From positions 11,949-75,948 of the forward strand of contig CAYHFN010000012.1 of the NCBI GenBank assembly GCA_964355925.1: a stretch of DNA of 64,000 nucleotides, read 5' to 3'. Positions 1 through 64,000 of this stretch are shown piece after piece (position 1 is the stretch's first letter; every line of letters begins with the position of its first letter). The stretch comes from an uncultured Chitinophagaceae bacterium. GTDB lineage: Bacteria; Bacteroidota; Ignavibacteria; UBA10030; UBA8401. The notes under the pieces are model-generated. The model saw nothing but the letters and a program-made list of their open reading frames with translations, made no database searches and was not told where the DNA came from. Both the position numbers and the translations under genes were made by a program.

Positions 1-1
1 G

Positions 2-139
2 TCTTCAAAATATATAGTTGCAATCAATAAGGATAAAGATGCACCGATCTTCTCTGTTGCCGATTATGGAATTGTTGGCGATGCATTTGATGTTGTTCCG
101 GCAATAACCTCAGAAATAAAGAAGCTGCAAAGTAAGTGA
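2..139 (+). CDS. etfA: electron transfer flavoprotein alpha subunit, C-terminal fragment (5' end outside window)
   Basis: Frame 2 reads [45 protein letters not shown]-stop, which matches the conserved EtfA C-terminus ([20 protein letters not shown]). It is absent from the ORF track because there is no start codon in the window. Confidence 0.7.
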
Positions 140-204
140 TTTCTCGTATTGCGGGTTGTCGGGAAAAATGATATACTCGGTAAAGAAGAACAAGGAGAAT
201 ATTT

Positions 205-789
205 GTGGAGAAAGTACAAGTTGACATACTCGGATTATCGACAAGTCCTTCGAGTGCCGGTGCGTATGCTCTGATCTTGAAAGAGACAAACGGTAAACGA
301 AAATTGCCGATCATTATAGGTGCGTTCGAAGCGCAGTCCATTGCACTTGAATTGGAGGGAATGAAACCACCTCGTCCTCTGACGCACGACTTAATGCGCA
401 ATATCATCGATCTATTTGCCGTATCGCTGAACGAAGTATGTATCAGCGAACTGCGGGATGGAACATTCTATGCAAAGTTGACGATTGAAGGATTAAGTGA
501 AACACAGGAAGTCGATTCGCGTCCGAGTGATGCTATAGCTCTTGCTGTTCGGTATGGTGCACCAATTTATGTGGGAGAAGAAGTATTGAATGAAGCAGGT
601 ATTGTTTCCGAAGATGATGATGAGACAGACGAAACAATGACCAAGGAAGAAATCACGCAGATAAAAAAACCGCTGACGAAACTTGAACAACTTCAGACTT
701 CCTTGAAAGAAGCAGTTGAAAAAGAAGATTACGAAAAAGCCGCTAAACTCCGGGATGATATCAGGAAGATGGGAATTAGTGAACAGTGA
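205..789 (+). CDS. bifunctional nuclease (BFN/DUF151) with C-terminal UVR motif
   Basis: GTG start. The core (VDILGL..AYALILKE..RKLPIIIG..EAQSIA..RPLTHDL..DGTFYAKL..SRPSDAIALAVR..PIYV) is typical of DUF151 nucleases. The C-terminal EDYEKAAKLRDDIRKM is a UvrB/UvrC-type motif. Confidence 0.75.
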   Translation: MEKVQVDILGLSTSPSSAGAYALILKETNGKRKLPIIIGAFEAQSIALELEGMKPPRPLTHDLMRNIIDLFAVSLNEVCISELRDGTFYAKLTIEGLSETQEVDSRPSDAIALAVRYGAPIYVGEEVLNEAGIVSEDDDETDETMTKEEITQIKKPLTKLEQLQTSLKEAVEKEDYEKAAKLRDDIRKMGISEQ

Positions 790-793
790 AATT

Positions 794-817
794 AAAAAAC
801 CGCGAAAGCGGTTTTTT
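794..817. terminator. bidirectional rho-independent terminator between convergent BFN and pdxJ genes
   Basis: aaaaaaccgc-gaaa-gcggtttttt forms a GC-cored stem with a GAAA loop, flanked by an A-run on one side and a T-run on the other. Confidence 0.6.
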
Positions 818-876
818 AATTATCGTGTGAAACCTTGCGAAGGTTTTATGAAAAGTATAATCAGCCTTCACAAGGT

Positions 877-1587
877 TTATTTTACCAGCGCGATCATTTC
901 TTTTACTGCGCACTCAAGTCCAACGAATGCGGCTCGTGATATGATCGAATGTCCGATGCTCATTTCATCGATCTGTGTAATTGCTGCAACTGAAGATACA
1001 TTCTTGTAATTCAATCCGTGACCTGCATTTACCTCAAGCCCGATACGTTTGCCGTATTCAGCGGCGAAAAAAATCTCTTTCAACAACCGCTGCAGTTCTT
1101 GTTCTTCTGTTGCTTCTGCATATTCTCCAGTGTGAAGTTCTATCATATCGGATCCGATTTCTTTCGATGCTTCGATCTGTGCAATAACGGGATCGACAAA
1201 TAAACTGACAGGAATTTTTTTCGCACGAAATATCTCAATGACGTTCTTTAACTTTTCTTTTTGCGCAACAACATCAAGCCCTCCCTCGGTGGTCAATTCC
1301 TGACGTTTTTCTGGAACAAGCGTGATCAGATCGGGAACGATATCCAAAGCGATTGCTACAATTTCATCCGAAGCTCCCATTTCAAGATCTAGTTTTGTTG
1401 TGACCATTTCGCGTAATTTCCACACATCATGGTCTTTAATGTGTCTTCGATCTTCGCGCAGATGAACGACAATTCCATCAGCACCAGCGCGTTCACATAT
1501 TATCGCAGCTGCAACCGGATCAGGTTCAGTTCCGCCGCGTGCATTTCTAAGCGTGGCGATATGGTCAATATTGATGCACAGTCTCAT
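877..1587 (-). CDS. pdxJ: pyridoxine 5'-phosphate synthase
   Basis: 236 aa. INIDHIATLRNARGG.EPDP, HLREDRRHI, ELHTG and NAGHGL are hallmark PdxJ segments. Confidence 0.9.
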   Translation of the reverse strand: MRLCINIDHIATLRNARGGTEPDPVAAAIICERAGADGIVVHLREDRRHIKDHDVWKLREMVTTKLDLEMGASDEIVAIALDIVPDLITLVPEKRQELTTEGGLDVVAQKEKLKNVIEIFRAKKIPVSLFVDPVIAQIEASKEIGSDMIELHTGEYAEATEEQELQRLLKEIFFAAEYGKRIGLEVNAGHGLNYKNVSSVAAITQIDEMSIGHSIISRAAFVGLECAVKEMIALVK

Positions 1588-1701
1588 AGATTCTTCAAAA
1601 ATTACAAAATTTCATCGATTATTCAAAGGAATTGATGTTGGTATGTCGTAACTTTTTCGTTGTGGAGTCGTAAAAAATATGATCTTTTATCCGGAGGAAT
1701 T

Positions 1702-3366
1702 ATGAAACATTTCACTACTCTCTTTTTTTCTGTTCTGTTCTGTATTTCAATATCAAGCGCTCAGAATAATGATGATTCATCTATTGACGATACGTCAGAC
1801 CGTTTTGATCGAACTGCAAATGATATAGAAAATTTTGTTGAAAGTTTGGTCGACAAGATTGAATCGCAGGTTGAACGGATGGCGGAAGAACGTTCGCAGC
1901 GTGTTGATTACGGAAATGAGGATCAACAAGAAAAGTCAAAAACAAAAATTCCATCCGATGCGATCACATTTAACGGTGATACGGAAATTAATGAAAAGGA
2001 CACAATTCAAGGGGATCTTGTTGTGAAAAACGGAATGTTAACTGTCCGGGGAATTGTTGACGGTGACGTGCTGGTAGTGAATGGCGATGTTGAATTAAAG
2101 AGCACGTCGCATGTGAACGGAAATGTCCGAACAATGAATGGTTCAATCATTAAAAATGAAGGGGCATTTGTAAAAGGATACACTGAACAATCATCGAACT
2201 CAACTTCCAAAAATAACAAAAAAAAGAACACCTATCGAACCAAATATTCGTATTCATTTAAACCCTACTTCTGGAACAGGGAGAATGTTTTTGATGATAG
2301 TTTTCTCTTTCGATACAATCGGGTTGAAGGATTTTTCTTCGGATTCGGATCAGAAAAAAAATTCTATTGGGATGGAAGCAAAGCGGTTTCCGGCTTCGGT
2401 TCATTCGGATATGGTTTTGCCTCGCATAAATGGCGGTTGCAATTAGGACTCGACCGTCAATTTGCCGCATCGAGTGCTTCGTTGTATGAAATTGGAGCAG
2501 AGGCACATAGTTTAACAGACACAAAAGATGAATGGATCATGAATCTTGGGGAGAATAATTTAGCGGCATTATTCTTTCGTCAAGATTTCCGTGATTATTA
2601 CCAGCGCGAAGGTTTTTCTGCGCATTCAGCATGGTATACAAAAGATGGTGATGTGACGTCAATGATCGACATTCGTTTTTTGAATGACCGGTATGTATCA
2701 ATGAACAATGAAGCGAATTGGGCAGTGTTTGGTGGAAATATTTTTCGGAGCAATCCTGCGGTGAATACCGGGATAATGAAAAGTGTCGCGTTCAGTGCCG
2801 GATTTAGCACCGTTGAAAAATATCGGTATCGTTCAGAAGGATGGAATGTATTTGCTCGAGCAGAATACGGAGGCCGTTCACTTGGGGGTGATTTTGATTT
2901 CACACAAACAATTGTCGATTTACGACGATTTCAACCGCTTTGGGATGATAATCAGATCAACGTACGAGTTCGTGCAGGTGCTTTGGAAGGTGCCCCAATC
3001 TTTCAAAAGTCTTTCGAGTTGGGCGGAGCAAACACGCTTCCGGCTTTTGGTTTCAAAGAGTTTATCGGTAATAGGTTGATACTTGCGAACTTAGAATATC
3101 AATTAAGCGGAGAAGTTATTGATGAAATTTTTTTCTGGCCGAACAGTTTAAATATTATTGCCTTCGGAGATGCGGGTACCGTCAGCACTGTAAAGACACG
3201 TTTAGCCGTTTACGAAGGATTCAACACCATTACATCAAATCAAATAAAATCCGATCTTGGATTTGCTTTAGCCTGGCATGATGGTGATGCACGGTTAGGC
3301 TTTGCATGGAGAACCGATAAAAGTGCACCGGTCTCAATTTTTTTCCGCCTCAACAGAGCATTTTAA
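1702..3366 (+). CDS. outer-membrane Omp85/surface-antigen-type beta-barrel protein with N-terminal bactofilin-like (polymer-forming) repeat region
   Basis: I chose the ATG at 1702, preceded by ggagga, because it gives the signal peptide MKHFTTLFFSVLFCISISSAQ. The G-D-V/I-rich beta-helix-like repeats (GDLVVKNGMLTVRGIVDGDVLVVNGDVELKS..VNGNVRT.NGSI) are followed by an S/N/K linker. The C-terminal part shows a barrel pattern (NRVEGFFFGFG, LGGANTLPAFGF, LANLEYQL, terminal F). Confidence 0.6.
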   Translation: MKHFTTLFFSVLFCISISSAQNNDDSSIDDTSDRFDRTANDIENFVESLVDKIESQVERMAEERSQRVDYGNEDQQEKSKTKIPSDAITFNGDTEINEKDTIQGDLVVKNGMLTVRGIVDGDVLVVNGDVELKSTSHVNGNVRTMNGSIIKNEGAFVKGYTEQSSNSTSKNNKKKNTYRTKYSYSFKPYFWNRENVFDDSFLFRYNRVEGFFFGFGSEKKFYWDGSKAVSGFGSFGYGFASHKWRLQLGLDRQFAASSASLYEIGAEAHSLTDTKDEWIMNLGENNLAALFFRQDFRDYYQREGFSAHSAWYTKDGDVTSMIDIRFLNDRYVSMNNEANWAVFGGNIFRSNPAVNTGIMKSVAFSAGFSTVEKYRYRSEGWNVFARAEYGGRSLGGDFDFTQTIVDLRRFQPLWDDNQINVRVRAGALEGAPIFQKSFELGGANTLPAFGFKEFIGNRLILANLEYQLSGEVIDEIFFWPNSLNIIAFGDAGTVSTVKTRLAVYEGFNTITSNQIKSDLGFALAWHDGDARLGFAWRTDKSAPVSIFFRLNRAF

Positions 3367-3385
3367 ATTTATCGACACTTTCAAT

Positions 3386-3418
3386 AAAAAAACCTTCGAG
3401 TTTTTCGAAGGTTTTTTT
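3386..3418. terminator. bidirectional rho-independent terminator
   Basis: aaccttcga-gtttt-tcgaaggtt forms a 9-bp stem at 3391-3413, flanked by an A-run and a T-run, between convergent genes. Confidence 0.6.
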
Positions 3419-4334
3419 ATTTTCTCATCACATACTGAATCTTATTCGGATTCAACTGCACAATCTTCACATTATCCGGTCCGACAATACTTGGACTGAT
3501 CATTCCGCTTGTATCAAGGAGAATTGATTTGTAATCGATAAATGCCGAGAAATCTTTTTCCGAAAGCGGGGTAATAATGTTCACACCGGAACGAACAATG
3601 ATGGTAATCTTGGGCGGTATTAAGACGATTTTTTTATTCTCTGGTATCTGCACAATTTCGATCGATATATCTGAAATTGTTTTTTCTGCAATCGGTTGAA
3701 CATCGAATGATATTGACGCTGTAGAATGTGACCTCGCTATCTCGAATGAAAGAGAATCTGCCAGCGCAGCAATTGTTTTGACGGGCGAATTAATGTCGTT
3801 CAATATAATATTGTTCGTTTTCCAGAATAATATTTTTTTCAATAATGATCGAGCACCGGTGATTTCTATGCTGTCGGGATATGTTTTTACTTTCCCAACC
3901 AAACCAAATCCTTCGTGGAATGAGGCATTAACCATCGGCAGAATTGGAACTGTTTTTGTTGTTTTAAGATCTAGCCGAACAAGAACGGTTTCAGGGAATA
4001 TTTCGATAATATTGATAGAACTTGAGATATTAGCACGCTCATTCAATTCTTTGTAGGTAAAAAGGGTATCCTTTTTTGTCAATTGTTTAAAATCGATGGT
4101 ATATCGAAGAGATGGAGAGAAGATAGTATTCAATATCTGCCAACCTGTTCCCTGTACGGTACAATGAACACTTTTTGGAAGTGGAATGGCGATCGCCTGA
4201 TCTGCCCTGAGATGTTCAATCTTTACGGGAACATCAATTGCTATCTGAAATTGATTTCCAAGATTGACGGATGCCCAAACAAGGAAAGCGAAAATCAACG
4301 AAAAAAATATAACTGGAAATTTGCGTTCTTTCAT
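3417..4334 (-). CDS. YbbR-like domain-containing protein
   Basis: I chose the start at MKERKFPVIFFSLIFAFLVWA, which gives a single N-terminal TM helix. This is followed by repeated beta-rich modules with the YbbR-repeat style. No cdaA gene is adjacent. Confidence 0.6.
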   Translation of the reverse strand: MKERKFPVIFFSLIFAFLVWASVNLGNQFQIAIDVPVKIEHLRADQAIAIPLPKSVHCTVQGTGWQILNTIFSPSLRYTIDFKQLTKKDTLFTYKELNERANISSSINIIEIFPETVLVRLDLKTTKTVPILPMVNASFHEGFGLVGKVKTYPDSIEITGARSLLKKILFWKTNNIILNDINSPVKTIAALADSLSFEIARSHSTASISFDVQPIAEKTISDISIEIVQIPENKKIVLIPPKITIIVRSGVNIITPLSEKDFSAFIDYKSILLDTSGMISPSIVGPDNVKIVQLNPNKIQYVMRK

Positions 4335-4458
4335 TGAAAAATATAATGATGAACAGAGCAAGAGTCAACAAAGCAGATGTTTTTATTTTTGTAACTCTCG
4401 CGATTTTATCCTATTTTCATTCTAATAATATTCATTTCTTAAACGAAACCGACGAATT

Positions 4459-6972
4459 ATGGCAACTCTTAAAAAAGAAAAGTCTCTAAAACAATCGCAA
4501 GAGTCAACGATCATTCCGCTGAAATATCAACATATTGCTGCGGTCGTTCTCATTTTCCTCTCACTTGTTGTTTTTTTCAGTGAACTTGTCTTTGAAGGTA
4601 AAGTTTTTGTTGCGGCTGACACCATTGCTTCAAAAAGTTTTGAAACATTGATTGATGATGCAGCCAAAGAAAACACCGTTCCTTTGTGGAATCCATATAT
4701 CTTTTGCGGTATGCCGGGAGTTGGAAGTATGATGGTGCATGGTGATCGAATATATGATTTCTCTGCATATCTTCTTGGTCGGGGTCAGATATTATTTGGG
4801 ATCGTTGTCAATAATTCTGATGTCGGTTGGCAGTTATTTTATTATTTCATTCTTGGAACGGGCGTTTATTTCTTTGTTTGGCATAAAGTGAAGAACAAAA
4901 TTGCTGCCGTTATCAGCGGACTTGCAGTAATGCATTCAACATTTATTATAATTTTAGTGATGGTTGGGCACATGACAAAGGTGCCGGTGATCGCATTTTT
5001 TCCTTGGATATTTTTGGCGGTTGAATATCTTAGAGAAAAATTCTCAATTTGGTCGTCACTCGCTTTGGTTGTTCTTATTCACTTTCTGCTGTTGCCAGGT
5101 CATATTCAAATGATCTTCTATGTATACTTTGCTCTCGGAGTATATTATCTCTTCTTCTTGATTCGAGCGCTCATTACAAAAGAAGATTGGAAAGGGATAC
5201 TTCGTTCCGGAAGCATCCTAGCGGTTGCATCAGGTCTTGCCTTTGCCATGACGGGCGATCAATATCTTGCCACACTTGAATATTCAAAATATTCTATGCG
5301 TGGAGCCGATCCGATTGTTCGTTCTCAACAAGCCCAGGAAAAAGGGGCTTCCAACGGTGGATTGGATTATGAGTATGCAACTCAATGGTCGTTTTCTCCA
5401 GGTGAAATGTTGACCTTTGTTATTCCTTCCGCTTATGGTTTTGGGGTGAGTGTTCCGTACCAAGGTCCCGAAACAAATAATCAAGCAGCAAAACTTCCGT
5501 TGTATTTTGGTCCGCAACCGTGGACCGACGCCCCGCAATTTATGGGAGTGATCATCGTAGTTCTTGCAGGAATAGGATTCTGGCGAAAAAGGAGAGATCC
5601 ATTTGTTCAATATTCGGGAATATTGGTTTTGGTATCATTGTTAGTTTCATTTGGGAAAGAATTCCCATTGGTTTACGATCTGATGTTCAATTATTTTCCA
5701 ATGTTCAATAAGTTTCGTATTCCATCCATGATGCTCATTTTGGTTCAAATGATTGTTCCTATGGTTGCCGGGTATGGCGTTGTAAGTTTGATGAGGACAG
5801 AAGAAAACAATGCACCCCGCGTTCGTAAATACTTTGAGTATTCATTGATTGGACTTGGAGTATTATTGGTGATCTCACTTGTTGCAAAAAATTTGTTGCT
5901 CTCTGTTTACGAAATATTTGTTCCGAACGCCGAACAACTACTTGGTGTAAAATTTGGAAACAACGCACCTGTTGTCTATAAAATTGTTACCGGAATGATT
6001 TCGAATGAAATTACTGTTGGGCTTCTCTTAATGCTTGTTGTGCTTGGAGGATTTTACCTTTATCAAAAACAGAAAATAAAATTGGCTCCGCTCACCATTG
6101 GATTGATTGTTGTTGTTCTTTTTGATCTATGGCGCGTTAACTTTAAGCCAATGGAAATGCATCCCCGAACCAAAACTACTGAAGCATTCTCAACACCCGA
6201 GTATATCAAATATTTGCAAAACGATACCACGCAATACCGTACACTATTGATTGAAAATGGGCAGCCTACGTATGATAATACATTTGCTTATTATCGGATA
6301 CAAAGTGCGTACGGATATTCTGGAACAAAAATGCGACAGATCCAGGATACATATGATGTTGCTGGTATCGGAAACCCTCTTCTATGGGGATTAATGAATG
6401 TAAAATACATCATTTCGGATCGTCCTGATTCCAATCAAGTTCTTATGCCGGTATTTCGAGGAGAAAAAGCGGTAATGTACAATCGTACCGTACTTCCCAG
6501 GGTATTCTTCGTTAATAGATATGAAGTAAAAGAGGGATTACAAATTCTTCAAAACATAAAGGAGATGAATTTTATACCCACCGACGTTGCTTACGTAATG
6601 AATGATATCGGAAAAAAAATTGATGTACCTCAAACAGGAAGTGAGGTTCGCTATACGCATTTTGGTATTCATGATATAACTCTTCACGCCAATGCCACCG
6701 GCAACAATCTTCTCTTTTTGAGTGAAGCGTGGTATCCCGAAGGATGGAAGGCATATATTGACGGAAACGAGACACCGATCTATCGGTTGAACTATATGTT
6801 TAGAGGTGTTATTGTGCCACAGGGAGAACACACTATCACAATGAAATTTACATCGTCGGCATTCTCACTTGGCAAACAGTTGAGTTTATGGATCAATATT
6901 CTTGTGTTAGTAGGGATTGGATATTTTGTAGTTGTATGGTTAAAATCTTCAAAATTTAAACAAAACGGATAA
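4459..6972 (+). CDS. YfhO-family / GT-C-like polytopic membrane protein (putative membrane glycosyltransferase)
   Basis: 837 aa with many TM helices over about 560 aa, a late TM helix and a soluble C-terminal region. The style resembles YfhO family proteins. It is the first gene of the polysaccharide locus. Confidence 0.65.
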   Translation: MATLKKEKSLKQSQESTIIPLKYQHIAAVVLIFLSLVVFFSELVFEGKVFVAADTIASKSFETLIDDAAKENTVPLWNPYIFCGMPGVGSMMVHGDRIYDFSAYLLGRGQILFGIVVNNSDVGWQLFYYFILGTGVYFFVWHKVKNKIAAVISGLAVMHSTFIIILVMVGHMTKVPVIAFFPWIFLAVEYLREKFSIWSSLALVVLIHFLLLPGHIQMIFYVYFALGVYYLFFLIRALITKEDWKGILRSGSILAVASGLAFAMTGDQYLATLEYSKYSMRGADPIVRSQQAQEKGASNGGLDYEYATQWSFSPGEMLTFVIPSAYGFGVSVPYQGPETNNQAAKLPLYFGPQPWTDAPQFMGVIIVVLAGIGFWRKRRDPFVQYSGILVLVSLLVSFGKEFPLVYDLMFNYFPMFNKFRIPSMMLILVQMIVPMVAGYGVVSLMRTEENNAPRVRKYFEYSLIGLGVLLVISLVAKNLLLSVYEIFVPNAEQLLGVKFGNNAPVVYKIVTGMISNEITVGLLLMLVVLGGFYLYQKQKIKLAPLTIGLIVVVLFDLWRVNFKPMEMHPRTKTTEAFSTPEYIKYLQNDTTQYRTLLIENGQPTYDNTFAYYRIQSAYGYSGTKMRQIQDTYDVAGIGNPLLWGLMNVKYIISDRPDSNQVLMPVFRGEKAVMYNRTVLPRVFFVNRYEVKEGLQILQNIKEMNFIPTDVAYVMNDIGKKIDVPQTGSEVRYTHFGIHDITLHANATGNNLLFLSEAWYPEGWKAYIDGNETPIYRLNYMFRGVIVPQGEHTITMKFTSSAFSLGKQLSLWINILVLVGIGYFVVVWLKSSKFKQNG

Positions 6973-7001
6973 ACGCTAAATATTTTAATACGACTCTCCT
7001 T

Positions 7002-7889
7002 ATGTTAACAACGATTTACAGAAATCTAATACCGCTTTCCATCAGAGAAAGTATTTATGAACTATTCTTGGGAAACGTGCTTTATTTTTTCCGTAATCTT
7101 CCAGTTATTGTCCGTAGTAAAATTGTTCATTATTTCTATTGGCTTTTACCGAAAACTGAATTAAATAAAGCATATAATTTCATGGGAAAGTATGGTCTTA
7201 CATCGTATCCCTATGAGTATATGCTTGAATATAAAATGAAAGATATCCAAGTATTTCTTGATCCTCAAAACATGCTTCCTTTTGTTCTTCACAATGATCA
7301 GAAATTATATTTCCGTAAATCTTCTAGTCTCGACGTTGTTAAAAATGATTATCGTGCGCTTATTACAGAACAAGATCCACGTTCTGCGCATCGATATGTT
7401 CACTCTTATTCTGACCTCAGCCACAGAATATTATTGGATGTTGGTTCAGCAGAAGGAATATTTTCGTTGGACTGTATAAATTATGTTGATCACGTTTATC
7501 TTTTTGAGTATGATAATGATTGGATACTTCCATTACAGGCAACATTTTACCCTTGGGCACACAAAGTTTCCATCATAAAAAAATTCGTTGGAGATGTAAC
7601 ATCAAATTCTCAGATAACTATTGATGATTTTCTCTCTGATAAATCTAATAACAGCTTGTTCATTAAAATGGATATTGAAGGTGCTGAGAGACTTGCTTTA
7701 TCCGGTGCTTTGAAAACACTCAAAAACTCTAATAATATACAACTTGCAGTATGTGTATACCACCGAAGAGGTGATTCCGAGTTTATGGCAGATCTCATGA
7801 CCTCCTGTGGTTATCAAAACGAATTTACTCCCGGCCTGATGTATTGGGAAAAAAAATTCAGCAAAGGTGTGATTAGAAGCAGGAAATGA
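7002..7889 (+). CDS. FkbM-family methyltransferase
   Basis: LLDVGSAEGIFSLD is a SAM-binding motif I, and IKMDIEGAERLAL is the FkbM signature. Confidence 0.7.
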   Translation: MLTTIYRNLIPLSIRESIYELFLGNVLYFFRNLPVIVRSKIVHYFYWLLPKTELNKAYNFMGKYGLTSYPYEYMLEYKMKDIQVFLDPQNMLPFVLHNDQKLYFRKSSSLDVVKNDYRALITEQDPRSAHRYVHSYSDLSHRILLDVGSAEGIFSLDCINYVDHVYLFEYDNDWILPLQATFYPWAHKVSIIKKFVGDVTSNSQITIDDFLSDKSNNSLFIKMDIEGAERLALSGALKTLKNSNNIQLAVCVYHRRGDSEFMADLMTSCGYQNEFTPGLMYWEKKFSKGVIRSRK

Positions 7890-7896
7890 AATATTT

Positions 7897-8586
7897 ATGA
7901 TAAACCTAATTAATAAAATTCCAATTATACGATCGATTGTTAGAATATATATAAAAACTCAATTTGATAAAAAGTGGAGAAAAAATAATTTACACAATGA
8001 CACGGTTGTAGGAGAAAGGATGTTTCCAATAGAAAATGTATCTGTCGGAAAATGTAGTTATGGAATGCTTAATATCCAGAGTTTTTTCCCAAATGTTGAC
8101 GAACGATTAGAAATAGGAAATTATGTATCAATAGCTCCCGGTGCTCTCTTCATGTTGGGTGTTAATCATCAGACACAAACTTTAACGACATTTCCGCTTC
8201 ATACACGATTAATTGGACCGACCCCACTTGATGCGAACAGCAAGGGGCCGCTCATAATCGAGGATGAAGTTTGGATTGGAACAAATGCAATTCTATTTTC
8301 AGGTGTCACTGTTGGAAAAGGATCGATAGTAGCTGCCAATGCCGTTGTAACATCAAATGTTCCTCCGTACTCAATTGTTGGAGGAAATCCCGCCAAAATA
8401 ATCAGATACCGTTTTTCGGAAAAAATAATTTCAATACTCCTTCCCATTAAATTAGTTGATATAGAAACGAAATGGTTAAGAATGAACATTGATGAGATAT
8501 ATAAAAAAATTGAAACTGTTGAAGACGCGCTTCGAATTAGTAATATGATTAAAAACAATAAAAACAATGGAAATATCAAAAGCTAG
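7897..8586 (+). CDS. hexapeptide-repeat (left-handed beta-helix) O-acetyltransferase, CatB/Vat-like
   Basis: IGNYVSIAPG..., IEDEVWIGTNAILFSGVTVGKGSIVAANAVV and VPPYSIVGGNPAKIIRYRF are typical of this family. Confidence 0.75.
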   Translation: MINLINKIPIIRSIVRIYIKTQFDKKWRKNNLHNDTVVGERMFPIENVSVGKCSYGMLNIQSFFPNVDERLEIGNYVSIAPGALFMLGVNHQTQTLTTFPLHTRLIGPTPLDANSKGPLIIEDEVWIGTNAILFSGVTVGKGSIVAANAVVTSNVPPYSIVGGNPAKIIRYRFSEKIISILLPIKLVDIETKWLRMNIDEIYKKIETVEDALRISNMIKNNKNNGNIKS

Positions 8587-9673
8587 AATTATTGCCTCTT
8601 ATTTACCTCAGTTTCATCCAATTCCAGAAAATGATCTTTGGTGGGGAAAAGGATTTACTGAATGGACAAATGTTGGGAAAGCAAAACCATTGTTTAGAGG
8701 ACATTATCAGCCAAAAGTTCCAGCAGACTTAGGCTATTATGATTTGCGGTTGCCCGAAGTTCGTGTTGCACAAGCAGAACTTGCGCGAGAATATGGAGTT
8801 GAAGCTTTCTGTTACTGGCACTATTGGTTTGGTAATGGAAAGAGATTGTTAGAACGTCCTTTTAATGAAGTTTTACAATCTGGTAAACCTGATTTTCCAT
8901 TTTGTTTAGCGTGGGCGAATCATAGTTGGGAAGATAAACAATTTAATAAGGAAGGCTCCAATAAGTTACTTATCAAGCAAGAATATCCGGGAAAAGAAGA
9001 TCATGTACTTCACTTTAACACCGTTTTACCTGCCTTTAACGATAAACGATATGTGAGAGTTGATGATAAACCAATATTTCTTATCTATGATCCAATGGGA
9101 ATGCCGGATTTGTCTGAATTCATTAAAAATTGGCGTCAGTTAGCACAAAAAAACAATTTAACTGGAATTCATTTTGTTGCAAATACTCACATTGTTGATA
9201 AGATTGACGAATTCCTAAGCATAGGATTTGATGCTGTTAATTTAAACCGTTTATTCCATCCTATACATCAAGAGTTCTCAATTCCAGTCAGAATATATTC
9301 GAAAATAATGAGAATTATTTTCAAGCGAGGCCGTTTGTTAGATTACCAACGTCTTTCAAAATATTTTCACGGGAAAGAAGACTCTCTCATTCATGTGTAC
9401 CCAAGTATTTTCCCAAATTGGGATCACTCTCCTCGATCTGGTCGTGAGGGACATATTTATATTAATTCAACGCCGGAATCATTTAAAAAACATGTTAAGA
9501 ACACTCTCCAAAGTATTACTAATAAACCTGAACAGCAGCAGATAATTTTTTTGAAATCTTGGAATGAGTGGGCAGAAGGAAATTATATTGAACCAGATTT
9601 AAAATATGGAAGAAAATATTTAGAAGCATTGCACGAAGCGATTAATGAACACTCCTTTGAGGTACAGCGGTAA
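8567..9673 (+). CDS. WbsX-family (GH99-like) polysaccharide biosynthesis glycosyltransferase
   Basis: The N-terminus IIASYLPQFHPIPENDLWWGKGFTEWTNV and the later SWNEWAEGNYIEPD are characteristic of WbsX-like proteins. It overlaps the upstream gene by 20 nt. Confidence 0.7.
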   Translation: MEISKARIIASYLPQFHPIPENDLWWGKGFTEWTNVGKAKPLFRGHYQPKVPADLGYYDLRLPEVRVAQAELAREYGVEAFCYWHYWFGNGKRLLERPFNEVLQSGKPDFPFCLAWANHSWEDKQFNKEGSNKLLIKQEYPGKEDHVLHFNTVLPAFNDKRYVRVDDKPIFLIYDPMGMPDLSEFIKNWRQLAQKNNLTGIHFVANTHIVDKIDEFLSIGFDAVNLNRLFHPIHQEFSIPVRIYSKIMRIIFKRGRLLDYQRLSKYFHGKEDSLIHVYPSIFPNWDHSPRSGREGHIYINSTPESFKKHVKNTLQSITNKPEQQQIIFLKSWNEWAEGNYIEPDLKYGRKYLEALHEAINEHSFEVQR

Positions 9674-11169
9674 TGGGAGTTGTCATTAGACAAAGTATCA
9701 AAGCTACAATGGTTAGCTATTTTGGGGCGGTTATCGGTGCATTTTTAGTAATCTATTTATATCCAAAAATATTAACGCCAGAACAAATCGGATTAACAAG
9801 GATACTAAATGAATCAGCACTTCTTTTTTCATTTTTTGCTCAAGTTGGAATGAGCAGCGTTGCCATAAAATTTTTTCCATATTTTAAGGATACTGCCAAT
9901 AATGATAATGGATTTACATTTCTTGTTTTTATAGTTCCATTGATAGGTTTTATCCTTTTTATTTTTTTGTTCCAGTTCTTTCAAGGTGGAATTATATCAC
10001 TCTTTCTTCAAAAGTCAGGCTTATTTACAAATTATTTATTTTTTGTTATTCCACTAACCTTCTTCGCTATTTATACTGCAATTTCAGAAACGTATGCTTC
10101 TTTATTACAGCGCATCGTTGTTCCAAAATTTATCAAAGAAGTGTTAATTCGGTTGCTTACGATTGTTATTGTCATTGCTTTCTTTTACGATAAAATTTCT
10201 TTAGACCAATTTGTTTTATTATTTACTGGTATCTATGGGATAGCAACAATTCTTAATCTGATCTATCTTAATTCAATTAAAAAATTAAATTTCAAACCAA
10301 ATCTTCAATTTATCCATGGTTCTTTAAAAAAAGAATTACTTTGGTTCATGCTTTATATGATGGTGGTTGGAGTTGGATCAATTCTATCAAGTAAAGTAGA
10401 TGTCTTTATGCTAAGCAATAGAGTAAGTCTATCGGGAACTGGGATATTTACAATAGCGTATTTCATTGCATCCTTTATTGAGATGCCGTCTCGTGCAATT
10501 TTTCAAATGGTAACACCATTTACATCCGAGGCATTGAAAAATAATAATATTGCATTAGTTGAATCACTTTATAAGCGAACATCAATTAATCAACTTATGG
10601 TGGCAGGCTTATTATTTTTGTTGATTTGGATTAACGCCGAAAATATCTTTAGAATTATGCCGAACGGGAAAGTTTTCGAAACCGGTAAATATGTGATTCT
10701 ATTTATTGGTTTGGCAAAAGTCTTTGATGCTTTGACTGGTATCAATGCAATAATTCTAGGGAATTCAAAATATTATTACTACACACTTTATTTTATTTTC
10801 TTTCTTGCAATTGTTACCATAGTCAGCAATCTGTACTTTATTCCGATCTGGGGAATTGTTGGCTCAGCGTTTGCAACGTTCATTTCGGTTATCGTTTACA
10901 ATTCAATTCTGGTAGTTTTCGTAAAGTGGAAAATAGGGGTTCAGCCGTTTACCAAAGATACATTAATTGCAATACTGTTCCTGATATTATCCTATTGTTC
11001 TTCTTTTTTAATTCCAGTATTGGACAACCCAATTATTGATTTGTTTGTCAGGTCAATAGTAGTTTCTACTATTTTTGTTTCCGCAATATATTATTTTAAT
11101 GTTTCAGATGATATTTCTAACGTAATTCAAATAGGTATACAAAAGGCAATAGCAATAATTAAAAAATGA
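9673..11169 (+). CDS. MOP/Wzx-type polysaccharide flippase
   Basis: 498 aa, about 12-14 TM helices and very AT-rich. The start ATG overlaps the upstream stop (TAATG). Confidence 0.7.
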   Translation: MGVVIRQSIKATMVSYFGAVIGAFLVIYLYPKILTPEQIGLTRILNESALLFSFFAQVGMSSVAIKFFPYFKDTANNDNGFTFLVFIVPLIGFILFIFLFQFFQGGIISLFLQKSGLFTNYLFFVIPLTFFAIYTAISETYASLLQRIVVPKFIKEVLIRLLTIVIVIAFFYDKISLDQFVLLFTGIYGIATILNLIYLNSIKKLNFKPNLQFIHGSLKKELLWFMLYMMVVGVGSILSSKVDVFMLSNRVSLSGTGIFTIAYFIASFIEMPSRAIFQMVTPFTSEALKNNNIALVESLYKRTSINQLMVAGLLFLLIWINAENIFRIMPNGKVFETGKYVILFIGLAKVFDALTGINAIILGNSKYYYYTLYFIFFLAIVTIVSNLYFIPIWGIVGSAFATFISVIVYNSILVVFVKWKIGVQPFTKDTLIAILFLILSYCSSFLIPVLDNPIIDLFVRSIVVSTIFVSAIYYFNVSDDISNVIQIGIQKAIAIIKK

Positions 11170-11453
11170 TCGAAGCTACTCAGCGTTTATTAATTAGAAA
11201 CCGTTATAGTCTAAGCGGTCCGACAAAGTTCTGCAATGCGGGACGACGCAAATGAATCGGGTTGTAATGAAAATGAACGCACAGATAGCCTCGTTAAGCA
11301 TAAAAATAGAGGTAGACGAGTCTTTAACTACCAGACGAAGTCAACACTATAAATTATAATCCAGCAGTATTTCTACTATAAACGCGCAACACATTCCGCC
11401 TTAAATTCCTAAAAGAATATTATTTACTCACCTTACACAAAATATGAAATTAG

Positions 11454-11545
11454 TCATGCTGAGCGAGGCATAACATAAATTTATTAGGTCATCCTTCGAC
11501 GCATGGCGCTAAAGCGCCATTTGCTCAGGTCCGAAGGACCACTTC
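11454..11545. repeat. GC-rich palindromic intergenic repeat module cluster (includes a 35-nt exact repeat at 11494-11528)
   Basis: gtcatgctgagcga ... cttcgacgcatggcgc-taaa-gcgccatttgctcag gtccgaaggaccacttcgggg. The hairpin atggcgc/taaa/gcgccat is present. The 35-mer recurs exactly at 18887-18921. Confidence 0.8.
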
Positions 11546-11812
11546 GGGGATAACTTTTATTGTTGTGCCGAGTCGAAGCATTTTTACCTCTTTGCGTAAC
11601 GACAGTTATTCAGACAAATTGGTACGCAACCAATCAATTAGCAGTTGCTCGCCGACTAAAATGTCAGTACTTTTTAAATATACAAGGGCATATCTAAAAA
11701 CTCAAAAAACGGAACTTCGGTCGCTTCCTGCCCGACTGCGTTGGTCAGGCGGGCGCTCCTCCAATGACGGTAATGTTTTTAGGGGTACCGATAAATCAAT
11801 TATGGAGTTACG

Positions 11813-13123
11813 ATGAAATACATCTTAGTAGTGATTATTTCTGCCGTTATTTTTATTGGATGTACAAAGGATTCATCTACAAATGCGCCGCAAAAATTAC
11901 AAGGCGGCAATGGTTCGGTAGGTTTGATTTTTGACAAAGTTTCCACACCGGAAGGCGTTGTGAGTATAAATGCAACGCTAAGTCGTAACGGAAATATTTC
12001 CATTACAAAAACCCTGAATCTTTTGTCAGATTCATCTGCCGAAGCCTTGTTCGAAAATATTGCAATAGGAATCTGGAAATTAAAAGTTGATGCAACGAAT
12101 TCATCAAGTCAGGTTCTCTATACAGGTCAAGCGGATGTGACTGTGATTGAAGGTATTATAACTCAAGTAAGCCTTGTATTGCAACCTATTAGTAATGGAA
12201 CGGGGGGTATTAAAATAAATGTGAGTTGGGGAAATACACCTCTTTCATGGATTGATTTTGGAAATAATCCGGTGCTTAAAAAACAAACAACAAAATATGA
12301 CGGACGTGGTATTGGTTATCCGATAGTCTTCAGGGAAGATTCATTGTATCGATTATATTATACTAATATTCAAAGCCAGGTAGATTCTAATGGTGCATTT
12401 AGTTCTGTTGGTCTTGCAACGTCTATTGATGGAATACAATGGAAACATTATTCCCAAGAACCAGTATTGAAACCAACTAAAAATGGTTGGGACGCAGCCA
12501 TTGTAGTGTCAGGACAAGTTTTGAAGGATGGAAATATTTATAAAATGTTTTACGAGGGTGCATCCATAGTTGGCGGTCAATTAAAAATCGGATTAGCGAC
12601 TTCGTTGGATGGTATCCATTGGGATAAAAGATCAGAACCAGTATTTCAAGGAACGACGGGTTGGGAAACTTCAATTGGGGTTTGGGGAGTAGTGAAAGTA
12701 AATACTACATTTTATATGTATTATCATTCTGCTGTTCCACAAAATATTGGACTTGCAACTTCGGCTGATGGAATTAATTGGACCAGGTATTCAGGGAATC
12801 CTATCGTCGTTCCAAGTCAAAACTGGGAAAGTTCAGGTATTGCCATGGCTTCCGTAATATTTGATAATGGTTTATTTAAAATGGTTTATCTTAATGGAGA
12901 TTACAGCGCAAGTTTTGGATATGCAACTTCGAAAGACGGAATTATTTGGGTAAAAGATTTGGTAAATCCAATATTCTCAAAAGCAAAAACATTGAATAAT
13001 TGGGCACCTGGAACGATCAGTTATTCGTTTCTTACAAAAATTGGTAATCAAGAAAGAATTTATTATACCGGTAATAATTCTGGGAATAGTGAAATGTCAA
13101 TTGGTTTTGCTTATAAAAAGTAG
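11813..13123 (+). CDS. lipoprotein with N-terminal Ig-like domain and C-terminal 5-bladed beta-propeller (GH43/GH130/DUF377-like glycosidase fold)
   Basis: The lipobox-like signal is MKYILVVIISAVIFIGC. The motif G(L/Y)ATSxDGIxW recurs four times (GLATSIDGIQW, GLATSLDGIHW, GLATSADGINW, GYATSKDGIIW), which indicates propeller blades. Confidence 0.5.
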   Translation: MKYILVVIISAVIFIGCTKDSSTNAPQKLQGGNGSVGLIFDKVSTPEGVVSINATLSRNGNISITKTLNLLSDSSAEALFENIAIGIWKLKVDATNSSSQVLYTGQADVTVIEGIITQVSLVLQPISNGTGGIKINVSWGNTPLSWIDFGNNPVLKKQTTKYDGRGIGYPIVFREDSLYRLYYTNIQSQVDSNGAFSSVGLATSIDGIQWKHYSQEPVLKPTKNGWDAAIVVSGQVLKDGNIYKMFYEGASIVGGQLKIGLATSLDGIHWDKRSEPVFQGTTGWETSIGVWGVVKVNTTFYMYYHSAVPQNIGLATSADGINWTRYSGNPIVVPSQNWESSGIAMASVIFDNGLFKMVYLNGDYSASFGYATSKDGIIWVKDLVNPIFSKAKTLNNWAPGTISYSFLTKIGNQERIYYTGNNSGNSEMSIGFAYKK

Positions 13124-13150
13124 ATAATCGAGATCAATATTTAAACTTTA

Positions 13151-13178
13151 ATCCCCGAGGTTGTTTCGGGGATTTTTA
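13151..13178 (+). terminator. rho-independent terminator
   Basis: atccccga-ggttgtt-tcggggat is followed by ttttt, 28 nt after the stop codon. Confidence 0.6.
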
Positions 13179-13273
13179 TTTGTAACTTTAATCCAAACAT
13201 TCTATTCTTTATACATGAAATATTTTTAGAATTTACTAATTGTTAAATACTTGATAATTCTTCTAAAAAGCCC

Positions 13274-14500
13274 ATGAGCTATACATTCGTTAAAATAACA
13301 ACGTACTACCGTGATTATCTCAAACAGTATTACGAAAATAATCCGCAATTGTCATTGTTGTCCTACGATGATCAGCATTTGCATTTAATGAGCCAAGCGT
13401 ACGGCTGGTCGGATTATTTTGCAAAATATTTACGTGAGCTTGGTGTTGATGCGTATGAAATAGTATCAAATGCAAAACCGTTACAACAAACTTGGGGAAA
13501 AGAAAATGGGATTATCGGCGGTGATGACGATGTTGTTTTTGAGCAGATCAAAAAGATCAGACCGGATGTCATTTTTTTTCAAGACAGCTTAAAATTCGGC
13601 AAAGAGTTTGTCAAGAGAGTAAAGGCAGAAATTCCTTCGGTGCGATTCACCATTGGATGGTGCTGCACAGTCTATTCGGACGAAAACATAGATGATTTTC
13701 GGGCATTTGATTGCATGATGGTCTGTTCTGAACATTATGCGTCAGATTTTCGACGACGTGGTCTAAAGGTTTTTCAAATGCATCATGCCTTTGAACCATC
13801 GTTGCTTCCACGCATTCAAGAGAACAACTTCTATCCAGAAAATGATTTTACGTTCATTGGCTCATTAATTCCCGGAAGTGAATTTCATATGTTCCGTCAG
13901 GAATTGATCGAACATTTAATTGAATCGAATGTCAATCTGGAAATATTTGCAAATCTTACAGTCATTTCTCAGACGGATCTGTTCTTCCGCCGGAGTGCAT
14001 ACGCTGCAAATGTTTTGTTAAAAACCCTAGGATTGAAGAATCTTGCCCATAATTTACCGTTGATCAATAAAGCATATACTTTAAAAGAGATACCGAGAAA
14101 TTTCAACAATATATCGGCAATTCAACGAATTGCAAAACCACCAATCTATGGGATTGAAATGTTCAAAGCACTTTCAAAATCAAGGATCGGTTTCAATGTC
14201 CACGGGGATGGGGCGGGTGATTATGCGGCAAATGTTCGTATCTTTGAAGTGACCGGTGCCGGTTCATGTCTGTTGACGGACTGGAAAAAAAATATGAGCG
14301 ATTTGTTTGAAGATGATAAAGAAGTAGTATTATTCAAGTCAATAGACGAATGCAAAGAGAAATTGCAATGGCTTCTGGATCATCCTAAAGAACGGAAAGA
14401 AATTGCTGAATGTGGCCAACAGCGAATTTTAAGAAGTCACACGTATAAACATAGAGCGGAACAATTACATTCTATCATTCTTGATTATTTACGAAAATAA
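13274..14500 (+). CDS. CgeB-family / DUF3880-type glycosyltransferase-like protein
   Basis: The C-terminal part (ANVRIFEVTGAGSCLLTD...EVVLFKS.DE..EKL.WLL.HP.ERKEIAE.GQQR.L..HTY.HRAEQL) resembles the CgeB family. Confidence 0.6.
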   Translation: MSYTFVKITTYYRDYLKQYYENNPQLSLLSYDDQHLHLMSQAYGWSDYFAKYLRELGVDAYEIVSNAKPLQQTWGKENGIIGGDDDVVFEQIKKIRPDVIFFQDSLKFGKEFVKRVKAEIPSVRFTIGWCCTVYSDENIDDFRAFDCMMVCSEHYASDFRRRGLKVFQMHHAFEPSLLPRIQENNFYPENDFTFIGSLIPGSEFHMFRQELIEHLIESNVNLEIFANLTVISQTDLFFRRSAYAANVLLKTLGLKNLAHNLPLINKAYTLKEIPRNFNNISAIQRIAKPPIYGIEMFKALSKSRIGFNVHGDGAGDYAANVRIFEVTGAGSCLLTDWKKNMSDLFEDDKEVVLFKSIDECKEKLQWLLDHPKERKEIAECGQQRILRSHTYKHRAEQLHSIILDYLRK

Positions 14501-14502
14501 TT

Positions 14503-15141
14503 ATGGCGAAAAAAAATAAGAAACGAATATTGATCCTTGCTCCTCATACCGATGACGGCGAACTTGGATGTGGCGGAACGATATCACGTTTTGCTGAAGA
14601 AGGAAACGATGTCTATTACATAGCTTTTTCAACAGCAGAACAATCATTACCGTCGGGTTTTCCCCCGAACACACTTGAAGTTGAAGTGAAAGCTGCAACA
14701 AAGGTGCTCGGTATTCTGCCAAAGAATCTTGTGATTTTTAATCACGAAGTGCGTAAACTCAATTATATCCGTCAGGAAATATTAGAGGAACTGATCAAAC
14801 TGCGAAGAGACATACAGCCGTCGCTTATTTTTCTTCCTTCACCCAACGATCTTCACCAGGATCATCATACGGTTTCCGAAGAAGGGGTTCGGGCATTCAA
14901 AAATTCCAGTATTTTGGGATATGAACTATTGTGGAATAATATTTCATTCAACACGCAGTCGTTCGTGATCCTTTCTGAGAAGCATGTGAGTACAAAAGTG
15001 AAAGCATTGAGAGAATATAAATCACAGCACCACCGGAAGTATCTTACCAAAGAGTTCATCACCGGCTGGGCGCGAACCCGTGGAACACAGATCAACACCG
15101 ATTTTGCAGAAGCGTTTGAAGTTGTTCGTTGGATTATTTAA
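14503..15141 (+). CDS. PIG-L/LmbE-family N-deacetylase
   Basis: ILILAPHTDDGELGCGGT and HQDHH metal-binding motifs. Confidence 0.8.
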   Translation: MAKKNKKRILILAPHTDDGELGCGGTISRFAEEGNDVYYIAFSTAEQSLPSGFPPNTLEVEVKAATKVLGILPKNLVIFNHEVRKLNYIRQEILEELIKLRRDIQPSLIFLPSPNDLHQDHHTVSEEGVRAFKNSSILGYELLWNNISFNTQSFVILSEKHVSTKVKALREYKSQHHRKYLTKEFITGWARTRGTQINTDFAEAFEVVRWII

Positions 15142-15151
15142 GGAATTAGAC

Positions 15152-16090
15152 ATGATAAAAAATTACTATTCATTCTCCGAGATAGAGTTGACAGTTGGGA
15201 TGAACTGTGCCGTGTATGGAAAGAAAGAGGAGATTACATTTAATAATGTTAAACCGATCTACGAAGCAGACGAGTTATCATTGGCTTGGGTCAATTCGAA
15301 AAAAAATATTGATGTTTCAGCAAGTAAAGCAAAAGTGATTTTAGTTGATCCCGGATTTAAACCTACCGATGACTTGTTAAAGACAAAAATATTTATTGTT
15401 GTAGAAAATCCGAAGTTGGCATATATCCGTGTCGTTGAAAAATTCTTTATTGAAAAACCACAATACGAAATTCACCCAACAGCTTTTGTCCATTCCGGAG
15501 CAAAAATTCATCCGCAGACCCACATTGGCCCATTTTCGTACGTTGGGAAAAGCACAATCGGCGAAGGAACAATCGTATATGGGCACTGTTTCATTTATGA
15601 CAACGTTACTATCGGAAAAAATGTCATTGTCCAAGCTGGCGCAATCATTGGTGGAGACGGTTATGGCTATTCTCGAAATGAACAAGGGGAGTTTGAAAAA
15701 TTTCCTCACGTCGGCGGAGTAGTTATTGAAGACGATGTCGAAATCGGCGCCAATACGTGTATTGACAAGGGAACATTAGGGAATACTCTCATTTGTGAAG
15801 GTGCAAAGATTGATAATCTTGTTCATATTGCACACAATGTTATTGTTGGAAAACATGCCGCCGTCATTGCCCACTCAATGATCGGGGGCAGTACGGAGAT
15901 TGGCGACTATAGTTGGATAGCACCTTCAGCAGCATTAATGAATGGAATTAGCATTGGAAATAAAGCAACAGTTGGCTTAGGTGCAGTGGTCACGAAGAGT
16001 ATTCCTGACGGCGAAACGTGGGCAGGCGTACCGGCGCAGCCACTAAAAGATTTTGTAGTAATACAAAAGAAATTGAAGGAATTAAAATAA
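15152..16090 (+). CDS. LpxD-like left-handed beta-helix N-acyltransferase
   Basis: I chose the start at MIKNYY (ATG 15152), just after the upstream stop. The protein has an LpxD-style N-terminal domain, then long hexapeptide repeats (IHPTAFVHSGAKIHPQTHIGPFSYVGKSTIGEGTIV...), and ends ETWAGVPAQPLK. Confidence 0.7.
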   Translation: MIKNYYSFSEIELTVGMNCAVYGKKEEITFNNVKPIYEADELSLAWVNSKKNIDVSASKAKVILVDPGFKPTDDLLKTKIFIVVENPKLAYIRVVEKFFIEKPQYEIHPTAFVHSGAKIHPQTHIGPFSYVGKSTIGEGTIVYGHCFIYDNVTIGKNVIVQAGAIIGGDGYGYSRNEQGEFEKFPHVGGVVIEDDVEIGANTCIDKGTLGNTLICEGAKIDNLVHIAHNVIVGKHAAVIAHSMIGGSTEIGDYSWIAPSAALMNGISIGNKATVGLGAVVTKSIPDGETWAGVPAQPLKDFVVIQKKLKELK

Positions 16091-16125
16091 CAATTTCTAT
16101 TATGATCTATCTTTTCAAGTAATAC

Positions 16126-16803
16126 ATGTCAACACCAACACAACATATTGATGATCCATCAACAAATGATAATCGTAACTATGATTATTCACAACACCAA
16201 GAAAGCGAGAGGGCAGAATATCCGCTGATAGTGGATATGGTAAAACAAAATTCCCGTGTGATCGATCTCGGATGCGGGAATGGAGCATTGCTTGCGCTTT
16301 TAAAAAGGGAAAAGGGTATTGTTGATTTTGGGTTGGAAATATCGGAAAGCGGTGTCACCGTTTGCCAAGAGCGTGGATTGAACGTTCGTTTGGGAAGGAT
16401 CGATGAACGGCTTCCGTTTGACGACAATACTTTTGACTACGCGATCTGCAATGTAACGATTCAAATGGTGATGTATCCCGAAGTATTGTTGAAAGAGATG
16501 AAACGAGTTGCAAAATACCAGATCGTTTCATTTCCCAATTTTGCATTTTGGAAGAATCGATTCGATCTGATGTTCAATGGAAGAATGCCGCGTCCTATGT
16601 TGTTCAATTATTCATGGTATGGCACAGGGCATGTCCACCAATTATCATTTTCCGATTTTAAACAACTTATCGATGATATCGGCGGATTAAAAATTGTTAC
16701 GCAAAAGTTCAATGAGCCTAACGATCTGTTCCGAAAAATAATTGCAGCAATGTTTCCCGATCTATTTTACCTTCTTGGAATATTTCTTTTAGAAAAACAA
16801 TAA
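16126..16803 (+). CDS. MetW-like SAM-dependent methyltransferase
   Basis: DLGCGNGALLALL is a SAM motif. VSFPNFAFWKNRFDLMFNGRMP...WYGTGHVHQLSFSDF matches the MetW family signature region. Confidence 0.65.
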   Translation: MSTPTQHIDDPSTNDNRNYDYSQHQESERAEYPLIVDMVKQNSRVIDLGCGNGALLALLKREKGIVDFGLEISESGVTVCQERGLNVRLGRIDERLPFDDNTFDYAICNVTIQMVMYPEVLLKEMKRVAKYQIVSFPNFAFWKNRFDLMFNGRMPRPMLFNYSWYGTGHVHQLSFSDFKQLIDDIGGLKIVTQKFNEPNDLFRKIIAAMFPDLFYLLGIFLLEKQ

Positions 16804-17528
16804 TGAGCTTCCTTACATCTCTCATCAAAAAAGAACAATTTAATCCTGGAATCATTGGGATAATCACAAATCCGTTTTATTTTTCCCGTCGGGGATTGTT
16901 TCTTGCTATGACTGAATTGGGAAAAGACCTCTCAGGAAAACTTCTTGATATCGGCTGCGGAACAAAACCGTATGAACCATATCTTTTTGTTCAGCAGTAT
17001 ATTGGTGTTGAGATCGATACGGAACGAAGCCGGACGACATCAAAAGCAGATTTTTTCTACGATGGAACAAGAACTCCGTTTAATGACGGTGAGTTTGATT
17101 CTGTGCTGGCGAATGAAGTGTTTGAGCATGTGTTCAATCCGACAGAATTTTTGAGCGAAGTAAATCGTGTCTTAAAAATCGGCGGAAAATTTCTGCTAAC
17201 TGTTCCGTTTGTGTGGGATGAACATGAGCAACCGCACGATTATGCACGGTACACCTCGTTTGGACTGAAACATATTCTACAGGAGCATGGCTTTGAAGTT
17301 GTGAAACATAAAAAAAGTGTGACCAATGTCCGTGTTATCTTTCAACTCATCAACGAATACATCTATAAAAAGACTTATGTCAACAGTACAATCCCTCGTC
17401 AGATATTGAACACCGTGTTGATCTCACCGTTCACGGTAATTGGTATTTTGGTGTCTGCAATACTTCCTTCCAATGAAGATCTCTATCTTGACAATATCAT
17501 TTTAGTGCGGAAAATAAAGAATGGTTAA
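16803..17528 (+). CDS. class I SAM-dependent methyltransferase (Methyltransf_11-like)
   Basis: LLDIGCGTKPY and FDSVLANEVFEHV..P...L.E..RVLK.GG motifs. Confidence 0.75.
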   Translation: MSFLTSLIKKEQFNPGIIGIITNPFYFSRRGLFLAMTELGKDLSGKLLDIGCGTKPYEPYLFVQQYIGVEIDTERSRTTSKADFFYDGTRTPFNDGEFDSVLANEVFEHVFNPTEFLSEVNRVLKIGGKFLLTVPFVWDEHEQPHDYARYTSFGLKHILQEHGFEVVKHKKSVTNVRVIFQLINEYIYKKTYVNSTIPRQILNTVLISPFTVIGILVSAILPSNEDLYLDNIILVRKIKNG

Positions 17529-18504
17529 TTTCTGCACATTATTCGATTCAAATTATTCATCCCGCGGTTTAACACAGTATCGTTCGCTCGAAAGAGTATG
17601 CAATGATTTTCATCTGTATATCTTTGCATTTGATGATCGGTCGTATTCTGTTCTTCAAAAACTCGATCTTCAATATGCGACGATCATTTCATTGAAAGAA
17701 TTTGAAGATGAGGAATTGCTTCGCGTGAAACCGACACGGTCCCGCGCAGAATATTGCTGGACATCAACCTCATCAACCATTCTGTATGTGCTGGAAAAAT
17801 ATCATGTTGAAATGTGTACGTATCTTGATGCGGATATGATGTTCTTTGGATCTCCGGAGGCGTTGTTTGATGAAATGGGAAATAATTCTGTGATGATCAC
17901 CGAACATCGATATTCTCCCCGATATAACAAAGAAGCACTCAGCGGAAAATATTGCGTACAATTTGTCTCATTTAAGAACGATGAACGAGGTTTAGCCGTA
18001 CTTCGCTGGTGGCGTGAGCGATGTATTGAATGGTGTTATGCACGGTTTGAAACAGGGAAATTCGGCGACCAGAAATATCTTGATGATTGGACGTCACGGT
18101 TCAACGGTGTTCACGAATTGCAGCATCTTGGCGGTGGAATGGCTGCGTGGAATGTTCAACAGTATGATGTATTTAAAAAAAATGGTAGATTGTTCGGAAG
18201 AGCGAAAAACAACGAACAAGAATTTCCAGTGATCTTCTATCATTTTCATTATCTTCGTTTTCTTGATCACGACCGAATTGAATTGGGAAGACGGTTGTTA
18301 TCCGATGATGTACTGCGGTTATTGTATGTTCCATATTTGGACGAATTAGAGAAGGCAAAGAATGAAATATCATCGATCGATCCGTCATTCGATCCGCATG
18401 GAACAGGGAAATACGAATATTCAATCAAATCGTTGATATTATTTGTTTACCGAAAAATCTTTACGATTTACCATATTTACCCATTGAAAAAATTTCTTCA
18501 TTGA
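17521..18504 (+). CDS. nucleotide-diphospho-sugar transferase (GT8-like fold)
   Basis: The N-terminus FCTLFDSNYSSRGL and the DxD-like YLDADMMFF suggest this fold. The family assignment is tentative. Confidence 0.5.
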   Translation: MVNFCTLFDSNYSSRGLTQYRSLERVCNDFHLYIFAFDDRSYSVLQKLDLQYATIISLKEFEDEELLRVKPTRSRAEYCWTSTSSTILYVLEKYHVEMCTYLDADMMFFGSPEALFDEMGNNSVMITEHRYSPRYNKEALSGKYCVQFVSFKNDERGLAVLRWWRERCIEWCYARFETGKFGDQKYLDDWTSRFNGVHELQHLGGGMAAWNVQQYDVFKKNGRLFGRAKNNEQEFPVIFYHFHYLRFLDHDRIELGRRLLSDDVLRLLYVPYLDELEKAKNEISSIDPSFDPHGTGKYEYSIKSLILFVYRKIFTIYHIYPLKKFLH

Positions 18505-18516
18505 GCATTTCAAATT

Positions 18517-18879
18517 ATGGCGTATATCATTCAATTAAAAACACATTCCGATAAACGAGGGAATCTTACTGTAATAGAGAAGGAGATTCCGTTTGATGTG
18601 AAACGGACATTCTATATCTATGGAGTGGATGATTCGATCCGGGGGGGACATCGGCATCATACAACATTTCAAGCGTGTATCTGTGTCCACGGAAGCTGTA
18701 TCGTTTCGAACAATGACGGAACATTGAAACAGGATTTTGTTCTTGACCATCCGAACAAATGTTTGATCCTTGAGCCGCGCGATTGGCACACGATGCATCA
18801 TTTCACTCCGGATGCCGTTTTTCTTGTCTTTGCGTCGGAATTATTTAATCCCAAAGATTATATCTACGAGCAATATTAA
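18517..18879 (+). CDS. fdtA: WxcM/FdtA-like cupin, dTDP-4-keto-6-deoxyhexose 3,4-ketoisomerase
   Basis: 120 aa. HSDKRGNLTVIE..IPFDVKR.FYIY.V....RGGH.H is typical of FdtA/WxcM-like domains. Confidence 0.75.
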   Translation: MAYIIQLKTHSDKRGNLTVIEKEIPFDVKRTFYIYGVDDSIRGGHRHHTTFQACICVHGSCIVSNNDGTLKQDFVLDHPNKCLILEPRDWHTMHHFTPDAVFLVFASELFNPKDYIYEQY

Positions 18880-18886
18880 TTTCATA

Positions 18887-18921
18887 CTTCGACGCATGGC
18901 GCTAAAGCGCCATTTGCTCAG
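18887..18921. repeat. second exact copy of the 35-nt palindromic repeat, in the fdtA-fdtB spacer
   Basis: cttcgacgcatggcgctaaagcgccatttgctcag is identical to 11494-11528. It is followed by catgac, so the reverse complement gtcatgctgagc matches the motif at 11454. Confidence 0.85.
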
Positions 18922-18939
18922 CATGACTTAAAAAATATT

Positions 18940-20022
18940 ATGATCGATTACGAAAACCTACGAAAAGCGAACGAACCATTCTTTGATGAATATCGAACAT
19001 CATTCAATGATCTATTGAACAGTGGCTGGTTCATTCTTGGAAATGCGGTGAAGAATTTTGAACAGGAGTTTGCTGCATTCAACGGCAATAAATACTGCGT
19101 GGGTGTTGCAAATGGATTGGATGCTCTTATCCTTTGTCTGCGTGCGTTAAATCTTGAAAAAGGAAGCGAAGTGATCGTTCCTTCAAACACGTACATTGCT
19201 ACGATCCTTTCGATCCTTCAATGCGATCTCATTCCCGTTCTCGTGGAACCGGATATCCGCACATACAATATCGATCCAAAAAAGATCGAAGAAGCAATTA
19301 CAGCAAAAACGCGAGCGATCATGGTCGTTCATCTCTACGGAAAATCATGCGAGATGGATAGTATTTCAACAATCGCAAAGAAACGGAATATTGCATTGAT
19401 CGAAGACTGTGCACAATCGCATGGCGCGAAGTATAAAGGGAAGATGACCGGAACGTTCGGATACAGTGCATTCAGTTTTTATCCGACCAAAAATCTTGGA
19501 TGTCTTGGTGACGGCGGTGCAGTGACGACCGATGATGAATCGTTTGCCGGAAAGATCAGAATGCTCCGGAATTACGGTTCAGAAAAAAAATATTATAACG
19601 AAGTTGTTGGATATAATTCACGGCTAGATGAAGTGCAGGCAGGATTCCTGTCGGTAAAACTGAAGCATCTGAACGAGATTACATACCATAAACAAAAGCT
19701 TGCAAAGTTGTATCATGATGGATTGAAAAACGATTTTATCAAGCCTGTCGCTGATAGCGATTATATTGATGTTTTTCATATCTATAATGTCCGTCATCCC
19801 AAACGAAATGAGCTGAAAGAGTATCTGTTAAAGAATGAGATCAAAACAGATATTCACTATCCGGTTCCGCCGCATCAGCAGAAAGCAATGGTGGGAGTAT
19901 TGACGAAACAGCATTTTCCTATTTCAGAAGAAATTCACGCGACAACATTAAGTCTGCCGATCTCGTATTGTCATTCCGAAAGTGATGTGCAGCGGGTTAT
20001 AGAAGTGATGAACAAGTTCTGA
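18940..20022 (+). CDS. DegT/DnrJ/EryC1/StrS-family PLP aminotransferase (FdtB/WecE-like sugar transaminase)
   Basis: 360 aa. The pattern is [44 protein letters not shown] and RNYG. Confidence 0.85.
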
Positions 20023-20080
20023 ATCAATTAACAGTTACCAATGAACAATTACCAAAAAAGCAGTAATTAAGACATAAGAA

Positions 20081-20180
20081 TGTCATGCCCGAGTGCCCGC
20101 CTGAATGACGAAGTCGGGTAGGTTTTTATTGGGCATCCATTATATAGATTCCCGCTTGAAACGTGCGGGAATGACGGTCA
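20081..20180. repeat. GC-rich palindromic intergenic repeat modules
   Basis: gtcatgcccgagtgcccgcctgaatgacgaagtcggg...gggcat has atgccc/gggcat arms. attcccgc-ttgaaacgt-gcgggaat-gacgg is an 8-bp inverted repeat at 20148-20172. Both are of the gtcatg.../...gggaatgacgg style also seen at 11.2-11.8 kb. Confidence 0.7.
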
Positions 20181-20201
20181 GTTTTTGGATTTAATGTGAG
20201 A

Positions 20202-21470
20202 TTATAACTTATCTAAAATTACTGCTAATTTACCCGCAATAACTTCTCTGCTATACTGCTTTGCCACTGTTGTGTTTGGGGCGAGTGTTTTAAGCTTGTC
20301 AAAAATATCCATCGCGATGTAATTATACGGAAGAAGAATTCCTGCCTGTGCTTCCTGCAATATTCCACTCACTTCAGCATTATCATCTCCAAATGCAATA
20401 ATTCGGTTTCCGGTCCGGAGATATTCGAATAATTTTCCAGGAACGTGTCTTTTTTCCGTCGCACACATTATCAGATATGATGCATTGAGCATTTCTTGAA
20501 CAACTTCGTTATATGGAAGAAATCCTTTGTAATCCGTGTGGAGATCCAATCCCGCTTCGGTGATTGCATTCTTTATTTCAGGACTGACGGTGCCGACAAA
20601 TTGGAGCCGGAGTTTTCTTCCCTTGTCAATTTCTAATCTGATGTTCTTCCAGAGTCCGATTGGATTTTGGTAGTCGAAAATATTTCCAGCATGAAGAATG
20701 ATTTCCTCTTTTCCCGTAATTTCTTTTTTTATTCCCTCAAAATTCTCTTCGTTATAACCCCAATACAATACGTGTGATTTTTTTTCGATCCATGGATATT
20801 TCTTTACATACTCATTGCGCGAACTTTGAGTAACAAAAACAATCTGTGAAGCACTGCGCAATGTTGAACGTTCAAAATATCGGTCAAGCGCAAGTGTTGG
20901 CCAGCTTCGTTTGAATTCTTTATAATAGACAATATCGACCCAGGGGTCGATCAATACGGGAATGTGCGGAATACCGAATTTTTTGCTCAATCGCTTACCG
21001 ATCAAATGTGAACTGTGCGGTGGTCCAATGGAAACGATCGCGTTCGTTTGTTCGGATTCGATCAATTGTTTCCCGCCGTTCATTGCGGAGAATATCCATC
21101 CAATGCGGGCGTCCGGAACGAAGAGATTCATTCGGATCCAAATCGCAAACTTGTGTTTCCAATCTGCATTGGTGAGCGAGATCGTTTCGGATGCGATGAG
21201 AGGTGCATCGGATTTTTTTCCAAGGAATTTTCGGTATAGATTGAATGGCTCATTCGCAGCAGTTTTGATGACTGTTACATTCTTCACTTCGTTCAGCAGA
21301 CTTTCATCGGTATGAGAAAATGAATCTTCGTCCACTGTAAGAACACTTGGTTTCCAGCCGTGGTTCTGCAAATGTTTAATGATAAACAGTGGCCAGTGAA
21401 GAGATGCTTTACCGGAAGGAGGCCAGAAATACGATATGAAGAGAACATTTTTCATAAGAACAAGCTTCAA
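20202..21470 (-). CDS. glycosyltransferase family 4 (GT-B, group 1)
   Basis: 422 aa. The N-terminus is LFISYFWPPSGKAS. The C-terminal GT-B region includes the E..LLPY/FG pattern. Confidence 0.65.
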   Translation of the reverse strand: MKLVLMKNVLFISYFWPPSGKASLHWPLFIIKHLQNHGWKPSVLTVDEDSFSHTDESLLNEVKNVTVIKTAANEPFNLYRKFLGKKSDAPLIASETISLTNADWKHKFAIWIRMNLFVPDARIGWIFSAMNGGKQLIESEQTNAIVSIGPPHSSHLIGKRLSKKFGIPHIPVLIDPWVDIVYYKEFKRSWPTLALDRYFERSTLRSASQIVFVTQSSRNEYVKKYPWIEKKSHVLYWGYNEENFEGIKKEITGKEEIILHAGNIFDYQNPIGLWKNIRLEIDKGRKLRLQFVGTVSPEIKNAITEAGLDLHTDYKGFLPYNEVVQEMLNASYLIMCATEKRHVPGKLFEYLRTGNRIIAFGDDNAEVSGILQEAQAGILLPYNYIAMDIFDKLKTLAPNTTVAKQYSREVIAGKLAVILDKL

Positions 21471-21520
21471 AAGCTAAGTTTCGTTGTCACTAAAACACAA
21501 AAGCACGAAGAAAACAAATA

Positions 21521-22057
21521 CTATTTCTTCAACCATAATTCGGTGATCGCTTCGCCTTTCCATTTCAGATCTAGGAACAGATCACATACTTCGCGAACCG
21601 CACCGTATCCGCCATTGGTTTTGGTGACATAGTCGGCGATCTTTTTATTGATCGCTGTTGCATTGGCGGGAGTGGCGGAAAAGCCGACCTTTTTCATCAC
21701 AACAATATCGTTGATATCGTCGCCGATGAATGCGATCTCTTCCCATTTCAATGAATATTTTGCGATCAATTTCTCGATCGCTTCCATTTTGTTATAACTT
21801 CCCTGGATAAGATCATCAACCTGCAGTCGTTCAGCCCGTTTTTCAACGATCTTCGTATTTTCCGTTGTGACGATCGCGATCTTGTAGCCCGCTTTGCGGA
21901 GAAGGACCATTCCCATTCCGTCGCGGATGTTGAATTTTTTCAGTTCAATTCCATCACCGGAATAATATGCGCCGGAATCGGTCAGAACGCCGTCGACATC
22001 ACTGACAAGGATCTTGATCTTTTTTAATTTTGATTTGAGTGCTACTGATGTTGCCAT
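21521..22057 (-). CDS. kdsC: HAD-IIIA phosphatase, KdsC-like (3-deoxy-D-manno-octulosonate 8-phosphate phosphatase)
   Basis: The motifs DVDGVLTD, KFNIRDG.G, K..A and FIGDDINDI have KdsC-type spacing. Confidence 0.75.
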   Translation of the reverse strand: MATSVALKSKLKKIKILVSDVDGVLTDSGAYYSGDGIELKKFNIRDGMGMVLLRKAGYKIAIVTTENTKIVEKRAERLQVDDLIQGSYNKMEAIEKLIAKYSLKWEEIAFIGDDINDIVVMKKVGFSATPANATAINKKIADYVTKTNGGYGAVREVCDLFLDLKWKGEAITELWLKK

Positions 22058-22156
22058 AGTTTATCTTTCACGTTCAAATTGTGACAATAAACTACGGAAA
22101 AAATAATGTGATTCCAAGAATTGAGGAACGCTATAAAATAGATCGTTGTACTGTCG

Positions 22157-23734
22157 TTACTTTAACAGCGTCATTGATTTTATTTGCACCGTTGAGCCTT
22201 GTTGCAGCCGGCAATAATATGTTCCACTTGGTAATGATGCTCCATTGAAAACAATTTCATGATCGCCGGAGGAATATGTTCCTTCAACAAGTGTTTGAAT
22301 CTCTCGTCCGAGTGAGTCATATATTTTCAAAAGAATATATTCACCGTTCGAAGTAAATCGAATCCGTGTTGATGGATTAAATGGATTTGGATAATTTTGA
22401 TGTAATACAATTTCTGTCGGGGTAATTTCATTATTTTGGACTGAAGATGGTGCTGAGATAATTGGCAGCGACTGAAAGTTCTTCAACAACACTGTTTCCA
22501 GTTCTGTTTGTGGAACACCAAACCAATCTTTGAGAATCGAAGCATAGACAGAACGAAAATCATACTGCATCGGCAGATTGTCTTTTGCTGTTGCTGTGCC
22601 GGGAATGATCGGATTCGATCCGATGATTCCCGGATTGACTTTCTTGCCAAAGACTATTAATGGAGCGGCAGCACCATGATCTGTTCCGCCGCTTGCGTTT
22701 GAAATAATGCGTCTTCCAAACTCTGAGAATGTCATCCCGATAACTCGATCTTCAACGCCGAGTAATTGCAGATCATTTTGAAAAGCAGAAATTCCTTTTG
22801 AAAGTCGTGCCATTAACGTTGCATGAGTTCCTGTTTCAGGTGTTCCAAGCACAACTTGATTTGAATGTGTATCGAACCCTCCTAAACTCACAACATAAAT
22901 TCTTGTTTTCAATCCGCCGGCAATGAGACGTGCAACAATTTTTAGTTGATCGCCGAGAGAATTGTCTGGTGAGATTGGATACATTGTTGAAAGAGTATTC
23001 GCTTTTGTTGCCGCATTTTTTATTACGGTTGCATATTGCTGTGTTTGCTGCGCTACCTGTCGTATGAATGTCAACTCATGTCCCGCAGGAGTGTTTGGTG
23101 CCGGATCAACAGTTCCTGTTACCAGTTGGTAGAATTTTGTAGGATCGGTGATCGTCATTCCCATTGAAACTGCCGGACCCTGCAAACCGGGAGAAATTGT
23201 TGAACCGATCTGAATTGCAAGAGGATCGGGCATGACAGTATTTGGATAATTATTTGGGAACGAAGGATATTCTTCATTCAAATATCGTCCAAGCCACCCA
23301 TTCGTCACATATTGATTTGAATCGGAGGCGGTAAGCCAAATATCCGTAGCACGAAAGTGCGAAAAATTCGGATTCGGATAGCCGACACTCTGTATAACGG
23401 AAAGTTTTCCGTTGGAATAGAGATCCATCATTCCGCTTAATGAGGGATGAAGACCTGTTGATGCATTCATCTTCAAAACTTTTGCTTCCGGAATTAAAAT
23501 ATTTGCACGTGCTTTTGCAAGATTGGTGTATTCGCTTAACGGAATAACAGTGTTCAAACCGTCGTTACCGCCATTCAATTGAATTAACACAAAGACACGA
23601 TCTGTTTCCGTTGCAGCACTGACAAGAGTTTCCAAGAACGGCGAGCGCCCGTACGCTTTTACGGAAAATCCCCCAATGAACATTGGAAGTAATGAAACCG
23701 GAACTGCTTTTGAAATAAAATTACGGCGATTCAT
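22157..23734 (-). CDS. DUF1501 (sulfatase/phosphatase-fold) protein with Tat-like signal and T9SS C-terminal domain
   Basis: The N-terminus is MNRRNFISKAVPV (RRxFxxK). The core has LNGGNDGLNT, GGFDTH, FSEFGRR and GTDHG. The C-terminus is QNYPNPFNPSTRIRF...IYDSLGREI...GTYYCRL. Confidence 0.8.
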   Translation of the reverse strand: MNRRNFISKAVPVSLLPMFIGGFSVKAYGRSPFLETLVSAATETDRVFVLIQLNGGNDGLNTVIPLSEYTNLAKARANILIPEAKVLKMNASTGLHPSLSGMMDLYSNGKLSVIQSVGYPNPNFSHFRATDIWLTASDSNQYVTNGWLGRYLNEEYPSFPNNYPNTVMPDPLAIQIGSTISPGLQGPAVSMGMTITDPTKFYQLVTGTVDPAPNTPAGHELTFIRQVAQQTQQYATVIKNAATKANTLSTMYPISPDNSLGDQLKIVARLIAGGLKTRIYVVSLGGFDTHSNQVVLGTPETGTHATLMARLSKGISAFQNDLQLLGVEDRVIGMTFSEFGRRIISNASGGTDHGAAAPLIVFGKKVNPGIIGSNPIIPGTATAKDNLPMQYDFRSVYASILKDWFGVPQTELETVLLKNFQSLPIISAPSSVQNNEITPTEIVLHQNYPNPFNPSTRIRFTSNGEYILLKIYDSLGREIQTLVEGTYSSGDHEIVFNGASLPSGTYYCRLQQGSTVQIKSMTLLK

Positions 23735-23744
23735 AGTCTTCCTT

Positions 23745-25463
23745 TTATGAAAGTTGATATTCGGCAGCGTTCATCAATACTTTGAGCAGCGATTGTAATC
23801 GAGTAACGACAGTTGATTTTGCGTTTGCATCACTGGTGTTTAATTTATATGCATTCCATGCATCAGTCCAATAATGATCCGATGCTTGTCCGGAAAGAAG
23901 AGAACTTGTTTTGATGGATGCTTTGAGTGAGTCAGAAATTATTATTGGATAAAGATGCTGCACGATATCATTTACCAGAATTGTTGGATCGGATGGATTT
24001 GGGAATTGATCGGCATACGCAATCACATCAACAACTAATCGCGTGTTTGATTTTGTATATCCGCTGGCTGTTACCATTGTATCGGTAAACTGATCTCGTT
24101 TTGGAAGCGTATCTGCGTTGATCCAAATCTCATAATATTGCGGTTCCTGATAGAATGGCGACCACCCGGCAACATTCGGCGGATCGCCAATGTTCATTTG
24201 CATCGTTGATGCCTGGCTGCGCACATAGTCCCAAATCCCATATTTCTGAGTGTTCGTCAATACTGCGGGTGGATTAATTGTTGATATTGCGTTGATATGA
24301 AATTCTCGACACAATCCAACAGTAAGATCGATCGGAGTTTTGATCACGCATCCCATATTTACCGGATCGAAGAAATGAGCGCTCTTCAATAACGCAGCAA
24401 GTGCTGGTTTAATTTCGTAATTATTTGCTCGAATAAGATCCGCTAATGGAGTGATGACATTCAATTCAACAGTTGAATCGATGATGTAATAGACGAAAAA
24501 CCTGTACAATTTTCGTGCAAGAAATTTTGCAACTTCATTTTGTGCAAAGATCATTGTCATTAAGTCGTCAAGTTCAAGCGCCCCGGCTGTTGCACCGGTC
24601 TTTCCTGCAATAGTTGTAGAATTATAGAATGCTGAAAATGTTTTGTTCGTTGCATCGTGTTTTGTTGAATCAAACGTTGAGACATTATTTGCAGCATCAA
24701 TTCTCCAGCCTGTAAGCGTGCGTGCGGCATTCTTCACATCATCTTCAGTATAATGCGAATCCGGACCTTTGCCAACGGTGAATAATTCCTGAAGTTCACG
24801 CCCATAGTTCTCATCGGGCGCAGTTTTTGTGTTCACATACCCGTTAAGAAATTGCAGCATTGCTGGATCTGTTGTTATTTGTTTCGTCAGTTCTTTAAAA
24901 TTTCCGAGTGCAAACTGACGAAGGAGAGCATGATGTTTGTACACATATCGAGCATCGCTGATATTGTTTGTTTCTGTGGAAAAATGATTGTGCCAGAACA
25001 GTGTCATTTTTTCTCTGATCGAAAGTTGTTGAGAAATCATCTCATTGATCCACCATGATTTCCATGATGTAATTCGAGATCCATTGACAGTGCTGTCGTA
25101 TGCGGCATTTACCCACGTTGCGCCGGGAAGCACTCCGGATGGATCTGCGGTTGCTGAATAATTATTCACCGGTGGTGTTGGAATTGGTGGTGCGGTCAAA
25201 AGAAGATCAACAGTTTCAGAAAGTGTTTTTGTTTTGATTACATCAAGGTCTGGACGACTTGCACCGAATGTTGTCCTGCGTAAAAGATGAAGCATTTGAT
25301 CGGTTCCCCACGTTCCTGCAAAAGGTTCTAATCCTGCAGAAGATCGTTCCAATCCTTTTGGAAGAGTTTTATTTGCAAAATCTTCAATGCTATTTTCATT
25401 CAAAAGAAGATTTTCTTCTTCAATGATCAAAGGAGCAGTTGCTAAAAAATCTCTTCTTTTCAT
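23745..25463 (-). CDS. DUF1800 domain protein (partner of DUF1501)
   Basis: I chose the start at MKRRDFLATAP. LHLLRRTTFG, FWHNHF and MLQFLN are hallmark DUF1800 segments. The gene lies immediately upstream of DUF1501, which is the usual pairing. Confidence 0.75.
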   Translation of the reverse strand: MKRRDFLATAPLIIEEENLLLNENSIEDFANKTLPKGLERSSAGLEPFAGTWGTDQMLHLLRRTTFGASRPDLDVIKTKTLSETVDLLLTAPPIPTPPVNNYSATADPSGVLPGATWVNAAYDSTVNGSRITSWKSWWINEMISQQLSIREKMTLFWHNHFSTETNNISDARYVYKHHALLRQFALGNFKELTKQITTDPAMLQFLNGYVNTKTAPDENYGRELQELFTVGKGPDSHYTEDDVKNAARTLTGWRIDAANNVSTFDSTKHDATNKTFSAFYNSTTIAGKTGATAGALELDDLMTMIFAQNEVAKFLARKLYRFFVYYIIDSTVELNVITPLADLIRANNYEIKPALAALLKSAHFFDPVNMGCVIKTPIDLTVGLCREFHINAISTINPPAVLTNTQKYGIWDYVRSQASTMQMNIGDPPNVAGWSPFYQEPQYYEIWINADTLPKRDQFTDTMVTASGYTKSNTRLVVDVIAYADQFPNPSDPTILVNDIVQHLYPIIISDSLKASIKTSSLLSGQASDHYWTDAWNAYKLNTSDANAKSTVVTRLQSLLKVLMNAAEYQLS

Positions 25464-25663
25464 AATAATAAATTCCCGCAATGGAATAGAATTTGTATAT
25501 GTATCTTACAAGAAGTCTGCCAATGTTTGCCTCTTTGCAGTATTGTAAGTATGACTGTAATTTGGCCGATTGGTTTAATATATCACTTAGACTTGACAAG
25601 TCAATATGCATAAATCACATAGTTCAATGCATATTTTGCACAAAATATTCTTACCTTAATACT

Positions 25664-26365
25664 ATGAAAATAGCCATCATATCCGATATTCATGGAAATC
25701 TTGAGGCGCTGAACGCCGTGCTTTCAAAGATTGATAGTCTAACTGTTCAAACAATTTATTGTTTAGGCGATATCGTCGGCTATGGACCGAATCCGAATGA
25801 GTGTGTGGAATTGATCCGTTCACGAAATATTTCCTCAATCGCAGGAAATCATGATAAAGCAGTGACCGAAGAACTTTCCATTGAATCATTCAGCCAAATG
25901 GCAAGGGCGGGAGTTTTGTGGACGCAATCCGTGATTACGGAAGAGAATAAAAATTTTCTGAAGAACCTGCCGTATTCGATACAAGAACATAATATTCTAT
26001 TTGTCCATAGCTCACCCGATTATCCTGAAGAATTTCGTTATCTATTATCACCGGAAGATGCTCGCGAAAGCTTTGATTATTTCTCAAATCTTTTATGCTT
26101 TGTCGGTCATACGCATCGTCCCGTTGTTTTTTGCGAAGATACTAGAACATTGGAAATTACACCGGAAAAGAAATTCATCGTCAATGTGGGGAGTGTCGGT
26201 CAGCCGCGGGATGGAAATTGGAATGCATGTTTTGTTCTGTTGGATACCGAACTCTATACTTTAGATTTTGTGCGTGTTGAATATGATGTTGAATTAGTGC
26301 GCAAAAAAATTGAAACGATTGGATTACCGCAAAAACTTGCTGACAGATTGTTGGTGGGAATATAG
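25664..26365 (+). CDS. metallophosphoesterase (YfcE/MJ0936-like)
   Basis: I chose the start at MKIAIISDIHGN, followed by CLGDIVGYGP, GNHD and GHTH motifs. The upstream part of the 290-aa track ORF has no homology-like features. Confidence 0.75.
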   Translation: MKIAIISDIHGNLEALNAVLSKIDSLTVQTIYCLGDIVGYGPNPNECVELIRSRNISSIAGNHDKAVTEELSIESFSQMARAGVLWTQSVITEENKNFLKNLPYSIQEHNILFVHSSPDYPEEFRYLLSPEDARESFDYFSNLLCFVGHTHRPVVFCEDTRTLEITPEKKFIVNVGSVGQPRDGNWNACFVLLDTELYTLDFVRVEYDVELVRKKIETIGLPQKLADRLLVGI

Positions 26366-26402
26366 AAAAACTTTATATCAATGCAATTTAATATCACCAC
26401 CC

Positions 26403-28202
26403 ATGAAAAAATATTTTCTTCTGCCGTTCTTTCTTCTTCAATTGCTTCTTTCACAATATAATTTCAGATCGCAGTATTTGCAGACACCGGAAATGTTATT
26501 CGGGTATGTTGATAGCTGCGCCAAATTTTGGATGAAAGCATACGAGCCTACATCCGGCGGATTCTACACCAACATCAATCGACAGGGAAATCTTAATGGC
26601 ACATCCACCATCAAGAATACTTTGAACCAATCACGCGATGCGTACGGATTTGTACGCGCATTCCAGATGACGGGTGATACAACCTATCTTCGATTTGCAC
26701 GATACGGTTTGGATTTTATGTACGCGTACGGCTGGGATAAAACATATGGCGGATGGAACAATGATATCAGCAAGATCGGAGTTGCGACAAGTCCCACCAC
26801 AAATAAAACAGCGTACTATCAGCATTACGCAATGCTCGGAATTACGGCGGCATACGAAGCAACCCGCGACACAAACGATCTGAATTGGCTGATGAAAAGT
26901 TATGACTATAACGAATCACACCTCTGGGATTCCAGTACCGCTAATTTTGGGTATTACGATTATGTGAAATACGACGGCACCACTCCGACCGATAAAAGTT
27001 TCAACGCAACAGTCGATGCGGTCACCACACATCTGCTTCATCTTTATTTGATGACAGGTGAACAGCGATACAAAACGCGTCTTTTGCAGCTTGCGGAAAA
27101 TATGATCGATCGTCTTGCAGTGAGTGCTTCATTACAGCAGATCGGGTTTGCGGAAAAGTACACGTCGTTGTGGCAGATCAAAAGCAGCAACAGCAACGAT
27201 GAAAAAAGAACGATCATGGGGCACGTCTTAAAAACAGGATGGTGTCTTGCGCGGATCTATCAATTAGAAAAAGATCCCATCTTTCTTTCCACCGCGGAAC
27301 AACTTGTGCAGATCGTTCTCGACAAAGGATACGATCATCAAAACGGCGGACCATATAAAGATTACGACCGCACAACCGGACAAATGATGATGTATGGAAT
27401 TTCCGATACGGCAAAAGCATGGTGGCAGATGGAACAGGCAATAACATCAGGACTGATGCTGTATCAGTTAACCGGTAAAGAAAAATATCTAAAGATGGCG
27501 GACGAAACGCTCGACTTCTTCATGAAATATTTTGTGGATCATGTCTACGGAGATGTCTTTGAGAATGCCAATAAATATGGCGGAATGATCGCCGCCTGGG
27601 GAACCACAAAAGGGGGAACGGGAAAAGCTGCATACCATTCCATCGAAACCGGTTATTATTCATATCTGTATGGAAAACTGTTGGTAAAAAAAGAATCTGC
27701 GGTATTGTATTACCGTTTTGGCCCCGAAAATCGTGATCGTACGTTTACACTTAGGCCTATTGGTGTGCCGAATGGATATCTGGTGATCAGTGGAATAAAA
27801 AAAGATGGTTTATTGTATAGCAATTATTCTGAGAATAAATTGACAATAACGCTACCAGCAAACACCGGCGGAGTCTTTGCCGTTACATATCAACCGCAGA
27901 TCATTAATGCTATTGCTTTGAGAAACAAGAGTCTCCCGAACGATTTTCAGCTAATGCAGAACTATCCGAATCCTTTCAATCCGAGCACTACAATTAAATA
28001 CCAGATTCCAGTAGATGGATTAGTCTCGTTGAAAGTATATAATCTTATCGGTCAAGAAGTTGCTTCTCTTGTGAATCAATTGCAAGCGGCAGCAAGTTAT
28101 GAAACATCGTTCGATGCATCAAAACTTTCCAGCGGAATATATTTCTACACGTTACGCGCGGGAAATTTTGTTCAGACGAAAAAGATGATGTTGATGAGAT
28201 AG
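26403..28202 (+). CDS. secreted (alpha/alpha)6-barrel protein of the AGE / glycoside-hydrolase-like family with T9SS C-terminal domain
   Basis: The start at MKKYFLLPFFLLQLLL gives a signal peptide. The W/Y-rich helical repeats resemble N-acylglucosamine 2-epimerase-like folds. The C-terminus is QNYPNPFNPSTTIKY...VYNLIGQEV...GIYFYTL. Confidence 0.55.
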   Translation: MKKYFLLPFFLLQLLLSQYNFRSQYLQTPEMLFGYVDSCAKFWMKAYEPTSGGFYTNINRQGNLNGTSTIKNTLNQSRDAYGFVRAFQMTGDTTYLRFARYGLDFMYAYGWDKTYGGWNNDISKIGVATSPTTNKTAYYQHYAMLGITAAYEATRDTNDLNWLMKSYDYNESHLWDSSTANFGYYDYVKYDGTTPTDKSFNATVDAVTTHLLHLYLMTGEQRYKTRLLQLAENMIDRLAVSASLQQIGFAEKYTSLWQIKSSNSNDEKRTIMGHVLKTGWCLARIYQLEKDPIFLSTAEQLVQIVLDKGYDHQNGGPYKDYDRTTGQMMMYGISDTAKAWWQMEQAITSGLMLYQLTGKEKYLKMADETLDFFMKYFVDHVYGDVFENANKYGGMIAAWGTTKGGTGKAAYHSIETGYYSYLYGKLLVKKESAVLYYRFGPENRDRTFTLRPIGVPNGYLVISGIKKDGLLYSNYSENKLTITLPANTGGVFAVTYQPQIINAIALRNKSLPNDFQLMQNYPNPFNPSTTIKYQIPVDGLVSLKVYNLIGQEVASLVNQLQAAASYETSFDASKLSSGIYFYTLRAGNFVQTKKMMLMR

Positions 28203-28336
28203 TGCCAAATGGTACTATCGTGAATAGTATTGGTGGGTTATAATGAAAATATTATTCTATCTGTTTTTCTATTGTAATTCGTGATTTTGCATTAAGGAAA
28301 GCGTATATTCTCACATACTTATATTTGGAGAATGTA

Positions 28337-30760
28337 ATGAACTATCGCCTTCTTTCTTTTCTTGTCATTATCTGTTGTCCTTTCATCTCAGCACAAACCC
28401 TTTCTCAGATCGAATCAAAACGGATAACACTTCCGAATGGCTGGAGTTTAACCCCGGCAGGGAAACAACTTCCGCTGGGAGATTTGCCGCTAAATATTGC
28501 AGTATCTACTTCGAAAAAGCTTCTCGCTGTGACAAATAATGGGCAGAGTAAACAATCAATTCAACTGATCGATGTCCGCACCCAAAAAATTCTTGATAAT
28601 ATTGAAATAGCAAAATCGTGGGTGGGTCTTGCTTTTAGCGACGACGATAAATTCCTCTACGCATCAGGTGGAAATGATAATTGGATATTGCGGTATGCAA
28701 TTGAAAAGAACAATCTCGTAGTACGGGATACCTTTATTCTTGGCGAAAAATGGCCCGAAAAAATTTCTCCAGCAGGAATTGCAATCGATGATAAAAGAGA
28801 TCTTCTCTACGTAGTGACAAAAGAAAATAATTCATTATATGTTGTAAATACAAAAACAAAAGCTGTTGTAAATCGTGTATCGATTGGCGGAGAAGGATAT
28901 ACATGTATTCTATCTTTCAATAAAAATGAGTTATATATCTCGTGCTGGGGATCGGATACCGTCCGAATATTTGATACCAAAACAATGATGTTCAGTCAAG
29001 CATTTGCTGTCGGTGATAATCCAAATGACCTATGCGTGACAAACAATGGCCAATTTCTTTTCGTTTCGAATGCAAACGATAATTCAGTTTCAGTGATCGA
29101 TCTTAAAAAACGAAGAGTGATAGAAACATTGAATGCCGCATTGTATCCCAATGCACCGAGCGGATCGACAACAAATAGTGTTGCACTCAGTGATGATAAT
29201 AAAACATTGTATATCGCTAACGCCGATAACAATTGTCTTGCATTGTTTGATGTTCGTTCCCCGGGTTTATCAAGAAGCATGGGATTCATACCAACCGGGT
29301 GGTATCCAACATCAGTACGAGTTGTCGGAAAGAATATTTTTGTTGCAAACGGAAAAGGACTCTCATCAATGGCAAATCCATATGGACCAAATCCGTACGG
29401 AAAGCGTCAAAAAGTTGCTTACCAACAAGGGGATTCGACAAAACCGATCGGTGTTCAATATATCGCAGGATTATTCCGAGGGTCATTAAGTGTAATTCCA
29501 ATTCCAAATGAAAAGCAGTTAACAATTTTTTCACAAGCAGTCTACCGAAATACTCCATACAAAAAAGAACAAGAAATACTTGCAAAAGGTGAAGAAGGAA
29601 ATCCAATTCCGCAGAAGGTTGGTGATCCCTCTCCCATCAAACATGTTTTTTATATCATCAAAGAGAATCGGACATATGATCAAGTACTGGGAGATATTGC
29701 TGAAGGGAACGGCGATACAAGTTTGGTATTGTTTGGAGAGAGAATAACACCGAATCAGCATGCTCTTGTAAAAGAATTTGTGCTGCTTGATAATTTTTAT
29801 GTTGACGGTGAAGTCAGCGCCGATGGACATAATTGGAGCACCGGTGCGTACGCGACAGATTATTTGGAGAAAACATGGCCGACAAGTTATGGCGGCAGAG
29901 GTGGAGGTTATGATGCGGAAGGGAATCGTGCTGCTGCAAACAATAAAAATTTTATCTGGGATATGTGTAAGAAGAACAATGTTTCCTATAGAACCTACGG
30001 TGAGTTTGCCGATAATAACAAACCGAATATTCCATCGCTTGCCGGGCACATTTGTCCCTATTTCACCGACTGGGATGAATCTGTTCGAGATACGACACGA
30101 TTTTTTCAATGGAAGCGTGAGTTTGATTCATTGCTGGCTGTGAACAGTGTTCCTCAGTTCAATACGATTCGGTTCATCAACGATCATACTGAGGGATTAC
30201 GAAAAAATAGGCCTTCACCATTTGCACACGTTGCTGACAATGACCTTGCGGTGGGAATGTTCATAGAATATTTAAGTAAAAGCTCCATCTGGAATGAAAG
30301 TGTTGTATTTATCGTTGAAGATGATGCACAGAATGGCCCTGACCATGTTGATGCACATCGCAGTCCGGCATATGTTGCAGGCGGATTGGTGAAACGAAAA
30401 TTTGTCGACCATACTCCGTACACAACATCATCAGTCTTGCGGACAATTGAACTTATTCTTGGACTTCCGCCAATGTCCCAATATGATGCTGCCGCAACGC
30501 CAATGTGGCGTTGTTTTACTGCTGAAGTGAATAACAAACCGTTCATATCGCTTCCGTCTAATATCGATTTAGATGAAATAAATATTGCCGTCAATGAATG
30601 GCAGCGCAAAAGTGAAGAATTCGATTTTACCATGGAAGACCGTGCACCCGATCAAGAGTTCAACGAAGTTCTATGGGTTGCGGTAAAAGGAGAAGGAGTT
30701 CCATTTCCGGCGATCAATCGCGCTGCGTTTGTTAGAGTTGAAGAAAATGACGAAGATTAG
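28337..30760 (+). CDS. secreted fusion of a YVTN-type beta-propeller and a phosphoesterase (PLC/AcpA family)
   Basis: The start at MNYRLLSFLVIICCPFISAQ gives a signal peptide. Propeller repeats are present (LYVVTKENNSLYVVN, LFVSNANDNSVSVID, LYIANADNNCLALFD). The phosphoesterase core has IKHVFYIIKENRTYDQVLGD, SADGHNWS, NDHT and EDDAQNGPDHVDAHRS. Confidence 0.7.
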   Translation: MNYRLLSFLVIICCPFISAQTLSQIESKRITLPNGWSLTPAGKQLPLGDLPLNIAVSTSKKLLAVTNNGQSKQSIQLIDVRTQKILDNIEIAKSWVGLAFSDDDKFLYASGGNDNWILRYAIEKNNLVVRDTFILGEKWPEKISPAGIAIDDKRDLLYVVTKENNSLYVVNTKTKAVVNRVSIGGEGYTCILSFNKNELYISCWGSDTVRIFDTKTMMFSQAFAVGDNPNDLCVTNNGQFLFVSNANDNSVSVIDLKKRRVIETLNAALYPNAPSGSTTNSVALSDDNKTLYIANADNNCLALFDVRSPGLSRSMGFIPTGWYPTSVRVVGKNIFVANGKGLSSMANPYGPNPYGKRQKVAYQQGDSTKPIGVQYIAGLFRGSLSVIPIPNEKQLTIFSQAVYRNTPYKKEQEILAKGEEGNPIPQKVGDPSPIKHVFYIIKENRTYDQVLGDIAEGNGDTSLVLFGERITPNQHALVKEFVLLDNFYVDGEVSADGHNWSTGAYATDYLEKTWPTSYGGRGGGYDAEGNRAAANNKNFIWDMCKKNNVSYRTYGEFADNNKPNIPSLAGHICPYFTDWDESVRDTTRFFQWKREFDSLLAVNSVPQFNTIRFINDHTEGLRKNRPSPFAHVADNDLAVGMFIEYLSKSSIWNESVVFIVEDDAQNGPDHVDAHRSPAYVAGGLVKRKFVDHTPYTTSSVLRTIELILGLPPMSQYDAAATPMWRCFTAEVNNKPFISLPSNIDLDEINIAVNEWQRKSEEFDFTMEDRAPDQEFNEVLWVAVKGEGVPFPAINRAAFVRVEENDED

Positions 30761-30795
30761 ACAAGCGTTGTTTGATATTTCATTTGACTGATTCC

Positions 30796-31590
30796 ATGAA
30801 TAGAAAATATATCTTACTACTATCTTCAATTATTATTCTATTTGGAATTATTTTTGGGCAATATAAACAGGATCCGCCGGAAAATAATGTTCAAAACAGA
30901 ACAATCCTTCCGGATGAAATCTATCATGATGGCGAACTTGAAGTTTATACTTTTAAGCAATTTGACATGACTATTGTGTCGATCCATGGTAATATCAATT
31001 TCATCTACGAACCGTTCAATGCAAAACCATTTGGCGAGCTAACAAAAGAAAATGGTTTTCGCTATACCATAAACTCAACATATTTTGCCGGATCGAATAT
31101 TAATGCAACGCACTGCGGATGGTTGAAGATGTATGGAAATAAAATTATTTCAAAAAAAATAAATGATGCACAGATCAAATATATTGTTCAGTATAATAAG
31201 CATAATAAAAAGATTCATTTTTTTTATTATGAAGATTTCATTACTACAGATGATAGTAATTCGCTTGAATTTCAAACCGGACCAATGGTTGTTGAAAGTG
31301 ATTCGTTGTCAGTGCAGTCCATAGCATCATCAATCAATGGAATGAGAAAAGCATCTAGAACACTTTTGGCATCGACGGATCATGAGAATATATACTTTAT
31401 CACAGTTCGAGCATCTGTACAGCTTCAAGAGATTGGGAATTTCCTTCGGTCATTATCGATTTTTGATAAAAAGAAGTTAGATATTATTAATTTTGATGGT
31501 GGTCCCTCGACTGCGTTATATTCAAAGAATATTTCTAAAATAAACTACAACACAAAATCTCGATTACCGTTTCTTTTGGGTGTTCAATAA
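30796..31590 (+). CDS. phosphodiester glycosidase family protein (DUF2233/NAGPA-like)
   Basis: The start at MNRKYILLLSSIIILFGII gives a TM or signal segment. INSTYFAG, QTGPMVVE, RTLLAST..ENIYFITV and INFDGGPSTALY fit the family pattern. Confidence 0.55.
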   Translation: MNRKYILLLSSIIILFGIIFGQYKQDPPENNVQNRTILPDEIYHDGELEVYTFKQFDMTIVSIHGNINFIYEPFNAKPFGELTKENGFRYTINSTYFAGSNINATHCGWLKMYGNKIISKKINDAQIKYIVQYNKHNKKIHFFYYEDFITTDDSNSLEFQTGPMVVESDSLSVQSIASSINGMRKASRTLLASTDHENIYFITVRASVQLQEIGNFLRSLSIFDKKKLDIINFDGGPSTALYSKNISKINYNTKSRLPFLLGVQ

Positions 31591-31749
31591 CGGACGAATA
31601 GTCGATCAATCATAGTTGATAAAAATTCTGAGTCAACAGAATCGTGTTGTGCAGTAATTGCTCTCTAGCGTTTTGTTAAACCTTCTCAACCTACACCAGA
31701 TTTCTCATTTCCCGAACCAAATACGCTTGTTTTCGATATCATTTTTTTC

Positions 31750-31778
31750 TTGACTCTACGGTTTGGCAAGTCTATATT
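31750..31778 (+). promoter_or_regulatory. candidate sigma-70-type promoter of the M20/cyanophycinase operon
   Basis: TTGACT, a 17-nt spacer, then TATATT, about 50 nt upstream of the ATG at 31829, within a 238-bp intergenic region. Confidence 0.35.
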
Positions 31779-31828
31779 TATCGTGAAACAAGTTTCTCAT
31801 AAACGATATATAAAGAGAATTTAATTAC

Positions 31829-32944
31829 ATGAAAACCCCTCTTGTTGATCTCTTCCTAAATGCAATAAAGGTAGATTCACAATCGCTAAACGAACAGGCA
31901 ATGGCACGTTATGTTCGCGAGACATTGTACGATTTTCCGGTAACGATAACAGAAGACGGAACCGGTAAAAAAATTAATGGCAATACAGGAAATCTCATCT
32001 GTGTGCCGGAACATTTCAATCAGGGTGAACCTGCAATTGCCTTGTTTGCACACCTCGACACTCCTCGTTCGACAAAAAATGTCTCACCACGTGTTACCGA
32101 CACCATGATCACAAGCGATGGAACGACGATCCTCGGTGTTGACAATAGGGCGGGAACATCAATACTCTTGAATCTTTTGCAAAATAGTTCGAACAATAAA
32201 TTCAATGCAAACTTCATCGTTGTCTTCACCGTTGCCGAAGAGATCGGATTATTCGGTTCAATGCATGTCGATCTCACACCATACAATGTGAAAATGGGAT
32301 TTGTTTTTGATTGTTCGAAAAGACCCGGTACGTTCATCCGTGCAGCAGTAGGATGTTCGTTGTATCAATCTGCATTTATCGGCAAATCCTCCCACGCAGC
32401 AGTCGCTCCTGAGCAAGGAATAAATTCCATACACATTGCAGCCAAGGCTTTAAGTAAGATTCAGATCGGACGTCATTCATCATCGATGACATCGAACATT
32501 GGGATGATTTCCGGAGGAGAAGCAACAAATGTTGTTCCTGACCGATGTCTTGTGGAAGGTGAAGTACGTTCATTCGATCCCGCTGCAATTGATAAGCATC
32601 TGGATGAATTGGAAGCACTATTTAATAATGTTGCAAAAGAAAACGGCGGTACTATTGAGTTTGCATCAAAGATAGATTTTGCGCCGTTCTCGCTTTCTCA
32701 GGATGACCAGGTAATGAAAGTAACATCGAAAGTTCTTCAGCACATCGGTCTGACACCAAATCCCATAGAGTATGTTGGCGGAAGTGATGCAAACATGCTC
32801 AATGCCAAAGGGATCCCGACGGTGAATCTCGGCATCGGTGCTCAGAAACCGCACTCGAATGAAGAATTTATTCTTATTGAGGACTTGAAAAAATCAGCAG
32901 AATTTGCTAACGCTCTGATCAATCACAGTGAGTTTGTTGACTAG
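31829..32944 (+). CDS. M20-family metallopeptidase (PepT/dipeptidase-like), cytoplasmic
   Basis: No signal peptide. Metal and catalytic motifs are AHLDT, DNRAG and AEEIGLFGS, plus a C-terminal GGSDAN. Confidence 0.7.
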   Translation: MKTPLVDLFLNAIKVDSQSLNEQAMARYVRETLYDFPVTITEDGTGKKINGNTGNLICVPEHFNQGEPAIALFAHLDTPRSTKNVSPRVTDTMITSDGTTILGVDNRAGTSILLNLLQNSSNNKFNANFIVVFTVAEEIGLFGSMHVDLTPYNVKMGFVFDCSKRPGTFIRAAVGCSLYQSAFIGKSSHAAVAPEQGINSIHIAAKALSKIQIGRHSSSMTSNIGMISGGEATNVVPDRCLVEGEVRSFDPAAIDKHLDELEALFNNVAKENGGTIEFASKIDFAPFSLSQDDQVMKVTSKVLQHIGLTPNPIEYVGGSDANMLNAKGIPTVNLGIGAQKPHSNEEFILIEDLKKSAEFANALINHSEFVD

Positions 32945-32954
32945 CCAAAAAATT

Positions 32955-33830
32955 ATGAAAAAAGTACATCTGGTCTTTTTACTCTTTTTGCTGCTGACTG
33001 TAACAGCTGAGTCTGCTGCACCGAAAGGGCATCTCTTTATTATTGGTGGAGGTAAGCGGTCGCCTGAGATGATGAAACAGTTCGTTGAGTTAGCAGGGGG
33101 ACCGGAAAAAGCCCGGATTGTTGTGTTCCCTATGGCAAGCGGTATCGCTGATACGGTTGGTATTGAACAAACAGCATCATTTCGCGAACTCGGCGCAAAG
33201 AATTCAGAATTTATGATTCTTCGCCATGATCAGGCTGACTCCATCGAATATGTGAATCGTTTGACCGGTGTGACTGGTATTTTCTTTTCAGGAGGAGATC
33301 AATCCCGTTTAACGAAAGCACTTGCCGGAACGGCAGTGCTTCGAAAAATTAAGGAATTGTATACAGCCGGTGCAGTCATTGGTGGAACAAGTGCAGGTGC
33401 AGCAGTGATGAGTGCGATGATGATCACCGGAAAGGAATTGCTGCATCGTGATACGGTGAATGCATACACAGCGATCAAAGCACATAATATAGAAACTGTC
33501 GAAGGTTTTGGATTTATCAGCAATGCAATCGTCGATCAGCATTTCATTAAACGAAAACGCCACAACCGTTTGCTAAGTCTCGTTTTGGAACATCCGCAAC
33601 TTATTGGAATTGGAATTGACGAAGCAACTGCGATTATTGTAAATCCAGACGAAACGTTCACTGTTATCGGAGACGCAACGGTATTGGTTGTTGACGCTAC
33701 GAGATCGACGCAGGTCCGAACAAATACTAAAGGAGATCTCAGTGCCGGAAATATGTCATTGCACTTGTTGATGGCAGGAGACAGCTTTAATTTGAAGAGC
33801 CGAAAAATAATTCCGCGAAAGGTGAAATGA
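32955..33830 (+). CDS. cyanophycinase (peptidase S51, CphB/CphE-type) with Sec signal peptide
   Basis: The start at MKKVHLVFLLFLLLTVTAESA gives a signal peptide. Motifs are LFIIGGG, GIFFSGGDQSRL, the nucleophile motif GGTSAGAAVMS, and VDQHFIKRKRHNRL (DQHF-x2-R-x-R-x2-R). Confidence 0.8.
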   Translation: MKKVHLVFLLFLLLTVTAESAAPKGHLFIIGGGKRSPEMMKQFVELAGGPEKARIVVFPMASGIADTVGIEQTASFRELGAKNSEFMILRHDQADSIEYVNRLTGVTGIFFSGGDQSRLTKALAGTAVLRKIKELYTAGAVIGGTSAGAAVMSAMMITGKELLHRDTVNAYTAIKAHNIETVEGFGFISNAIVDQHFIKRKRHNRLLSLVLEHPQLIGIGIDEATAIIVNPDETFTVIGDATVLVVDATRSTQVRTNTKGDLSAGNMSLHLLMAGDSFNLKSRKIIPRKVK

Positions 33831-35218
33831 AAACAAACAAATCATTCAATACGCTGGTGATGATCTTTTCTGTTGTTACATTGGCGGCTGTTGCAACGTG
33901 GCTTTTGCCCGGTGGTGAATATGCACGCGAGATCAAGAACGGAAAAACGCTTGTCGTTCCAAATTCGTTCACATACATCTCTAGTCAACCACAAGGGATT
34001 GGAGCACTATTAATTTCCCCAATCAAAGGATTTATTCAGGCGGCAAATATCATCGTTTTTTTATTTGTCATCGGCGGCGCATTCATGATCATTCAAAAGA
34101 CCGGAGCAGTTACCGTTTCCGTACAGCGCATGGCGTTCACGTTTTCACAAAAACCGCATTTACAGAAGTTCTTTATTCCAGTGACGATGACCATTTTTTC
34201 GATCGGCGGAGCTATCTTTGGAAGTTCCGAAGAGACATTGCCGTTCATCGTTATCTTCATCATGCTTTCGATTTCGCTCGGATATGATTCGCTCGTCGGA
34301 ACAGCAATTCCATTCCTTGGAACAGCAGCAGGATTTGCCGGATCTGTTCTGAATCCATTCACCGTTGGCATTGCGCAGAGCATTGCGGAACTTCCGCTCT
34401 ATTCCGGGATCGAGTTCAGGATCATCATCTGGTTGATCAGCACCGTTTCCATGATCGTTTTCGTATCTCGATACGCTTCCAAAGTGAAAGCCGATCCAAC
34501 AAAAAGCTTGGTGTATGATCTCGATCAGGAGCGAAAGCAGTCGCTGCATCTCGTCAACAATACTTTGATAGCTTTTACGCGATCACATGGTTATGTCCTA
34601 CTCACATTCGGAGCCGCCATGATTTTTCTCATTGTCGGCATTCTAAAATTTGGGTGGTACATCAATGAGATCGGAGCGCTCTTTTTAGGACTTGGCATCG
34701 TTTGCGGATTCATGGGGAAATTATCACTGACAGAAATGACAGACGGCTTTCGTGAAGGTGCGCGTGATATGGTCGGCGTTGCGTTGATCATCGGCTGCGC
34801 TCGGGCAATTCTGGTGATTGCCACCGATGGAAAAATTTTGGATCTGATGCTGTATTCACTTGCAAGTATGATCAACGGCCTTCATCCTGTCTTTGCCGCT
34901 CAATCAATGTTCGTGATGCAATGTGTCATCAATTTTTTTGTTCATTCTGCCTCAGGTCAAGCAATGTTGACAATGCCGATCATGGCGCCGCTCGCCGATG
35001 TGGTAGGAATATCCAGACAGATAGCCGTGCTTGCATTTCAATTCGGCGAAGGGTGGATCAATCCGATCTTGCCAACATCGGGTGTGACGATGGGTGTGTT
35101 GGGATTGGCAAATATTTCATGGTCAAAATGGTTCCGCTGGATGCTTCCGGTACAAATTTATTTTTTTGTTGTCGCATTAAGCCTTTTGGCGGTTGCATAC
35201 TTTATCAATTACCAATGA
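33827..35218 (+). CDS. YfcC/DcuC-type (C4-dicarboxylate anaerobic carrier fold) permease
   Basis: 463 aa and polytopic. The N-terminus TWLLPGGEY......VVPNSF.Y....PQGI......PIKGF..AANIIVFLFVIGGAF.IIQKTGA is typical of YfcC. It overlaps the cyanophycinase stop codon by 4 nt. Confidence 0.75.
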   Translation: MKTNKSFNTLVMIFSVVTLAAVATWLLPGGEYAREIKNGKTLVVPNSFTYISSQPQGIGALLISPIKGFIQAANIIVFLFVIGGAFMIIQKTGAVTVSVQRMAFTFSQKPHLQKFFIPVTMTIFSIGGAIFGSSEETLPFIVIFIMLSISLGYDSLVGTAIPFLGTAAGFAGSVLNPFTVGIAQSIAELPLYSGIEFRIIIWLISTVSMIVFVSRYASKVKADPTKSLVYDLDQERKQSLHLVNNTLIAFTRSHGYVLLTFGAAMIFLIVGILKFGWYINEIGALFLGLGIVCGFMGKLSLTEMTDGFREGARDMVGVALIIGCARAILVIATDGKILDLMLYSLASMINGLHPVFAAQSMFVMQCVINFFVHSASGQAMLTMPIMAPLADVVGISRQIAVLAFQFGEGWINPILPTSGVTMGVLGLANISWSKWFRWMLPVQIYFFVVALSLLAVAYFINYQ

Positions 35219-35269
35219 TACCGAAGAGTGATCACTATATTTGAATTTCACCGTAAGGAAAGGGTCTGT

Positions 35270-37816
35270 ATGAGAGAGTCCATTCACTATCTATTTCTTT
35301 CCGTGCTTCTGGTTGTCTCCATCGCTGTTGGCGGCACAACAGGAAAGCTTGCAGGGCGGATTACTGACCGGCAGACAGGCGAAGCGATTGTCGGTGCTAA
35401 TGTGATGATCACATCGGTGAAACCTGCGATCGGCACCGTAACGGATCCGGACGGGTATTATTTTATCATCAACCTACCCCCAGAAAATTATGAAGCCGCC
35501 GTGAGTTTTATCGGATATACACGTGTGACTCAGCGTATCTCGATCAAAGTTGATCAAACGACCGATTTCAATGCTGCCATGGTTTCGGAGACTGTTAAAG
35601 CGGACGAAGTTGTTGTTGTTGGAGAACGCACAGTAATTCAACGTGATCAAAGTTCGACTGTCCAGCGCACAAGTGCGGAAGATCTTTCAGTGATGCCTGT
35701 AAACACCATTGCAGGGGTGCTTCAGCTTCAGACGGGTGTCGTCAACACCGGAGCGTTGCATATTCGCGGTGGACGTGCCGGTGAAGTTGGATATTATCTT
35801 GACGGATATAGGATCGAAGATCCACTATTCAATAATGCTGTTCTGGAGATCAATAACGAAGCGATACAGGAAATGGAACTGTTGTCCGGAACCTTTAACG
35901 CAGAATATGGAAACGCACTTTCAGGAGTGGTGAATGTTGTGACAAAAGAAAATAGCGATCAATACCGCGGACGTCTGCTCTATAAAAGAACGAATGTTGG
36001 GATTGAAGCACCGAGCAATAATTTGAACGAACGTCAAATTGAAGGGACGGTCAGCGGTCCGGTCTGGAGCGATCTTCCTTTAGGATTTTTGATCTCCGGG
36101 AAGAAAGTCGATGCCGATAACTATTATTTTTCGGGATTGACGCAGACAGCGGGTGGTCTTAACAAGACAATAGAATTTTCTAAAAACAAACCTTTTGGAT
36201 TCAATGATCAACTGTCCACAGTTGGGAAACTATCGTGGGTCCCGTTTGGTTCTGCCAAGGTTACGCTTCTTGATAATTATTCAAAACGGAAACGTCGATC
36301 ATACAGTCATTCCATGCGGTTCATTCCAGACAGCACCTACATCACGAATACCGAGAGCAATCTTCTCGGATTGGATTTCCGACATGCACTTTCCAACGAT
36401 CTGTTCTACGATGTTCGCATTTCGTACTATCAATACAGTTATCTGCGCAATGTGGATGGCCGGTCACCCTCTCAATACACACGCGCGTTGTTCACTACAT
36501 TTACGAACACGTTGTTCTATCAGAATATGTCCTCCTCGGTGTATGAAGATCAAAAGACAAAATCTTATTCCTTGAAAGGGGATATGACATGGCAGTTAAA
36601 CAGATTCAACCTTGTTAAAACTGGTATCGAGTTGAAAGCGAACGATCTAGACTACTACTATAATAGTAATCCGGTGAATCCTACCGATCAGATAATCAAC
36701 ATCTATCGGAAGAAACCTTTTGAAGGTGCGGGATATATTCAGGACAAAATTGAATTTGAAACTATCGTTCTGAATCTGGGATTACGATTCGATGCGTTTG
36801 ACGCTGCAACGTCATATCCAAAAGATCCTTTTAATCCCACCAATCCTTCGTTAACGCCGTTGAAAACTGAGATACAATCCATGCTCAGTCCGCGTGTTGG
36901 GATTGCATATCCTGTCCGGGATAATATGGTGTTTCATTTCACGTATGGACAGTTCTTCCAACGACCGGAATATCAAACACTCTATAATAATCTGGAACGA
37001 GCATTTGCAAACCGCGGTACAACATTGTTCGGATCACCAACGCTGGAACCTCAAAAGACTTCGAGCTATGAAATTGGAATCATGACAACGTTGAGTGAGG
37101 GTACCACGACCCAGGTGACATTCTTCAGCAAGAAGATCGAAAACCTGATCGGCGTAGCATGGATCTATCTGCCGCACGCATATGCATTTTATGTCAATGA
37201 AGATTTTGCAACCGTAAAAGGATTTGAATTATCAACAAAGACGAGACTTGAGAATATTTCGTTTGCCGTGAATTATACGTTCTCCGTTGCCAAAGGAAGT
37301 TCGTCATCACAACAAGAACGGTATACGAGTGTCTATAATATTGTCGGCGTTCAATCACTCCGCTTTCTTCCGCTTGATTTTGATCAACGACATACTGCCA
37401 ATGCACAACTTGCACTCGATTTTGGAAAAGACGACGGTCCATTTGGAATATTGCCGGAAGTGTTTGAAAGAACAACATTTAATTTTATTGGACAATATGG
37501 AAGCGGTCTGCCGTACACATTCAATCCTGCACGTTCTATCTATGTGCCGGAACAGAATAATTCCCGTCTCCCCGGAACGTTTACCGTTGATCTATTTGCA
37601 CGAAAGGCGTTTACGTTTGGTCCTGTTCAGTTTGGTGTGTTCTTTGATGTGAGAAATCTGCTTAATCGAAAAAATGTTAACTCCGTCTATTCGGCGACCG
37701 GATCTCCGGTTTTTTCAGGTGACGAATCGGTAAAATCTACTCCCGATTGGCAGCAAGACCCGACAAACTATTCTTCGCCAAGAACAATTTACGTTGGCGT
37801 TGACATTGGATTGTAA
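35270..37816 (+). CDS. TonB-dependent receptor with N-terminal carboxypeptidase-regulatory-like domain
   Basis: I chose the start at MRESIHYLFLSVLLVVSIAVG. GRITD..TGEAIVGANV is CarboxypepD_reg-like. The plug region has VVVVGER...SAEDL and HIRGGRAGEVGYYLDG. A long beta-barrel follows. Confidence 0.8.
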   Translation: MRESIHYLFLSVLLVVSIAVGGTTGKLAGRITDRQTGEAIVGANVMITSVKPAIGTVTDPDGYYFIINLPPENYEAAVSFIGYTRVTQRISIKVDQTTDFNAAMVSETVKADEVVVVGERTVIQRDQSSTVQRTSAEDLSVMPVNTIAGVLQLQTGVVNTGALHIRGGRAGEVGYYLDGYRIEDPLFNNAVLEINNEAIQEMELLSGTFNAEYGNALSGVVNVVTKENSDQYRGRLLYKRTNVGIEAPSNNLNERQIEGTVSGPVWSDLPLGFLISGKKVDADNYYFSGLTQTAGGLNKTIEFSKNKPFGFNDQLSTVGKLSWVPFGSAKVTLLDNYSKRKRRSYSHSMRFIPDSTYITNTESNLLGLDFRHALSNDLFYDVRISYYQYSYLRNVDGRSPSQYTRALFTTFTNTLFYQNMSSSVYEDQKTKSYSLKGDMTWQLNRFNLVKTGIELKANDLDYYYNSNPVNPTDQIINIYRKKPFEGAGYIQDKIEFETIVLNLGLRFDAFDAATSYPKDPFNPTNPSLTPLKTEIQSMLSPRVGIAYPVRDNMVFHFTYGQFFQRPEYQTLYNNLERAFANRGTTLFGSPTLEPQKTSSYEIGIMTTLSEGTTTQVTFFSKKIENLIGVAWIYLPHAYAFYVNEDFATVKGFELSTKTRLENISFAVNYTFSVAKGSSSSQQERYTSVYNIVGVQSLRFLPLDFDQRHTANAQLALDFGKDDGPFGILPEVFERTTFNFIGQYGSGLPYTFNPARSIYVPEQNNSRLPGTFTVDLFARKAFTFGPVQFGVFFDVRNLLNRKNVNSVYSATGSPVFSGDESVKSTPDWQQDPTNYSSPRTIYVGVDIGL

Positions 37817-37857
37817 AATATTTGGAAGAGCCTTCTTTATAAAGGAGAAAGAGATTT

Positions 37858-39819
37858 ATGAAATACAAACATATAATTTTTATCACGATGATGTTTGGTT
37901 GTGCAACGATACTGCCGGCGCAGCTGCGCATCGATGCCCGGGAACAAAGGGTTGGTCAACCATTAGTCCAACCTGCGCTACCGATTGACCGCGCACAGAA
38001 CGTCATCAACATCAATCAGTTAGGTCAAGTAGTGACGAACATGGGGCAGTGGCATCCGTATACCGGAACATTTCCACGAGGCAGATGGCCGATTAATACA
38101 AGCCATGATCAATTATACAAGATGACTTTTGCTGTTGGCATACCGTATAGCGGAATTAACGGTGCCAATGTTGCAAATGCCCGCGGGAATGGAACAAAGG
38201 AATGGGATCCTGTGAGCGGAAATAATAATCCAGCCGTCGGTAAGATCGCTTTAAGCACGGATAAGACCACATGGCCGATCGGAACGAATGGCCAGCCGTA
38301 TTGGCCCGTTCGAACCTTTGATGGAAAAGATAGCATCGTGTCGCAGCAGGATTCCTACTGTGTCTATCGTGATAATACCAATGCACAACCGGTCAAATTG
38401 AACATTCAGGTTACGCAGACAAGTTATGCGTGGAGCACATCTAAAGATCAGGATTATATTGTCTGGAAATTGGAAATATTTAACGATACGACTGCCGCGA
38501 AAGATAGTCTGTATTTTGGATTGTATTATGATTTCGATGGTGGTGGAATCTCGAATGAATTTGATGACGATTACTATGTGTGGGATCCAATCCATCAGTT
38601 CACCTATGTTATTGATGCACCGGGGAACACTGGTTGGGAGATCGGCTCCGTACCATTTGCGTTGGGATTGCATTTTTTAGAAACACCAAAAGTGAATGCG
38701 AGCGGACACCTCGATCCGAATGGAACACGAATGGGAATAACGGACTGGCATTGGTCGGGTGTCTATAGTTCTGCCTGGGGGGATAACGTAGCTGACGATA
38801 CAATTTTCTATGGTTGGATGAGCAGCAGTGAGAGACTTAGAGTAAATACTTCACGGCCGACATTGTTTCATGGCTCTGATCGCCGGATTGATAATTGGAG
38901 GCTTCAAGATACTATTACAGGTAATCAAGCAGGTGGCGATGGTGTTGATGGTGTTGTGGCAAGCGGTCCATATCATATGGAGTCGGGTGAGAAAATGACA
39001 TTCATCTTTGCGCAAATAGCCGGACCCGGTGCGGGTCCCGGAACTCCTGATGTGTCTCGACTTTATAAAACTGTAGAGCGGGTCGATTCTGTGTATGCAC
39101 ATAATTTATCCCTCATCCCCCCTCCAAAACCAACGGTGAAGTTTACAGCATTGGACAGCAAAATAAAGTTGACATGGAGTAACGATAAAGAATTGGCATA
39201 TATAGTTCCGGCGACCGGGAAGTCGGCTGTGTTGGAATATCGTGTTTATAAAACAACCGATCCAAGTCGAAATATATGGGGCTCACCGTATGCTGTCATT
39301 CGAAGAGATACTACAAAAACGACCGTTGATCCGATCGCATACCAATGGCAGGATTCGGCAACGACCACGAACTATTTCTATTATTCCTATGCTGTCACAT
39401 CATTTGATCTTGACAGCATTGAATCCGGGAAAGCATTTCTGCCGGCAGATTCAACCAAATTTGAAAATGTCGTTGAAGCAAGGCCAGTGAATTCGCCAAG
39501 AACATCACTCAATGATATTAAGGTTGTTCCTAATCCCTATGTCATCTCCGCTACGTGGGAACGAAAACGATTGGGAGATCCAAAACTGGGTGAACCGATC
39601 AGGGATCTTGCGTTTACAAATCTTCCGGCACAATGCACGATCAGTATTTATACGCTCGATGGAAATTTGGTAAAGACGATAGAACATTCCAATGGAGTAG
39701 GTACGGAGTTTTGGGACTTACGCACATTTTCAAATCAACTCGTCGCAACCGGAATTTATTTCTATCATGTGAAATCATCGATTGGGGAAAGAGTCAGCAA
39801 ATTTGCAGTTGTTCGATAA
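37858..39819 (+). CDS. secreted protein of unknown function with T9SS-CTD/FlgD-Ig-like C-terminus
   Basis: The signal sequence is MKYKHIIFITMMFGCATILPAQ. I recognised no family for the roughly 550-aa body. The C-terminus is VVPNPYVI...CTISIYTLDGNLVKTIEH...FWDLR......TGIYFYHVKS. Confidence 0.5.
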   Translation: MKYKHIIFITMMFGCATILPAQLRIDAREQRVGQPLVQPALPIDRAQNVININQLGQVVTNMGQWHPYTGTFPRGRWPINTSHDQLYKMTFAVGIPYSGINGANVANARGNGTKEWDPVSGNNNPAVGKIALSTDKTTWPIGTNGQPYWPVRTFDGKDSIVSQQDSYCVYRDNTNAQPVKLNIQVTQTSYAWSTSKDQDYIVWKLEIFNDTTAAKDSLYFGLYYDFDGGGISNEFDDDYYVWDPIHQFTYVIDAPGNTGWEIGSVPFALGLHFLETPKVNASGHLDPNGTRMGITDWHWSGVYSSAWGDNVADDTIFYGWMSSSERLRVNTSRPTLFHGSDRRIDNWRLQDTITGNQAGGDGVDGVVASGPYHMESGEKMTFIFAQIAGPGAGPGTPDVSRLYKTVERVDSVYAHNLSLIPPPKPTVKFTALDSKIKLTWSNDKELAYIVPATGKSAVLEYRVYKTTDPSRNIWGSPYAVIRRDTTKTTVDPIAYQWQDSATTTNYFYYSYAVTSFDLDSIESGKAFLPADSTKFENVVEARPVNSPRTSLNDIKVVPNPYVISATWERKRLGDPKLGEPIRDLAFTNLPAQCTISIYTLDGNLVKTIEHSNGVGTEFWDLRTFSNQLVATGIYFYHVKSSIGERVSKFAVVR

Positions 39820-39838
39820 GAACGAAAAGGGAAATATT

Positions 39839-40855
39839 ATGAAGACACTACTGAAGAGATCTATCACAGTGACGGCGCTGTTTGCATGCATCTGCGCAGT
39901 CTCCTTTGCACAAGGATTCAGCAATGTTGGATTCGCTGGTGCCAATTTCTTGAAAATACCCGCTGAACCGGTTGGTGCAGCGCTTGGAAATTCCATTGTT
40001 GCCTCTGCCACCGGTATCCAGGGATTGTTCTGGAATCCGGGTGCTATTGCAAGCACAGAAGGTACGGAGATTCTCTTTTCCCGGATGAATTGGATCAGTG
40101 ATACTCGTATTTCATATCTCGGGGTTGCACAACGTCTTGGTCCCGGCACAATCGGTCTCAGTATGACAGCACTGACGATGGATGAGATGGAGATCACAAC
40201 AGAAACACAGCCGAACGGGACCGGAACATATTTCAATGCCGGCAGTTATGCAGCCGGACTCTCGTATGGATTGAAGATTATCGACCGGTTTAGTTTTGGT
40301 GCAACAGTAAAATATATCTACGAATATATCTGGGATACACACGGCTCCACGTATGCATTCGATCTAGGTTCTATCTACGTCACGAATTTTTATAATATGA
40401 GGATTGGAATGAGGCTGGCGAATTTCGGTGGTGATGTCACATTCACCGGAGCGCCGATCGATAAAAAACCGGCAACAATCGCACAGTCAGGAATTTCCTA
40501 TTCGTACGATCCTCGTCTTGAACGTGTCTCCAAGGAATATCCGCTGCCGCAGTTCTTCAACGCCGGTATCTCCATCGATCCTCTGACGATGGAAGGACAT
40601 AAATTGACATTAACGGTCGCTGTCACCGATCCGAATGACAACAATACACAAATGCAATTCGGTGGAGAATATGTCTTGCAGGATATGTTCATATTGCGCG
40701 CTGGATACAAATCAGGTTATGATGAACAAGATCTTAGTATGGGGCTCGGCGTTAATGTGAATGTGAGTGGAATTACCACCGGCATCGATTTTGGGTACAG
40801 TACGTTTGGTCAACTAGGCAGCGTGAGCGCGCTCAGTCTGCGGATAGGGTTGTAG
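39839..40855 (+). CDS. PorV/PorQ-family (FadL-like) outer-membrane beta-barrel protein
   Basis: I chose the start at MKTLLKRSITVTALFACICAVSFAQ. GFAGANFLKIPAEPVGAALGNS.VA.A.G..GLFWNPGAIA is the characteristic PorV/PorQ N-terminal segment. The barrel pattern continues to the end of the protein. Confidence 0.65.
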   Translation: MKTLLKRSITVTALFACICAVSFAQGFSNVGFAGANFLKIPAEPVGAALGNSIVASATGIQGLFWNPGAIASTEGTEILFSRMNWISDTRISYLGVAQRLGPGTIGLSMTALTMDEMEITTETQPNGTGTYFNAGSYAAGLSYGLKIIDRFSFGATVKYIYEYIWDTHGSTYAFDLGSIYVTNFYNMRIGMRLANFGGDVTFTGAPIDKKPATIAQSGISYSYDPRLERVSKEYPLPQFFNAGISIDPLTMEGHKLTLTVAVTDPNDNNTQMQFGGEYVLQDMFILRAGYKSGYDEQDLSMGLGVNVNVSGITTGIDFGYSTFGQLGSVSALSLRIGL

Positions 40856-40945
40856 TGTTCATTCAACCGATTTTTGTAAAATAGTTTTTATCAATTAATC
40901 ATTGCAGTATTCATTATTTAATCCATTCACTTAAGGGAGGGTACA

Positions 40946-42844
40946 ATGAAATCTCGTTCACTTTTTTGGTTCACCGTACTATGCAGTATGGTTCTTATAC
41001 TAACTACGGGAGTCTTTGCACAAAATATTACAGGGACAAAGATAATCGGTACAGGAGGTGATTATGCAACACTGGCAGCAGCCATTACTGCTTTGAACAC
41101 CAACCATGCTTCCGGTGCAGTAACGTTTCTGATCAATGGTGATTTGACCGAAACTGGCGGTCTCGAGATCACCGATACCGCACTGGTCGGCGGAAACAGT
41201 CTCGTCATTAAACCGAATACGGGGAAGACACCTGCGGTGACCTTCACGACGGTTGCCACTTCCGGAAACAAAGGAAACGCAGGCTTCACGATTACCGGTA
41301 ATTCTATAAGTATGGGAAGTGTCGGTAATGTTACGATCGACGGTTCGAACACTGCAAACGGAACAACTCAGGATATGACATTTGCGATGGGTGATACAAC
41401 GAATGGACGCTACGTTATCCGATTGAGCGGAAATACCGATAATGTTATGATTAAGAATCTCAAAATTCCGGGAACAGGTGTGAAGTCAGCCCTAGCATCC
41501 GGATCCAGAACGTATGGTATCAACTGTTTGGCAATGGCTTCCGGTGCGGCAGACAATTTGACGATTTCCAATTGTGTGATAGGATCGAGTGCTGCTGCGT
41601 GCTATTATGGTTTGTATAAACCGGACGGTGGCACGGTTCCGGCAGGTAAAGGATTAGTAATATCCAAGAATACGATATTTGCACAACATAAGGGTATGAA
41701 TATCTGGTATGCTGAAGGTACAACCAACATTAATAACAATACAATTTCCATTATCGGTTCTCAGAAAGGATATGTTCAAAATTCTGTAAATGCGATCTAT
41801 ATTGAAGCGTGGTCAGGAATATGTAATATATTCAATAACAACCTTATCACTTTGAAGGCTAGTGCCTTTGGTCAAACGGCCCTTAGACCGCTCTATGGAA
41901 TTCTTCTCTATAATCCCTCTGGCGAAGCACCTGCTGGTCAAACTGCAAACGTGTATAATAATTTTATCAGCGATTTCTATTATATTGGGGATGCGACCAC
42001 GTATCCATCTGAAATCAATGGGATAGCAATTGATGCCTATGGACAAACCGTGAATGTTTTTTTTAATACTATCTATATGAATAAAACAAATATAACATCC
42101 AACCCGGTCTATGGCATTCGCATCTATGATGATTCCCTTCAAACAGCAAATCTGAAAAACAATATTATTGTCAACACTGTAGATTTTGATAGTGCCTATG
42201 CAATTTATCGTGGTACGAATGCAACAAACAGTACGTTTACCTCGGATTATAATGACCTTGTTGTTACCGGTGCAAATGCAAATATTGGGAATCATAACGG
42301 CGTGAAGAGTAAAACACTTGCAAATTGGCAGACAGCATCGGGTAAGGATGCCAACAGTAAAAGTGTCAATCCTGCAAATCCGTTTGGAGGAGCAGGTCAA
42401 TTAAAAAGCGTTACAGATTTGCATTGGGTCTCTGCTGCATCCAATGTTTTTGCCGGTACGCCGATCGTTGGTTATACAACGGATATCGATGGTGATACCC
42501 GAAATGCGACAAAACCATATATGGGTGCTGATGAAGCCGGAACAATGACGATCGTTGGCCAAGGACAATCAGTGTCACCATTTGAATATTCGCTTGGACA
42601 AAATTATCCTAATCCGTTTAATCCATCAACGGAGATTTCTTTCCAACTCAAAACAAATGCATTTACTTCCGTGCGCGTGTATGATGCTCTTGGACGGGAA
42701 GTCTCAACAATGGTGAATGAATATCTGTTGGCGGGTTCACACACTGTGAAGTTCTCTGCTCATAATCATGCAAGCGGAGTGTATCTGTATCGTTTGATCT
42801 CCGGATCGTTCAGCGAAACCAAACGAATGATTCTAGTAAAATAA
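40946..42844 (+). CDS. secreted right-handed beta-helix (pectin-lyase-fold-like) protein with T9SS C-terminal domain
   Basis: It has a signal peptide and repetitive N/G/T/I-rich turns (NVTIDGSN, VMIKNLKI, LTISNCVI, NNNTISI, NIFNNNLI, NVYNNFIS, LKNNIIV). The C-terminus is QNYPNPFNPSTEISF...VYDALGREV...GVYLYRL. Confidence 0.6.
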   Translation: MKSRSLFWFTVLCSMVLILTTGVFAQNITGTKIIGTGGDYATLAAAITALNTNHASGAVTFLINGDLTETGGLEITDTALVGGNSLVIKPNTGKTPAVTFTTVATSGNKGNAGFTITGNSISMGSVGNVTIDGSNTANGTTQDMTFAMGDTTNGRYVIRLSGNTDNVMIKNLKIPGTGVKSALASGSRTYGINCLAMASGAADNLTISNCVIGSSAAACYYGLYKPDGGTVPAGKGLVISKNTIFAQHKGMNIWYAEGTTNINNNTISIIGSQKGYVQNSVNAIYIEAWSGICNIFNNNLITLKASAFGQTALRPLYGILLYNPSGEAPAGQTANVYNNFISDFYYIGDATTYPSEINGIAIDAYGQTVNVFFNTIYMNKTNITSNPVYGIRIYDDSLQTANLKNNIIVNTVDFDSAYAIYRGTNATNSTFTSDYNDLVVTGANANIGNHNGVKSKTLANWQTASGKDANSKSVNPANPFGGAGQLKSVTDLHWVSAASNVFAGTPIVGYTTDIDGDTRNATKPYMGADEAGTMTIVGQGQSVSPFEYSLGQNYPNPFNPSTEISFQLKTNAFTSVRVYDALGREVSTMVNEYLLAGSHTVKFSAHNHASGVYLYRLISGSFSETKRMILVK

Positions 42845-42847
42845 ATT

Positions 42848-43738
42848 GTGGAAAGAACTATGACATCATCGAACATCGGAAAGCAAAGCGATTTTGACCT
42901 GAATAAGTTGATACAGGAAAAGTATCCTTTGCTTTCCGAGCAGCAACGCAAAGTTGCAGATTTTCTTCTTCAAAATTTGCGTGATGTTCCATTCTATTCT
43001 GTTGTTGAACTGGGAAAAAAATGCGGGGCGAGTAAAGCAACTGTTGTTCGCCTCGCGCAGGAACTGGGGCTTTCAGGATTTCAGGAATTACGGTCAAAAC
43101 TGCTGGAAGGAGTTCAATCCGAGATACGAATGAAAGACAAATTCTCATTGATCCATAAATCGGATCATAAAGAAGCTCTTACTATGGTCGCACAGCAGGA
43201 TGTAAAGAACATCAATCAAACGATCAATCACCTCGATAAAAAGGTTTTCCATGAGGTGTGTGATACGATCTTGAAGGCATCTCATGTTTATACCGTTGGA
43301 TTGGGTATTTCCTATTTGATGTCCCAGATCCTTGCATACTCACTCAATCAGGCGGCGGTCCGTTCGACACCGCTTGTGCATGACTACAAAACCTTTGTTG
43401 AGCAGATAAAATTTCTGACAACGAAAGATGTACTGATCGCATTATCGTTTCCGCCGTATTCCAAGGAGACCATCGATGCGGTAAAATATGCATCGCAGAA
43501 AAAGATACCGGTCATTGCCATTACCGATAAATTGACGTCACCAATCACTTTTTATTCGTACAAGGTAATTCCGGTGCGAAGTCAGAATTTGAACTTTACA
43601 AACTCATTTTCAGCGATCTCGGTGATCATCAATGCAATTGCCACCGAGCTTTCAATGTGCAACGAAAAAAAGGCTTTGCAGAATCTCGAAGAGATCAATT
43701 CAAAACTTGAAGAAACAGGGCATTATAATGTTGAATGA
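42848..43738 (+). CDS. MurR/RpiR-family transcriptional regulator (HTH_6 + SIS domain)
   Basis: LSEQQRKVADFLLQN......SV.ELGKKCGASKATVVRLAQELG.SGF.ELR is the HTH region, followed by a SIS domain. The start could instead be the internal Met at 42860. Confidence 0.8.
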   Translation: MERTMTSSNIGKQSDFDLNKLIQEKYPLLSEQQRKVADFLLQNLRDVPFYSVVELGKKCGASKATVVRLAQELGLSGFQELRSKLLEGVQSEIRMKDKFSLIHKSDHKEALTMVAQQDVKNINQTINHLDKKVFHEVCDTILKASHVYTVGLGISYLMSQILAYSLNQAAVRSTPLVHDYKTFVEQIKFLTTKDVLIALSFPPYSKETIDAVKYASQKKIPVIAITDKLTSPITFYSYKVIPVRSQNLNFTNSFSAISVIINAIATELSMCNEKKALQNLEEINSKLEETGHYNVE

Positions 43739-43781
43739 ATTCAGGTTCTTTAACTACACATTGCATTGAGGATAATATTAA

Positions 43782-45806
43782 ATGAAGAACAATGTGCTCT
43801 CTCGATGGATTAAAGTATTGTTTTCAATCATACTTCCGATTGTGAGTGCAGCGCAAGGTTCAGTATTGCTTGTAGGTGGAGGGAGTGAAAATTACAACGA
43901 TTGGTCCGACGTACCGTACCGGTGGATGGTCGACCACGTGCCGAACAAAAAAATTCTTGTGATGCATTACTCCAGCGGGTCGACTTGGTTGGAAGGATAT
44001 TTTAAATCGCTCGGTGCAGTTTCAGCTACAAGTTTTGTCGTTGCTTCTACCTCAGCCGCAAATGACTCCGCTGCTTATAAAACAATTCTTGCAGCAGACG
44101 GAATATTTCTGCGCGGAGGCGATCAATATCAGTATATCAGCAGATGGAAAGGGACGCTGACCGAAAAAGCGATTCGAGAAGTATATCAACGCGGCGGGGT
44201 GATCGGCGGATCGAGTGCTGGTGAAGCGGTACTAAGCCAGGTTATTTTTGATGCTCGTGTTGCTTCCACTGATCCTCGTAACGCACTCCGGAATCCTCTT
44301 TCATCAGGAATCACATTTACAGAAGATTTTCTTGGTTTTGCTTCCGGTATACTTGCAGACACTCATTTTTATGAACGGGGAAGACTGGGTCGATTGCTTG
44401 CAATGATTGCTGTCTATAAATCGCAGACCGGAAAAGAGATCACCGGAGTCGGCGTTGACTATAACACAGCGTTGGCAATTTCGTCTGATGGTGTTGGAGA
44501 AGTGATGGGTTCGGGAACGGTTACGATTCTCCGTTTCTCACCAGCCACGCAATATGTTTTGGAGCCAGGTAAACCATTATCAATGTCAAATGTTCGGCTT
44601 GATCAATTGACGAAAGGATTCAAGTTCAACATATTGACCGGAAATATTTTAGTTCCGGCAACGGCAGTGTCATTCCAACCCAAAAGTGTAAATACATCAG
44701 CACAATCTATAATGCTTGATGGAAGCGGTCGAATCGCAGATTGGTTCTCTGTCTCCGGAAGTTTGAAAAAATTGGTGGCCCTGGTTCCAAATTCAACGGA
44801 CACTATTGGTATTTTCGCTTCGCCCGTTTCGGCATCGATCGCCTCGAGCATTGACTCATGTTTGAAACACTGGAATGTACCATCTCGATTTTTGTGGATC
44901 GATGAAGCTCGAAAGAATGATCCCGCGCTGTCGGTTAATATTGAAGGTTGCGCAGCATTTGTCTTAGCCGGTAATAATGGCGACAGTATTTCGCGATTGC
45001 TCAATGCTTCAACAACGGCAGGAATTTCTCTTTTCTCAAAATTTTCAAACGGCAAACCCGCGCTCTTCCTCGGCAATGATGGGATTGTAGCGTCGGAAAA
45101 CGGAGTGGGACAGATTGAAAAGAATATTTACGGCGCATATTATGGATACATGACACTCATTCAAGGAATTGGAACTCTCCAGGGAATTTCTGTCATCCCC
45201 CGATTATATGAAAATTCCGATTACATCGACAATAGGGCGAGCGGACTTTTTTGGGGATTGGGAAAATCACACAATACTTTTGGTATTTTACTTGATGCCG
45301 GTTCATATGTTTCTGTGACAAATAAAAACATGCAGGTGTTTGGTCCAACACCGGCAATGATCATCGATGCCCGAGCAGTGCGTATCGTGGATTTTCCAAC
45401 ATGGAAAGATCCGGGCAAAGCAAATCCGCGACAGAATGTGGCGCTGATCGGAGCGATGATCCATGTGCTGCGCGAGACGGAGGTGTTTGATCTAAGCTAT
45501 CTATCGGAAGTGAGGATCGATAAAATGAAAAACGATATTCCGAATGAATTCTCGTTATCACAAAATTATCCTAATCCATTTAACCCGACGACGAATTTTA
45601 TGTTTTCACTGCCTCAGCGCGGCGTTGTCACGGTAAGAATATTCGATATTCTTGGAAAAGAGATATTGACTCTGCTGAACCAGGAAAAAGCAGCGGGAAA
45701 GTATCGAATGACATTTGATGGGTCGCAGTTTGCGTCCGGAGTCTATCTTTATCGATTGCAGACCGGAAGTACCATCAACACAAAGAGGATGGTGTTGTTG
45801 AAATGA
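43782..45806 (+). CDS. T9SS-sorted cyanophycinase-like S51 peptidase with a second, degenerate S51-like domain
   Basis: It has a signal peptide. Domain 1 has LLVGGGS, GIFLRGGDQYQY, GGSSAGEAVLS and DTHFYERGRLGRL (R-x-R-x2-R kept). Domain 2 has the parallel segments IMLDGSG, AFVLAGNNGDSI, LFLGNDGIVAS (no Ser-Ala-Gly nucleophile) and IPRLYENSDYIDNR. The C-terminus is QNYPNPFNPTTNFMF...IFDILGKEI...GVYLYRL. Confidence 0.7.
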   Translation: MKNNVLSRWIKVLFSIILPIVSAAQGSVLLVGGGSENYNDWSDVPYRWMVDHVPNKKILVMHYSSGSTWLEGYFKSLGAVSATSFVVASTSAANDSAAYKTILAADGIFLRGGDQYQYISRWKGTLTEKAIREVYQRGGVIGGSSAGEAVLSQVIFDARVASTDPRNALRNPLSSGITFTEDFLGFASGILADTHFYERGRLGRLLAMIAVYKSQTGKEITGVGVDYNTALAISSDGVGEVMGSGTVTILRFSPATQYVLEPGKPLSMSNVRLDQLTKGFKFNILTGNILVPATAVSFQPKSVNTSAQSIMLDGSGRIADWFSVSGSLKKLVALVPNSTDTIGIFASPVSASIASSIDSCLKHWNVPSRFLWIDEARKNDPALSVNIEGCAAFVLAGNNGDSISRLLNASTTAGISLFSKFSNGKPALFLGNDGIVASENGVGQIEKNIYGAYYGYMTLIQGIGTLQGISVIPRLYENSDYIDNRASGLFWGLGKSHNTFGILLDAGSYVSVTNKNMQVFGPTPAMIIDARAVRIVDFPTWKDPGKANPRQNVALIGAMIHVLRETEVFDLSYLSEVRIDKMKNDIPNEFSLSQNYPNPFNPTTNFMFSLPQRGVVTVRIFDILGKEILTLLNQEKAAGKYRMTFDGSQFASGVYLYRLQTGSTINTKRMVLLK

Positions 45807-45841
45807 TGCCATTCAAGATAAACTCATCTTATGAATACCAC

Positions 45842-45875
45842 AATGATCCAAAGAAACTTTTTGGATCATTTTTTT
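45842..45875 (+). terminator. rho-independent terminator closing the S51/T9SS gene set
   Basis: aatgatccaaa-gaaactt-tttggatcatt forms an 11-bp stem, followed by a T-run. Confidence 0.6.
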
Positions 45876-45883
45876 GAGATATC

Positions 45884-45896
45884 ATTCTCAGAGAAT
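45884..45896. promoter_or_regulatory. palindromic candidate operator upstream of the carbamoyltransferase operon
   Basis: attctc-a-gagaat is a perfect 6-bp-arm palindrome about 60 nt upstream of the GTG start at 45954. The regulator is unknown. Confidence 0.2.
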
Positions 45897-45953
45897 TGTC
45901 ACTATATTTTAATAACTAATTATTCCACCTTCTTATAAAAAAGGAACCGCACC

Positions 45954-46871
45954 GTGAAATCCCATGATTTTTTGACTATTCGTGATCTCAATAAAGAAGA
46001 AATGCACGAAACATTTACAATCGCACGAGACATGAAAACTGATCGCAGCAAATACGCAGAAGCATTGAAAGGTAAAACGCTTGCTCTCATTTTCGAAAAG
46101 CCGTCGTTAAGAACCCGCACCTCGTTCGATGTTGGAATCCAGCAATTAGGTGGATTCTCACTCTACTTATCTCCTGCCGAAATCAGTCTTGGCAAACGGG
46201 AATCCATCCACGATGTAGCAAAAAATCTGGAACGGATGGTACAGGGTATCATGATCAGGACGTTCGCACATCAGATCGTGATCGATATGGCAAAATATGC
46301 CTCCATTCCTGTCATCAATGGATTGACCGATTATTCACATCCATGTCAAGCAATGGCAGATTTTCTAACGATCCTTGAAAAGAAAAAGAAACTTGAAGGA
46401 TTAAAACTTTCGTATGTAGGTGATGGCAATAATGTTGCTCACTCATTGATGTTTGCCGGTGCTCGACTCGGTGTGAATGTAACGATTGTCTGTCCTCCGG
46501 ATTTCAAACCAAATGCCACAGCATTGCAACAATCGGTGGAAGATGCAAAAGCAACCGGTGCAGTGATCGAAGTGGTGCATGATCCGGCTATAGGAGTGAA
46601 AAATGCTGATGTGGTGTACACCGATACGTGGGCATCGATGGGACAGGAAAGTGAAGCTGAAGCACGGAAAAAAATATTTGCACCGTATCAGGTGAACAAG
46701 AAACTGATGTCCTATGCAAAAACCGATGTACTCTTTATGCATTGTCTGCCTGCGCATCGTAATGAAGAAGTGACCGATGAAGTCATTGATTCACCTCAGT
46801 CTGTTGTCTTCGATGAAGCGGAAAACCGACTTCATGTGCAAAAAGCAATCATGTATCAGTTAATGAAATAA
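45954..46871 (+). CDS. argF: ornithine carbamoyltransferase
   Basis: GTG start after aaggaa. Motifs are FEKPSLRTRTSF, HPCQ, DGNNV, DTWASMG and HCLPA. Whether it acts catabolically (arcB) or anabolically (argF) cannot be told from the sequence. Confidence 0.9.
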   Translation: MKSHDFLTIRDLNKEEMHETFTIARDMKTDRSKYAEALKGKTLALIFEKPSLRTRTSFDVGIQQLGGFSLYLSPAEISLGKRESIHDVAKNLERMVQGIMIRTFAHQIVIDMAKYASIPVINGLTDYSHPCQAMADFLTILEKKKKLEGLKLSYVGDGNNVAHSLMFAGARLGVNVTIVCPPDFKPNATALQQSVEDAKATGAVIEVVHDPAIGVKNADVVYTDTWASMGQESEAEARKKIFAPYQVNKKLMSYAKTDVLFMHCLPAHRNEEVTDEVIDSPQSVVFDEAENRLHVQKAIMYQLMK

Positions 46872-46876
46872 TCAGT

Positions 46877-47818
46877 ATGAAAAAAACAGCGTTGATTGCA
46901 ATTGGCGGAAATTCACTGATCCGTGCCGGAGAGCGCGGCACAATTGATGAGCAGTTGAAAAATGCCCATGCGACGGCACGATGCATTGTTCAGATGGTGG
47001 CTCAAGGATGGCGCATTGTCATTACGCATGGCAACGGGCCACAGGTAGGTGCTGCGTTGATGAGATCTGAGCGAGCTGCCAGCGATGTGTACACACATCC
47101 GCTTGATGTCTGTGTCGCAACCACACAAAGTGAGATCGGGTACATCATTCAACGGGCGATGGAATTTGAATTGCGGGAGATTGGGTTGTTGACGCCGGTG
47201 ATGACTGTGTTGACTCAAGTAAAAGTTGATGAGAACGACCCTGCATTTACGAATCCAACAAAACCGATCGGTCCGTTCTATTCAAAGTCGGATGCGGAAG
47301 AAAAACAACGAACGCTCGGCTGGCACATTATTGAAGACGCTGCGCGTGGATATCGGCGCGTTGTTCCATCTCCCGAACCGGTCGAAGTGTTCGAACAGGA
47401 GATTATACGGAAGATCCTCGATCTGAATATGATCGTTATCGCTGTCGGCGGCGGCGGAATACCCGTTATCGAGCGCGAAAAATATCTTGTGATCGGCAGT
47501 GAAGCGGTGATCGATAAGGATCGTGCATCTGCTCTTCTTGCAACCGGATTGGGTGTTGACCTTTTTATTATCAGTACCGATGCTGAGAAAGTGTGTATCG
47601 ATTTTAAGAAACCAACACAATATGGAATAGATACCGCTACCGCAGATGAAATGCAGAAGCTCTATGATCAGGGACAGTTTCCAGCAGGAAGTATGGGACC
47701 CAAGGTTCAATCTGCTATCCGGTATCTGCGAAACGGCGGGAAAAAAGTTATCATTACATCGTACGAATTTTTAATGGATGCGTTGGACGGTAAAGCAGGA
47801 ACGCGTATTGTTCTATAA
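46877..47818 (+). CDS. arcC: carbamate kinase
   Basis: 313 aa. Motifs are ALIAIGGNSL, ITHGNGPQVG, GGGGIPV, AVIDKD and P.GSMGPKV. Confidence 0.9.
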   Translation: MKKTALIAIGGNSLIRAGERGTIDEQLKNAHATARCIVQMVAQGWRIVITHGNGPQVGAALMRSERAASDVYTHPLDVCVATTQSEIGYIIQRAMEFELREIGLLTPVMTVLTQVKVDENDPAFTNPTKPIGPFYSKSDAEEKQRTLGWHIIEDAARGYRRVVPSPEPVEVFEQEIIRKILDLNMIVIAVGGGGIPVIEREKYLVIGSEAVIDKDRASALLATGLGVDLFIISTDAEKVCIDFKKPTQYGIDTATADEMQKLYDQGQFPAGSMGPKVQSAIRYLRNGGKKVIITSYEFLMDALDGKAGTRIVL

Positions 47819-47839
47819 TATTATTGGAGTGAGCAAACC

Positions 47840-48757
47840 ATGAAACTACAGCATATCATAGAATCGCAGCAATTCACCGTTCCATTGTTATTGGAACTGT
47901 TCGAACGAACACGACAGATGGAAAAAATAGTAGCCCGCGGCGGAACTCGCGATTATGAAAATAAGATCATGGCGACACTATTCTACAAATCGTCGACACG
48001 AACTAGATTTTCATTTGAATCAGCGATGTACCGGCTTGGAGGAAAGGTATTATCTACGGAAAATGGACATGATTTTTCTTCGGAAATAAAAGGGGAATCG
48101 CTTGAAGACACCATCCGTATTATTGCAAATTATTCTGATGTGATTGTATTGCGACATACGGAAGAAGGAGCAGCAAAACGCGCTTCACTTGTTTCACCTG
48201 TTCCGGTCATCAACGCCGGTGATGGGAATGGAGGCCAGCATCCGACACAAGCGCTGCTCGATCTCTATACTATTTATAATGAATGTAAAACAGCAAATGG
48301 TCTATCGGTAGCGTTTATTGGTGCACTTGATAACGGACGGACGGTTCGTTCGCTGACCTATCTTCTCAGTAAATTTGATCGTATCAAATTCTATTTCATC
48401 GCTCCTAGAGAAATGCAAGTGAAACCTGATATTCTTGCATACCTTGATAAATATAAAGTAAGCTATGAACTAGCTTCTGATCCTGCAAAAATCATTTCAC
48501 AGGTTGATGTTGTTTATCAGACAAGGATCGATCGAGAGCGTCTGCAACGGAGCGATATCGATCTTTCTGTTTATAACATAGATAAGAGTGTCCTTCAAAG
48601 AATGAAATCAAATGCAATCATTATGCACCCCCTGCCGAGGTCAGTCGAGATCGATCAAGAGATTGATGCTGATCCGCGTGCAGTCTATTTTCGACAAGCG
48701 CGCAACGGCTTGTTTGTTCGCATGGCGCTTCTGACAATTTTATTTGATAAGGAATGA
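47840..48757 (+). CDS. pyrB: aspartate carbamoyltransferase catalytic chain-like
   Basis: Motifs are STRTRFSFE, LRH, NAGDG..QHPTQALLD, GRTV.S and HPLPR..EI. No pyrI or pyrC is adjacent. Confidence 0.75.
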   Translation: MKLQHIIESQQFTVPLLLELFERTRQMEKIVARGGTRDYENKIMATLFYKSSTRTRFSFESAMYRLGGKVLSTENGHDFSSEIKGESLEDTIRIIANYSDVIVLRHTEEGAAKRASLVSPVPVINAGDGNGGQHPTQALLDLYTIYNECKTANGLSVAFIGALDNGRTVRSLTYLLSKFDRIKFYFIAPREMQVKPDILAYLDKYKVSYELASDPAKIISQVDVVYQTRIDRERLQRSDIDLSVYNIDKSVLQRMKSNAIIMHPLPRSVEIDQEIDADPRAVYFRQARNGLFVRMALLTILFDKE

Positions 48758-48865
48758 TGCGATGGCTCTCCTTGTATATTATTTGAACATGATGTAATAA
48801 CTGGATTCCTGTTGTATCGAATCATAGAGAACATTACACTATTCATTTTATAAAAGGATTGAACC

Positions 48866-50062
48866 ATGAAAACGCAAGAATATATCGCGCTTGAAGAACA
48901 ATATGGCGCTCATAATTATCACCCGCTCGATGTTGTCATCCAAAAAGCACAAGGAGTGTGGGTTACCGATGTTGAAGGAAATAAATTTCTTGATTGTCTT
49001 GCGGCGTATTCCGCCGTCAATCAGGGACACTGCCATCCTGCCATCCGGAAAGCATTTATCGAACAGGCAGACAAAGTAACTCTCACCAGCCGCGCATTCC
49101 GCAACGACCAGCTTCCATTGCTGTATAAAGCACTTCACGATATGACGGGATTCGAAATGTCGCTGCCGATGAATTCCGGTGCCGAAGCGGTTGAGACCGC
49201 CGTGAAAGCAGCCCGTAAATGGGGATACAAAGTAAAAGGGATTCCTGATGGGAAAGCGGAGATCATCTGTGCCACAGATAATTTTCATGGACGCACAACG
49301 ACGATTGTGAGCTTCTCAACCGATGCTCAGTATCGTGACGGATTTGGTCCATTTACTCCCGGATTTCCGATCGTAAAATATGGGGACATTAGTGCGCTGA
49401 AAGCAGCGATCAATAAAAATACCGCGGCATTTCTTGTTGAACCAATCCAGGGTGAAGCAGGAATCGTTGTTCCTCCGGAAGGATATCTAAAAGAAGCCGC
49501 ACGGTTATGCAAAGAGAATAATGTGCTGATGATCTGCGATGAAATACAGTCAGGACTTGGGCGCAGCGGAAAAATGTTCGCTTTTGAATACGACGGCATC
49601 CGTCCCGATATGGTCATCATCGGTAAGGCATTGAGCGGTGGATTCTATCCTGTCTCTGCGGTTCTTTCGTCGAAAGAAGTGCTCGGCGTTTTTCATCCGG
49701 GCGATCACGGTTCTACGTTCGGTGGCAATCCTCTTGCGGCAGCAGTAGCATGCGCTGCGTTGAAAGTATTGAAAGATGAAAATCTCATCGAACGCTCGTT
49801 CGAACTTGGTAATTATTTTATGGGAAAACTGAGGGCGATCAAAAGCAAGCATATCGCAGAAGTTCGCGGTCGCGGTTTATGGATTGGTTTTGTGCTCGAT
49901 ACGAAAGCTCGTCCGTACTGCGAACGGTTGATGAAAGAAGGCATCCTTTGCAAAGAGACCCATGAAAATGTCATCCGTTTTGCCCCTCCTCTTGTGATCA
50001 CGAAAGAAGAGATCGATTGGGCATGTGAGCGAATTGAACGGGTAGTGCTTTCACTCGACTGA
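48866..50062 (+). CDS. rocD: ornithine--oxo-acid aminotransferase (class III PLP)
   Basis: YGAHNYHPL, AYSAVNQGHCHP, DEIQSGLGRSGK and GDHGSTFGGNPLA show the ornithine aminotransferase pattern. Confidence 0.8.
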   Translation: MKTQEYIALEEQYGAHNYHPLDVVIQKAQGVWVTDVEGNKFLDCLAAYSAVNQGHCHPAIRKAFIEQADKVTLTSRAFRNDQLPLLYKALHDMTGFEMSLPMNSGAEAVETAVKAARKWGYKVKGIPDGKAEIICATDNFHGRTTTIVSFSTDAQYRDGFGPFTPGFPIVKYGDISALKAAINKNTAAFLVEPIQGEAGIVVPPEGYLKEAARLCKENNVLMICDEIQSGLGRSGKMFAFEYDGIRPDMVIIGKALSGGFYPVSAVLSSKEVLGVFHPGDHGSTFGGNPLAAAVACAALKVLKDENLIERSFELGNYFMGKLRAIKSKHIAEVRGRGLWIGFVLDTKARPYCERLMKEGILCKETHENVIRFAPPLVITKEEIDWACERIERVVLSLD

Positions 50063-50124
50063 CTTTTTGTTTCACAATATAAACACAACGAAATCAATTA
50101 AACTCAAATTTAAAGGAATACAAT

Positions 50125-51459
50125 ATGTCAAATAATAAACCAATCGTCACGCTGATTGTAGGAGCGGCCGGCAGAGACTTTCACAATTTTAATATGATCT
50201 ATCGCGATAACCCGATGTATAATGTTGTTGCTTTTACCGCTGCACAAATTCCGGATATTGCAGGACGAAAATATCCGGCCGCATTGGCGGGTTCATTATA
50301 TCCGAAAGGGATAGCAATTTTCGAAGAAAAGAATCTTGAAGCATTGATCGAAAAATTCTCTGTTGATGAAGTTGTTTTTTCTTACAGTGATGTAACATAC
50401 AAACATGTCATGAGTATCGGTTCGCGGGCGACGGCGGCAGGTGCACATTTCAAAATTTTAAGTGCGGGCGGAACGATGATCAAAAGCAAGAAACCGGTGA
50501 TCTCGGTCTGCGCCGTTCGTACCGGAAGCGGTAAGAGTCAAACGACGCGGAAAGTTTCTGCGCTCTTGCAAGCAATGGGATATAAGGTGGTTGCAGTCCG
50601 TCATCCGATGCCGTATGGTGATCTAGAAAAACAAAAGGTACAACGATTCGCCACCGTTGCAGATCTGAAAAAACACAATTGCACCATTGAAGAAATGGAA
50701 GAATACGAACCGCATATTTCAAGTGGTACTATCATTTATTCCGGCGTAGACTATGCCGCAATCCTTGCGCAAGCGGAAAAAGAAGCCGATGTCGTATTAT
50801 GGGATGGCGGTAATAACGATCTTCCGTTCTTCACTCCGGATTTGCACATTGTGGTTGCCGACCCGCTCCGCGCAGGTAACGAGTTAACGTACTACCCGAG
50901 CGAAGCGAATCTTCGATTGGCAGATGTTGTCATCATTAACAAGATCGATTCGGCGACACCTGAATCAGTCACTCTACTCAGAGAAAACATTCGTTCGGTC
51001 AACGCTCGCGCTCGGATTGTTGACGCAGCATCGCCGATCGGTATTGAACATGGAGAGAAAATTACCGGAAAACGAGTTCTCGTCATCGAAGATGGTCCGA
51101 CATTAACGCATGGCGAAATGAAATTCGGAGCTGGTACAGTAGCTGCTCAGAAATTTGGTGCATCAGAATTAGTCGATCCGCGTCCGTATGCAACCGGTGA
51201 AATCAAGAAGACGTACGAAACATATCCGAAAATAGGAATACTTCTGCCGGCGATGGGATACAGCGATAAGCAGGTGAAAGATCTCGAAGTTACCATCAAC
51301 AAAGTGCCGTGTGATGCGGTGATAATCGGAACGCCGATCGATCTGAACAGGATCGTCAAGATCAAGAAACCAACATTTCGGGTGACATACGATCTTCAGG
51401 AGATCGGTGAGCCAAGCCTATCCACTATTCTGGATGAGTTTGTTGCGAAGTTGAAATAG
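50125..51459 (+). CDS. P-loop NTPase/GTPase of the cyclic 2,3-diphosphoglycerate synthetase-like family (function unknown)
   Basis: Walker A is AVRTGSGKSQTT. WDGGNND and IINKID (NKxD-like) are also present, after an N-terminal Rossmann-like region. The family name is recalled from similar annotated bacterial proteins and has not been verified. Confidence 0.5.
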   Translation: MSNNKPIVTLIVGAAGRDFHNFNMIYRDNPMYNVVAFTAAQIPDIAGRKYPAALAGSLYPKGIAIFEEKNLEALIEKFSVDEVVFSYSDVTYKHVMSIGSRATAAGAHFKILSAGGTMIKSKKPVISVCAVRTGSGKSQTTRKVSALLQAMGYKVVAVRHPMPYGDLEKQKVQRFATVADLKKHNCTIEEMEEYEPHISSGTIIYSGVDYAAILAQAEKEADVVLWDGGNNDLPFFTPDLHIVVADPLRAGNELTYYPSEANLRLADVVIINKIDSATPESVTLLRENIRSVNARARIVDAASPIGIEHGEKITGKRVLVIEDGPTLTHGEMKFGAGTVAAQKFGASELVDPRPYATGEIKKTYETYPKIGILLPAMGYSDKQVKDLEVTINKVPCDAVIIGTPIDLNRIVKIKKPTFRVTYDLQEIGEPSLSTILDEFVAKLK

Positions 51460-51479
51460 AAAAAATATTTTCTTATGCA

Positions 51480-51513
51480 GAAAGCCGCGTGAATTGAAAT
51501 TCATGCGGCTTTC
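51480..51513. terminator. long hairpin terminator between convergent genes
   Basis: gaaagccgcgtgaat-tgaa-attcatgcggctttc forms a 15-bp stem with one G-U pair. The flanks are T-rich and A-rich. Confidence 0.55.
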
Positions 51514-51517
51514 TTAT

Positions 51518-52687
51518 TCATCTCATGTTCTTAAAACCATTCTCGATCTCGAATGAAAGACGCTCGAATACTTCCTGAAACGTACCGACGCCGTTAATTT
51601 TCGTCACACCATGCAGTTGATTGTACTTTAAAATTACCGGGACAGTTTTTACTTCGTGTTCTTTTAGCCGTTTTACGATCTTCGAAGTACTATCATCGTA
51701 CGGCATGCACCGTTCTGTTTTGCTTCGCTCATCAAGTCGGTAGATCAGATCAAGTGCCGGAACTTCAATCTCAATAATTTTTGAAATTGAAGAACCGTGT
51801 TTTCGCAGCAAACCGTCGAGAATATATGATTGAACGAGCGTTCGGGGAAATCCCTTGAAAATATAGCCCTTCACATTTTTTGATGTTGCAAGTTTCTTTT
51901 CGATCAACTGAACGACAATTTCATCCGGAACAAGATTGCCATTCTCATACATCGAAATGATCTTCTGGCCGAGAGGTGTATGTTGTTTTATTTCGCGCTC
52001 AAGCATTTCTCCTGTTGCAACATATTCAAGACCGAAACGTTCTGCAAGTGCTTTTCCCTGCGACCCGCGTCCCGACCCTGGATAACCAAACAATACGATA
52101 TTCAATAATTTATTTTGTAGCTCTTTTGAAATGATATTCGCAATTTCATCTCTGACGTGTTCGATTGATGCGGAGCTGTCTACATCGTGACAAATACCTT
52201 TCTCTTTGTAAAACTGAAGCACGGGCAATGTTTTTTCGTTGTATTCTTTCAGTCTGTTTCTGATCACCGTTTCATTATCATCAGTTCTCCCGGAAGTTTT
52301 TCCTCTGTTTAAAAGACGGGCAACAGATTCTTCTTCGGAAACATTCAGACTGATCAGACAAGTGAGAGATGTATTCAACTTTAACATTAATCCTTCAAGA
52401 ATATATGCCTGGATGTATGTTCGAGGAAATCCGTCAAATAAAAATCCATTTGCTTCCGGATTTTCTGTGATTGTTTTTTCGATGATCTGAACGATGATCT
52501 CGTCTGAAACAAGACCGCCCGCCGATATGATGATTTGGGCTTCCAGTCCCAAAATTGTTTTAGCTGCTATTTCTTTGCGCAGCAGATCTCCGGTTGATAT
52601 ATAAAATAGATTATATTTTTTTATGAGGAACTCCGATTGGGTTCCTTTACCTGCGCCCGGTGGACCGAAAAGTGCAATATTAAGCAT
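51518..52687 (-). CDS. adk: tandem (fused) adenylate kinase: a canonical N-terminal domain plus a degenerate C-terminal domain
   Basis: 389 aa, equal to two short-lid Adk units. Domain 1 has GPPGAGKGTQ, GDLLR, GFPRT and GRTDDN..V..RL. Domain 2 (about 51518-52105) has GYPGSGRGSQ, GEMLE, GFPRT and YDDSTSKIVKRL. Confidence 0.8.
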   Translation of the reverse strand: MLNIALFGPPGAGKGTQSEFLIKKYNLFYISTGDLLRKEIAAKTILGLEAQIIISAGGLVSDEIIVQIIEKTITENPEANGFLFDGFPRTYIQAYILEGLMLKLNTSLTCLISLNVSEEESVARLLNRGKTSGRTDDNETVIRNRLKEYNEKTLPVLQFYKEKGICHDVDSSASIEHVRDEIANIISKELQNKLLNIVLFGYPGSGRGSQGKALAERFGLEYVATGEMLEREIKQHTPLGQKIISMYENGNLVPDEIVVQLIEKKLATSKNVKGYIFKGFPRTLVQSYILDGLLRKHGSSISKIIEIEVPALDLIYRLDERSKTERCMPYDDSTSKIVKRLKEHEVKTVPVILKYNQLHGVTKINGVGTFQEVFERLSFEIENGFKNMR

Positions 52688-52729
52688 GATAATTCTGGTT
52701 AGTGAAGATTATTTAAATCTCTATGGTCA

Positions 52730-54094
52730 TTATTTAACCTGGAGTCGGGGCAGTAACCGTGCAATTTTACTCGTTAGTGTCGTCCGTGGAATGTTGAGTA
52801 GTTTCGCAGCATCGGTTATACTATTCGAGCAACGCGTCAGTGCCCATTCGATCATTGCTTTTTCTTTTTGTGAAATGTATTCTTCCAACGACTTAAACGA
52901 TTCAAAAGATTCTGCGCTACTATGGCGACCGTGTAAATGGGAACCGAAATCAAGTACGGAAATATCAATCTGTCCGCTGAATGATAATGCGATCATTCGT
53001 TCAACAATGTTCTCTAATTCCCTCACATTTCCTCTCCAATCGTATGATTGCAGTTTATCGAAAATCTCTTTTGTAAGAAGCATTATTTTGTCTTCAGCAT
53101 GATGTTTTCTAAAAAAATATTCTACAAGCAGCGGAATATCTTCTTTTCGTTCGCGAAGTGGAGGAAGTTTTAATGGGATAATATTCAAGCGATAGAAAAG
53201 ATCTTCTCTGAATGTTTTATTCTCAACCTTTTTCTTAAGGTCGATTTTTGTCGCACAAATAATGCGAACGTTTATACTAATGTTTTGATCCCCGCCGACG
53301 TGTGTAAGTTCACGCTCTTGAATGACACGTAACAATTTGATCTGTACGCTTAATGGAAAATCATCGATATCATCAATAAATAGGGTTCCGTTGTTTGCTC
53401 GTTCAAAATATCCGATATGTTGTTTAATTGCACCAGTAAATGAGCCTTTTTCGTGCCCGAACAATTCGCTTTCTAAAAGGCTTTCCGGAATGCTTGAAAC
53501 GCTGACCGTTACAAAATTTTCATTACGACGTGAACTTGCTTTGTGTAATGCGCGTGCAACAAGTTCCTTACCCGTTCCGCTTTCTCCTTCTATCAACACC
53601 GTGGAATCATTTTGAGCAATTTGGTTGATCGTTTGCACTAATTTCTTCATAGGCTGCGATAAACCAATAATGGTCTTGTTCTCAAGAGTTTGGATCTTGT
53701 TCTTTAGCTCTTCGTTTTCCGAAAGCACTTTTTGCAGTTGATCTATATTACGGAGAATGGAGATCAGTTTTTCCGGAGAGAATGGTTTTGTAAGATAATC
53801 ATAGGCACCAATCTTCAATGATTGAATTGCCGTATCAACGCTTGCAAACGCAGTGATTAAAATAACCTTGCACATCGGATTGATAGCCATAACTGATGTT
53901 AATATTTCAATTCCATTCATCTTTGGAAGCCGAAGATCGGTAATGACAATTTCAGGTTTCTCCGATTTGAAGATTGTTAATCCTTCATCCCCGTCTTCTG
54001 CAGAATGGACTTCATATCCCTCAATGGCTAAAATATCCGAAAGAGATTTTCGTGTAATCTTTTCATCTTCAATGATTAATAATTTTTTTTTCAT
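52730..54094 (-). CDS. sigma-54-dependent response regulator (NtrC family: REC + AAA+ + Fis-type HTH)
   Basis: The REC domain has LLIIEDE...DLRLPKMNG. The AAA+ domain has GESGTGKE, the GAFTGA-variant GSFTGA, and LFLDDI-like LFIDDI. The C-terminal HTH is ITDAAKLLNIPRTTL. Confidence 0.85.
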   Translation of the reverse strand: MKKKLLIIEDEKITRKSLSDILAIEGYEVHSAEDGDEGLTIFKSEKPEIVITDLRLPKMNGIEILTSVMAINPMCKVILITAFASVDTAIQSLKIGAYDYLTKPFSPEKLISILRNIDQLQKVLSENEELKNKIQTLENKTIIGLSQPMKKLVQTINQIAQNDSTVLIEGESGTGKELVARALHKASSRRNENFVTVSVSSIPESLLESELFGHEKGSFTGAIKQHIGYFERANNGTLFIDDIDDFPLSVQIKLLRVIQERELTHVGGDQNISINVRIICATKIDLKKKVENKTFREDLFYRLNIIPLKLPPLRERKEDIPLLVEYFFRKHHAEDKIMLLTKEIFDKLQSYDWRGNVRELENIVERMIALSFSGQIDISVLDFGSHLHGRHSSAESFESFKSLEEYISQKEKAMIEWALTRCSNSITDAAKLLNIPRTTLTSKIARLLPRLQVK

Positions 54095-55544
54095 ACGCGA
54101 TTGGTAATGTTATTCTAAAAATTGTTTCGACATTCTGTATGCTCTTGACACCGATGTGTCCTCCATGAGATTCAATGATTCCCATACATACAGATAAACC
54201 TAATCCAGTTCCGATGCCGACATCTTTTGTTGTAAAAAAAGGGTCGAATATTTTCTTAAGATCATCGGAAGCTATCCCTTCACCGTTATCGCGTATTTCA
54301 ATAAAAACAGATGATTCATCGGCACTTCCGGTCATAATACTGATCGATCCATTTTGGTCAATAGCATCATAACTGTTCAAGACCATATTCATGATTACTT
54401 CTTGAAAGAGATGATAATCGATCTGAACATCACAGATATCGTCCGAGAGATGCAATTGTATATCGATCATTTTCTCTTTTAATCGTAATTCAAAAAGATT
54501 AACAACTTTTGAAATGGCGTCATTGATATTGATAAAATTATCAGATGTAGATTGCTGTCGTGCAAATCCGAGAAGTTTTTTTACAATGGTCTCAATATCG
54601 TTTATTCCTTCATTGATCAGATTAAGGTATTCATTTGTTTTTTGACTATCGTTTGAATTCTGTTTGATTGCGTATAAGCATGATTTTATACCATTCAAAG
54701 GATTATTCACTTGATGAGCAACACCCGAAGCAAGTCTGCCAATAGAAGCAAGTTTTTCAGCATGATAAATTTGCTTTTGAGCTTGTTCCAATTCTTTTTT
54801 TGAATTATCGAGCCGTTCTTGGAGCAATTTAAAATGATGATAGAAAAAACCGATCTCATCCTGCTGTTGAGGCAGGGCAATCTGGATATTAGTGGCAAAA
54901 TCGATCGAATCTATTACATGAACCAATTTTTCAATTGATGATGTCATGCGATTGATGGAAATAAATAGGATAACAAGAACAAAAGATGTGATAAGTATTG
55001 TTGCCGTAAATAGCAATAGAAAAACACTGCTAATCTCATCGCGTATCGGTTGTGCATCAAATCCAATCTTTGCTGTACCCCAATGTTTTCCAGAAAAAAC
55101 TAATGGTTGATGAAGTTCCATTGTCCAGCCAAACTGAGGATTTTCATAGATCTTGATTTCATTTGTCTTGGGTAACGTTGTAGCAAGTTCGAACGGAAGG
55201 GGTGGATCATAATTTAATCGATTGGTGAGCTGAATAATAGATGTTCCATTCTTATCAAAGATGACGACATATTTAACATTGCCCAAACGGGTAATAAAGT
55301 TCTCTACATAGGTTTCGAGAATATTTTCCTTTTTATAAATGGATTTTTCTTCAAAGATCATTGCATCAATCACCGTTACCGCAAACGTTTTGGAAATTGA
55401 GACCGCATTATCAGATTGCTTCTGGATGATGATCTTCCTCCATTCAAAAAGAAGAACAAACGAGATCAATAGCATCAACAGGGTGATGACAGTTCCGGTA
55501 AGAAGTAAGATTCTTGTCTTTAAACTTGAACGAACATTGAACAT
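54069..55544 (-). CDS. sensor histidine kinase (two TM helices, periplasmic domain, HisKA + HATPase_c)
   Basis: The H-box is GRLASGVAHQVNNPL, the N-box is LNSYDA, the G-boxes are DNGEGI and GTGLGLS. It overlaps the response regulator gene by 26 nt. Confidence 0.8.
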   Translation of the reverse strand: MFNVRSSLKTRILLLTGTVITLLMLLISFVLLFEWRKIIIQKQSDNAVSISKTFAVTVIDAMIFEEKSIYKKENILETYVENFITRLGNVKYVVIFDKNGTSIIQLTNRLNYDPPLPFELATTLPKTNEIKIYENPQFGWTMELHQPLVFSGKHWGTAKIGFDAQPIRDEISSVFLLLFTATILITSFVLVILFISINRMTSSIEKLVHVIDSIDFATNIQIALPQQQDEIGFFYHHFKLLQERLDNSKKELEQAQKQIYHAEKLASIGRLASGVAHQVNNPLNGIKSCLYAIKQNSNDSQKTNEYLNLINEGINDIETIVKKLLGFARQQSTSDNFININDAISKVVNLFELRLKEKMIDIQLHLSDDICDVQIDYHLFQEVIMNMVLNSYDAIDQNGSISIMTGSADESSVFIEIRDNGEGIASDDLKKIFDPFFTTKDVGIGTGLGLSVCMGIIESHGGHIGVKSIQNVETIFRITLPIAYEKKIINH

Positions 55545-55555
55545 TCTTTTCTCAG

Positions 55556-56467
55556 TTATTTACTTATTGTTCTTACAACATCATAATCTTTATCGATTGC
55601 CTCAACAAAGCCATAAATGAATTCGTTATCCCATCCCTGAGTGATTTTTTCTCGTTCTGGATTAAATCGATCGAGTGATAATAGCGTTCTTTTTATGGCT
55701 TCAACAATTGGTTTTGAATGTTCTTGTGCTACAACAATAGGGGATGTTGGAAATGGATCGGAGTATAATAGAATCCGAATATTTCTATTCTTAATTTTTT
55801 GTATCAAATATTCCCGGGTTACTCCAACATCGAATATTTCATTGATGACATTATAGATTACACTTTGATGATGCGGAAAATTTACGATTGCCGTAAGGTC
55901 ACTTTCCTTGATATTATTCTTATTAAATTCGTAACGAAGAAGCCAGTTTGAAGAGTATGATTCTTTGGATGGGAGAGCAAGTTTTTTCTTTCTTAGATCA
56001 TTTAAACTATAAATATTATTTGAACCGGTTGTAAACAAAACGGAACGTGAGAATGGTTCATAATTACTGTTTAAGGGTTTTAAAATAGGGATGACGCCAT
56101 ATTCTTCATGTGCTTTTATATATACATATGAACCTAAAAATGCCGCAACAACCTCTTTCTTTATTAACATATTCACCGCTTGGTTATAATCATCACACAA
56201 TTTTAATTCGAATCTATATTCAGTTTTCGATGTGAGATAATCCAACATTGGCTGATACCCACTGTATATTATATTAGGCGGGTACCGTGAAATAACGCTG
56301 ATATAAACGATCGGCTTGTTTATTGAAGTTGTATCGTTCACAATTTCTTCAAAATTACTTTTTACGGTTCCCTCAATATTTACCGCATATTGATAGAAAT
56401 AAAATGTAAAAATTAATGTAAAAAACAGGAGAAGAAATATTCCACCGTAAATAATTTTCTTTTTCAT
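55556..56467 (-). CDS. membrane-anchored PhnD-like (phosphate/phosphonate-type) substrate-binding domain protein
   Basis: It has an N-terminal TM anchor. The periplasmic-binding-protein fold pattern (ISRYPPN..Y..YQPMLDYL......FELK...DY..AV..L...EV.AAFLGS.VY) resembles the PhnD family. It is the first gene of the operon with the kinase. Confidence 0.55.
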   Translation of the reverse strand: MKKKIIYGGIFLLLFFTLIFTFYFYQYAVNIEGTVKSNFEEIVNDTTSINKPIVYISVISRYPPNIIYSGYQPMLDYLTSKTEYRFELKLCDDYNQAVNMLIKKEVVAAFLGSYVYIKAHEEYGVIPILKPLNSNYEPFSRSVLFTTGSNNIYSLNDLRKKKLALPSKESYSSNWLLRYEFNKNNIKESDLTAIVNFPHHQSVIYNVINEIFDVGVTREYLIQKIKNRNIRILLYSDPFPTSPIVVAQEHSKPIVEAIKRTLLSLDRFNPEREKITQGWDNEFIYGFVEAIDKDYDVVRTISK

Positions 56468-56586
56468 CTAAGTATAAGATCAATGAATAAAGCTGTTTAC
56501 AATAACGTTATATAAAAATCGTTCCAAAAATTATTCATTATAAACGGAACAAAAGGATGTTAATTTTTATAGTCTTAATTATTGAC

Positions 56587-56619
56587 GACGATAAACCGCC
56601 AGGATGACCATTTATCGTC
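56587..56619. promoter_or_regulatory. inverted repeat, candidate enhancer (UAS) site for the sigma-54 activator
   Basis: gacgataaa-N15-tttatcgtc has perfect 9-bp arms and lies about 60-95 nt upstream of the sigma-54-like promoter element. Confidence 0.3.
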
Positions 56620-56679
56620 AAACAAGGTACATTTTTTTCACTAAAAGTCTATTTTTAATGAAATATAGGTTATTGCAAA

Positions 56680-56695
56680 TGGCATATTATTTGCC
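56680..56695 (+). promoter_or_regulatory. candidate sigma-54 (-24/-12) promoter
   Basis: TGGCAT-attat-TTGCC compares with the consensus TGGCAC-N5-TTGCW, with GG and GC at the correct spacing. It lies 43 nt upstream of the ATG at 56738 and is divergent from the NtrC-type regulator operon. It also forms part of the palindrome aatggca-N7-tgccatt. Confidence 0.45.
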
Positions 56696-56737
56696 ATTAG
56701 TTTACAAAATCCATTAATATTATCGAAAGGAGCTATT

Positions 56738-57322
56738 ATGCAAGAAATTATTCCTCGCTGGGAATGGCGGACATTTACTAATGATCTGAAAAAAGCAGAA
56801 GAAAACATCCGCAAACATGCGGAAGGAAAATCGCGTGAAAGTGCCGAGGTTTATATACTATCCGAAGTGAGCATGGACAATACAAAAGTGCGCGATAACT
56901 TGATGGATATAAAAACTCTCCAACAGGTGAATGAAGATAGACTTGAACTTTGGCTCCCGATCATGAAAGGAACCTTTCCGCTGCCTGTTGCAGAGATCGA
57001 AAAAGTGTTCAAATGTTTCAGAGTGAGCGTTCCAAAGTTCCAACGCGATCAATACACTTTTGAACAATATCTCGAAGAAGTGATCCGTCCTTCAAAATTA
57101 TTGAAAGCGGTCAACGTACTAAAAAAACGTACCGGTTTCACAATTAACAATTGTATTGTTGAGATTGCTGAAGTGAAAGTGGACGACAAGTGGATTAAAA
57201 CTGCTGCTGTTGAAATGGAAGATCCTGCAATGGTCATCAAAACGGTACGTGAATTGGAACTTGATACATTTCCGAACATCAACTATCTGCGCGGTCTAAA
57301 GAACCTCGTTGGAATGAAATAA
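56738..57322 (+). CDS. hypothetical protein, possibly a degenerate CYTH-like domain
   Basis: The N-terminal RWEWRTF aligns positionally with the EIERKFL (ExExK) motif of the downstream CYTH protein, but acidic residues are lost. It has a beta-rich pattern and lies 11 nt upstream of the CYTH gene. Confidence 0.35.
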   Translation: MQEIIPRWEWRTFTNDLKKAEENIRKHAEGKSRESAEVYILSEVSMDNTKVRDNLMDIKTLQQVNEDRLELWLPIMKGTFPLPVAEIEKVFKCFRVSVPKFQRDQYTFEQYLEEVIRPSKLLKAVNVLKKRTGFTINNCIVEIAEVKVDDKWIKTAAVEMEDPAMVIKTVRELELDTFPNINYLRGLKNLVGMK

Positions 57323-57333
57323 GGAGATCCCGT

Positions 57334-57801
57334 ATGGCAAATGAAATTGAGCGAAAATTTTTAGTAAAGGGTGATTTTAAACCGTTTATCAGCAAACAAA
57401 CGCGTATCGTGCAGGGATATCTTTCATCTGTTCCCGAGCGCACAGTACGTGTTCGCATTAAAGGTGACAAAGGATTTCTTACAATAAAAGGAATTGGAAA
57501 TATTTCCGGTGCCAGCAGATATGAATGGGAAAAAGAAATTCCGATCACGGAAACGGAAGAGCTATTAAAAATTTGTGAACCGGGAGTGATTGATAAAACC
57601 AGATTTATGGTAAAAGCAGGCCCGCACACATTTGAAGTTGATGAATTCTACGGAGAGAACAATGGGCTTGTTGTTGCGGAGATTGAATTAGGATCGGAAA
57701 CGGAATCGTTTGAAAGACCATCGTGGCTGGGAGAAGAAGTTACCGGTGATACAAAATACTATAATTCAATGTTGATGAAGAATCCATTCACACGATGGTG
57801 A
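57334..57801 (+). CDS. CYTH-domain protein (triphosphate tunnel metalloenzyme; CyaB/ThTPase family)
   Basis: MANEIERKFLV is the ExExK signature. VRVRIKGDKGFLTIKG, YEWEKEI and VAEIEL are also present. Confidence 0.8.
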   Translation: MANEIERKFLVKGDFKPFISKQTRIVQGYLSSVPERTVRVRIKGDKGFLTIKGIGNISGASRYEWEKEIPITETEELLKICEPGVIDKTRFMVKAGPHTFEVDEFYGENNGLVVAEIELGSETESFERPSWLGEEVTGDTKYYNSMLMKNPFTRW

Positions 57802-57852
57802 TCTTTCATTCATTGATAGAATGATAATAATAATAATTTCAATGAGAATATC

Positions 57853-59448
57853 ATGACTTCATTTGATCCGTTCAATATGCAAAATTATCGTATTGAACGG
57901 TTACCCAAACGCGAAAAGGGAGCAATAGAAAAATGGCTCGCCATTTCAGGTCCGCTGCTAGCTGTTATCGCATTTATTCTATTTGCATATGTGATCAAAC
58001 TTCCATTCCTGCACTCCATTCAATCTTCCGATATCGTTACCGATGCTGCCAAAAAAGTATTCTCTCAAGTTGGTGCAGAACAGTTCATCCGAAGCAATGA
58101 ATACATGCTTGCCATTTTTATTTCATCCATCATTTTGTGGATGACACAGGCAATTCCAAACTATCTCACCTCGCTGATACTGATCATTAGTCTTGTTCTT
58201 ACCGGCGTTTTGTCGGAGAAAACAGCGTATGCACAGCTCGGACATCCGGTGATGTGGTTGAACATTATGTCGTTCGTTCTCGCCAGTATGCTTGTTGTTA
58301 CGGGGCTTGCAAAACGATTTGCGTTGTGGTTGATTCTCCGATTCGGGAAAAATGCCAGTACAATCTTTTTAAGTTTTATCGTGATCAATATGATCTTATC
58401 TGCATTCATCTCTGCAACAACTGCGAAAGCAGCTATTTTACTACCAATCTTTATGGTGATCGCCGCAGTGTACGGAGCTCAGGGAGGAAAGAATAGAAAT
58501 AATTTCGGTCGAAGTATTGTACTGCAAAATCTCCTTTGCATCAATCTTGGTGCCGGGGCATTCGTTACTGGATCCGGCGCGAATCTGCTGGGTGCCGCCT
58601 TGATCGGTGGAGCGATAAGCGGTAGTGTTTTTTTTGCAGATTGGATGTTAGCAATGTTTCCATTTATGCTAACAATGATGTTCATCGGATACATCGTTGC
58701 AATGAAGATTTATTTTCCACTCTCTCCGAAAGAACGTCTGCCGCAGATCGAAGGAGGAATGGAGAGATTGCGAGATGAATATAAAAAACTCGGCCCTGTA
58801 ACAATGCTTGAAAAAAAATCAGCAATAATTTTCATCGCTATTCTTGGATTTTGGGCAACGGATAGTGTACATGGAATTAGTCCGACAGCTGTGGCTTTTG
58901 TTGGAGCAATCGTCGCATTACTGCCAAAATATGGAATAGTGGAATGGAATGAAGTTGATGTTCCCTGGCATCTGATGCTGTTCTCAGCAGGAGCATATAC
59001 ACTTGGAGCAGGACTTGATGCTACCGATCTTCCGGCGATCAGCGTCAATGCGTTCTTTAATCGCATAGGAATTGGTAATTCGACAGAATTTTGGGTTTTG
59101 TATCTATCATTGACCGGATTAATGATTTTCAGTGCATTGCTGTTCCAATCCAAAACAATGCGTGCGATGATTTTCATCCCGATCGCAATCGGCGTTGCAA
59201 ATAGATTTGGATTTGCAGTAATCAGCTTGGCATTACCCGTTGCATTTATGATCGAACATGTTTATGTGCTTCCGTTCAACAGCAAACCCGCTGCATTGTT
59301 GTATGAAACCGATCAATATAGTATGGCGGATACATTCAAATTTGGTTTAACAATGATGGTGATTGCCTGGTTATTGAATATCGTTGCAGGAGAAACGTGG
59401 TTCCGATATCTCGGCATTACGCCGAACGGTGTATTTGGATTATTCTAA
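57853..59448 (+). CDS. DASS/SLC13-type (ArsB/NhaD superfamily) anion permease
   Basis: 531 aa and polytopic, with two similar halves. The TAKAAILLPI and VYVLPFNSKPAA segments are hairpin-like motifs of the DASS/citrate-transporter-like families. Confidence 0.65.
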   Translation: MTSFDPFNMQNYRIERLPKREKGAIEKWLAISGPLLAVIAFILFAYVIKLPFLHSIQSSDIVTDAAKKVFSQVGAEQFIRSNEYMLAIFISSIILWMTQAIPNYLTSLILIISLVLTGVLSEKTAYAQLGHPVMWLNIMSFVLASMLVVTGLAKRFALWLILRFGKNASTIFLSFIVINMILSAFISATTAKAAILLPIFMVIAAVYGAQGGKNRNNFGRSIVLQNLLCINLGAGAFVTGSGANLLGAALIGGAISGSVFFADWMLAMFPFMLTMMFIGYIVAMKIYFPLSPKERLPQIEGGMERLRDEYKKLGPVTMLEKKSAIIFIAILGFWATDSVHGISPTAVAFVGAIVALLPKYGIVEWNEVDVPWHLMLFSAGAYTLGAGLDATDLPAISVNAFFNRIGIGNSTEFWVLYLSLTGLMIFSALLFQSKTMRAMIFIPIAIGVANRFGFAVISLALPVAFMIEHVYVLPFNSKPAALLYETDQYSMADTFKFGLTMMVIAWLLNIVAGETWFRYLGITPNGVFGLF

Positions 59449-59465
59449 CAAAAGCAGAGGATACA

Positions 59466-60110
59466 ATGTCTTTATTTTTTAAAAACACTTCAAAGCTGGA
59501 AGCACAGATCGATGAATATCTCGATTTGGTGATTAAAGGCGGTCTGGTTTTTCGCCAGGGAATAAAATGTTATCTCGATCATCAGACGGAAGAGTTCGAA
59601 AATTACTTGAAAGAACTTCGGAAAACGGAAGAACGGGCAGATGATCTTCGACGAAATATTGAAATTAAATTATATACAAGAACGCTAATCCCCGAAGCGC
59701 GCGGCGATGTGTTGGGTCTTATGGAAAGCTGTGACAAAGCTTTGAATATTACGACCGAAACATTACTGGAATTTTCTGTTGAAATCCCAAAGATCATTCC
59801 CGAACATCGGCAGGATTTTCTTGATCTATGCGAAAGCTCTGTAGCATGTCTTGAAAACACGGTCAGTGGAATTCGATCATACTTCAAAAATATCGATGCT
59901 GTTCGAGATTACGTAACAAAAGTTCAGTTCTATAAGAAAGAGACGAACAAAATTGCGGAAAAAATAAAACGCTCCGCATTTAGAACCGATGATGAACTGA
60001 GTCAAAAGATCCATATCCGATATTTTACATTTCATATCGAACGTATTGCAGAACAATCTGAAGATGTGTGTGACCGGCTTTCGATCGCAATTATTAAAAG
60101 GTTTGAATAG
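59466..60110 (+). CDS. DUF47 (PhoU-like, TIGR00153) phosphate-transport regulator
   Basis: I chose the start at MSLFFKNTSKLEAQIDEYLD. It is predicted as a helical bundle and ends ERIAEQSEDVCDRLSIAIIK. It lies immediately upstream of and abuts a PiT gene, which is the classic pairing. Confidence 0.75.
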   Translation: MSLFFKNTSKLEAQIDEYLDLVIKGGLVFRQGIKCYLDHQTEEFENYLKELRKTEERADDLRRNIEIKLYTRTLIPEARGDVLGLMESCDKALNITTETLLEFSVEIPKIIPEHRQDFLDLCESSVACLENTVSGIRSYFKNIDAVRDYVTKVQFYKKETNKIAEKIKRSAFRTDDELSQKIHIRYFTFHIERIAEQSEDVCDRLSIAIIKRFE

Positions 60111-61597
60111 TGGTTGATATTTCTATTTGGTTCTTTATCTCCAGTGGATTGTTTTTGGGCTGGTCACTTGGTGCAAACCACGCAGTGAATGTCTTTGGCA
60201 CCGCTGTAGTATCCAAGATGGTTAAGTTTCGATCGGCGGCACTGATTGCCGGTGTCTTTGTCATTCTTGGATCGGTGATCAGCGGTTCCGGAACAACGAG
60301 GACCATTGCGGAATTAGGTCCGATCAATGCGATAGCCGGAAGTTTTTCTGTTGCTCTTGCTGTCGGAATTTCTATTACCGCAATGACTCGCTATAAACTT
60401 CCGGTATCGACATCGCAGGCAGTGATAGGAGCAATTATCGGATGGAATATTTTTACCGGCTCACCGACTGATCTTGGATCATTGAGCAGAATCATCTCCA
60501 GTTGGATTGCATCGCCGATCATTGCCGGAATTTTCGGCTATCTTATATTTATTGTTTTAAAAAGAACCGTGTTGAAATGGAGGATCCACTTGCTGGAATT
60601 GGATCAATATACGCGTGTCGGTTTGATTATTGTTGGAGCATTAGCATCATATTCGCTGGGAGCGAACAACATTGCCAATGTTATGGGGATGTTTATATTT
60701 GCACCATTGTTTAGCGATCACACTATTGCCGGGATTGTTACAATAACAGGAGTTCAGCAATTGTTCTTCCTTGGCGGTGTTGCAATTGCAATCGGAATAT
60801 TTACGTATGGCAGAAGTGTTATGGAAACAGTCGGAAACGATCTCTATAAAATTTCCCCGCTTACAGGTTTTGTTGTGGTCTTTGCAGAATTTTTGGTTCT
60901 TACTTTATTCACATCGGAAACGATAGAGTCTTTTTTATTGAGCATTAATCTACCCTCAATTCCATTGGTTCCGCTTTCTACAACGCAGGCGTTCATCGGA
61001 GCAATTCTAGGTGTTGGATTGGCAAAAGATCCTCACTCTATCAATTTTAAAGTTTTAGGAAAAATTGCCCTTGGCTGGGTGATTGCCCCGATCAGCGCTG
61101 GTTTGATCACATTTGTTTCATTGTTTTTTATCCAAAATGTTTTTGAGCAAAACATCATTTATCCTGTTCCGTATGAAATTTCAAAATCCGTTCTTAATGA
61201 ACTTGACCGCGAAGGAGTCCCAGTTGAAAATATAAAACAGATAATTGGGAAGAGGTTCTATAATAAAAAAGTGCTTCGAAACGAATTATTAAAACGGCAT
61301 AATTATACGAACGCTCAGATCTATTCCATTTTTCAATATGCAATTATCGACAGCTTTCGAGTTGATTCGGCACTGGTTCTTTTGAATCTTTCAAACAGTT
61401 TCTTGTCCGATGAGCAAATTACTACTTTAAAATCGAATCATGGGAAGACATTTCGACATAAGATCGATTTCGAGATTTTTCTGTCTAACAAAAAAATCGA
61501 GTTTATCCCGACGGGAAATAAATTATTTGATAAACGAATTGAAGAGAATAAATTGTTAGTAGAAAAAATATTTAGGGTTACAACGAAAAATAAATAA
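60110..61597 (+). CDS. PiT-family inorganic phosphate transporter with a roughly 150-aa C-terminal soluble extension
   Basis: GTG start overlapping the upstream stop. The two PiT signature repeats are GANHAVNVFGTAV and GANNIANVMG. The TM region ends near residue 345 and is followed by a charged tail. Confidence 0.8.
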   Translation: MVDISIWFFISSGLFLGWSLGANHAVNVFGTAVVSKMVKFRSAALIAGVFVILGSVISGSGTTRTIAELGPINAIAGSFSVALAVGISITAMTRYKLPVSTSQAVIGAIIGWNIFTGSPTDLGSLSRIISSWIASPIIAGIFGYLIFIVLKRTVLKWRIHLLELDQYTRVGLIIVGALASYSLGANNIANVMGMFIFAPLFSDHTIAGIVTITGVQQLFFLGGVAIAIGIFTYGRSVMETVGNDLYKISPLTGFVVVFAEFLVLTLFTSETIESFLLSINLPSIPLVPLSTTQAFIGAILGVGLAKDPHSINFKVLGKIALGWVIAPISAGLITFVSLFFIQNVFEQNIIYPVPYEISKSVLNELDREGVPVENIKQIIGKRFYNKKVLRNELLKRHNYTNAQIYSIFQYAIIDSFRVDSALVLLNLSNSFLSDEQITTLKSNHGKTFRHKIDFEIFLSNKKIEFIPTGNKLFDKRIEENKLLVEKIFRVTTKNK

Positions 61598-61654
61598 CTG
61601 TTTCAGATTTAACAACATCATAATTTTTATACACTATTTAAAACTGGAGTTATT

Positions 61655-62935
61655 ATGAACATCCGTCAAAGATTAAGAAGTATTTTTGTTTTGGCGTGTC
61701 TTGCAACAATGAGTTCCATGATATTGGCTCAAGATTCACGCATTCCCGGTGGTGATCAAAAAGTACCATTGGGTGCCGAAGTTCGAAACGGTAAACTGGT
61801 GTTCGCATCGGAAGATGGGGAATATCGTTGGTGGTTCGATTCACGAATTCAATTAGATGGTGCAATGTATTTTGAGAATAAAAATGCAATGAGCAATGGA
61901 TTCACATTCCGTCGGTTGACTTTCGCAATGAAATCTCTGCTTACGAAAGATTGGGAAGCAGAGTTGGATCTTGATTTTGCAGAACAGGTTTCAACAAAAT
62001 CTCAACTGGAATTGCGTGATGCATGGATAAAATATACCGTTCCGGATGTGAATCTCTCTTTTCAAGTAGGACATTTCAAGGAACCATTTGGAATGGAGCG
62101 TTTGAATAGTTCTCGGTTATTGATCTTTTTAGAACGCTCTTCAATTTCTAATGCTCTTCCGTTAGGCAGAAGAGTCGGTCTGTCAGGGCGATATTGGACA
62201 GATTATGCACAGGTAACAGCAGCAGTTATGGGGCATGAAATGGGAACTAGAATTGACAAAGGACAGAGAGATGAAGGTTTTTCTACAAATCTTCGTATGT
62301 CCGTTGCTCCAATCAACGAGCATGGTATGAATCTCCATATTGGACTTGCCGGTTCATACAAAACTCCAGATGCAACTGCCGAACTGAATGCAAATACCAT
62401 CGAGATCAGTTCGAGAACCGAAACTTATGTTTCCAATCCAAAATTACTTCATTCCGGTGATATTGCAGACGTGAATTATTACAATCGATATGGTGCAGAA
62501 TTAGCATTTATTATGGGCTCTTTTTATGCTCAAACTGAATATATGGGAACAAAGATCATTCGCTGGTACGGAAAAGAGGATGTAGATATGTCGGGTGGAT
62601 ATTTGACAGCGACATGGATTGTGACTGGTGAAACGCGCTACTATTATGTTGATGAAGGAGAAGTTGGTCCTATTGAATCTCCAACACATTCGTGGGGTGC
62701 ATTAGAATTAGCAGCTCGATACAGCATTACGGATCTGAATGATCTTCCTGCAGGTATTCATGGCGGGAAATCGAATCAATTGATGCTCGGTGTGAATTAC
62801 TATCCGAATATAAACATTAAACTGCAATTCAATTATTCACAGGTTGATCTCGATCAATATGCAACACGGAAAGGAAATTTGATCGGCAATGACGATCATT
62901 CATTCATTCAAATGAGATTCCAAGCATCATTCTAA
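61655..62935 (+). CDS. phosphate-selective porin OprO/OprP family
   Basis: It has a signal peptide. Family-style segments are RIQLDG..YFEN, F.FRR.T, DAWIKY, GHFKEPFGMERL.SSR...FLERS and a C-terminal F. Confidence 0.7.
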   Translation: MNIRQRLRSIFVLACLATMSSMILAQDSRIPGGDQKVPLGAEVRNGKLVFASEDGEYRWWFDSRIQLDGAMYFENKNAMSNGFTFRRLTFAMKSLLTKDWEAELDLDFAEQVSTKSQLELRDAWIKYTVPDVNLSFQVGHFKEPFGMERLNSSRLLIFLERSSISNALPLGRRVGLSGRYWTDYAQVTAAVMGHEMGTRIDKGQRDEGFSTNLRMSVAPINEHGMNLHIGLAGSYKTPDATAELNANTIEISSRTETYVSNPKLLHSGDIADVNYYNRYGAELAFIMGSFYAQTEYMGTKIIRWYGKEDVDMSGGYLTATWIVTGETRYYYVDEGEVGPIESPTHSWGALELAARYSITDLNDLPAGIHGGKSNQLMLGVNYYPNINIKLQFNYSQVDLDQYATRKGNLIGNDDHSFIQMRFQASF

Positions 62936-62953
62936 CCAAGAGGAAAAAATAAT

Positions 62954-63865
62954 ATGAAAACATTTTTGAGCATTATCATTCCTGTTGTCTTCGCCGGCTT
63001 CTTCTTCTCGTGCTCTCGAACCGAACCGGCACCTTCAGGACCCCCGACTGTTGAGGTCGTTTCGGTAAAAGTAAATGAAGTCTATACTCGCGGAATTCCC
63101 TCCAGCCCTGACTGGATTGAAATCTATAATCCAAATTCGTCCTCCGTTGATATCGGCGGATATAAGGTCTATAATCTTGTCGGAAAAAACGGTACAAAAC
63201 CGAAGAAAATGATTCCAGCCGGAACATCCATAGCAGGGAAGAGCCTTTATGTAGTGATCGTGAACGATACTGTATCGACCAGTGGCTTCGATCTTTCAGC
63301 GGCTGGAGAAACCGTATGGTTTGAAAACGGCAGCGGAACAATCATCGACAGTGTGTTAACACCTGTCCTTGGCATTGATTCGTCCTATGCTCGAAAACCG
63401 GATGGTGCAAGCACCTGGGCAACGGTGACACCTCCGACAAAAGGTACAGCAAACTCCATTCTTCCGATCGTGATGAATGAGATTTTTTCACGGGGAGTTC
63501 CCGGAGATCTTGATTGGATTGAGATCTACAATCCCAACATTACATCTATTGATGTTGGCGGATATAAAATCTATGATGTAGGGGGACAGAGCGGAGTAAA
63601 ACCGAAGAAAGAAATACCTTCTGGAACCAGTATTCCCGGTAAAGGATTTTTTGTGATTACCGTTGATACGGCAGATGCTTCCGGATTTGGATTGTCCAGT
63701 GCAGGTGAAGCTGCGTGGTTGGAAAATGCCAATGGAAATATCATAGATAATGTAACGTTCCCGGCAATGCCTGTCGCAACTTCATCATACGGAAGAGTTC
63801 CAAACGGTTCATCAACATGGCAAATAATGAATACGATATCAAAAGGCGGATCGAACGTGCCATAA
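62954..63865 (+). CDS. lipoprotein with two tandem lamin-tail domains (LTD)
   Basis: The lipobox is FFFSC. There are two about 140-aa repeats: VNEVYTRGIPSSPDWIEIYNPNSSSVDIGGYKVYN...KPKK.IP.GTSI.GK...V and MNEIFSRGVPGDLDWIEIYNPNITSIDVGGYKIYD...KPKKEIPSGTSIPGK. Confidence 0.7.
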   Translation: MKTFLSIIIPVVFAGFFFSCSRTEPAPSGPPTVEVVSVKVNEVYTRGIPSSPDWIEIYNPNSSSVDIGGYKVYNLVGKNGTKPKKMIPAGTSIAGKSLYVVIVNDTVSTSGFDLSAAGETVWFENGSGTIIDSVLTPVLGIDSSYARKPDGASTWATVTPPTKGTANSILPIVMNEIFSRGVPGDLDWIEIYNPNITSIDVGGYKIYDVGGQSGVKPKKEIPSGTSIPGKGFFVITVDTADASGFGLSSAGEAAWLENANGNIIDNVTFPAMPVATSSYGRVPNGSSTWQIMNTISKGGSNVP

Positions 63866-63873
63866 CAAGAATT

Positions 63874-63908
63874 AGGGAAGCTTTCATTATGATAATGAAT
63901 GCTTCCCT
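63874..63908 (+). terminator. hairpin, possible terminator of the phosphate operon
   Basis: agggaagctttcatt-atgat-aatgaatgcttccct forms a 15-bp stem with one mismatch, followed by a T-rich tract. Confidence 0.4.
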
Positions 63909-63926
63909 TTATTTAATGGACTTATT

Positions 63927-64000
63927 GTGATTGGTTGTCTCAAAAAATATATTGTTGTGTTCTTTTGTGTCAGTCCTGCATTCATCGGATGCGAACGAGA
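63927..64000 (+). CDS. possible 5' end of a lipoprotein gene (truncated by the window end)
   Basis: A GTG start gives VIGCLKKYIVVFFCVSPAFIGCER, which is signal- and lipobox-like. It is too short to confirm. Confidence 0.2.
   Translation, partial: MIGCLKKYIVVFFCVSPAFIGCER

Follow-up and report, generated by a model that had tools for sequence, protein, structure and literature searches.

A nine-gene operon encodes two S51 enzymes

Within the window, the whole 64,000-nucleotide stretch of DNA analysed, nine co-directional genes (31829-45806, + strand) are preceded by a promoter-like site and followed by a strong terminator. Family scans back the gene identities, and all nine genes lie where a preliminary description of this DNA had placed them. 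The features are:

31750..31778, +, sigma-70-like promoter (TTGACT-17-TATATT), 5′ of the M20 gene
31783..31829, +, pair of degenerate palindromes resembling operators, after the -10 box and before the start codon
31829..32944, +, cytoplasmic M20 (PepT-like) metallopeptidase (family scans; no signal peptide)
32955..33830, +, periplasmic S51 cyanophycinase-type serine peptidase, 291 aa (Sec signal peptide, TIGR02069, CphB alignment)
33827..35218, +, YfcC/DcuC-family inner-membrane permease (DcuC, 332.8 bits)
35228..37816, +, TonB-dependent receptor (Plug, barrel and N-terminal CarboxypepD_reg domains)
37858..39819, +, orphan surface protein, 653 aa (beta-sandwich domain, FN3 domain, atypical T9SS C-terminal domain)
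39839..40855, +, PorV/PorQ-family outer-membrane barrel (NF033709, 181 bits; cut-off 90)
40946..42844, +, secreted protein, 632 aa, with type-A T9SS C-terminal domain (tail confirmed by profiles)
42848..43738, +, RpiR/MurR-family regulator (HTH_6 and SIS; family scans), kept in 31 of the 43 related loci
43782..45806, +, cell-surface S51 enzyme, 674 aa (signal peptide, CphB-like catalytic domain, type-A T9SS tail)
45842..45870, +, intrinsic terminator (13-bp stem, then T run), end of the operon
45954..51459, +, adjacent ornithine and carbamoyl-phosphate genes, downstream of the terminator and separately transcribed

Much of the architecture anticipated in the preliminary description was borne out: the nine co-directional genes with their terminator, the cytoplasmic M20 enzyme and inner-membrane permease (family scans and signal-peptide prediction), the overlap of the permease start with the stop codon of the 291-aa S51 gene (4 nt), the PorV/PorQ-like barrel (at the level of family), the T9SS C-terminal domain of the 674-aa S51 protein and a PUL-like layout without SusC or SusD. 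The receptor scored only 70 bits against the SusC/RagA model TIGR04056 (cut-off 368), ruling out that identity, and a search of the window revealed no SusD, IadA, IaaA, CphZ, arginine deiminase, arginase or TonB/ExbBD gene and, as had been claimed, no cphA synthetase gene.

A single promoter and a single terminator flank the whole string. The identical promoter is kept in L007, the closest relative, and TTGAC[AT]-N16-17-TA..T boxes occur at the equivalent position in the related loci L008, L025, L030, L036, L083 and L085. The nine-gene string is a real operon that many uncultured bacteria of the Ignavibacteria type have conserved.

Of the two palindromes, the first (31783-31798) has the core GAAAC-AA-GTTTC and the second (31814-31829) reads AGAGAATTTAATTACA. 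In related loci, two TGTAAC-N4-GTTACA palindromes, spaced 30-31 bp apart, occupy the same position. Six such pairs were found in real sequence, each directly 5′ of an M20 gene, compared with zero to four anywhere in shuffled sequences. The operator pairs are thus conserved in position, and we presume that the palindromes are RpiR sites.

Both S51 proteins resemble CphB

The 291-aa S51 protein, counted from the ATG at 32955, has a predicted Sec-type signal peptide and the motifs GGG, GGDQ, GTSAGA and DQHF-IK-R-K-R-HN-R, confirming the earlier reading. It passes the NCBIfam cyanophycinase equivalog TIGR02069 (191.9 bits; cut-off 126.6) and has every CphB pocket residue (GGDQ, GTSAGA, DQHF-x2-R-x-R-x2-R and IDE), with GTSAGA, DQHF..R.R..R and IDEAT all aligning to CphB. 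The 674-aa protein scored 111.8 bits, just below the same cut-off; of the two enzymes, the smaller passes this model and the larger does not.

The 674-aa protein consists of a catalytic domain (residues about 25-297), a second conserved domain (about 300-578) and the T9SS tail (596-671). The second domain is probably a degenerate S51 copy, as the two domains align in register (hhalign, E = 0.079). In Foldseek searches, the AF2 model (pLDDT 87.7) matched CphB and pseudo-CphB with E values of 1e-17 to 1e-19, versus 1e-9 for PepE, and it superposed on CphB structures with TM 0.78-0.84 (normalised to target), far better than on PepE. Profile and structure comparisons place both S51 proteins much nearer to CphB than to PepE, the alternative class named in the preliminary description.

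Across 37 homologues of the large enzyme, Ser145, His195, Arg199, Arg201, Arg204 and Gln115 are invariant and Asp/Glu226 is near-invariant, while Thr, Ser or Asn replaces CphB Gln173 and a variable residue replaces Glu201. As judged by alignment, the nucleophilic Ser of CphB, the His and the Arg178/180/183-type pocket are retained in both S51 proteins, as had been expected, and equivalents of Gln101 and Asp172 are strictly kept alongside the three arginines.

The best PDB match of both proteins is 7UQV, deposited as "pseudo-CphB". Because 7UQV itself scores 313 bits on TIGR02069, membership in this HMM is no proof of cyanophycin activity. The proposal that cyanophycin is the substrate thus keeps its support from the CphB pocket, but is weakened by the pseudo-CphB top match and by a sub-threshold large enzyme that has no Glu201 or Gln173 equivalents.

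Surface proteins, peptidase and permease

Orthologues of the TonB-dependent receptor were present in 34 of 43 loci (34-78% identity), and in related loci the 653-aa orphan is always paired with the receptor. The orphan matched no Pfam family in the family scan. Its T9SS-like C-terminus, as previously described, exceeds the TIGR04183 cut-off (23.4 bits; cut-off 23), but is borderline and atypical, weakly matching the type-A as well as the CHU_C type-B models. A structure search with its AF2 model (pLDDT 77) gave no convincing relative (TM 0.27 or less); the N-terminal sandwich weakly resembles non-catalytic N-domains of GH94 and GH116 enzymes. The barrel gene adjoins the orphan gene in 31 of 34 loci. 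Its product fell below the cut-offs of the PorV (57 versus 250) and PorQ (75 versus 220) equivalog models, ruling out either identity, and matched PorV 6H3I in the PDB (E = 2.5e-5); by these scores the barrel is a locus-specific paralogue of the PorV/PorQ family. The 632-aa T9SS cargo, found in 10 of 43 related loci, had been called a beta-helix protein; its tail was confirmed, but no profile or PDB search supports the beta-helix.

The M20 protein scored 251 bits against TIGR01883 (cut-off 274) and matched the PepT-like structures 3GB0 and 3RZA and, weakly, the poly(aspartic acid) hydrolase 7LJH. The small S51 gene lies directly 3′ of the M20 gene in 39 of 54 metagenome contigs. According to PMC10206079, the Bacteroidota isoaspartyl dipeptidase has yet to be discovered. 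This leaves room for the M20 enzyme in that role, and we consider it a candidate beta-Asp-Arg dipeptidase. The permease scored 376.6 bits against the YfcC "putative basic amino acid antiporter" model (cut-off 500).

The locus is conserved across phyla

Among 43 informative genomes spanning Ignavibacteriota, KSB1, Calditrichota and Bacteroidota, 31 carry the receptor, orphan and barrel genes upstream of the large S51 gene, bearing out the suggestion that the neighbourhood would be conserved in relatives. In all four phyla the full gene set is found together and co-oriented, with neighbouring genes overlapping or separated by short gaps, despite protein identities of 30-50%, and gene order is kept far above chance expectation. 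Fens, soils and sludge, not cyanobacterial mats, are the source of many host MAGs.

It is very improbable that these genes have no single function and that chance has brought together a small dipeptide module (M20, S51 and YfcC), a receptor/T9SS module unrelated to it and a pair of rpiR and large S51 genes that stands by itself. In L007, rpiR and the large S51 gene follow this promoter directly and are driven by it, without the 11-kb block, the gene order departs from the canonical one of other loci, and the large S51 gene stands alone in several genomes (L005, L006), but the cross-phylum co-orientation and the shared promoter and terminator argue otherwise. Instead, our data support a co-transcribed locus dedicated to uptake and degradation, with two S51 enzymes in two compartments at its core, one at the cell surface via T9SS and one in the periplasm.

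The genes at 45954..51459 encode ornithine carbamoyltransferase, carbamate kinase, an aspartate-carbamoyltransferase-like protein and ornithine aminotransferase; a 444-aa protein there has no assigned function. Such genes are also linked to the large S51 gene in L007, L009, L044 and L147, and in L002/L023 and L016 the ornithine aminotransferase gene is part of the operon itself; at least five lineages have ornithine aminotransferase or OTC/CK within the locus or next to it. This repeated linkage points to an arginine-rich product. The idea that the neighbouring operon consumes arginine gains from this recurrence, but the first arginine-degrading enzyme is missing, as neither arginine deiminase nor arginase was found near the locus among the window genes.

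A model for cyanophycin capture and digestion

Our best reading, which we hold with moderate confidence, is that the locus captures and digests cyanophycin, a polymer that stores nitrogen, shed by other microbes. The 674-aa S51 enzyme, with an architecture for T9SS export and cell-surface display, would cut the polymer. The receptor and the 653-aa beta-sandwich/FN3 protein would capture the products at the outer membrane, where the dedicated barrel would hold the orphan at the surface; strict gene adjacency is the sole basis of this step. The pairing may be likened to PorQ holding PorZ, or to a type-B cargo needing its cognate PorP/SprF partner. The periplasmic S51 enzyme would trim imported oligomers to beta-Asp-Arg, the permease would move the dipeptide into the cytoplasm, the M20 enzyme would split it into Asp and Arg, and the adjoining ornithine and carbamoyl-phosphate genes would process the nitrogen and carbon further. 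RpiR would repress the operon through the paired palindromes overlapping the promoter until an effector appears. The surface-then-periplasm scheme is not obligatory, because the small S51 gene is missing from L025, L036 and L145 and the large one from L085.

The same machinery could act on another aspartyl-linked substrate, such as isoaspartyl or beta-aspartyl peptides derived from aged protein, polymers of the poly(aspartate) type or aspartyl conjugates, in which case the S51 proteins would be "pseudo-cyanophycinases". We consider this rather unlikely. The behaviour of 7UQV, the altered pocket of the sub-threshold large enzyme, the 7LJH match and the habitats are consistent with it, as is the known activity of S51 enzymes on other aspartyl conjugates (PMC9239234). 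However, the strictly kept pocket, the ornithine/arginine linkage and the naming of the YfcC model for basic amino acids favour cyanophycin, and genes for cyanophycin synthetase occur widely beyond the cyanobacteria, activated sludge included (PMC9974463, PMC10687191).

RpiR/SIS regulators usually respond to phosphosugars, making this regulator an odd fit for cyanophycin scavenging. Its retention, the weak resemblance of the orphan's sandwich to GH N-domains and a carbohydrate-related upstream flank (a GlcNAc-2-epimerase-like T9SS protein and a NAGPA-like gene) would suit a glycoconjugate target (a sugar-amino-acid compound or glycopeptide), with RpiR sensing a phosphosugar intermediate, the 632-aa and 653-aa proteins doing the actual depolymerisation or binding, and the roles of the S51 and M20 enzymes limited to removing peptide stubs. 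This is improbable, as the conserved block of the examined loci contains no glycoside hydrolase, lyase, kinase or sugar isomerase, the orphan's structural matches are weak and the invariant core is two peptidase families plus a basic-amino-acid-type permease.

The preliminary description knew of no T9SS/TonB-dependent locus for a non-ribosomal poly-amino-acid, but precedents exist. Sorokin et al. (2018; PMC6243061) state that Salinivirga cyanobacteriivorans has a plain S51 protein and a second that carries a Por secretion domain, and its "cyanophycin utilization locus" (Ben Hania et al., 2017, as cited by Sharon et al., 2023; PMC10206079) is likewise PUL-like with a Por-tailed S51 enzyme. Cyanophycin has also been proposed as a TonB-dependent transporter substrate, with receptor-cyanophycinase adjacency noted (Tang et al., 2012; PMC3400609). 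Thus, the scavenging concept is already known for one Bacteroidetes isolate, while the surface parts of the present locus, as yet uncharacterised, are different.

Results

A nine-gene string joins two S51 peptidases to TonB- and T9SS-dependent proteins

ORF listing together with Pfam and NCBIfam scans bore out the co-directional gene string reported in the preliminary description and placed it on the + strand. Gaps between the genes are 0-90 nt, a TTGACT-17-TATATT site lies 5′ of the first gene (M20), and a terminator with a 13-bp stem lies 3′ of the last (large S51).

Genes of the candidate cyanophycin utilisation locus (window positions)
31829-32944, + strand: M20 PepT-like peptidase (TIGR01883 251 bits, below the cut-off of 274)
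32955-33830, + strand: S51 peptidase of 291 aa, the small S51 (likely ATG at 32955; the ORF opens at GTG 32928)
33827-35218, + strand: YfcC/DcuC permease (ATG overlapping the S51 stop codon)
35228-37816, + strand: TonB-dependent receptor (CarboxypepD_reg, Plug and barrel domains)
37858-39819, + strand: 653-aa orphan protein, without a Pfam family
39839-40855, + strand: PorV/PorQ-family barrel (NF033709)
40946-42844, + strand: 632-aa T9SS cargo protein (T9SS tail)
42848-43738, + strand: RpiR regulator
43782-45806, + strand: S51 peptidase of 674 aa, the large S51 (type-A T9SS tail)

The small S51 begins with a Sec-type signal (MKKVHLVFLLFLLLTVTAESA). Type-A T9SS sorting domains (TIGR04183/PF18962, cut-off 23 bits) end both the large S51 (43.3 bits) and the 632-aa protein (41 bits). 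The latter had been labeled a beta-helix protein, a label we could not confirm: a single-sequence PDB search, a PDB search with a six-sequence profile and Pfam scans of six members matched the T9SS tail alone.

Downstream of the locus are genes for ornithine carbamoyltransferase, carbamate kinase, an aspartate-carbamoyltransferase-like protein, ornithine aminotransferase and a 444-aa protein of unknown function. These genes do not form an arcA-arcB-arcC operon, as ornithine carbamoyltransferase and carbamate kinase are present and arginine deiminase is absent; neither arginine deiminase nor arginase was found among the scanned window ORFs. ORF and profile scans of the 64-kb window detected no cphA, as had been claimed, and no SusD, IadA, IaaA or CphZ. 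TonB/ExbBD genes were also not found in these 64 kb. The 444-aa protein (50125-51459, + strand) only faintly resembles cyclic 2,3-diphosphoglycerate synthetase and the CobW/UreG NTPase region. Since its gene accompanies ornithine aminotransferase in two related loci (L009 and L044), it may belong to ornithine/arginine metabolism.

Other features flanking the locus (window positions)
4459-21470: large region for cell-envelope polysaccharide biosynthesis (YfhO-like, WbsX glycosyltransferase, methyltransferases, DegT aminotransferase, PIG-L deacetylase, hexapeptide acyltransferases, GH130-like)
22157-25481, - strand: DUF1800/DUF1501 gene pair, with a T9SS C-terminal sorting domain on the DUF1501 protein
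26310-28202, + strand: T9SS-tailed GlcNAc-2-epimerase/GH127-like protein, encoded just upstream of the locus
28325-30760, + strand: 811-aa fusion of a beta-propeller and a phosphoesterase (acid phosphatase/PLC-type), upstream of the locus
51518-52687, - strand: 389-aa ORF with two complete adenylate kinase domains in tandem, an unusual fusion (two matched stretches on several Adk models)
52730-63865: phosphate-related cluster (sigma-54 two-component pair, phosphonate-type binding protein, CYTH protein, Na/sulfate-type symporter, PhoU-like, PHO4 transporter, phosphate-selective porin, lamin-tail-domain protein)

The S51 enzymes resemble cyanophycinases

Both S51 ORFs had been described as cyanophycinases. 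Profile searches upheld this for the small enzyme, which scored 191.9 bits on the TIGR02069 cyanophycinase equivalog (cut-off 126.6) and only 27 bits on the PepE model. The large enzyme stayed under the same cut-off (111.8 bits for the full protein, 106 for the N-domain alone) and did not match the PepE model. When the small S51 was aligned to Synechocystis CphB, GGDQ, GTSAGA, DQHF-IK-R-K-R-HN-R and IDEAT all corresponded, and the enzyme retains the CphB Ser132/His174/Glu201 triad and the pocket formed by Gln101, Asp172, Gln173, Arg178, Arg180 and Arg183. The roles of these triad and pocket residues were reportedly established by Law and colleagues in 2009.

For the large S51, we collected more than 300 full-length homologues and counted residue conservation in 37. 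Ser145 (the nucleophile), His195, Arg199, Arg201, Arg204 and Gln115 (of GGDQ) were invariant, and the Asp193 column held Asp or Glu. The equivalent of Gln173 is Thr, Ser or Asn across homologues (Thr in the window enzyme), and the column aligned to Glu201 varies between Tyr, Ala, Asp and Val. One residue before that position, Asp226 is Asp in 35 of the 37 sequences and Glu in the other two; judging from this conservation, it may substitute for CphB Glu201. Structural comparison favored cyanophycinases: in the AlphaFold model (pLDDT 87.7), the N-domain matched cyanophycinase structures with E values of 1e-17 to 1e-19 and PepE with 1e-9.

The main rival to a cyanophycin-type polymer as substrate is a different aspartyl substrate for the locus. 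For both S51 enzymes, the best PDB match is 7UQV, deposited as 'Pseudobacteroides cellulosolvens pseudo-CphB', to which both are closer than to Synechocystis CphB. As the 7UQV sequence itself scores 313 bits on TIGR02069, this profile cannot separate true from 'pseudo' cyanophycinases. On the other side stand the complete CphB triad and pocket of the small enzyme and the invariant arginines of the large one, and we judge a different substrate unlikely. Our preferred reading, held with some reserve, is that the locus most likely serves scavenging of a cyanophycin-type polymer.

The large S51 carries a second conserved domain (residues about 300-578, window 44679-45515) that found no match in Pfam or PDB sequence searches. 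Its alignment to the first domain, although in register, is weak (hhalign E 0.079), and neither the Ser nor the His of the catalytic domain is present. By this alignment, the second domain is a probable degenerate S51 duplicate and possibly an internal pseudo-dimer partner. The large S51 shares with CphB and CphE (PDB 3EN0, 7UQW) the fold, the GxSxG nucleophile, the D-x-H-F His, the GGDQ Gln and the R-x-R-x2-R pocket, but differs in its additional conserved domain of ~280 aa and T9SS tail (674 aa in all), in having Thr at Gln173 and Asp226 before the Glu201 position, and in its sub-cut-off TIGR02069 score.

In one Ignavibacteriales MAG (L005, 9146-10627), the large S51 occurs alone and is followed by a gene for a 493-aa M14 peptidase. 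We considered this peptidase as a CphZ-like enzyme and rejected it, as the protein is carboxypeptidase-D-like.

The receptor is followed by an orphan protein and a PorV/PorQ-family barrel

The TonB-dependent receptor is not a SusC/RagA protein, as it scored 70 bits on TIGR04056 (cut-off 368) over the N-terminal 120 residues only, and no locus protein matched the SusD lipoprotein family. Instead, the receptor gene is followed by that of the 653-aa orphan. The orphan's family, with 114 members detected, falls into two size classes and lacks a Pfam domain. The model of the orphan (pLDDT 77) is all-beta, with a beta-sandwich, an FN3 domain and a C-terminal sandwich. Foldseek searches of the PDB with this model gave nothing above TM 0.27, and Pfam and NCBIfam searches gave weak tail matches only. 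Its T9SS tail is borderline (TIGR04183 23.4 bits, cut-off 23; Pfam sub-threshold), and family members match type-B CHU_C as often as type-A Por_Secre_tail. By these profile matches, the tail appears atypical.

The product of the next gene belongs to the NF033709 subfamily (181 bits, cut-off 90) and matches PDB PorV with an E value of 2.5e-5, but falls short of both the PorV (57 bits, cut-off 250) and PorQ (75 bits, cut-off 220) equivalogs. In type IX secretion, PorZ is held by PorQ and PorU by PorV, and type-B cargo depends on a cognate partner encoded next to it. Because of the gene adjacency and by analogy with these pairs, the barrel would, we propose, tether the 653-aa protein next to the receptor, where that protein would act as a substrate-binding partner. 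As for PorZ-PorQ and PorU-PorV of Porphyromonas, a gene for a cargo with an atypical C-terminal domain adjoins a PorV/PorQ-family barrel gene, and the adjacency is conserved; conserved cargo-barrel adjacency also recalls type-B cargo and its cognate PorP/SprF-like protein in Flavobacterium. Unlike in these known pairs, the barrel lies outside the PorV equivalog, the PorQ equivalog and the PorP/SprF family, and the pair, known here from its genes, sits next to a TonB-dependent receptor within an operon for nutrient uptake.

The overall layout resembles a SusC/SusD PUL: a surface enzyme, TonB-dependent import, periplasmic trimming, an inner-membrane permease, a cytoplasmic hydrolase, a locus-specific regulator and an N-terminal CarboxypepD_reg domain on the receptor. 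It differs in that SusD is missing, the receptor is outside the SusC/RagA family, the partners are T9SS-dependent rather than lipoproteins, and the substrate is probably a poly-amino-acid.

The locus is conserved across phyla

Scanning one genome for each GTDB species yielded 76 loci, mostly labeled Ignavibacteriota, with some from KSB1, 'Candidatus Zhuqueibacter', Bacteroidota and Cytophagia MAGs. We searched these with the window proteins by tblastn, counting the 43 loci with at least 8 kb 5′ of the large S51. The receptor and the orphan protein were each found in 34, the PorV-like barrel in 31, RpiR in 31 and YfcC in 23. The preliminary description had called for a synteny survey of these genes, and the receptor, orphan and barrel indeed occurred together in 31 of the 43, across phyla, although identities to the window proteins were often merely 28-40%.

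From gene calls on contigs found via the large or small S51, we read a canonical order: M20, small S51, YfcC, a T9SS protein of ~380 aa, RpiR, receptor, an orphan protein of 820-930 aa, PorV-like barrel and large S51. The same order is present in a Calditrichota genome, and the scan also met the full locus in L037, a MAG labeled Melioribacter. The small S51 is absent from three loci (L025, L036, L145) and the large S51 from one (L085), so a locus can do without one or the other. In L002/L023 and L016, the ornithine aminotransferase gene is part of the operon, and ornithine carbamoyltransferase/carbamate kinase or ornithine aminotransferase genes flank the locus in L007, L009, L044 and L147. 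We conclude that the locus is a real, conserved and functionally coherent operon.

The M20 enzyme is a candidate dipeptidase

In a separate metagenome scan seeded on the M20 gene, the small S51 lay directly 3′ of M20 in 39 of the 54 contigs that extend far enough to hold it. Deacetylase genes instead adjoin the more distant M20 paralogues (47-51% identity), and no link between the M20 subfamily and cphA was seen in 80 metagenome loci. Since its gene is directly beside S51 in most contigs with close relatives, the M20 enzyme is a concrete candidate for the dipeptidase. Chemically, the assignment is reasonable: DapE and ArgE act on N-acyl amino acids, and beta-aspartyl-arginine is one as well. 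The M20 enzyme also weakly matches a poly(aspartic acid) hydrolase.

The known beta-Asp-Arg dipeptidases are CphZ/AotO, IadA and IaaA (PMC9974463, PMC10206079), and those of Firmicutes and Bacteroidota remain undiscovered according to Sharon et al. 2023 (PMC10206079). The M20 enzyme resembles the known enzymes in the proposed final step, cytoplasmic hydrolysis of beta-Asp-Arg, and in clustering with a cyanophycinase gene in genomes without cphA. It differs in being M20 PepT-like, a family not reported for this hydrolysis.

Paired palindromes lie between the promoter and M20

Although otherwise unalignable, the intergenic regions 5′ of M20 have a sigma-70-like promoter in common and, downstream of it, a pair of 16-bp palindromes (TGTAAC-N4-GTTACA) spaced 30-31 bp from each other. 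Even in distant loci, the pair comes after the -10 box and before the M20 start codon. All six pairs in the fetched loci were directly 5′ of M20, while shuffled sequence gave 0-4 pairs anywhere.

Palindromes 5′ of M20
L025: pair at 754-799
L032: pair at 32-78
L033: pair at 35-80
L048: pair at 76-121
L062: pair at 61-106
L085: pair at 8844-8889
Window: degenerate palindromes at 31783-31798 and 31814-31829

Exact GAAAC-NN-GTTTC alone was not enriched in the window; only the paired TGTAAC-N4-GTTACA 5′ of M20 in relatives was non-random. The palindromes are probably a repressor operator, most simply for the RpiR encoded in the locus. For an amino-acid polymer, one would not expect a regulator with a SIS domain.

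The closest relative is L007, from MAG UBA8401, whose large S51 is 85% identical. Comparison of L007 4380-4570 with window 31690-31850 and 42760-42870 revealed the same promoter and palindrome in L007, with rpiR and the large S51 directly behind them. This arrangement accounts for rpiR lying outside its canonical place in the window. The block of 11 kb that extends from M20 through the 632-aa gene is absent from L007, through either a deletion or an assembly difference, and the M20 ATG there is mutated to ATC.

Discussion

In the model that we infer, the polymer would be cut at the cell surface by the large S51 and the fragments brought in by the receptor and its partner. The periplasmic small S51 would trim them to beta-Asp-Arg, which YfcC would carry inward for hydrolysis by the M20 enzyme, with the operon under RpiR control. 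The model builds on the observed architecture, localisation signals, catalytic residues and synteny; the substrate, the sequence of steps, the tethering and the pairing of regulator with operator are its proposed parts.

The belief in the preliminary description that no such system had been described was incorrect because precedents exist. Tang et al. 2012 (PMC3400609) observed a cyanophycinase gene adjoining that of a TonB-dependent transporter and included cyanophycin among the predicted substrates. Sharon et al. 2023 (PMC10206079), citing Ben Hania et al. 2017, mention a 'cyanophycin utilization locus' (genes for cyanophycinase, plus iadA and a transporter) in Bacteroidetes L21-Spi-D4. According to Sorokin et al. 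2018 (PMC6243061), one plain S51 is accompanied by one S51 bearing a Por secretion domain in Salinivirga and likewise in Cyclonatronum. Our literature search found nothing that combines cyanophycinase with type IX secretion.

As far as the available descriptions go, the locus of Salinivirga cyanobacteriivorans L21-Spi-D4 is like ours in serving scavenging without cphA, in having two S51 genes of cyanophycinase type, one plain and one with a Por (T9SS) domain, along with a transporter and a dipeptidase, and in being conceived as PUL-like outer-membrane uptake of a poly-amino-acid. By the same partial descriptions, it is set apart by iadA, whereas the window, which has no SusC, SusD or IadA, instead has a non-SusC receptor, the 653-aa orphan, the PorV/PorQ-family barrel, M20 and RpiR. 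The Salinivirga locus is also said, in the 2017 account of Ben Hania and colleagues, to be homologous to typical Bacteroidetes PULs of the SusC/SusD type.

Compared with the cyanophycin utilisation locus of PMC10206079, the window likewise clusters two S51 genes, YfcC and a receptor, with no cphA in the window; neither iadA nor iaaA is in the cluster, and an M20 PepT-like gene is there instead. The differences from these precedents lie in the lack of SusC/SusD, in the orphan with its PorV-like barrel, in an M20 enzyme standing where IadA would be, in RpiR with its probable operator, and in how broadly the locus is conserved outside Bacteroidota.

We also put forward, tentatively and as a rather doubtful whole, a joint proposal. 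The locus may represent a widespread, SusD-independent class of machinery for capturing nutrients at the outer membrane, spanning Ignavibacteriota, KSB1, Calditrichota and some Bacteroidota, made up of a receptor and a T9SS-exported orphan binder of 653-930 aa that is tethered by its own PorV/PorQ-family barrel. This class may feed on non-ribosomal cyanophycin through a surface enzyme with active and degenerate S51 domains in tandem, and the M20 enzyme may be the beta-Asp-Arg dipeptidase that is 'missing' in the FCB group.

Large amounts of fixed nitrogen are held in cyanophycin, whose harvest by non-producers is, to our knowledge, poorly known. As a general idea, a PUL-like locus for cyanophycin that includes a Por-tailed S51 is reported to have been published in 2017. 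The locus offers sharply testable candidates: a putative M20 dipeptidase, a putative tandem S51 surface enzyme and a putative T9SS-tethered receptor partner. The conserved trio of receptor, orphan and PorV-like barrel suggests how SusD-less FCB bacteria might build T9SS surface capture complexes. If true, this would broaden the PUL concept to poly-amino-acids and extend it to phyla that dominate fens, sediments and sludge.

Follow-up and report, generated by a model that had tools for sequence, protein, structure and literature searches.

Gene content of the locus

Three co-directional open reading frames occupy positions 35270-40855 of the window (the whole 64,000-nt stretch of DNA analysed), exactly where an earlier note on this sequence had placed them and in the order it had given: a TonB-dependent receptor (TBDR), a 653-aa protein (hereafter, the middle protein) and a PorV/PorQ-family barrel, separated by gaps of 41 nt and 19 nt, respectively. 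The trio and its surroundings comprise the following features.

31829..32944, + strand: cytoplasmic PepT-like M20 peptidase, first gene of the unit (Pfam M20_dimer, Peptidase_M20 and M42)
32928..33830, + strand: periplasmic cyanophycinase (S51) with signal peptide (TIGR02069; likely start ATG 32955)
33827..35218, + strand: inner-membrane YfcC/DcuC-family transporter (PF03606, NF008611)
35270..37816, + strand: TBDR of the cassette subfamily, with CarboxypepD_reg-like N-terminal domain, TonB-box-like DEVVVVG stretch, plug and barrel (Pfam matches)
37858..39819, + strand: 653-aa middle protein, with signal peptide, beta-supersandwich, FN3 and special T9SS-type tail
39502..39816, + strand: tail of the middle protein, a T9SS C-terminal domain subclass (tail HMMs)
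39839..40855, + strand: PorV/PorQ-family barrel with signal peptide, probably private to the middle protein and its proposed anchor (NF033709)
40946..42844, + strand: 632-aa T9SS cargo protein with ordinary type-A tail (PF18962 and TIGR04183, residues 554-630)
42848..43738, + strand: RpiR/MurR-type regulator (HTH_6 and SIS; Pfam matches)
43782..45806, + strand: secreted S51 peptidase, cyanophycinase-like, with ordinary T9SS type-A tail (TIGR02069; PF18962, residues 596-671)
45842..45870, + strand: terminator-like hairpin, 13-bp stem followed by a T run (consensus scan only)

A promoter-like site was detected at 31750-31778, albeit with weak evidence (consensus scan), and the hairpin likely marks the end of the transcription unit.

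The receptor frame is open from 35228, with a AAGGAAAGGG stretch located 5' of the ATG at 35270. Pfam matches to CarbopepD_reg_2 (residues 28-116, 67.7 bits), Plug (residues 124-220) and TonB_dep_Rec_b-barrel (residues 336-797, 113.5 bits) bore out the carboxypeptidase-regulatory-like N-terminal domain claimed earlier. Against the SusC/RagA model TIGR04056 the receptor scored 70 bits (cut-off 368), with only the N-terminus aligned. No SusC above the family cut-off was found in the genome, and SusD was missing both from the locus and from the rest of the genome (99.7% complete), which extends the earlier observation that no SusD follows the receptor.

The gene of the middle protein is preceded by AGGAG 8 nt 5' of the start codon, and its signal peptide ends in Ala-Gln. 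The protein had been described as belonging to no recognisable family, and this held: Pfam gave zero matches, searches against PDB sequences (profile search included) gave none, and Foldseek matched it at the level of single domains only, to the N-terminal sandwich of GH94, to FN3 and, in 5m11, to the PorZ tail. The AlphaFold2 model (pLDDT 87.2, pTM 0.84) predicts a beta-supersandwich at approximately aa 45-415, an FN3 domain at approximately aa 425-545 and the tail at aa 549-653. A total of 115 homologues were found, the window protein being among the shortest of the family members compared; its paralogues in the genome are collinear with it. No ligand site could be recognised, and residues invariant across the family are common to paralogues from glycan loci.

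The flanking genes point to the likely substrate of the locus through their cyanophycinase context, which had gone unnoticed in the earlier note. The periplasmic S51 protein, with signal peptide MKKVHLVFLLFLLLTVTAES seen in the translation, scored 191.9 bits against the TIGR02069 cyanophycinase model (cut-off 126.6) and keeps the motifs GTSAG, DQHF and GIDE. Its secreted counterpart fell below the same cut-off (111.8 bits) and aligns to cyanophycinase 7uqv (E = 1.5e-21), its best solved relatives being cyanophycinases; Ser and His of the triad are kept, while the third position is Tyr rather than Glu and varies among orthologues. The M20 peptidase, the translation of which has no signal peptide, scored 251 bits against the PepT-like TIGR01883 (under the cut-off of 274) and is a candidate beta-Asp-Arg dipeptidase. 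The transporter (332.8 bits to PF03606 DcuC; 376.6 bits to NF008611 YfcC, under the cut-off of 500) is a candidate dipeptide importer. The locus is directly followed by genes for ornithine carbamoyltransferase, carbamate kinase and ornithine aminotransferase; no IadA, IaaA or CphZ was found in the locus, and no arcA in the genome. The 632-aa cargo protein is probably a right-handed beta-helix, judging by its predicted structure (pLDDT 71.4), which weakly matched the folds of polygalacturonase, alginate lyase and tailspike (E ≥ 3e-3), and its full-length orthologues are limited to the closest Ignavibacteria loci. Ordinary type-A tails near the trio were located at 26310-28202, 40946-42844 and 43782-45806, in agreement with the three or four T9SS cargo genes that the earlier note had placed around it.

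Among 73 related loci in other species, S51 was present in 63, the M20 peptidase and the transporter each in 59, and the regulator in 64, mostly directly upstream of the TBDR. The order M20, S51, DcuC, RpiR, trio and tailed S51 is conserved in loci with unrelated flanks.

Recurrence of the trio and classification of barrel and tail

The genome holds 14 strict TBDR, middle protein, barrel cassettes (the window trio included) and one rearranged copy (C74). The 15 closest paralogues of the window TBDR (183-471 bits) are all cassette-linked, belonging to strict cassettes, to C74 or to a barrel-less variant (C20), and all remaining TBDRs of the genome scored no more than 77 bits against it. Other cassettes adjoin T9SS-tailed GH13, GH9, GH2, CBM9, GHL10 and PL6-like proteins, and the neighbour of one is an M16 peptidase in which a tail was not detected. 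In other species the TBDR lay directly upstream of the middle protein in 63 of 67 testable loci, and the barrel followed it immediately in 65 of 69 (73 loci in all), the exceptions also being in order but missed by the strict distance rule. The trio order is thus kept in all ~70 loci, from Ignavibacteria, KSB1 and Calditrichia, confirming the synteny on which the earlier note had staked its proposal; since the order recurs both within the genome and in other species, the arrangement is not due to chance. We found no published description of this gene set, which is present some 15 times in the genome and is widespread in the phylum.

Distance matrices of TBDR, middle protein and barrel correlate (r 0.48-0.73; Mantel p = 0.0002 for barrel and tail), which fits a block that is duplicated whole. 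Between barrel and tail, no covariation was left beyond shared history (partial r between barrel and tail given TBDR = 0.06, p = 0.35).

The barrel, the reading frame of which is open from 39782, scored 181.3 bits against the PorV/PorQ family model NF033709 (cut-off 90) and fell below the equivalog cut-offs of both PorV (57.9 vs 250) and PorQ (75 vs 220), scoring closer to PorQ than to PorV. Its sole PDB sequence match was PorV 6h3i_F (E = 2.5e-5). The genome carries a separate true PorV, adjoined by porU, and a true PorQ. In the tree, the barrel and 13 further cassette barrels formed one group (89/86), from which PorV (100/99) and PorQ (92/88) were separate. It is therefore a paralogue rather than the sole housekeeping PorV, as had been proposed. 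The earlier description of it as locus-specific does not hold, however, since the genome has 15 cassette barrels. Several PorV-family barrels of the genome have no adjacent partner.

A T9SS-like C-terminus had been noticed on the middle protein, and matches to the type-A model TIGR04183 (23.4 bits, cut-off 23) and to the tail of the PorZ model (residues 587-653, 23.3 bits), the latter being its best NCBIfam match, agree with this. The tail has its own motif order, in which VVPNPY is followed by a 15-22-aa insert and then by F-x-NLP-x-x-C-T-I-x-I-Y-T and onward; in the AlphaFold2 model the insert (residues 560-580) has pLDDT below 50. We built one HMM from 80 ordinary T9SS tails of the genome and a second from the tails of the middle proteins. 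The window tail scored 0 bits with the former and 122 bits with the latter. Across the 15 middle proteins of the genome, the ordinary-tail HMM gave 0 bits on 12, and the middle-protein HMM gave 92-130 bits on all. The tails of the middle proteins thus form a class of their own, distinct from the 152 ordinary T9SS tails of the genome, the cargo proteins of which have no private barrels. Few further proteins of the genome favour the middle-protein HMM, PorU (30.9 vs 23.0 bits) and PorZ (25.6 vs 0 bits) among them, both identified by NCBIfam (972 and 377 bits). Among 401 genomes of the phylum, 209 encode tails of this class, which also has 5750 cluster representatives at E ≤ 1e-10. Two tail-class proteins of the genome have no adjacent barrel (C20:19584-23147 and C27:2056-6294), and the tail is the most conserved part among the paralogous middle proteins.

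Because this tail is unlike ordinary cargo tails, the barrel probably serves only the middle protein and not the neighbouring ordinary T9SS cargo, so the earlier suggestion that it tethers that cargo was not upheld. In Porphyromonas gingivalis, PorU and PorZ tails stay bound to PorV and PorQ, and cognate PorV-like barrels have been proposed in a review to shield such tails from cleavage (PMC10202324).

A proposed capture and import module and its alternatives

Elsewhere in the phylum, in two genomes from other classes, full-length homologues of the secreted S51 peptidase (E = 1e-63 and 3e-51), homologous to it end to end and tailed, adjoin a SusC-like receptor and a SusD recognised by PF07980 and PF14322. 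The SusCD-type layout was observed in the cyanophycinase loci L112 and L113, the former also carrying an IadA-like amidohydrolase. Together with the findings above, this favours, with a probability of roughly 0.55, a reading of the trio as a capture and import module analogous to SusCD, the surface partner of which would be secreted through the T9SS and tethered by a barrel of its own, and as the outer-membrane core of a cyanophycin-type utilisation operon spanning 31829-45806. Of the options raised by the earlier note, a tethering module with a SusD-like capture partner is therefore the one the evidence prefers.

Read from the genes, secretion, tail retention, complex formation and ligand binding would proceed as follows. 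The special tail would take the middle protein across the outer membrane via the T9SS and, remaining uncleaved, would dock on its own PorQ-like barrel, much as the tails of PorZ and PorU stay attached to PorQ and PorV, respectively; the middle protein would thereby be held beside the receptor, in the role the lipoprotein SusD plays for SusC. The T9SS-secreted S51 peptidase would attack extracellular cyanophycin or a closely related polymer with an Asp backbone, the middle protein would bind polymer or oligomers at the cell surface, and the TBDR would import the oligomers. The periplasmic cyanophycinase would then cut these to beta-Asp-Arg, the YfcC-type transporter would bring the dipeptide into the cell and the M20 peptidase would split it.

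Several observations count against this reading. The dipeptides set free by known cyanophycinases, at ~290 Da, should be able to enter without a TBDR, and import of oligomers is an assumption. Conservation among the paralogous middle proteins is highest in the tail, which might therefore be read by shared T9SS machinery rather than by each private barrel. Further points are the lack of extra barrel-tail covariation, the two barrel-less tail-class proteins and the PorV-family barrels that have no adjacent partner. For the onward use of Arg, neither IadA nor IaaA was found in the locus, nor arcA in the genome, and the middle protein shows no recognisable ligand site. The secreted S51 peptidase, finally, misses the cyanophycinase cut-off and has no Glu in its triad.

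The last point, together with the absence of IadA, IaaA, CphZ and arcA noted above, is also what favours a different target in place of cyanophycin (polyaspartate, Asp-rich or isoAsp peptides, or proteins generally, for example), with the S51 enzymes acting as PepE-like aspartyl peptidases; family S51 also includes dipeptidase E. We consider this unlikely, given the 192 bits and three intact motifs of the periplasmic enzyme, the cyanophycinases found as best solved relatives of the secreted one, the ornithine and carbamate genes directly downstream and the pairing of a plain with a Por-tailed enzyme, which defines the published cyanophycin locus as summarised in PMC10206079 and PMC6243061. It is distinctly unlikely that the barrel is only an export shuttle or chaperone, a private PorV from which the middle protein would be tail-cut and then A-LPS-anchored or released, with no standing receptor complex. 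PorV is indeed a known shuttle of tail-bearing cargo (PMC10202324), PorV 6h3i is the only PDB sequence match of the barrel, and tail and barrel show no extra covariation. However, the true PorV presumably serves the 152 ordinary cargo proteins, and separate shuttles for individual proteins would then seem superfluous; the tail is similar to that of PorU and of PorZ, both of which retain theirs, the barrel scores higher with PorQ than with PorV, and a strict one-to-one gene ratio with tight TBDR linkage better fits a stoichiometric structural partner.

Quite improbable, in our estimate, is a middle protein acting as a surface enzyme, e.g. an endo-acting hydrolase opening the polymer, rather than as a passive binding lid. 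Such an activity would be useful, given that known cyanophycinases attack the polymer at its chain end; S162, D172 and H338 are invariant in an alignment of 101 cyanophycin-type middle proteins, and domains similar to the N-terminal sandwich occur in glycoside phosphorylases and hydrolases. Nevertheless, S162 is Ala in most paralogues of the genome, and D172 and H338 are retained in most alignable paralogues whatever the locus type, a pattern more like that of family scaffold than of a triad; the GH94 likeness concerns a non-catalytic sandwich with low TM-scores (0.22-0.28), and no catalytic family was matched in Pfam or PDB sequence searches. The FadL/TodX-type lateral channel raised by the earlier note, which would admit a small or hydrophobic compound in parallel to the receptor and independently of the middle protein, is highly improbable. 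The PorV family is related to FadL, and the barrel has a weak Toluene_X match (16.7 bits, E = 0.0028), but this lies under the cut-off of 29.7 whereas the PorV/PorQ model gives 181 bits. The polyamide that is the likely substrate is charged and hydrophilic, barrels of this type also accompany cassettes in starch, cellulose and other glycan loci, and the barrel always lies directly 3' of a special-tail protein.

Comparison with known systems

The proposed module resembles SusC/SusD (RagA/RagB) in having a TBDR with a CarboxypepD_reg-like N-terminus directly upstream of a surface-exposed partner, in its substrate-specific operons with secreted enzymes and a regulator, in its many paralogous copies per genome and in filling the slot held by SusC/SusD in homologous cyanophycinase loci of other classes. 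It differs in that the receptor does not reach the cut-off of the SusC/RagA model (70 vs 368 bits) and a third gene, the PorQ-like barrel, is needed. The SusD fold is helical and TPR-like, whereas the window partner lacks a SusD domain, has an all-beta predicted fold and a T9SS-type tail and, with its Ala-Gln signal peptidase I site, is not a lipoprotein.

With PorZ-PorQ and PorU-PorV of P. gingivalis it shares the pairing of a tail-bearing secreted protein with a PorV/PorQ-family 'FadL-like' barrel, the tail being kept in the gingivalis pairs; porU adjoins porV in the window genome as well. Unlike those pairs, the window pair is multiplied 15-fold and coupled to TBDRs in catabolic operons, its barrel falls under both equivalog cut-offs, and its tail carries the 15-22-aa insert after VVPNPY, with retention and binding only proposed here. 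FadL/TodX channels are a distantly related barrel family linked by the weak Toluene_X match, which is under the Pfam cut-off, and differ from the window barrel, the gene context and likely substrate of which are hydrophilic.

PorP/SprF-family barrels are used for specific T9SS substrates, notably Flavobacterium gliding adhesins (PMC10202324), and likewise pair one cargo with one cognate barrel, albeit from a barrel family other than PorV/PorQ, with a type B tail and without a link to TonB-dependent import. A PUL-like locus for the use of cyanophycin has been described in Salinivirga cyanobacteriivorans (Ben Hania et al. 2017, as summarised in PMC10206079 and PMC6243061). In those summaries it has, like the window, two S51 cyanophycinases (one plain, one Por/T9SS-tailed), a transporter, a dipeptidase and TonB-dependent import across the outer membrane; its dipeptidase is IadA, where the window candidate is the M20 PepT-like protein, and its import pair is SusC/SusD-like, where the window has a TBDR, the 653-aa protein and a PorQ-like barrel.

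Layout of the trio and its probable operon

The three genes that an earlier note on this DNA had described are present and lie co-directionally at window positions 35270-40855, with spacings of 41 and 19 nt, and the ordinary T9SS cargo genes placed nearby by that note are likewise present (26310-28202, 40946-42844 and 43782-45806). The trio is part of an apparent operon that begins at 31829 and closes with a strong hairpin (45842-45870), and the whole arrangement of which is conserved across classes. A promoter scan with a sigma-70 consensus, perhaps unsuited to this phylum, returned 45 sites vs 36 expected. The genes follow one another in this order:

31829-32944: M20 PepT-like peptidase
32928-33830: cyanophycinase (periplasmic, peptidase family S51)
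next in order: YfcC/DcuC transporter
35270-37816 (+): TonB-dependent receptor (TBDR)
37858-39819 (+): 653-aa middle protein, tail at residues 549-653
39839-40855 (+): PorV/PorQ-family barrel
40946-42844: probable beta-helix T9SS cargo
next in order: RpiR regulator
43782-45806: T9SS-tailed S51 protein (secreted)

The cargo protein at 40946-42844 (632 aa) carries an ordinary tail, i.e. the T9SS type-A C-terminal domain of bulk cargo. Its AF2 model (pLDDT 71) is right-handed beta-helix-like with moderate confidence, its fold matches are weak only (polygalacturonases, alginate lyases, tailspikes), and full-length orthologues were confined to the Ignavibacteria loci closest to this one. Upstream of the locus, on the opposite strand, a DUF1800 protein (23745-25481 (-), 302.8 bits) adjoins a protein of 525 aa that ends in an ordinary T9SS tail (22157-23734 (-)).

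Identity of the receptor, middle protein and barrel

The receptor (848 aa) consists of a CarboxypepD_reg-like N-terminal domain, a plug (PF07715, 34.7 bits) and a 22-strand-type barrel domain (PF00593, 113.5 bits), both of the latter scoring above their cut-offs, and a TonB-box-like DEVVVVG stretch precedes the plug in its translation. It does not qualify as SusC/RagA: TIGR04056 was matched at 70.1 bits by the N-terminal 130 residues only, vs 368 bits needed over the full length, and a genome-wide search found no gene above this cut-off. SusD/RagB families (PF07980, PF14322) were absent from the gene following the receptor and had no match in the whole genome (99.7% complete); the same searches detected the control, Bacteroides thetaiotaomicron.

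The 338-aa barrel covers positions 3-324 of the 326 in the PorV/PorQ family model NF033709 (181.3 bits, cut-off 90; 181.5 bits in a six-frame search of the genome). The equivalog models exclude both PorV itself (NF033710, 57.9 and 44.5 bits vs 250) and PorQ (NF033711, 75 and 70.5 bits vs 220), and a FadL/TodX identity was rejected on a partial match to Toluene_X (PF03349, 16.7 bits, cut-off 29.7). Nineteen PorV-family genes score above the cut-off in this genome. The true PorV (267.8 bits) is encoded on contig C30 (C30:6423-7526) immediately after the PorU gene (972 bits), and the true PorQ at C26:13763-14710 (227.9 bits); the true PorZ is found on contig C23 (377 bits, NCBIfam). In a maximum-likelihood tree of 23 paralogues, a split with 100/99 support set PorV apart from the window barrel; the tree placed PorQ with non-cassette barrels (92/88), apart from the window barrel, which joined 13 other barrels from cassettes of the same TBDR, middle protein and barrel order (89/86). 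The suggestion that the barrel is a paralogue and not the sole housekeeping PorV is thus upheld both by the separate PorV and PorQ genes and by its place in the tree.

No Pfam domain was found in the middle protein, whose signal peptide ends in Ala-Gln, and a 101-sequence profile of its family retrieved nothing among PDB chains at E ≤ 1. Its confident AF2 model (pLDDT 87, pTM 0.84) yielded matches at domain level only, with TM no higher than 0.28 and no whole-protein relative found. One domain is a beta-supersandwich of the kind found N-terminally in GH94 phosphorylases (TM 0.22-0.28), another is of FN3 type, and the tail resembles the PorZ tail in 5m11. On all of these counts the protein matches no known family, in keeping with the earlier note. 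A Ser-Asp-His triad (S162, D172, H338) was considered as a family feature and rejected, residue 162 being Ala in most paralogues.

The C-terminus of the middle protein scored 23.4 bits with TIGR04183 (cut-off 23) and had no match to PF18962; the only other NCBIfam match, of about equal score, was to the final 67 residues of the PorZ model. An HMM trained on 80 ordinary cargo tails from the genome detected 152 proteins but gave 0 bits on 12 of 15 middle proteins, the 653-aa one included. An HMM of the middle-protein tails gave 92-130 bits on the middle proteins themselves and was favoured by few other proteins, among them PorU (30.9 vs 23.0 bits) and PorZ (25.6 vs 0). Two further features set the tail apart from ordinary ones: VVPNPY is followed by an insert of 15-22 aa (pLDDT < 50 in the model), and the motif F-x-NLP-x-x-C-T-I-x-I-Y-T is present. 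Because of the borderline TIGR04183 score, the 0 bits with the ordinary-tail HMM and the PorZ-like fold, it looks like a divergent subclass of T9SS type-A tail more than a typical member. The conserved tail residue Cys593 was considered as the site of an intermolecular disulfide and rejected, since the mature barrel translation contains no Cys.

Copies, spread and proposed anchoring of the cassette

Using the three trio proteins as phmmer queries, 14 strict TBDR, middle protein and barrel sets were identified in the genome, together with one rearranged copy (contig C74) and one barrel-less variant (contig C20). Each of the 15 paralogues closest to the window receptor (183-471 bits) is linked to a cassette, and no other receptor exceeds 77 bits. 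The middle proteins are 639 to 1265 aa long, the window's being among the shortest, and most can be aligned collinearly with it across the N-terminal sandwich, FN3 region and, above all, the tail. Neighbours of other cassettes include T9SS-tailed GH13, GH9 + GH2 + CBM9, GHL10 and PL6-like proteins, as well as an M16 peptidase on which no tail was detected.

Three variant arrangements were observed in the same genome. In the barrel-less one (C20:19584-28607), four small ORFs of 211-270 aa accompany a middle protein and a TBDR; at C29:18972-21777 the gene just before a barrel encodes a protein of 623 aa whose tail is weakly of the middle type, and no TBDR of the cassette kind was detected there; and at C1:103084-106515 a 520-aa tailed protein is followed by two tandem barrels. 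In view of these variants, the pairing of a tailed protein with a private barrel may extend beyond TBDR cassettes.

In three orthologues the neighbours were the same and the flanks unrelated. Of 73 loci of other species (Ignavibacteria, KSB1/Zhuqueibacter and Calditrichia), 67 were testable for the TBDR, which was directly upstream of the middle protein in 63, and 69 for the barrel, which was directly downstream in 65. The other eight cases were also in order, failing the strict distance rule because longest-ORF starts overlap, so that the synteny which the earlier note had asked for is seen in every testable case. Two of the loci (L103, L035) come from MAGs labelled Ignavibacterium album or Melioribacter roseus. 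The tail profile (E ≤ 1e-12) detected at least one protein in 209 of the 401 genomes sampled from the phylum (97/99 in the window's own class and 112/302 elsewhere); no more than 12 candidates were scored per genome, a limit that some genomes reach. Against 1.84 billion cluster representatives the same profile retrieved 5750 metagenomic proteins at E ≤ 1e-10, and among the single-stretch matches listed the match reaches the C-terminus or comes within one residue of it. The trio is a real, conserved and widespread module. No account of a module made of a receptor, a tailed protein and a PorV-like barrel was found in the open-access papers searched, a scope that does not prove it unpublished; the nearest papers retrieved were a T9SS review and work on the BAM complex, and for cyanophycin utilisation loci only Sharon et al.

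That it represents a conserved uptake module we consider highly probable (above 0.85). How it would work is less certain. According to a T9SS review, PorU and PorZ are the two substrates with uncleaved tails that stay bound to PorV and PorQ, and its authors speculate that cognate PorV-like barrels shield such tails (PMC10202324). The anchoring model is based on these uncleaved tails and on the idea of barrel protection (PMC10202324): from the likeness to PorU and PorZ tails we infer that the middle-protein tail may be kept on the barrel. All three proteins co-diverge across 15 cassettes (mirror-tree, r 0.48-0.73); specific co-evolution of barrel and tail was unsupported by a test that came out neutral, their partial correlation after controlling for the TBDR being 0.06 (partial Mantel, 15 cassettes, p = 0.35). 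The odds on the anchoring and lid steps are in our judgement about even. We lean slightly towards the whole chain that we infer, with T9SS export, a tail kept on a private barrel and SusD-like capture, here of cyanophycin-derived oligomers. Collectively, the trio stands as the earlier note described it, and its interpretation is borne out in part, with a mechanism that is a proposal.

A broader proposal, tentative and to us a little short of even odds, is that the cassette order marks a general, previously undescribed outer-membrane nutrient-capture machine. Instead of SusC/SusD, it would serve lineages outside the Bacteroidia, with Ignavibacteria, KSB1 and Calditrichia among them. The T9SS would deliver the surface partner of the receptor, i.e. 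the middle protein, whose uncleaved tail would dock non-covalently on the private barrel in place of a lipid anchor, and receptor, middle protein and barrel would form a standing tripartite complex. If so, much of the Bacteroidota-related radiation departs from the textbook SusC/SusD model for uptake machines, and the T9SS acquires a role in building import complexes, beyond the export of enzymes and adhesins. Recognition of PUL-like loci in uncultured Ignavibacteria, KSB1 and Calditrichia would change as well: current PUL predictors rely on SusC/SusD pairs and therefore miss all 15 loci of this genome.

Cyanophycin as the probable substrate and comparison with SusC/SusD loci

The periplasmic S51 protein, which has a signal peptide, is a cyanophycinase by TIGR02069 (191.9 bits vs 126.6), with the Ser-His-Glu motifs GTSAG, DQHF and GIDE present. 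The secreted S51 protein falls below the same cut-off (111.8 vs 126.6 bits), keeps Ser and His with Glu replaced by Tyr, and aligns best to solved cyanophycinases. Among the secreted, T9SS-tailed S51 enzymes, namely this one and its orthologues in loci L027-L108, the nucleophile Ser and the His are present in 37/37 and the third triad position is D, A, V, Y or E; it is Glu in every periplasmic paralogue. Such variation points to a dyad, or to an acid that has moved elsewhere, in the secreted form.

A second, paralogous cyanophycinase locus of the same genome, outside the window (C32:19416-31110), encodes M20, S51, DcuC, a 379-aa T9SS cargo, RpiR, TBDR, a 933-aa middle protein and barrel. In 59 of 73 related loci the M20 PepT-like peptidase gene comes first. 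The beta-Asp-Arg dipeptidase is described as still undiscovered in Bacteroidota (PMC10206079), and the conserved M20 peptidase is a candidate for it.

Directly after the operon terminator, genes for ornithine carbamoyltransferase, carbamate kinase, aspartate carbamoyltransferase and ornithine aminotransferase (45954-50062) fit the use of Arg and Asp, their tie to the operon remaining loose. Arginine deiminase (TIGR01078), sought to close the Arg route at the step towards citrulline or ornithine, was not found in the genome. Downstream of the aminotransferase is a 444-aa protein (50125-51459) with a marginal CobW/P-loop match (20.9 bits) and no NCBIfam family.

Full-length homologues of the secreted S51 protein (E = 1e-63 and 3e-51) occur in two genomes from other classes of the phylum (loci L112 and L113), where each adjoins a SusC-like receptor, SusD and an IadA-like amidohydrolase (Amidohydro_1). 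In such SusC/SusD-type loci the amidohydrolase is found instead of M20 (L112:8729-9859). Their layout matches the cyanophycin utilisation locus of Salinivirga cyanobacteriivorans, which, as far as the cited accounts go, comprises a SusC/SusD-like pair, an IadA/IaaA dipeptidase and two cyanophycinases (PMC10206079, PMC6243061). Compared with that locus as so described, the window locus likewise has both kinds of cyanophycinase; it differs in being without SusC/SusD and in having an M20 peptidase in the place of IadA. The cyanophycin copy would be a tractable model, apt for tests: its likely substrate is a chemically defined polymer, and its partner is small (653 aa) and models well. The homologous SusC/SusD loci provide a natural swap control for its cassette. 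The occurrence of the same catabolic enzymes with either SusC/SusD or the cassette is the strongest argument that the cassette does the job of SusC/SusD.

Follow-up and report, generated by a model that had tools for sequence, protein, structure and literature searches.

The closest described system is the arginine synthetase pathway of Thermococcus kodakarensis, built from ArcE (TK2200), ArcB (TK0871) and ArcC (TK2158) (Michimori, Yokooji and Atomi 2024, PMC11032458) and taken up again in a later study (Michimori et al. 2026, PMC13260591). The published structural neighbour of the TK2200 protein is LpxK (4EHY), its similarity to cDPG synthetase is low, and homologues from Bacteroidota, Acidobacteria and Caldithrix are listed explicitly as arcE (PMC11032458). 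No assayed bacterial ArcE was found in the literature searched. A further point of comparison is the arginine deiminase (ADI) pathway, arcABC(D). For proteins of the aspartate transcarbamylase (ATCase) branch, two references are relevant here, namely Arabidopsis PYRB (6YPO, 6YS6; PMC7878868) and the ureidoglycine transcarbamylase (UGTCase) of Rubrobacter xylanophilus, an enzyme of catabolism that acts together with carbamate kinase (CK) (PMC4581275).

The window analysed here is the whole 64,000-nucleotide stretch taken from one contig (CAYHFN010000012.1) of an uncultured bacterium of Ignavibacteria type. It contains a five-gene operon, most likely the bacterial counterpart of the archaeal arginine synthetase pathway, TK2200 being compared through its published description. 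As in T. kodakarensis, a P-loop protein of ArcE type with a cDPGS/LpxK-like predicted fold accompanies an ornithine transcarbamylase (OTC) and a CK, and arginine deiminase is absent. Unlike the archaeal system, the host is a bacterium, the genes form one operon instead of being dispersed under separate, non-consecutive locus tags, a rocD-type ornithine aminotransferase (OAT) and a CK-linked, ATCase-like protein (TCx) are added, and the genome also encodes a carbamoyl-phosphate synthetase, argG and argH. With arcABC(D) the operon shares the OTC and CK steps, the clustering of genes and a catabolic, ATP-yielding logic; it differs in that the genome lacks ArcA (PF02274), the proposed first step would conserve energy, and no arcD-type antiporter is encoded within the operon, a YfcC-like carrier being found instead in the locus upstream.

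The features of the region are collected in Table 1. The sequence-only reading had described five tightly spaced co-directional genes behind their own terminator and palindrome, and this description holds: the genes, with verified coordinates, follow one another in the order OTC, CK, TCx, OAT and 444-aa P-loop protein with gaps of 5, 21, 108 and 62 nt, and strong hairpins mark both ends. The 5′ boundary is the intrinsic terminator of the preceding gene, whose fold (−13.3 kcal/mol, z −4.4) was equalled by none of 200 shuffled sequences. Behind it lies the palindrome ATTCTC-A-GAGAAT (45884-45896), which overlaps a sigma-70-like element (TTGTCA-16-AATTAT, 45896-45923) found by promoter scan; the palindrome block GA.AT.ATTCTCAGAGAAT.GTCA.TATATTTT is common to a genome of the same genus (G233), which differs further upstream, and may serve as operator and promoter. 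The 3′ boundary is a hairpin without a clean T run on the + strand, for which reason the terminator scan did not pick it up, located between two convergent genes, the arcE-like gene and a tandem adenylate kinase gene.

Table 1. Features of the operon and of the region upstream (positions in the window)
Feature	Position	Strand	Basis
Cyanophycin-type scavenging locus (context)	31829..45806	+	Family matches
True cyanophycinase	32928-33830		TIGR02069 191.9 bits, above cut-off
YfcC-type carrier	33827-35218		
Intrinsic terminator of upstream T9SS cyanophycinase-like gene	45842..45877	+	13-bp stem at 45842-45870, then T run
Candidate operator and promoter	45884..45923	+	Palindrome overlapping sigma-70-like element
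arcB-type OTC, second OTC of the genome	45954..46871	+	NF001986 436.9 bits (cut-off 306); TIGR00658 411.1 bits (cut-off 280.85)
arcC carbamate kinase	46877..47818	+	TIGR00746 376.6 bits (cut-off 358.25)
TCx, ATCase-derived, CK-linked	47840..48757	+	TIGR00670 292.7 bits, above cut-off
rocD-type ornithine delta-aminotransferase	48866..50062	+	TIGR01885 556.6 bits (cut-off 378.4); NF003145 628.9 bits
ArcE-type arginine synthetase candidate, 444 aa	50125..51459	+	Model fold, context, co-occurrence
3′ hairpin	51479..51514	.	16-bp stem, −24.9 kcal/mol, z −7.4

The identities earlier proposed for OTC, CK and OAT are confirmed by family scores above cut-off. The OTC also carries the DxxxSMG and HCLP motifs of its family, as DTWASMG and HCLPAHR, and is 49% identical to the argF product of the arg operon (contig C89); its GTG start is kept in G233 and in L010. 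The CK, assigned at equivalog level, is the only one of the genome and belongs to a single clade that unites the TCx-linked CKs and in which every member is followed by TCx. An OAT of rocD type occupies the equivalent position in the operons of L016, L017-L019, L011 and L103-L105. The five-gene order turns up again in Ignavibacteria as well as at a single locus from Acidobacteria (L019); L017 and L018 show CK-TCx-OAT-ArcE from the start of the locus onward.

The genome is 99.7% complete, and its arginine and pyrimidine genes lie elsewhere: argC-J-B-F-R-G on contig C89, argH on C4, which also bears ygeW, pyrR-pyrB-pyrC on C8 and carB on C21. Since the genome owns argF, argG, argH, carB and pyrR-pyrB-pyrC outside the locus, the five-gene operon is accessory. 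The sequence-only reading had proposed a search for arcA, arginase, car and a second pyrB or argF, adding that plain biosynthesis would be indicated if the PyrB-like gene were the only pyrB and this OTC the only argF. The search returned arginase, carB, pyrB and argF and no arcA, and a second OTC and a second pyrB-family gene do exist. Members of the ADI family (PF02274, including ArcA) gave no match in this genome, control genomes gave matches, and none was seen among the listed genomes of the host's order. Arginase is encoded on C5, unlinked to the operon.

It had been stated that the window encodes no enzyme converting arginine to citrulline, and this statement is now to be revised, the fifth gene being probably of arginine synthetase type. 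With no ADI-family gene and an unlinked arginase, the first step of a catabolic route is most likely encoded by this gene and not elsewhere. The 444-aa P-loop protein matches no NCBIfam family and at most, weakly, cobW in Pfam; its homologues bear the database names 'GTPase' or 'cyclic 2,3-diphosphoglycerate synthase'. With its AF2 model (pLDDT 78.9, pTM 0.80) as query, Foldseek retrieves cDPGS (8oru) over the full length as best match (E 2.8e-19) and LpxK (4ehy) as the next one (E 9e-10). Sequence similarity to cDPGS is weak (phmmer against 9sxb, E 0.009). As modelled, the protein presents the features described for ArcE, namely a P-loop kinase fold that has LpxK 4EHY as a neighbour and resembles cDPG synthetase little in sequence. 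Its genomic context agrees with that described for arcE, which stands in for arcA in CK-bearing genomes and often adjoins arcB or arcC: here the gene shares an operon with those for OTC and CK, in a genome without a PF02274 gene. In 23 of 80 ArcE-type loci, drawn from many phyla and from archaea, a CK gene is found no more than 400 nt away.

Co-occurrence points in the same direction. Across 301 genomes of the phylum, the ArcE-type gene is present in 45 of the 48 that bear CK and in 12 of the 253 that do not (odds ratio 301, p 1e-38). Of the three CK-bearing genomes that lack it, one encodes an ADI-family member; the other two bear a CK-TCx pair, located in one case (G109) within a ygeW/ygeY purine cluster. 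Identity among ArcE-type proteins across bacteria and archaea is 63-76%. An NKxD motif is typical of the bacterial proteins (NKID in 112/120), while an archaea-centred set of homologues has NKEE instead in 75/120, so that nucleotide preference, and even substrate, could differ between bacterial and archaeal proteins; the NKID motif of the present protein suggests a nucleotide preference possibly different from that in T. kodakarensis. Among the matches listed in protein searches with the 444-aa protein, all close relatives, none bears a Thermococcus name. Matched to TK2200 through published descriptors, the fifth gene probably provides the arginine-to-citrulline enzyme of the operon, of ArcE type; its product is a candidate for arginine synthetase catalysis (Arg + ADP + Pi <-> Cit + NH3 + ATP).

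The third gene had been read as a PyrB-type ATCase without pyrI or pyrC. Neither of these genes adjoins it, and the ATCase fold and the carbamoyl-phosphate (CP) site are present in its product; what does not stand is the aspartate site. The nearest solved relative of TCx is the Arabidopsis ATCase (6ypo, 330 bits), with about 58% identity, equal length and, likewise, no regulatory chain. The protein of the window carries SSTRTR, VLRH, QHPTQ and HPLPR. Residues were counted in 129 members of the TCx clade and 138 canonical ATCases. Invariant in the clade are S52, T53, T55, R105, H134, R167 and HPLPR, and nearly so R54 (128/129) and Q137 (127/129). Shared with the plant enzyme are the intact CP site, R167, HPLPR and the F-S-S carbamoyl-phosphate loop, in which the Phe equivalent to plant F161 is found in 128/129.

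The opposite holds for the aspartate side. The 240s loop of ATCases carries an RxQxER motif, reported for every known member of the family (PMC4581275), whose R229 and Q231 contact the beta-carboxylate of aspartate. TCx of the window reads TRIDRER at this place, that is RIDRER at the signature, and the clade as a whole R/H-x-D-x-E-R: Q231 is replaced by D in 119/129, while canonical ATCases keep Q in 130/138, and position 229 is R in 77 members and H in 51. At three further positions that ATCases conserve for domain closure and the aspartate site (E50, K84 and D162), TCx of the window has K50, K84 and A162. E50 is kept in 3/129 (K or R in 119) against 124/138 in canonical ATCases, D162 in 1/129 (A in 118) against 137/138, and the variable K84 in 42/129 against 133/138. 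Further differences from the plant enzyme are E-I/V in place of the loop AA and an extra Gly at position 131, preceding QHPTQ (126/129); position 164 is D in 126/129. Judged on these residues, TCx is not a canonical ATCase, having retained the CP site and lost the aspartate site.

The genomic setting of TCx also departs from that of plant PYRB and of other ATCases. TCx lies directly downstream of CK in every locus where it occurs and is never the sole ATCase homologue, a second, canonical pyrB (a TIGR00670 match elsewhere) being present in 11/11 TCx genomes tested; in the present genome, the canonical gene sits in pyrR-pyrB-pyrC, and TCx sits beside CK. TCx is best read as an ATCase-derived partner of CK, with which it is co-inherited as a CK-TCx pair. 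UGTCase offers a likeness, as a pyrB-annotated member of the ATCase branch with a catabolic link to CK. An assignment of TCx to this activity was rejected, however, given that UGTCase has H(T/S)LP, S258 and K261, whereas TCx has HPLPR in 129/129 and a different 240s loop.

Paralogues of this kind have precedents in CP metabolism. In Pyrococcus, a carbamate kinase-like CPS takes part in channelling complexes with transcarbamylases, a case of physical coupling, and the pseudo-dihydroorotase of Pseudomonas ATCase is a dead paralogue kept as structural partner. For CK and TCx, the coupling seen is that of gene pairing. Unlike dead paralogues, most TCx proteins, that of the window included, have a fully intact CP site and may still be enzymes. 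In a congener, the CK-TCx pair stands in a ygeW purine cluster and its CP site has decayed, yet purifying selection persists. We think that TCx may be either a non-catalytic or regulatory CP binder or relay for CK, or an enzyme with another second substrate.

Taken together, we consider it probable that the locus is best explained by a bacterial ArcE pathway for arginine catabolism with two extra genes, TCx being no normal ATCase. Beyond the gene identities, genomic context, residue changes, co-inheritance and co-occurrence observed, we infer each enzymatic step. The 444-aa P-loop enzyme would convert arginine + NDP + Pi into citrulline + NH3 + NTP, and the operon OTC would act in phosphorolysis (citrulline + Pi to ornithine + CP). 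CK would transfer the phosphate (CP + ADP to ATP + carbamate, i.e. CO2 + NH3), and the rocD-type aminotransferase would turn ornithine + 2-oxoglutarate into glutamate 5-semialdehyde + glutamate, a drain of ornithine proposed to pull the unfavourable OTC step forward. Since ArcE is reversible, the catabolic direction is deduced from gene content. The pathway as drawn gives no job to TCx, a conserved gene.

Arginine in this genome would probably come in part from the scavenging locus directly upstream, which comprises an M20 peptidase, a true cyanophycinase, a YfcC-like basic amino acid carrier, a TonB receptor, T9SS surface proteins, an RpiR regulator and a secreted cyanophycinase-like protein. 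The cyanophycin link drawn earlier is therefore plausible for this genome; as a general trait of such operons it does not hold, the adjoining cyanophycin locus being conserved in no other related locus.

Other readings of the operon were weighed. The earlier catabolic outline, from arginine via citrulline to ornithine and CP and on to ATP, stands; its second branch, the condensation of CP with aspartate, does not fit a TCx without Q231, D162 and E50. In this branch, TCx would be a working ATCase with an unusual pocket that combines arginine-derived CP and cyanophycin-derived aspartate into carbamoyl aspartate. We regard this as unlikely, although pyrimidine CP in T. kodakarensis does come from the arginine synthetase pathway (PMC13260591), the upstream locus releases both Asp and Arg, and TCx scores above the TIGR00670 cut-off and retains the CP site, R167 and HPLPR, to which the protein of the window adds K84 and R229. 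The residues D, A and K at positions 231, 162 and 50, the altered RxQxER, and the drift of K84 and R229 across the clade speak against it, as do the genome's own carB and pyrR-pyrB-pyrC, the canonical pyrB retained wherever tested, a sub-clade that lost R54 and S52 and is still under purifying selection, and other TCx operons without cyanophycinase neighbours. Least probable of all is the anabolic hub also envisaged in the sequence-only reading, in which CK would be the source of CP for both transcarbamylases. Extended to the fifth gene, this reading would have CK start from ammonia and CO2, ArcE form arginine out of citrulline, NH3 and ATP, and OAT provide ornithine made from glutamate semialdehyde. 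ArcE does sustain arginine synthesis from citrulline in vivo, and a biosynthetic role of ArcE has been proposed for organisms without argG and argH (PMC11032458). OAT, like ArcE, is a reversible enzyme. This genome, however, has carB, argG, argH, pyrR-pyrB-pyrC and an acetylated ornithine route that is complete and includes an argF separate from the operon; CK failed to replace a CP source in T. kodakarensis (PMC13260591); within the phylum the ArcE-type gene tracks CK and not the absence of argG/argH; and CK and the rocD-type aminotransferase are catabolic markers.

There is also a small chance that the P-loop protein is a related kinase or ligase of cDPGS/LpxK fold whose substrate is some other guanidino, ureido or phosphorylated compound; citrulline would then come from outside or via another enzyme. 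The resemblance to TK2200 through published descriptors and the NKxD motif, unlike that of many archaeal homologues, would allow for this, as would the 12 sampled genomes with the gene and no CK and the many phyla in which it accompanies CK, ndk and sucCD with no OTC nearby. Against it stand the high identity over bacteria and archaea, which suggests a single conserved function, the strong association with CK, the complementarity to ADI-family genes in the CK-bearing genomes of the class, the arcE label given explicitly to homologues from Bacteroidota, Acidobacteria and Caldithrix (PMC11032458), and nearest structural neighbours that agree with those published for the TK2200 protein. Should the bacterial ArcE pathway be true, the organism would gain two nucleoside triphosphates per arginine, the yield also expected by likeness to the T. 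kodakarensis pathway, against one via the deiminase pathway.

Five closely spaced co-directional genes make up the operon, encoding in order an ornithine carbamoyltransferase (OTC), a carbamate kinase (CK), a PyrB-like protein designated TCx, a rocD-type ornithine aminotransferase (OAT) and a P-loop protein of 444 amino acids. Its architecture is as the sequence-only reading gave it, with five ORFs at the positions tabulated below. The unit has hairpins at both ends. The promoter and operator at the 5' end are candidate assignments based on consensus matches. The palindrome block is conserved with a same-genus genome in which the remaining upstream DNA differs, and the palindrome (ATTCTCAGAGAAT) with a sigma-70-like site is found upstream of the operon in both the window and its congener G233. 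In homologous operons of other genomes (L011, L102, L103, L016 and L104), sigma-54-type -24/-12 elements are located 100-150 nt 5' of the OTC start and are followed by a long leader (examples are TGGCACGCATCTTGA, TGGCACAGAACTTGA and TGGCATAGAACTTGC). The terminal hairpin is common to the operon and to a convergent ORF of 389 amino acids consisting of two tandem adenylate kinase units.

Positions and characteristics of the operon, its flanking elements and the loci compared with it (positions without a contig are those of the window)
Feature	Position	Strand	Characteristics
Operon, five ORFs	45954-51459	+	gaps of 5, 21, 108 and 62 nt
OTC	first gene	+	NF001986 436.9 bits, TIGR00658 411 bits (profile search)
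CK	second gene	+	TIGR00746 376.6 bits, cut-off 358
TCx, aspartate-carbamoyltransferase-like	third gene, 47840-48757	+	TIGR00670 292.7 bits
OAT, rocD-type	fourth gene	+	TIGR01885 556.6 bits
444-aa protein	fifth gene	+	no NCBIfam model matched; weak cobW match only in Pfam
Terminator of upstream gene	45842-45877		13-bp stem and T run, -13.3 kcal/mol, z -4.4
Palindrome ATTCTC-A-GAGAAT	45884-45896		overlaps sigma-70-like site
Hairpin between last operon gene and convergent gene	51479-51514		16-bp, -24.9 kcal/mol, z -7.4
Tandem adenylate kinase ORF	51518-52687	-	NCBIfam models match twice, residues 3-188 and about 196-327
YfcC-family 'putative basic amino acid antiporter'	33827-35218	+	376.6 bits, below cut-off
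Aldehyde dehydrogenase homologue, own genome	C29:24954-26447		56% identical
Purine cluster, own genome	C4:62000-78000		ygeW / PLP enzyme / ygeY / mobA-like / xanthine dehydrogenase
Purine cluster, congener (L095)	G109:C1:1780000-1794000		nearly identical, with CK-TCx between ygeY and mobA-like gene
Canonical plant-like ATCase, same phylum (L097)	G002:C270:2906-3811		motifs EFSSVAKGETL, GDLAHGRT, RIQKER

Judged by the published descriptors of the characterised enzyme, the 444-aa protein very probably belongs to the family of the arginine synthetase ArcE. ArcE of Thermococcus kodakarensis (TK2200) catalyses Arg + ADP + Pi <-> Cit + NH3 + ATP, and its AlphaFold model resembles LpxK (4EHY). Its homologues occur in many bacteria, Bacteroidota, Acidobacteria and Caldithrix among them, under the annotation of putative GTPase, and show weak similarity to cDPG synthase; in some genomes they are encoded close to arcB or arcC, and in ArcC-bearing genomes their presence is complementary to that of ArcA (Michimori et al., PMC11032458). 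The AlphaFold2 model of the 444-aa protein (pLDDT 78.9, pTM 0.80) aligns from end to end with the cDPG synthetase structures 8oru (E 3e-19) and 8ork (E 1e-17), and LpxK 4ehy follows as the next match (E 9e-10). Homologues in Ignavibacteria-type metagenomes are highly conserved (77-96% identity) and carry the database names "GTPase" or "cyclic 2,3-diphosphoglycerate synthase". Screening a single genome for each species gave at least 581 loci, with identities of 63-76% across Acidobacteriota, Bacteroidota, Marinimicrobia, KSB1, Nitrospinota, Chloroflexota, Zixibacteria, Desulfobacterota, Spirochaetota, candidate phyla and Thermoplasmatota archaea. Of the best 80 of these loci, 23 have a CK gene no more than 400 nt away and 29 have one somewhere in the locus, frequent orders being ArcE-CK-OTC and ArcE-CK-ndk-sucC-sucD. 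A protein search seeded with an Aciduliprofundum homologue had no Thermococcus entries among the matches listed.

Co-occurrence points in the same direction. Of 301 genomes sampled from the phylum, 57 encode the 444-aa protein and 48 encode CK, and the protein is present in 45 of the 48 CK-bearing genomes versus 12 of the 253 CK-less ones (odds ratio 301, p 1e-38). Two of the three exceptions carry a CK-TCx pair and the third an ADI-family gene, as judged by PF02274, which is too broad as a strict ArcA marker (100 of the 301 genomes match) and was applied within CK-bearing genomes only. No ADI-family gene was found in any listed genome of the window's own order.

Some features of the wider family deserve mention. 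A GTPase-type NKxD motif is present in bacterial ArcE-like proteins (NKID in 112 of 120; residues 272-275 of the window protein), with NKEE instead in 75 of 120 members of an archaea-centred homologue set (protein sets compared, P0121-P0240 and P0391-P0510). In several phyla, the ArcE-like gene is followed by genes for CK, nucleoside diphosphate kinase and sucCD; this motif and these neighbours would fit a GTP-forming ArcE variant. Directly upstream of ArcE, at least five loci (L080 and L091 among them) have a gene for an aldehyde dehydrogenase of ~500 amino acids, which has a homologue in the window's own genome and is a candidate for the enzyme that oxidises what the aminotransferase forms. 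Its best matches, all sub-cut-off, are to 2,5-dioxovalerate and glutamate-semialdehyde dehydrogenase types, and its naming as a P5C dehydrogenase was dropped because it falls below every NCBIfam cut-off.

The five-gene order recurs in an Ignavibacteriaceae locus (L016), an Acidobacteria locus (L019), loci L011 and L012 and genomes G233, G024 and G069. Variants also occur: two Acidobacteria loci (L017 and L018) show CK-TCx-OAT-ArcE from the locus start, the aminotransferase is missing from the operons of L010 and G153, the order is ArcE-OTC-CK-TCx in L031, G189 and G197, and in G245 the operon is split between two contigs into CK-TCx and OTC-OAT-ArcE.

The assembly to which the window belongs (3.8 Mb, 99.7% complete) contains five transcarbamylase-family genes, two of them in the window. 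A second OTC is encoded on contig C89 in an argC-argJ-argB-argF-argR-argG operon, a canonical PyrB on C8 within pyrR-pyrB-pyrC (NF002032, 405.8 bits) and a YgeW knotted transcarbamylase on C4 in a xanthine-dehydrogenase/ygeY cluster; carB is on C21 (1536 bits) and argH on C4. CK and the 444-aa protein are each encoded once. The sequence-only reading had tied plain biosynthesis to the operon holding the only argF and pyrB, and had considered an anabolic hub in which CK supplies carbamoyl phosphate (CP) to both transcarbamylases. Both proposals are excluded by the separate argF, pyrB, carB, argG and argH, which make the operon accessory. As to the enzymes missing from the window, a rocF-type arginase does exist in the genome, on C5 and unlinked to the operon (TIGR01229, 310.9 bits), but the 99.7% complete genome has no ADI-family gene (PF02274).

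Judged from gene content, the operon most likely acts in the catabolic direction, since argG, argH, carB and a separate argF are present, and since the rocD-type aminotransferase, the tight association with CK and the local context all favour it. Arginine would be converted into citrulline by the ArcE-type enzyme with formation of one NTP, citrulline would be phosphorolysed by the operon's OTC, CK would provide a second ATP and the aminotransferase would take ornithine away. The locus directly upstream encodes an M20 peptidase, a true cyanophycinase (TIGR02069, 191.9 bits, above cut-off), a YfcC-like basic amino acid carrier, a TonB receptor, T9SS proteins and a secreted cyanophycinase-like protein. 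Asp-Arg is the product of cyanophycin, so that an operon turning arginine into ATP makes sense beside such a locus. None of the cyanophycin-locus genes adjoins the operon in related loci, not even in a genome of the same genus whose operon is 90% identical. The YfcC-family gene sits between the cyanophycinase and TonB receptor genes, and its product might be the arginine, ornithine or dipeptide carrier absent from the arc operon itself.

The closest solved relative of TCx is the plant-type ATCase of Arabidopsis (6ypo; 330 bits, about 58% identity), and its residue numbering is the same as that of E. coli. From a search of 1.8 billion proteins, 129 members of the TCx clade were compared with 138 canonical ATCase cluster representatives.

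Residues compared between the TCx clade and canonical ATCases
Position	TCx	Canonical ATCases
S52, T53, T55, R105, H134, HPLPR (CP site), R167	invariant; R54 128/129, Q137 127/129	conserved
E50	K/R in 119/129	E in 124/138
K84	K 42/129 (E 36, R 21, H 13, Q 9)	K in 133/138
D162	A in 118/129	D in 137/138
164	D in 126/129	variable
R229	R 77/129, H 51/129	R in 135/138
Q231	D in 119/129, R or L in Acidobacteria type	Q in 130/138
Extra Gly at 131, before QHPTQ	126/129	absent in 132/138

The RxQxER motif is reported from all known ATCases, where R229 and Q231 anchor the aspartate beta-carboxylate (review, PMC4581275). TCx therefore fails some of the ATCase-defining features tested, and the label of PyrB-type ATCase given by the sequence-only reading fits no more than its fold and CP site: RxQxER is not kept, and E50, D162 and Q231 are replaced in most of the 129 sequences. 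Positions 50 and 231 combine as K/R50 with D231 in 112 of the 129 and as E50 with R or E at 231, which is no more than suggestive of charge pairing; a simple salt-bridge swap between K84/D231 and E84/R231 was rejected, the combinations being mixed. A canonical plant-like ATCase with no CK link exists in the same phylum (L097), in the group that contains the closest bacterial relatives of plant PYRB. TCx therefore probably originated by duplication of a plant-like ATC II type ATCase.

TCx lies directly 3' of CK in every TCx-bearing locus, with a spacer of 21 nt in the window and a 4-nt overlap in L011. All 18 TCx-linked CKs fall into one clade (support 84/83; 97/96 if one neighbour is included), separate from the 22 CKs adjoining ArcE without TCx, and a second, canonical pyrB is found elsewhere in 11 of 11 TCx genomes tested. 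G109, a same-genus genome without ArcE and one of the two CK-TCx exceptions, carries the pair inside a ygeW-ygeY-xanthine dehydrogenase purine cluster. Between the two congeners this cluster hardly differs. In G109 the pair stands as an insertion between ygeY and the mobA-like gene; the equivalent site in the window's own genome has none, the pair being part of the arc operon there. In the TCx of G109 and of the sister-genus genome G061, CP-site residues are also lost: STRTR is replaced by SGLLTR or SGTLTR, position 229 has G or S in place of R, and HPLPR has become DPLSR in one. Both retain the N-terminus specific to TCx, ESQQF..P...LFER...RGGT.DY. Identity between the two degenerate genes is 78% (dN 0.156, dS saturated) and their CKs have a dN/dS of 0.046, so that degenerate TCx is under purifying selection.

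Several roles may be considered for TCx. That it is a working ATCase is improbable given its altered aspartate site. A transcarbamylase with another second substrate is possible, if somewhat doubtful. The CP site is invariant in ArcE-linked TCx, the window's included, which indicates that binding of CP or a phosphorylated ligand still matters. As second substrate, ureidoglycine is ruled out by the presence of HPLP and not H(T/S)LP. Putrescine is unlikely, as aguA lies beside a CN-hydrolase gene (aguB-like) in the genome, so that N-carbamoylputrescine needs no transcarbamylase, and residue 231 is not uniformly acidic between sub-clades. The cyanophycin dipeptide beta-Asp-Arg is unsupported, since the operons of other genomes, one of the same genus included, have no cyanophycinase gene beside them. 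Ranked first, though short of probable, is a partner of CK with a CP-binding, channelling or regulatory function; what is left falls to other roles. The CK linkage, the CK clade, the separate pyrB, the purine-cluster pair and the selected yet degenerate TCx together suggest that partnership with CK, rather than a fixed transcarbamylation, is the selected feature.

Carried further, and tentatively, TCx could represent an undescribed ATCase-derived class of obligate partners of one CK lineage. It would be a subunit that binds CP or a nucleotide and channels or gates CP into CK, and not a transcarbamylase with a fixed amine substrate. The CK-TCx module would then be attachable to differing CP-yielding routes, from arginine via ArcE and OTC in the window and from purines via YgeW in the congener. 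This proposal is favoured because TCx always adjoins CK and is co-inherited with it, because the aspartate-site residues are relaxed and variable while the remaining protein is strongly constrained, and because a sub-clade without S52 and R54 is still under purifying selection.

The core of ArcE-type enzyme, OTC and CK corresponds to the arginine synthetase pathway described by Michimori et al. What sets the window apart is that one operon of a bacterium holds this core, that the host possesses CPS, argG and argH as well, and that ornithine aminotransferase and the CK-TCx pair are added. No description of a bacterial ArcE operon or of the TCx clade was found in the literature searched. It was as late as 2024 that arginine synthetase altered the textbook account of how arginine is broken down, and one archaeon is the only organism in which it has been tested; the present results indicate a fixed five-gene arginine synthetase operon in common uncultured sediment and soil bacteria (Ignavibacteria and Acidobacteria). 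The label "GTPase / cDPG synthase" should probably become arginine synthetase, and the "aspartate carbamoyltransferase" label is very probably wrong for TCx. For CP metabolism, the CK-TCx pair could mean either that transcarbamylases have a further, new specificity or that CK has a pseudo-enzyme as its partner. The position of the operon beside a cyanophycin-scavenging system suggests that a widespread nitrogen-storage polymer may serve as a source of ATP.
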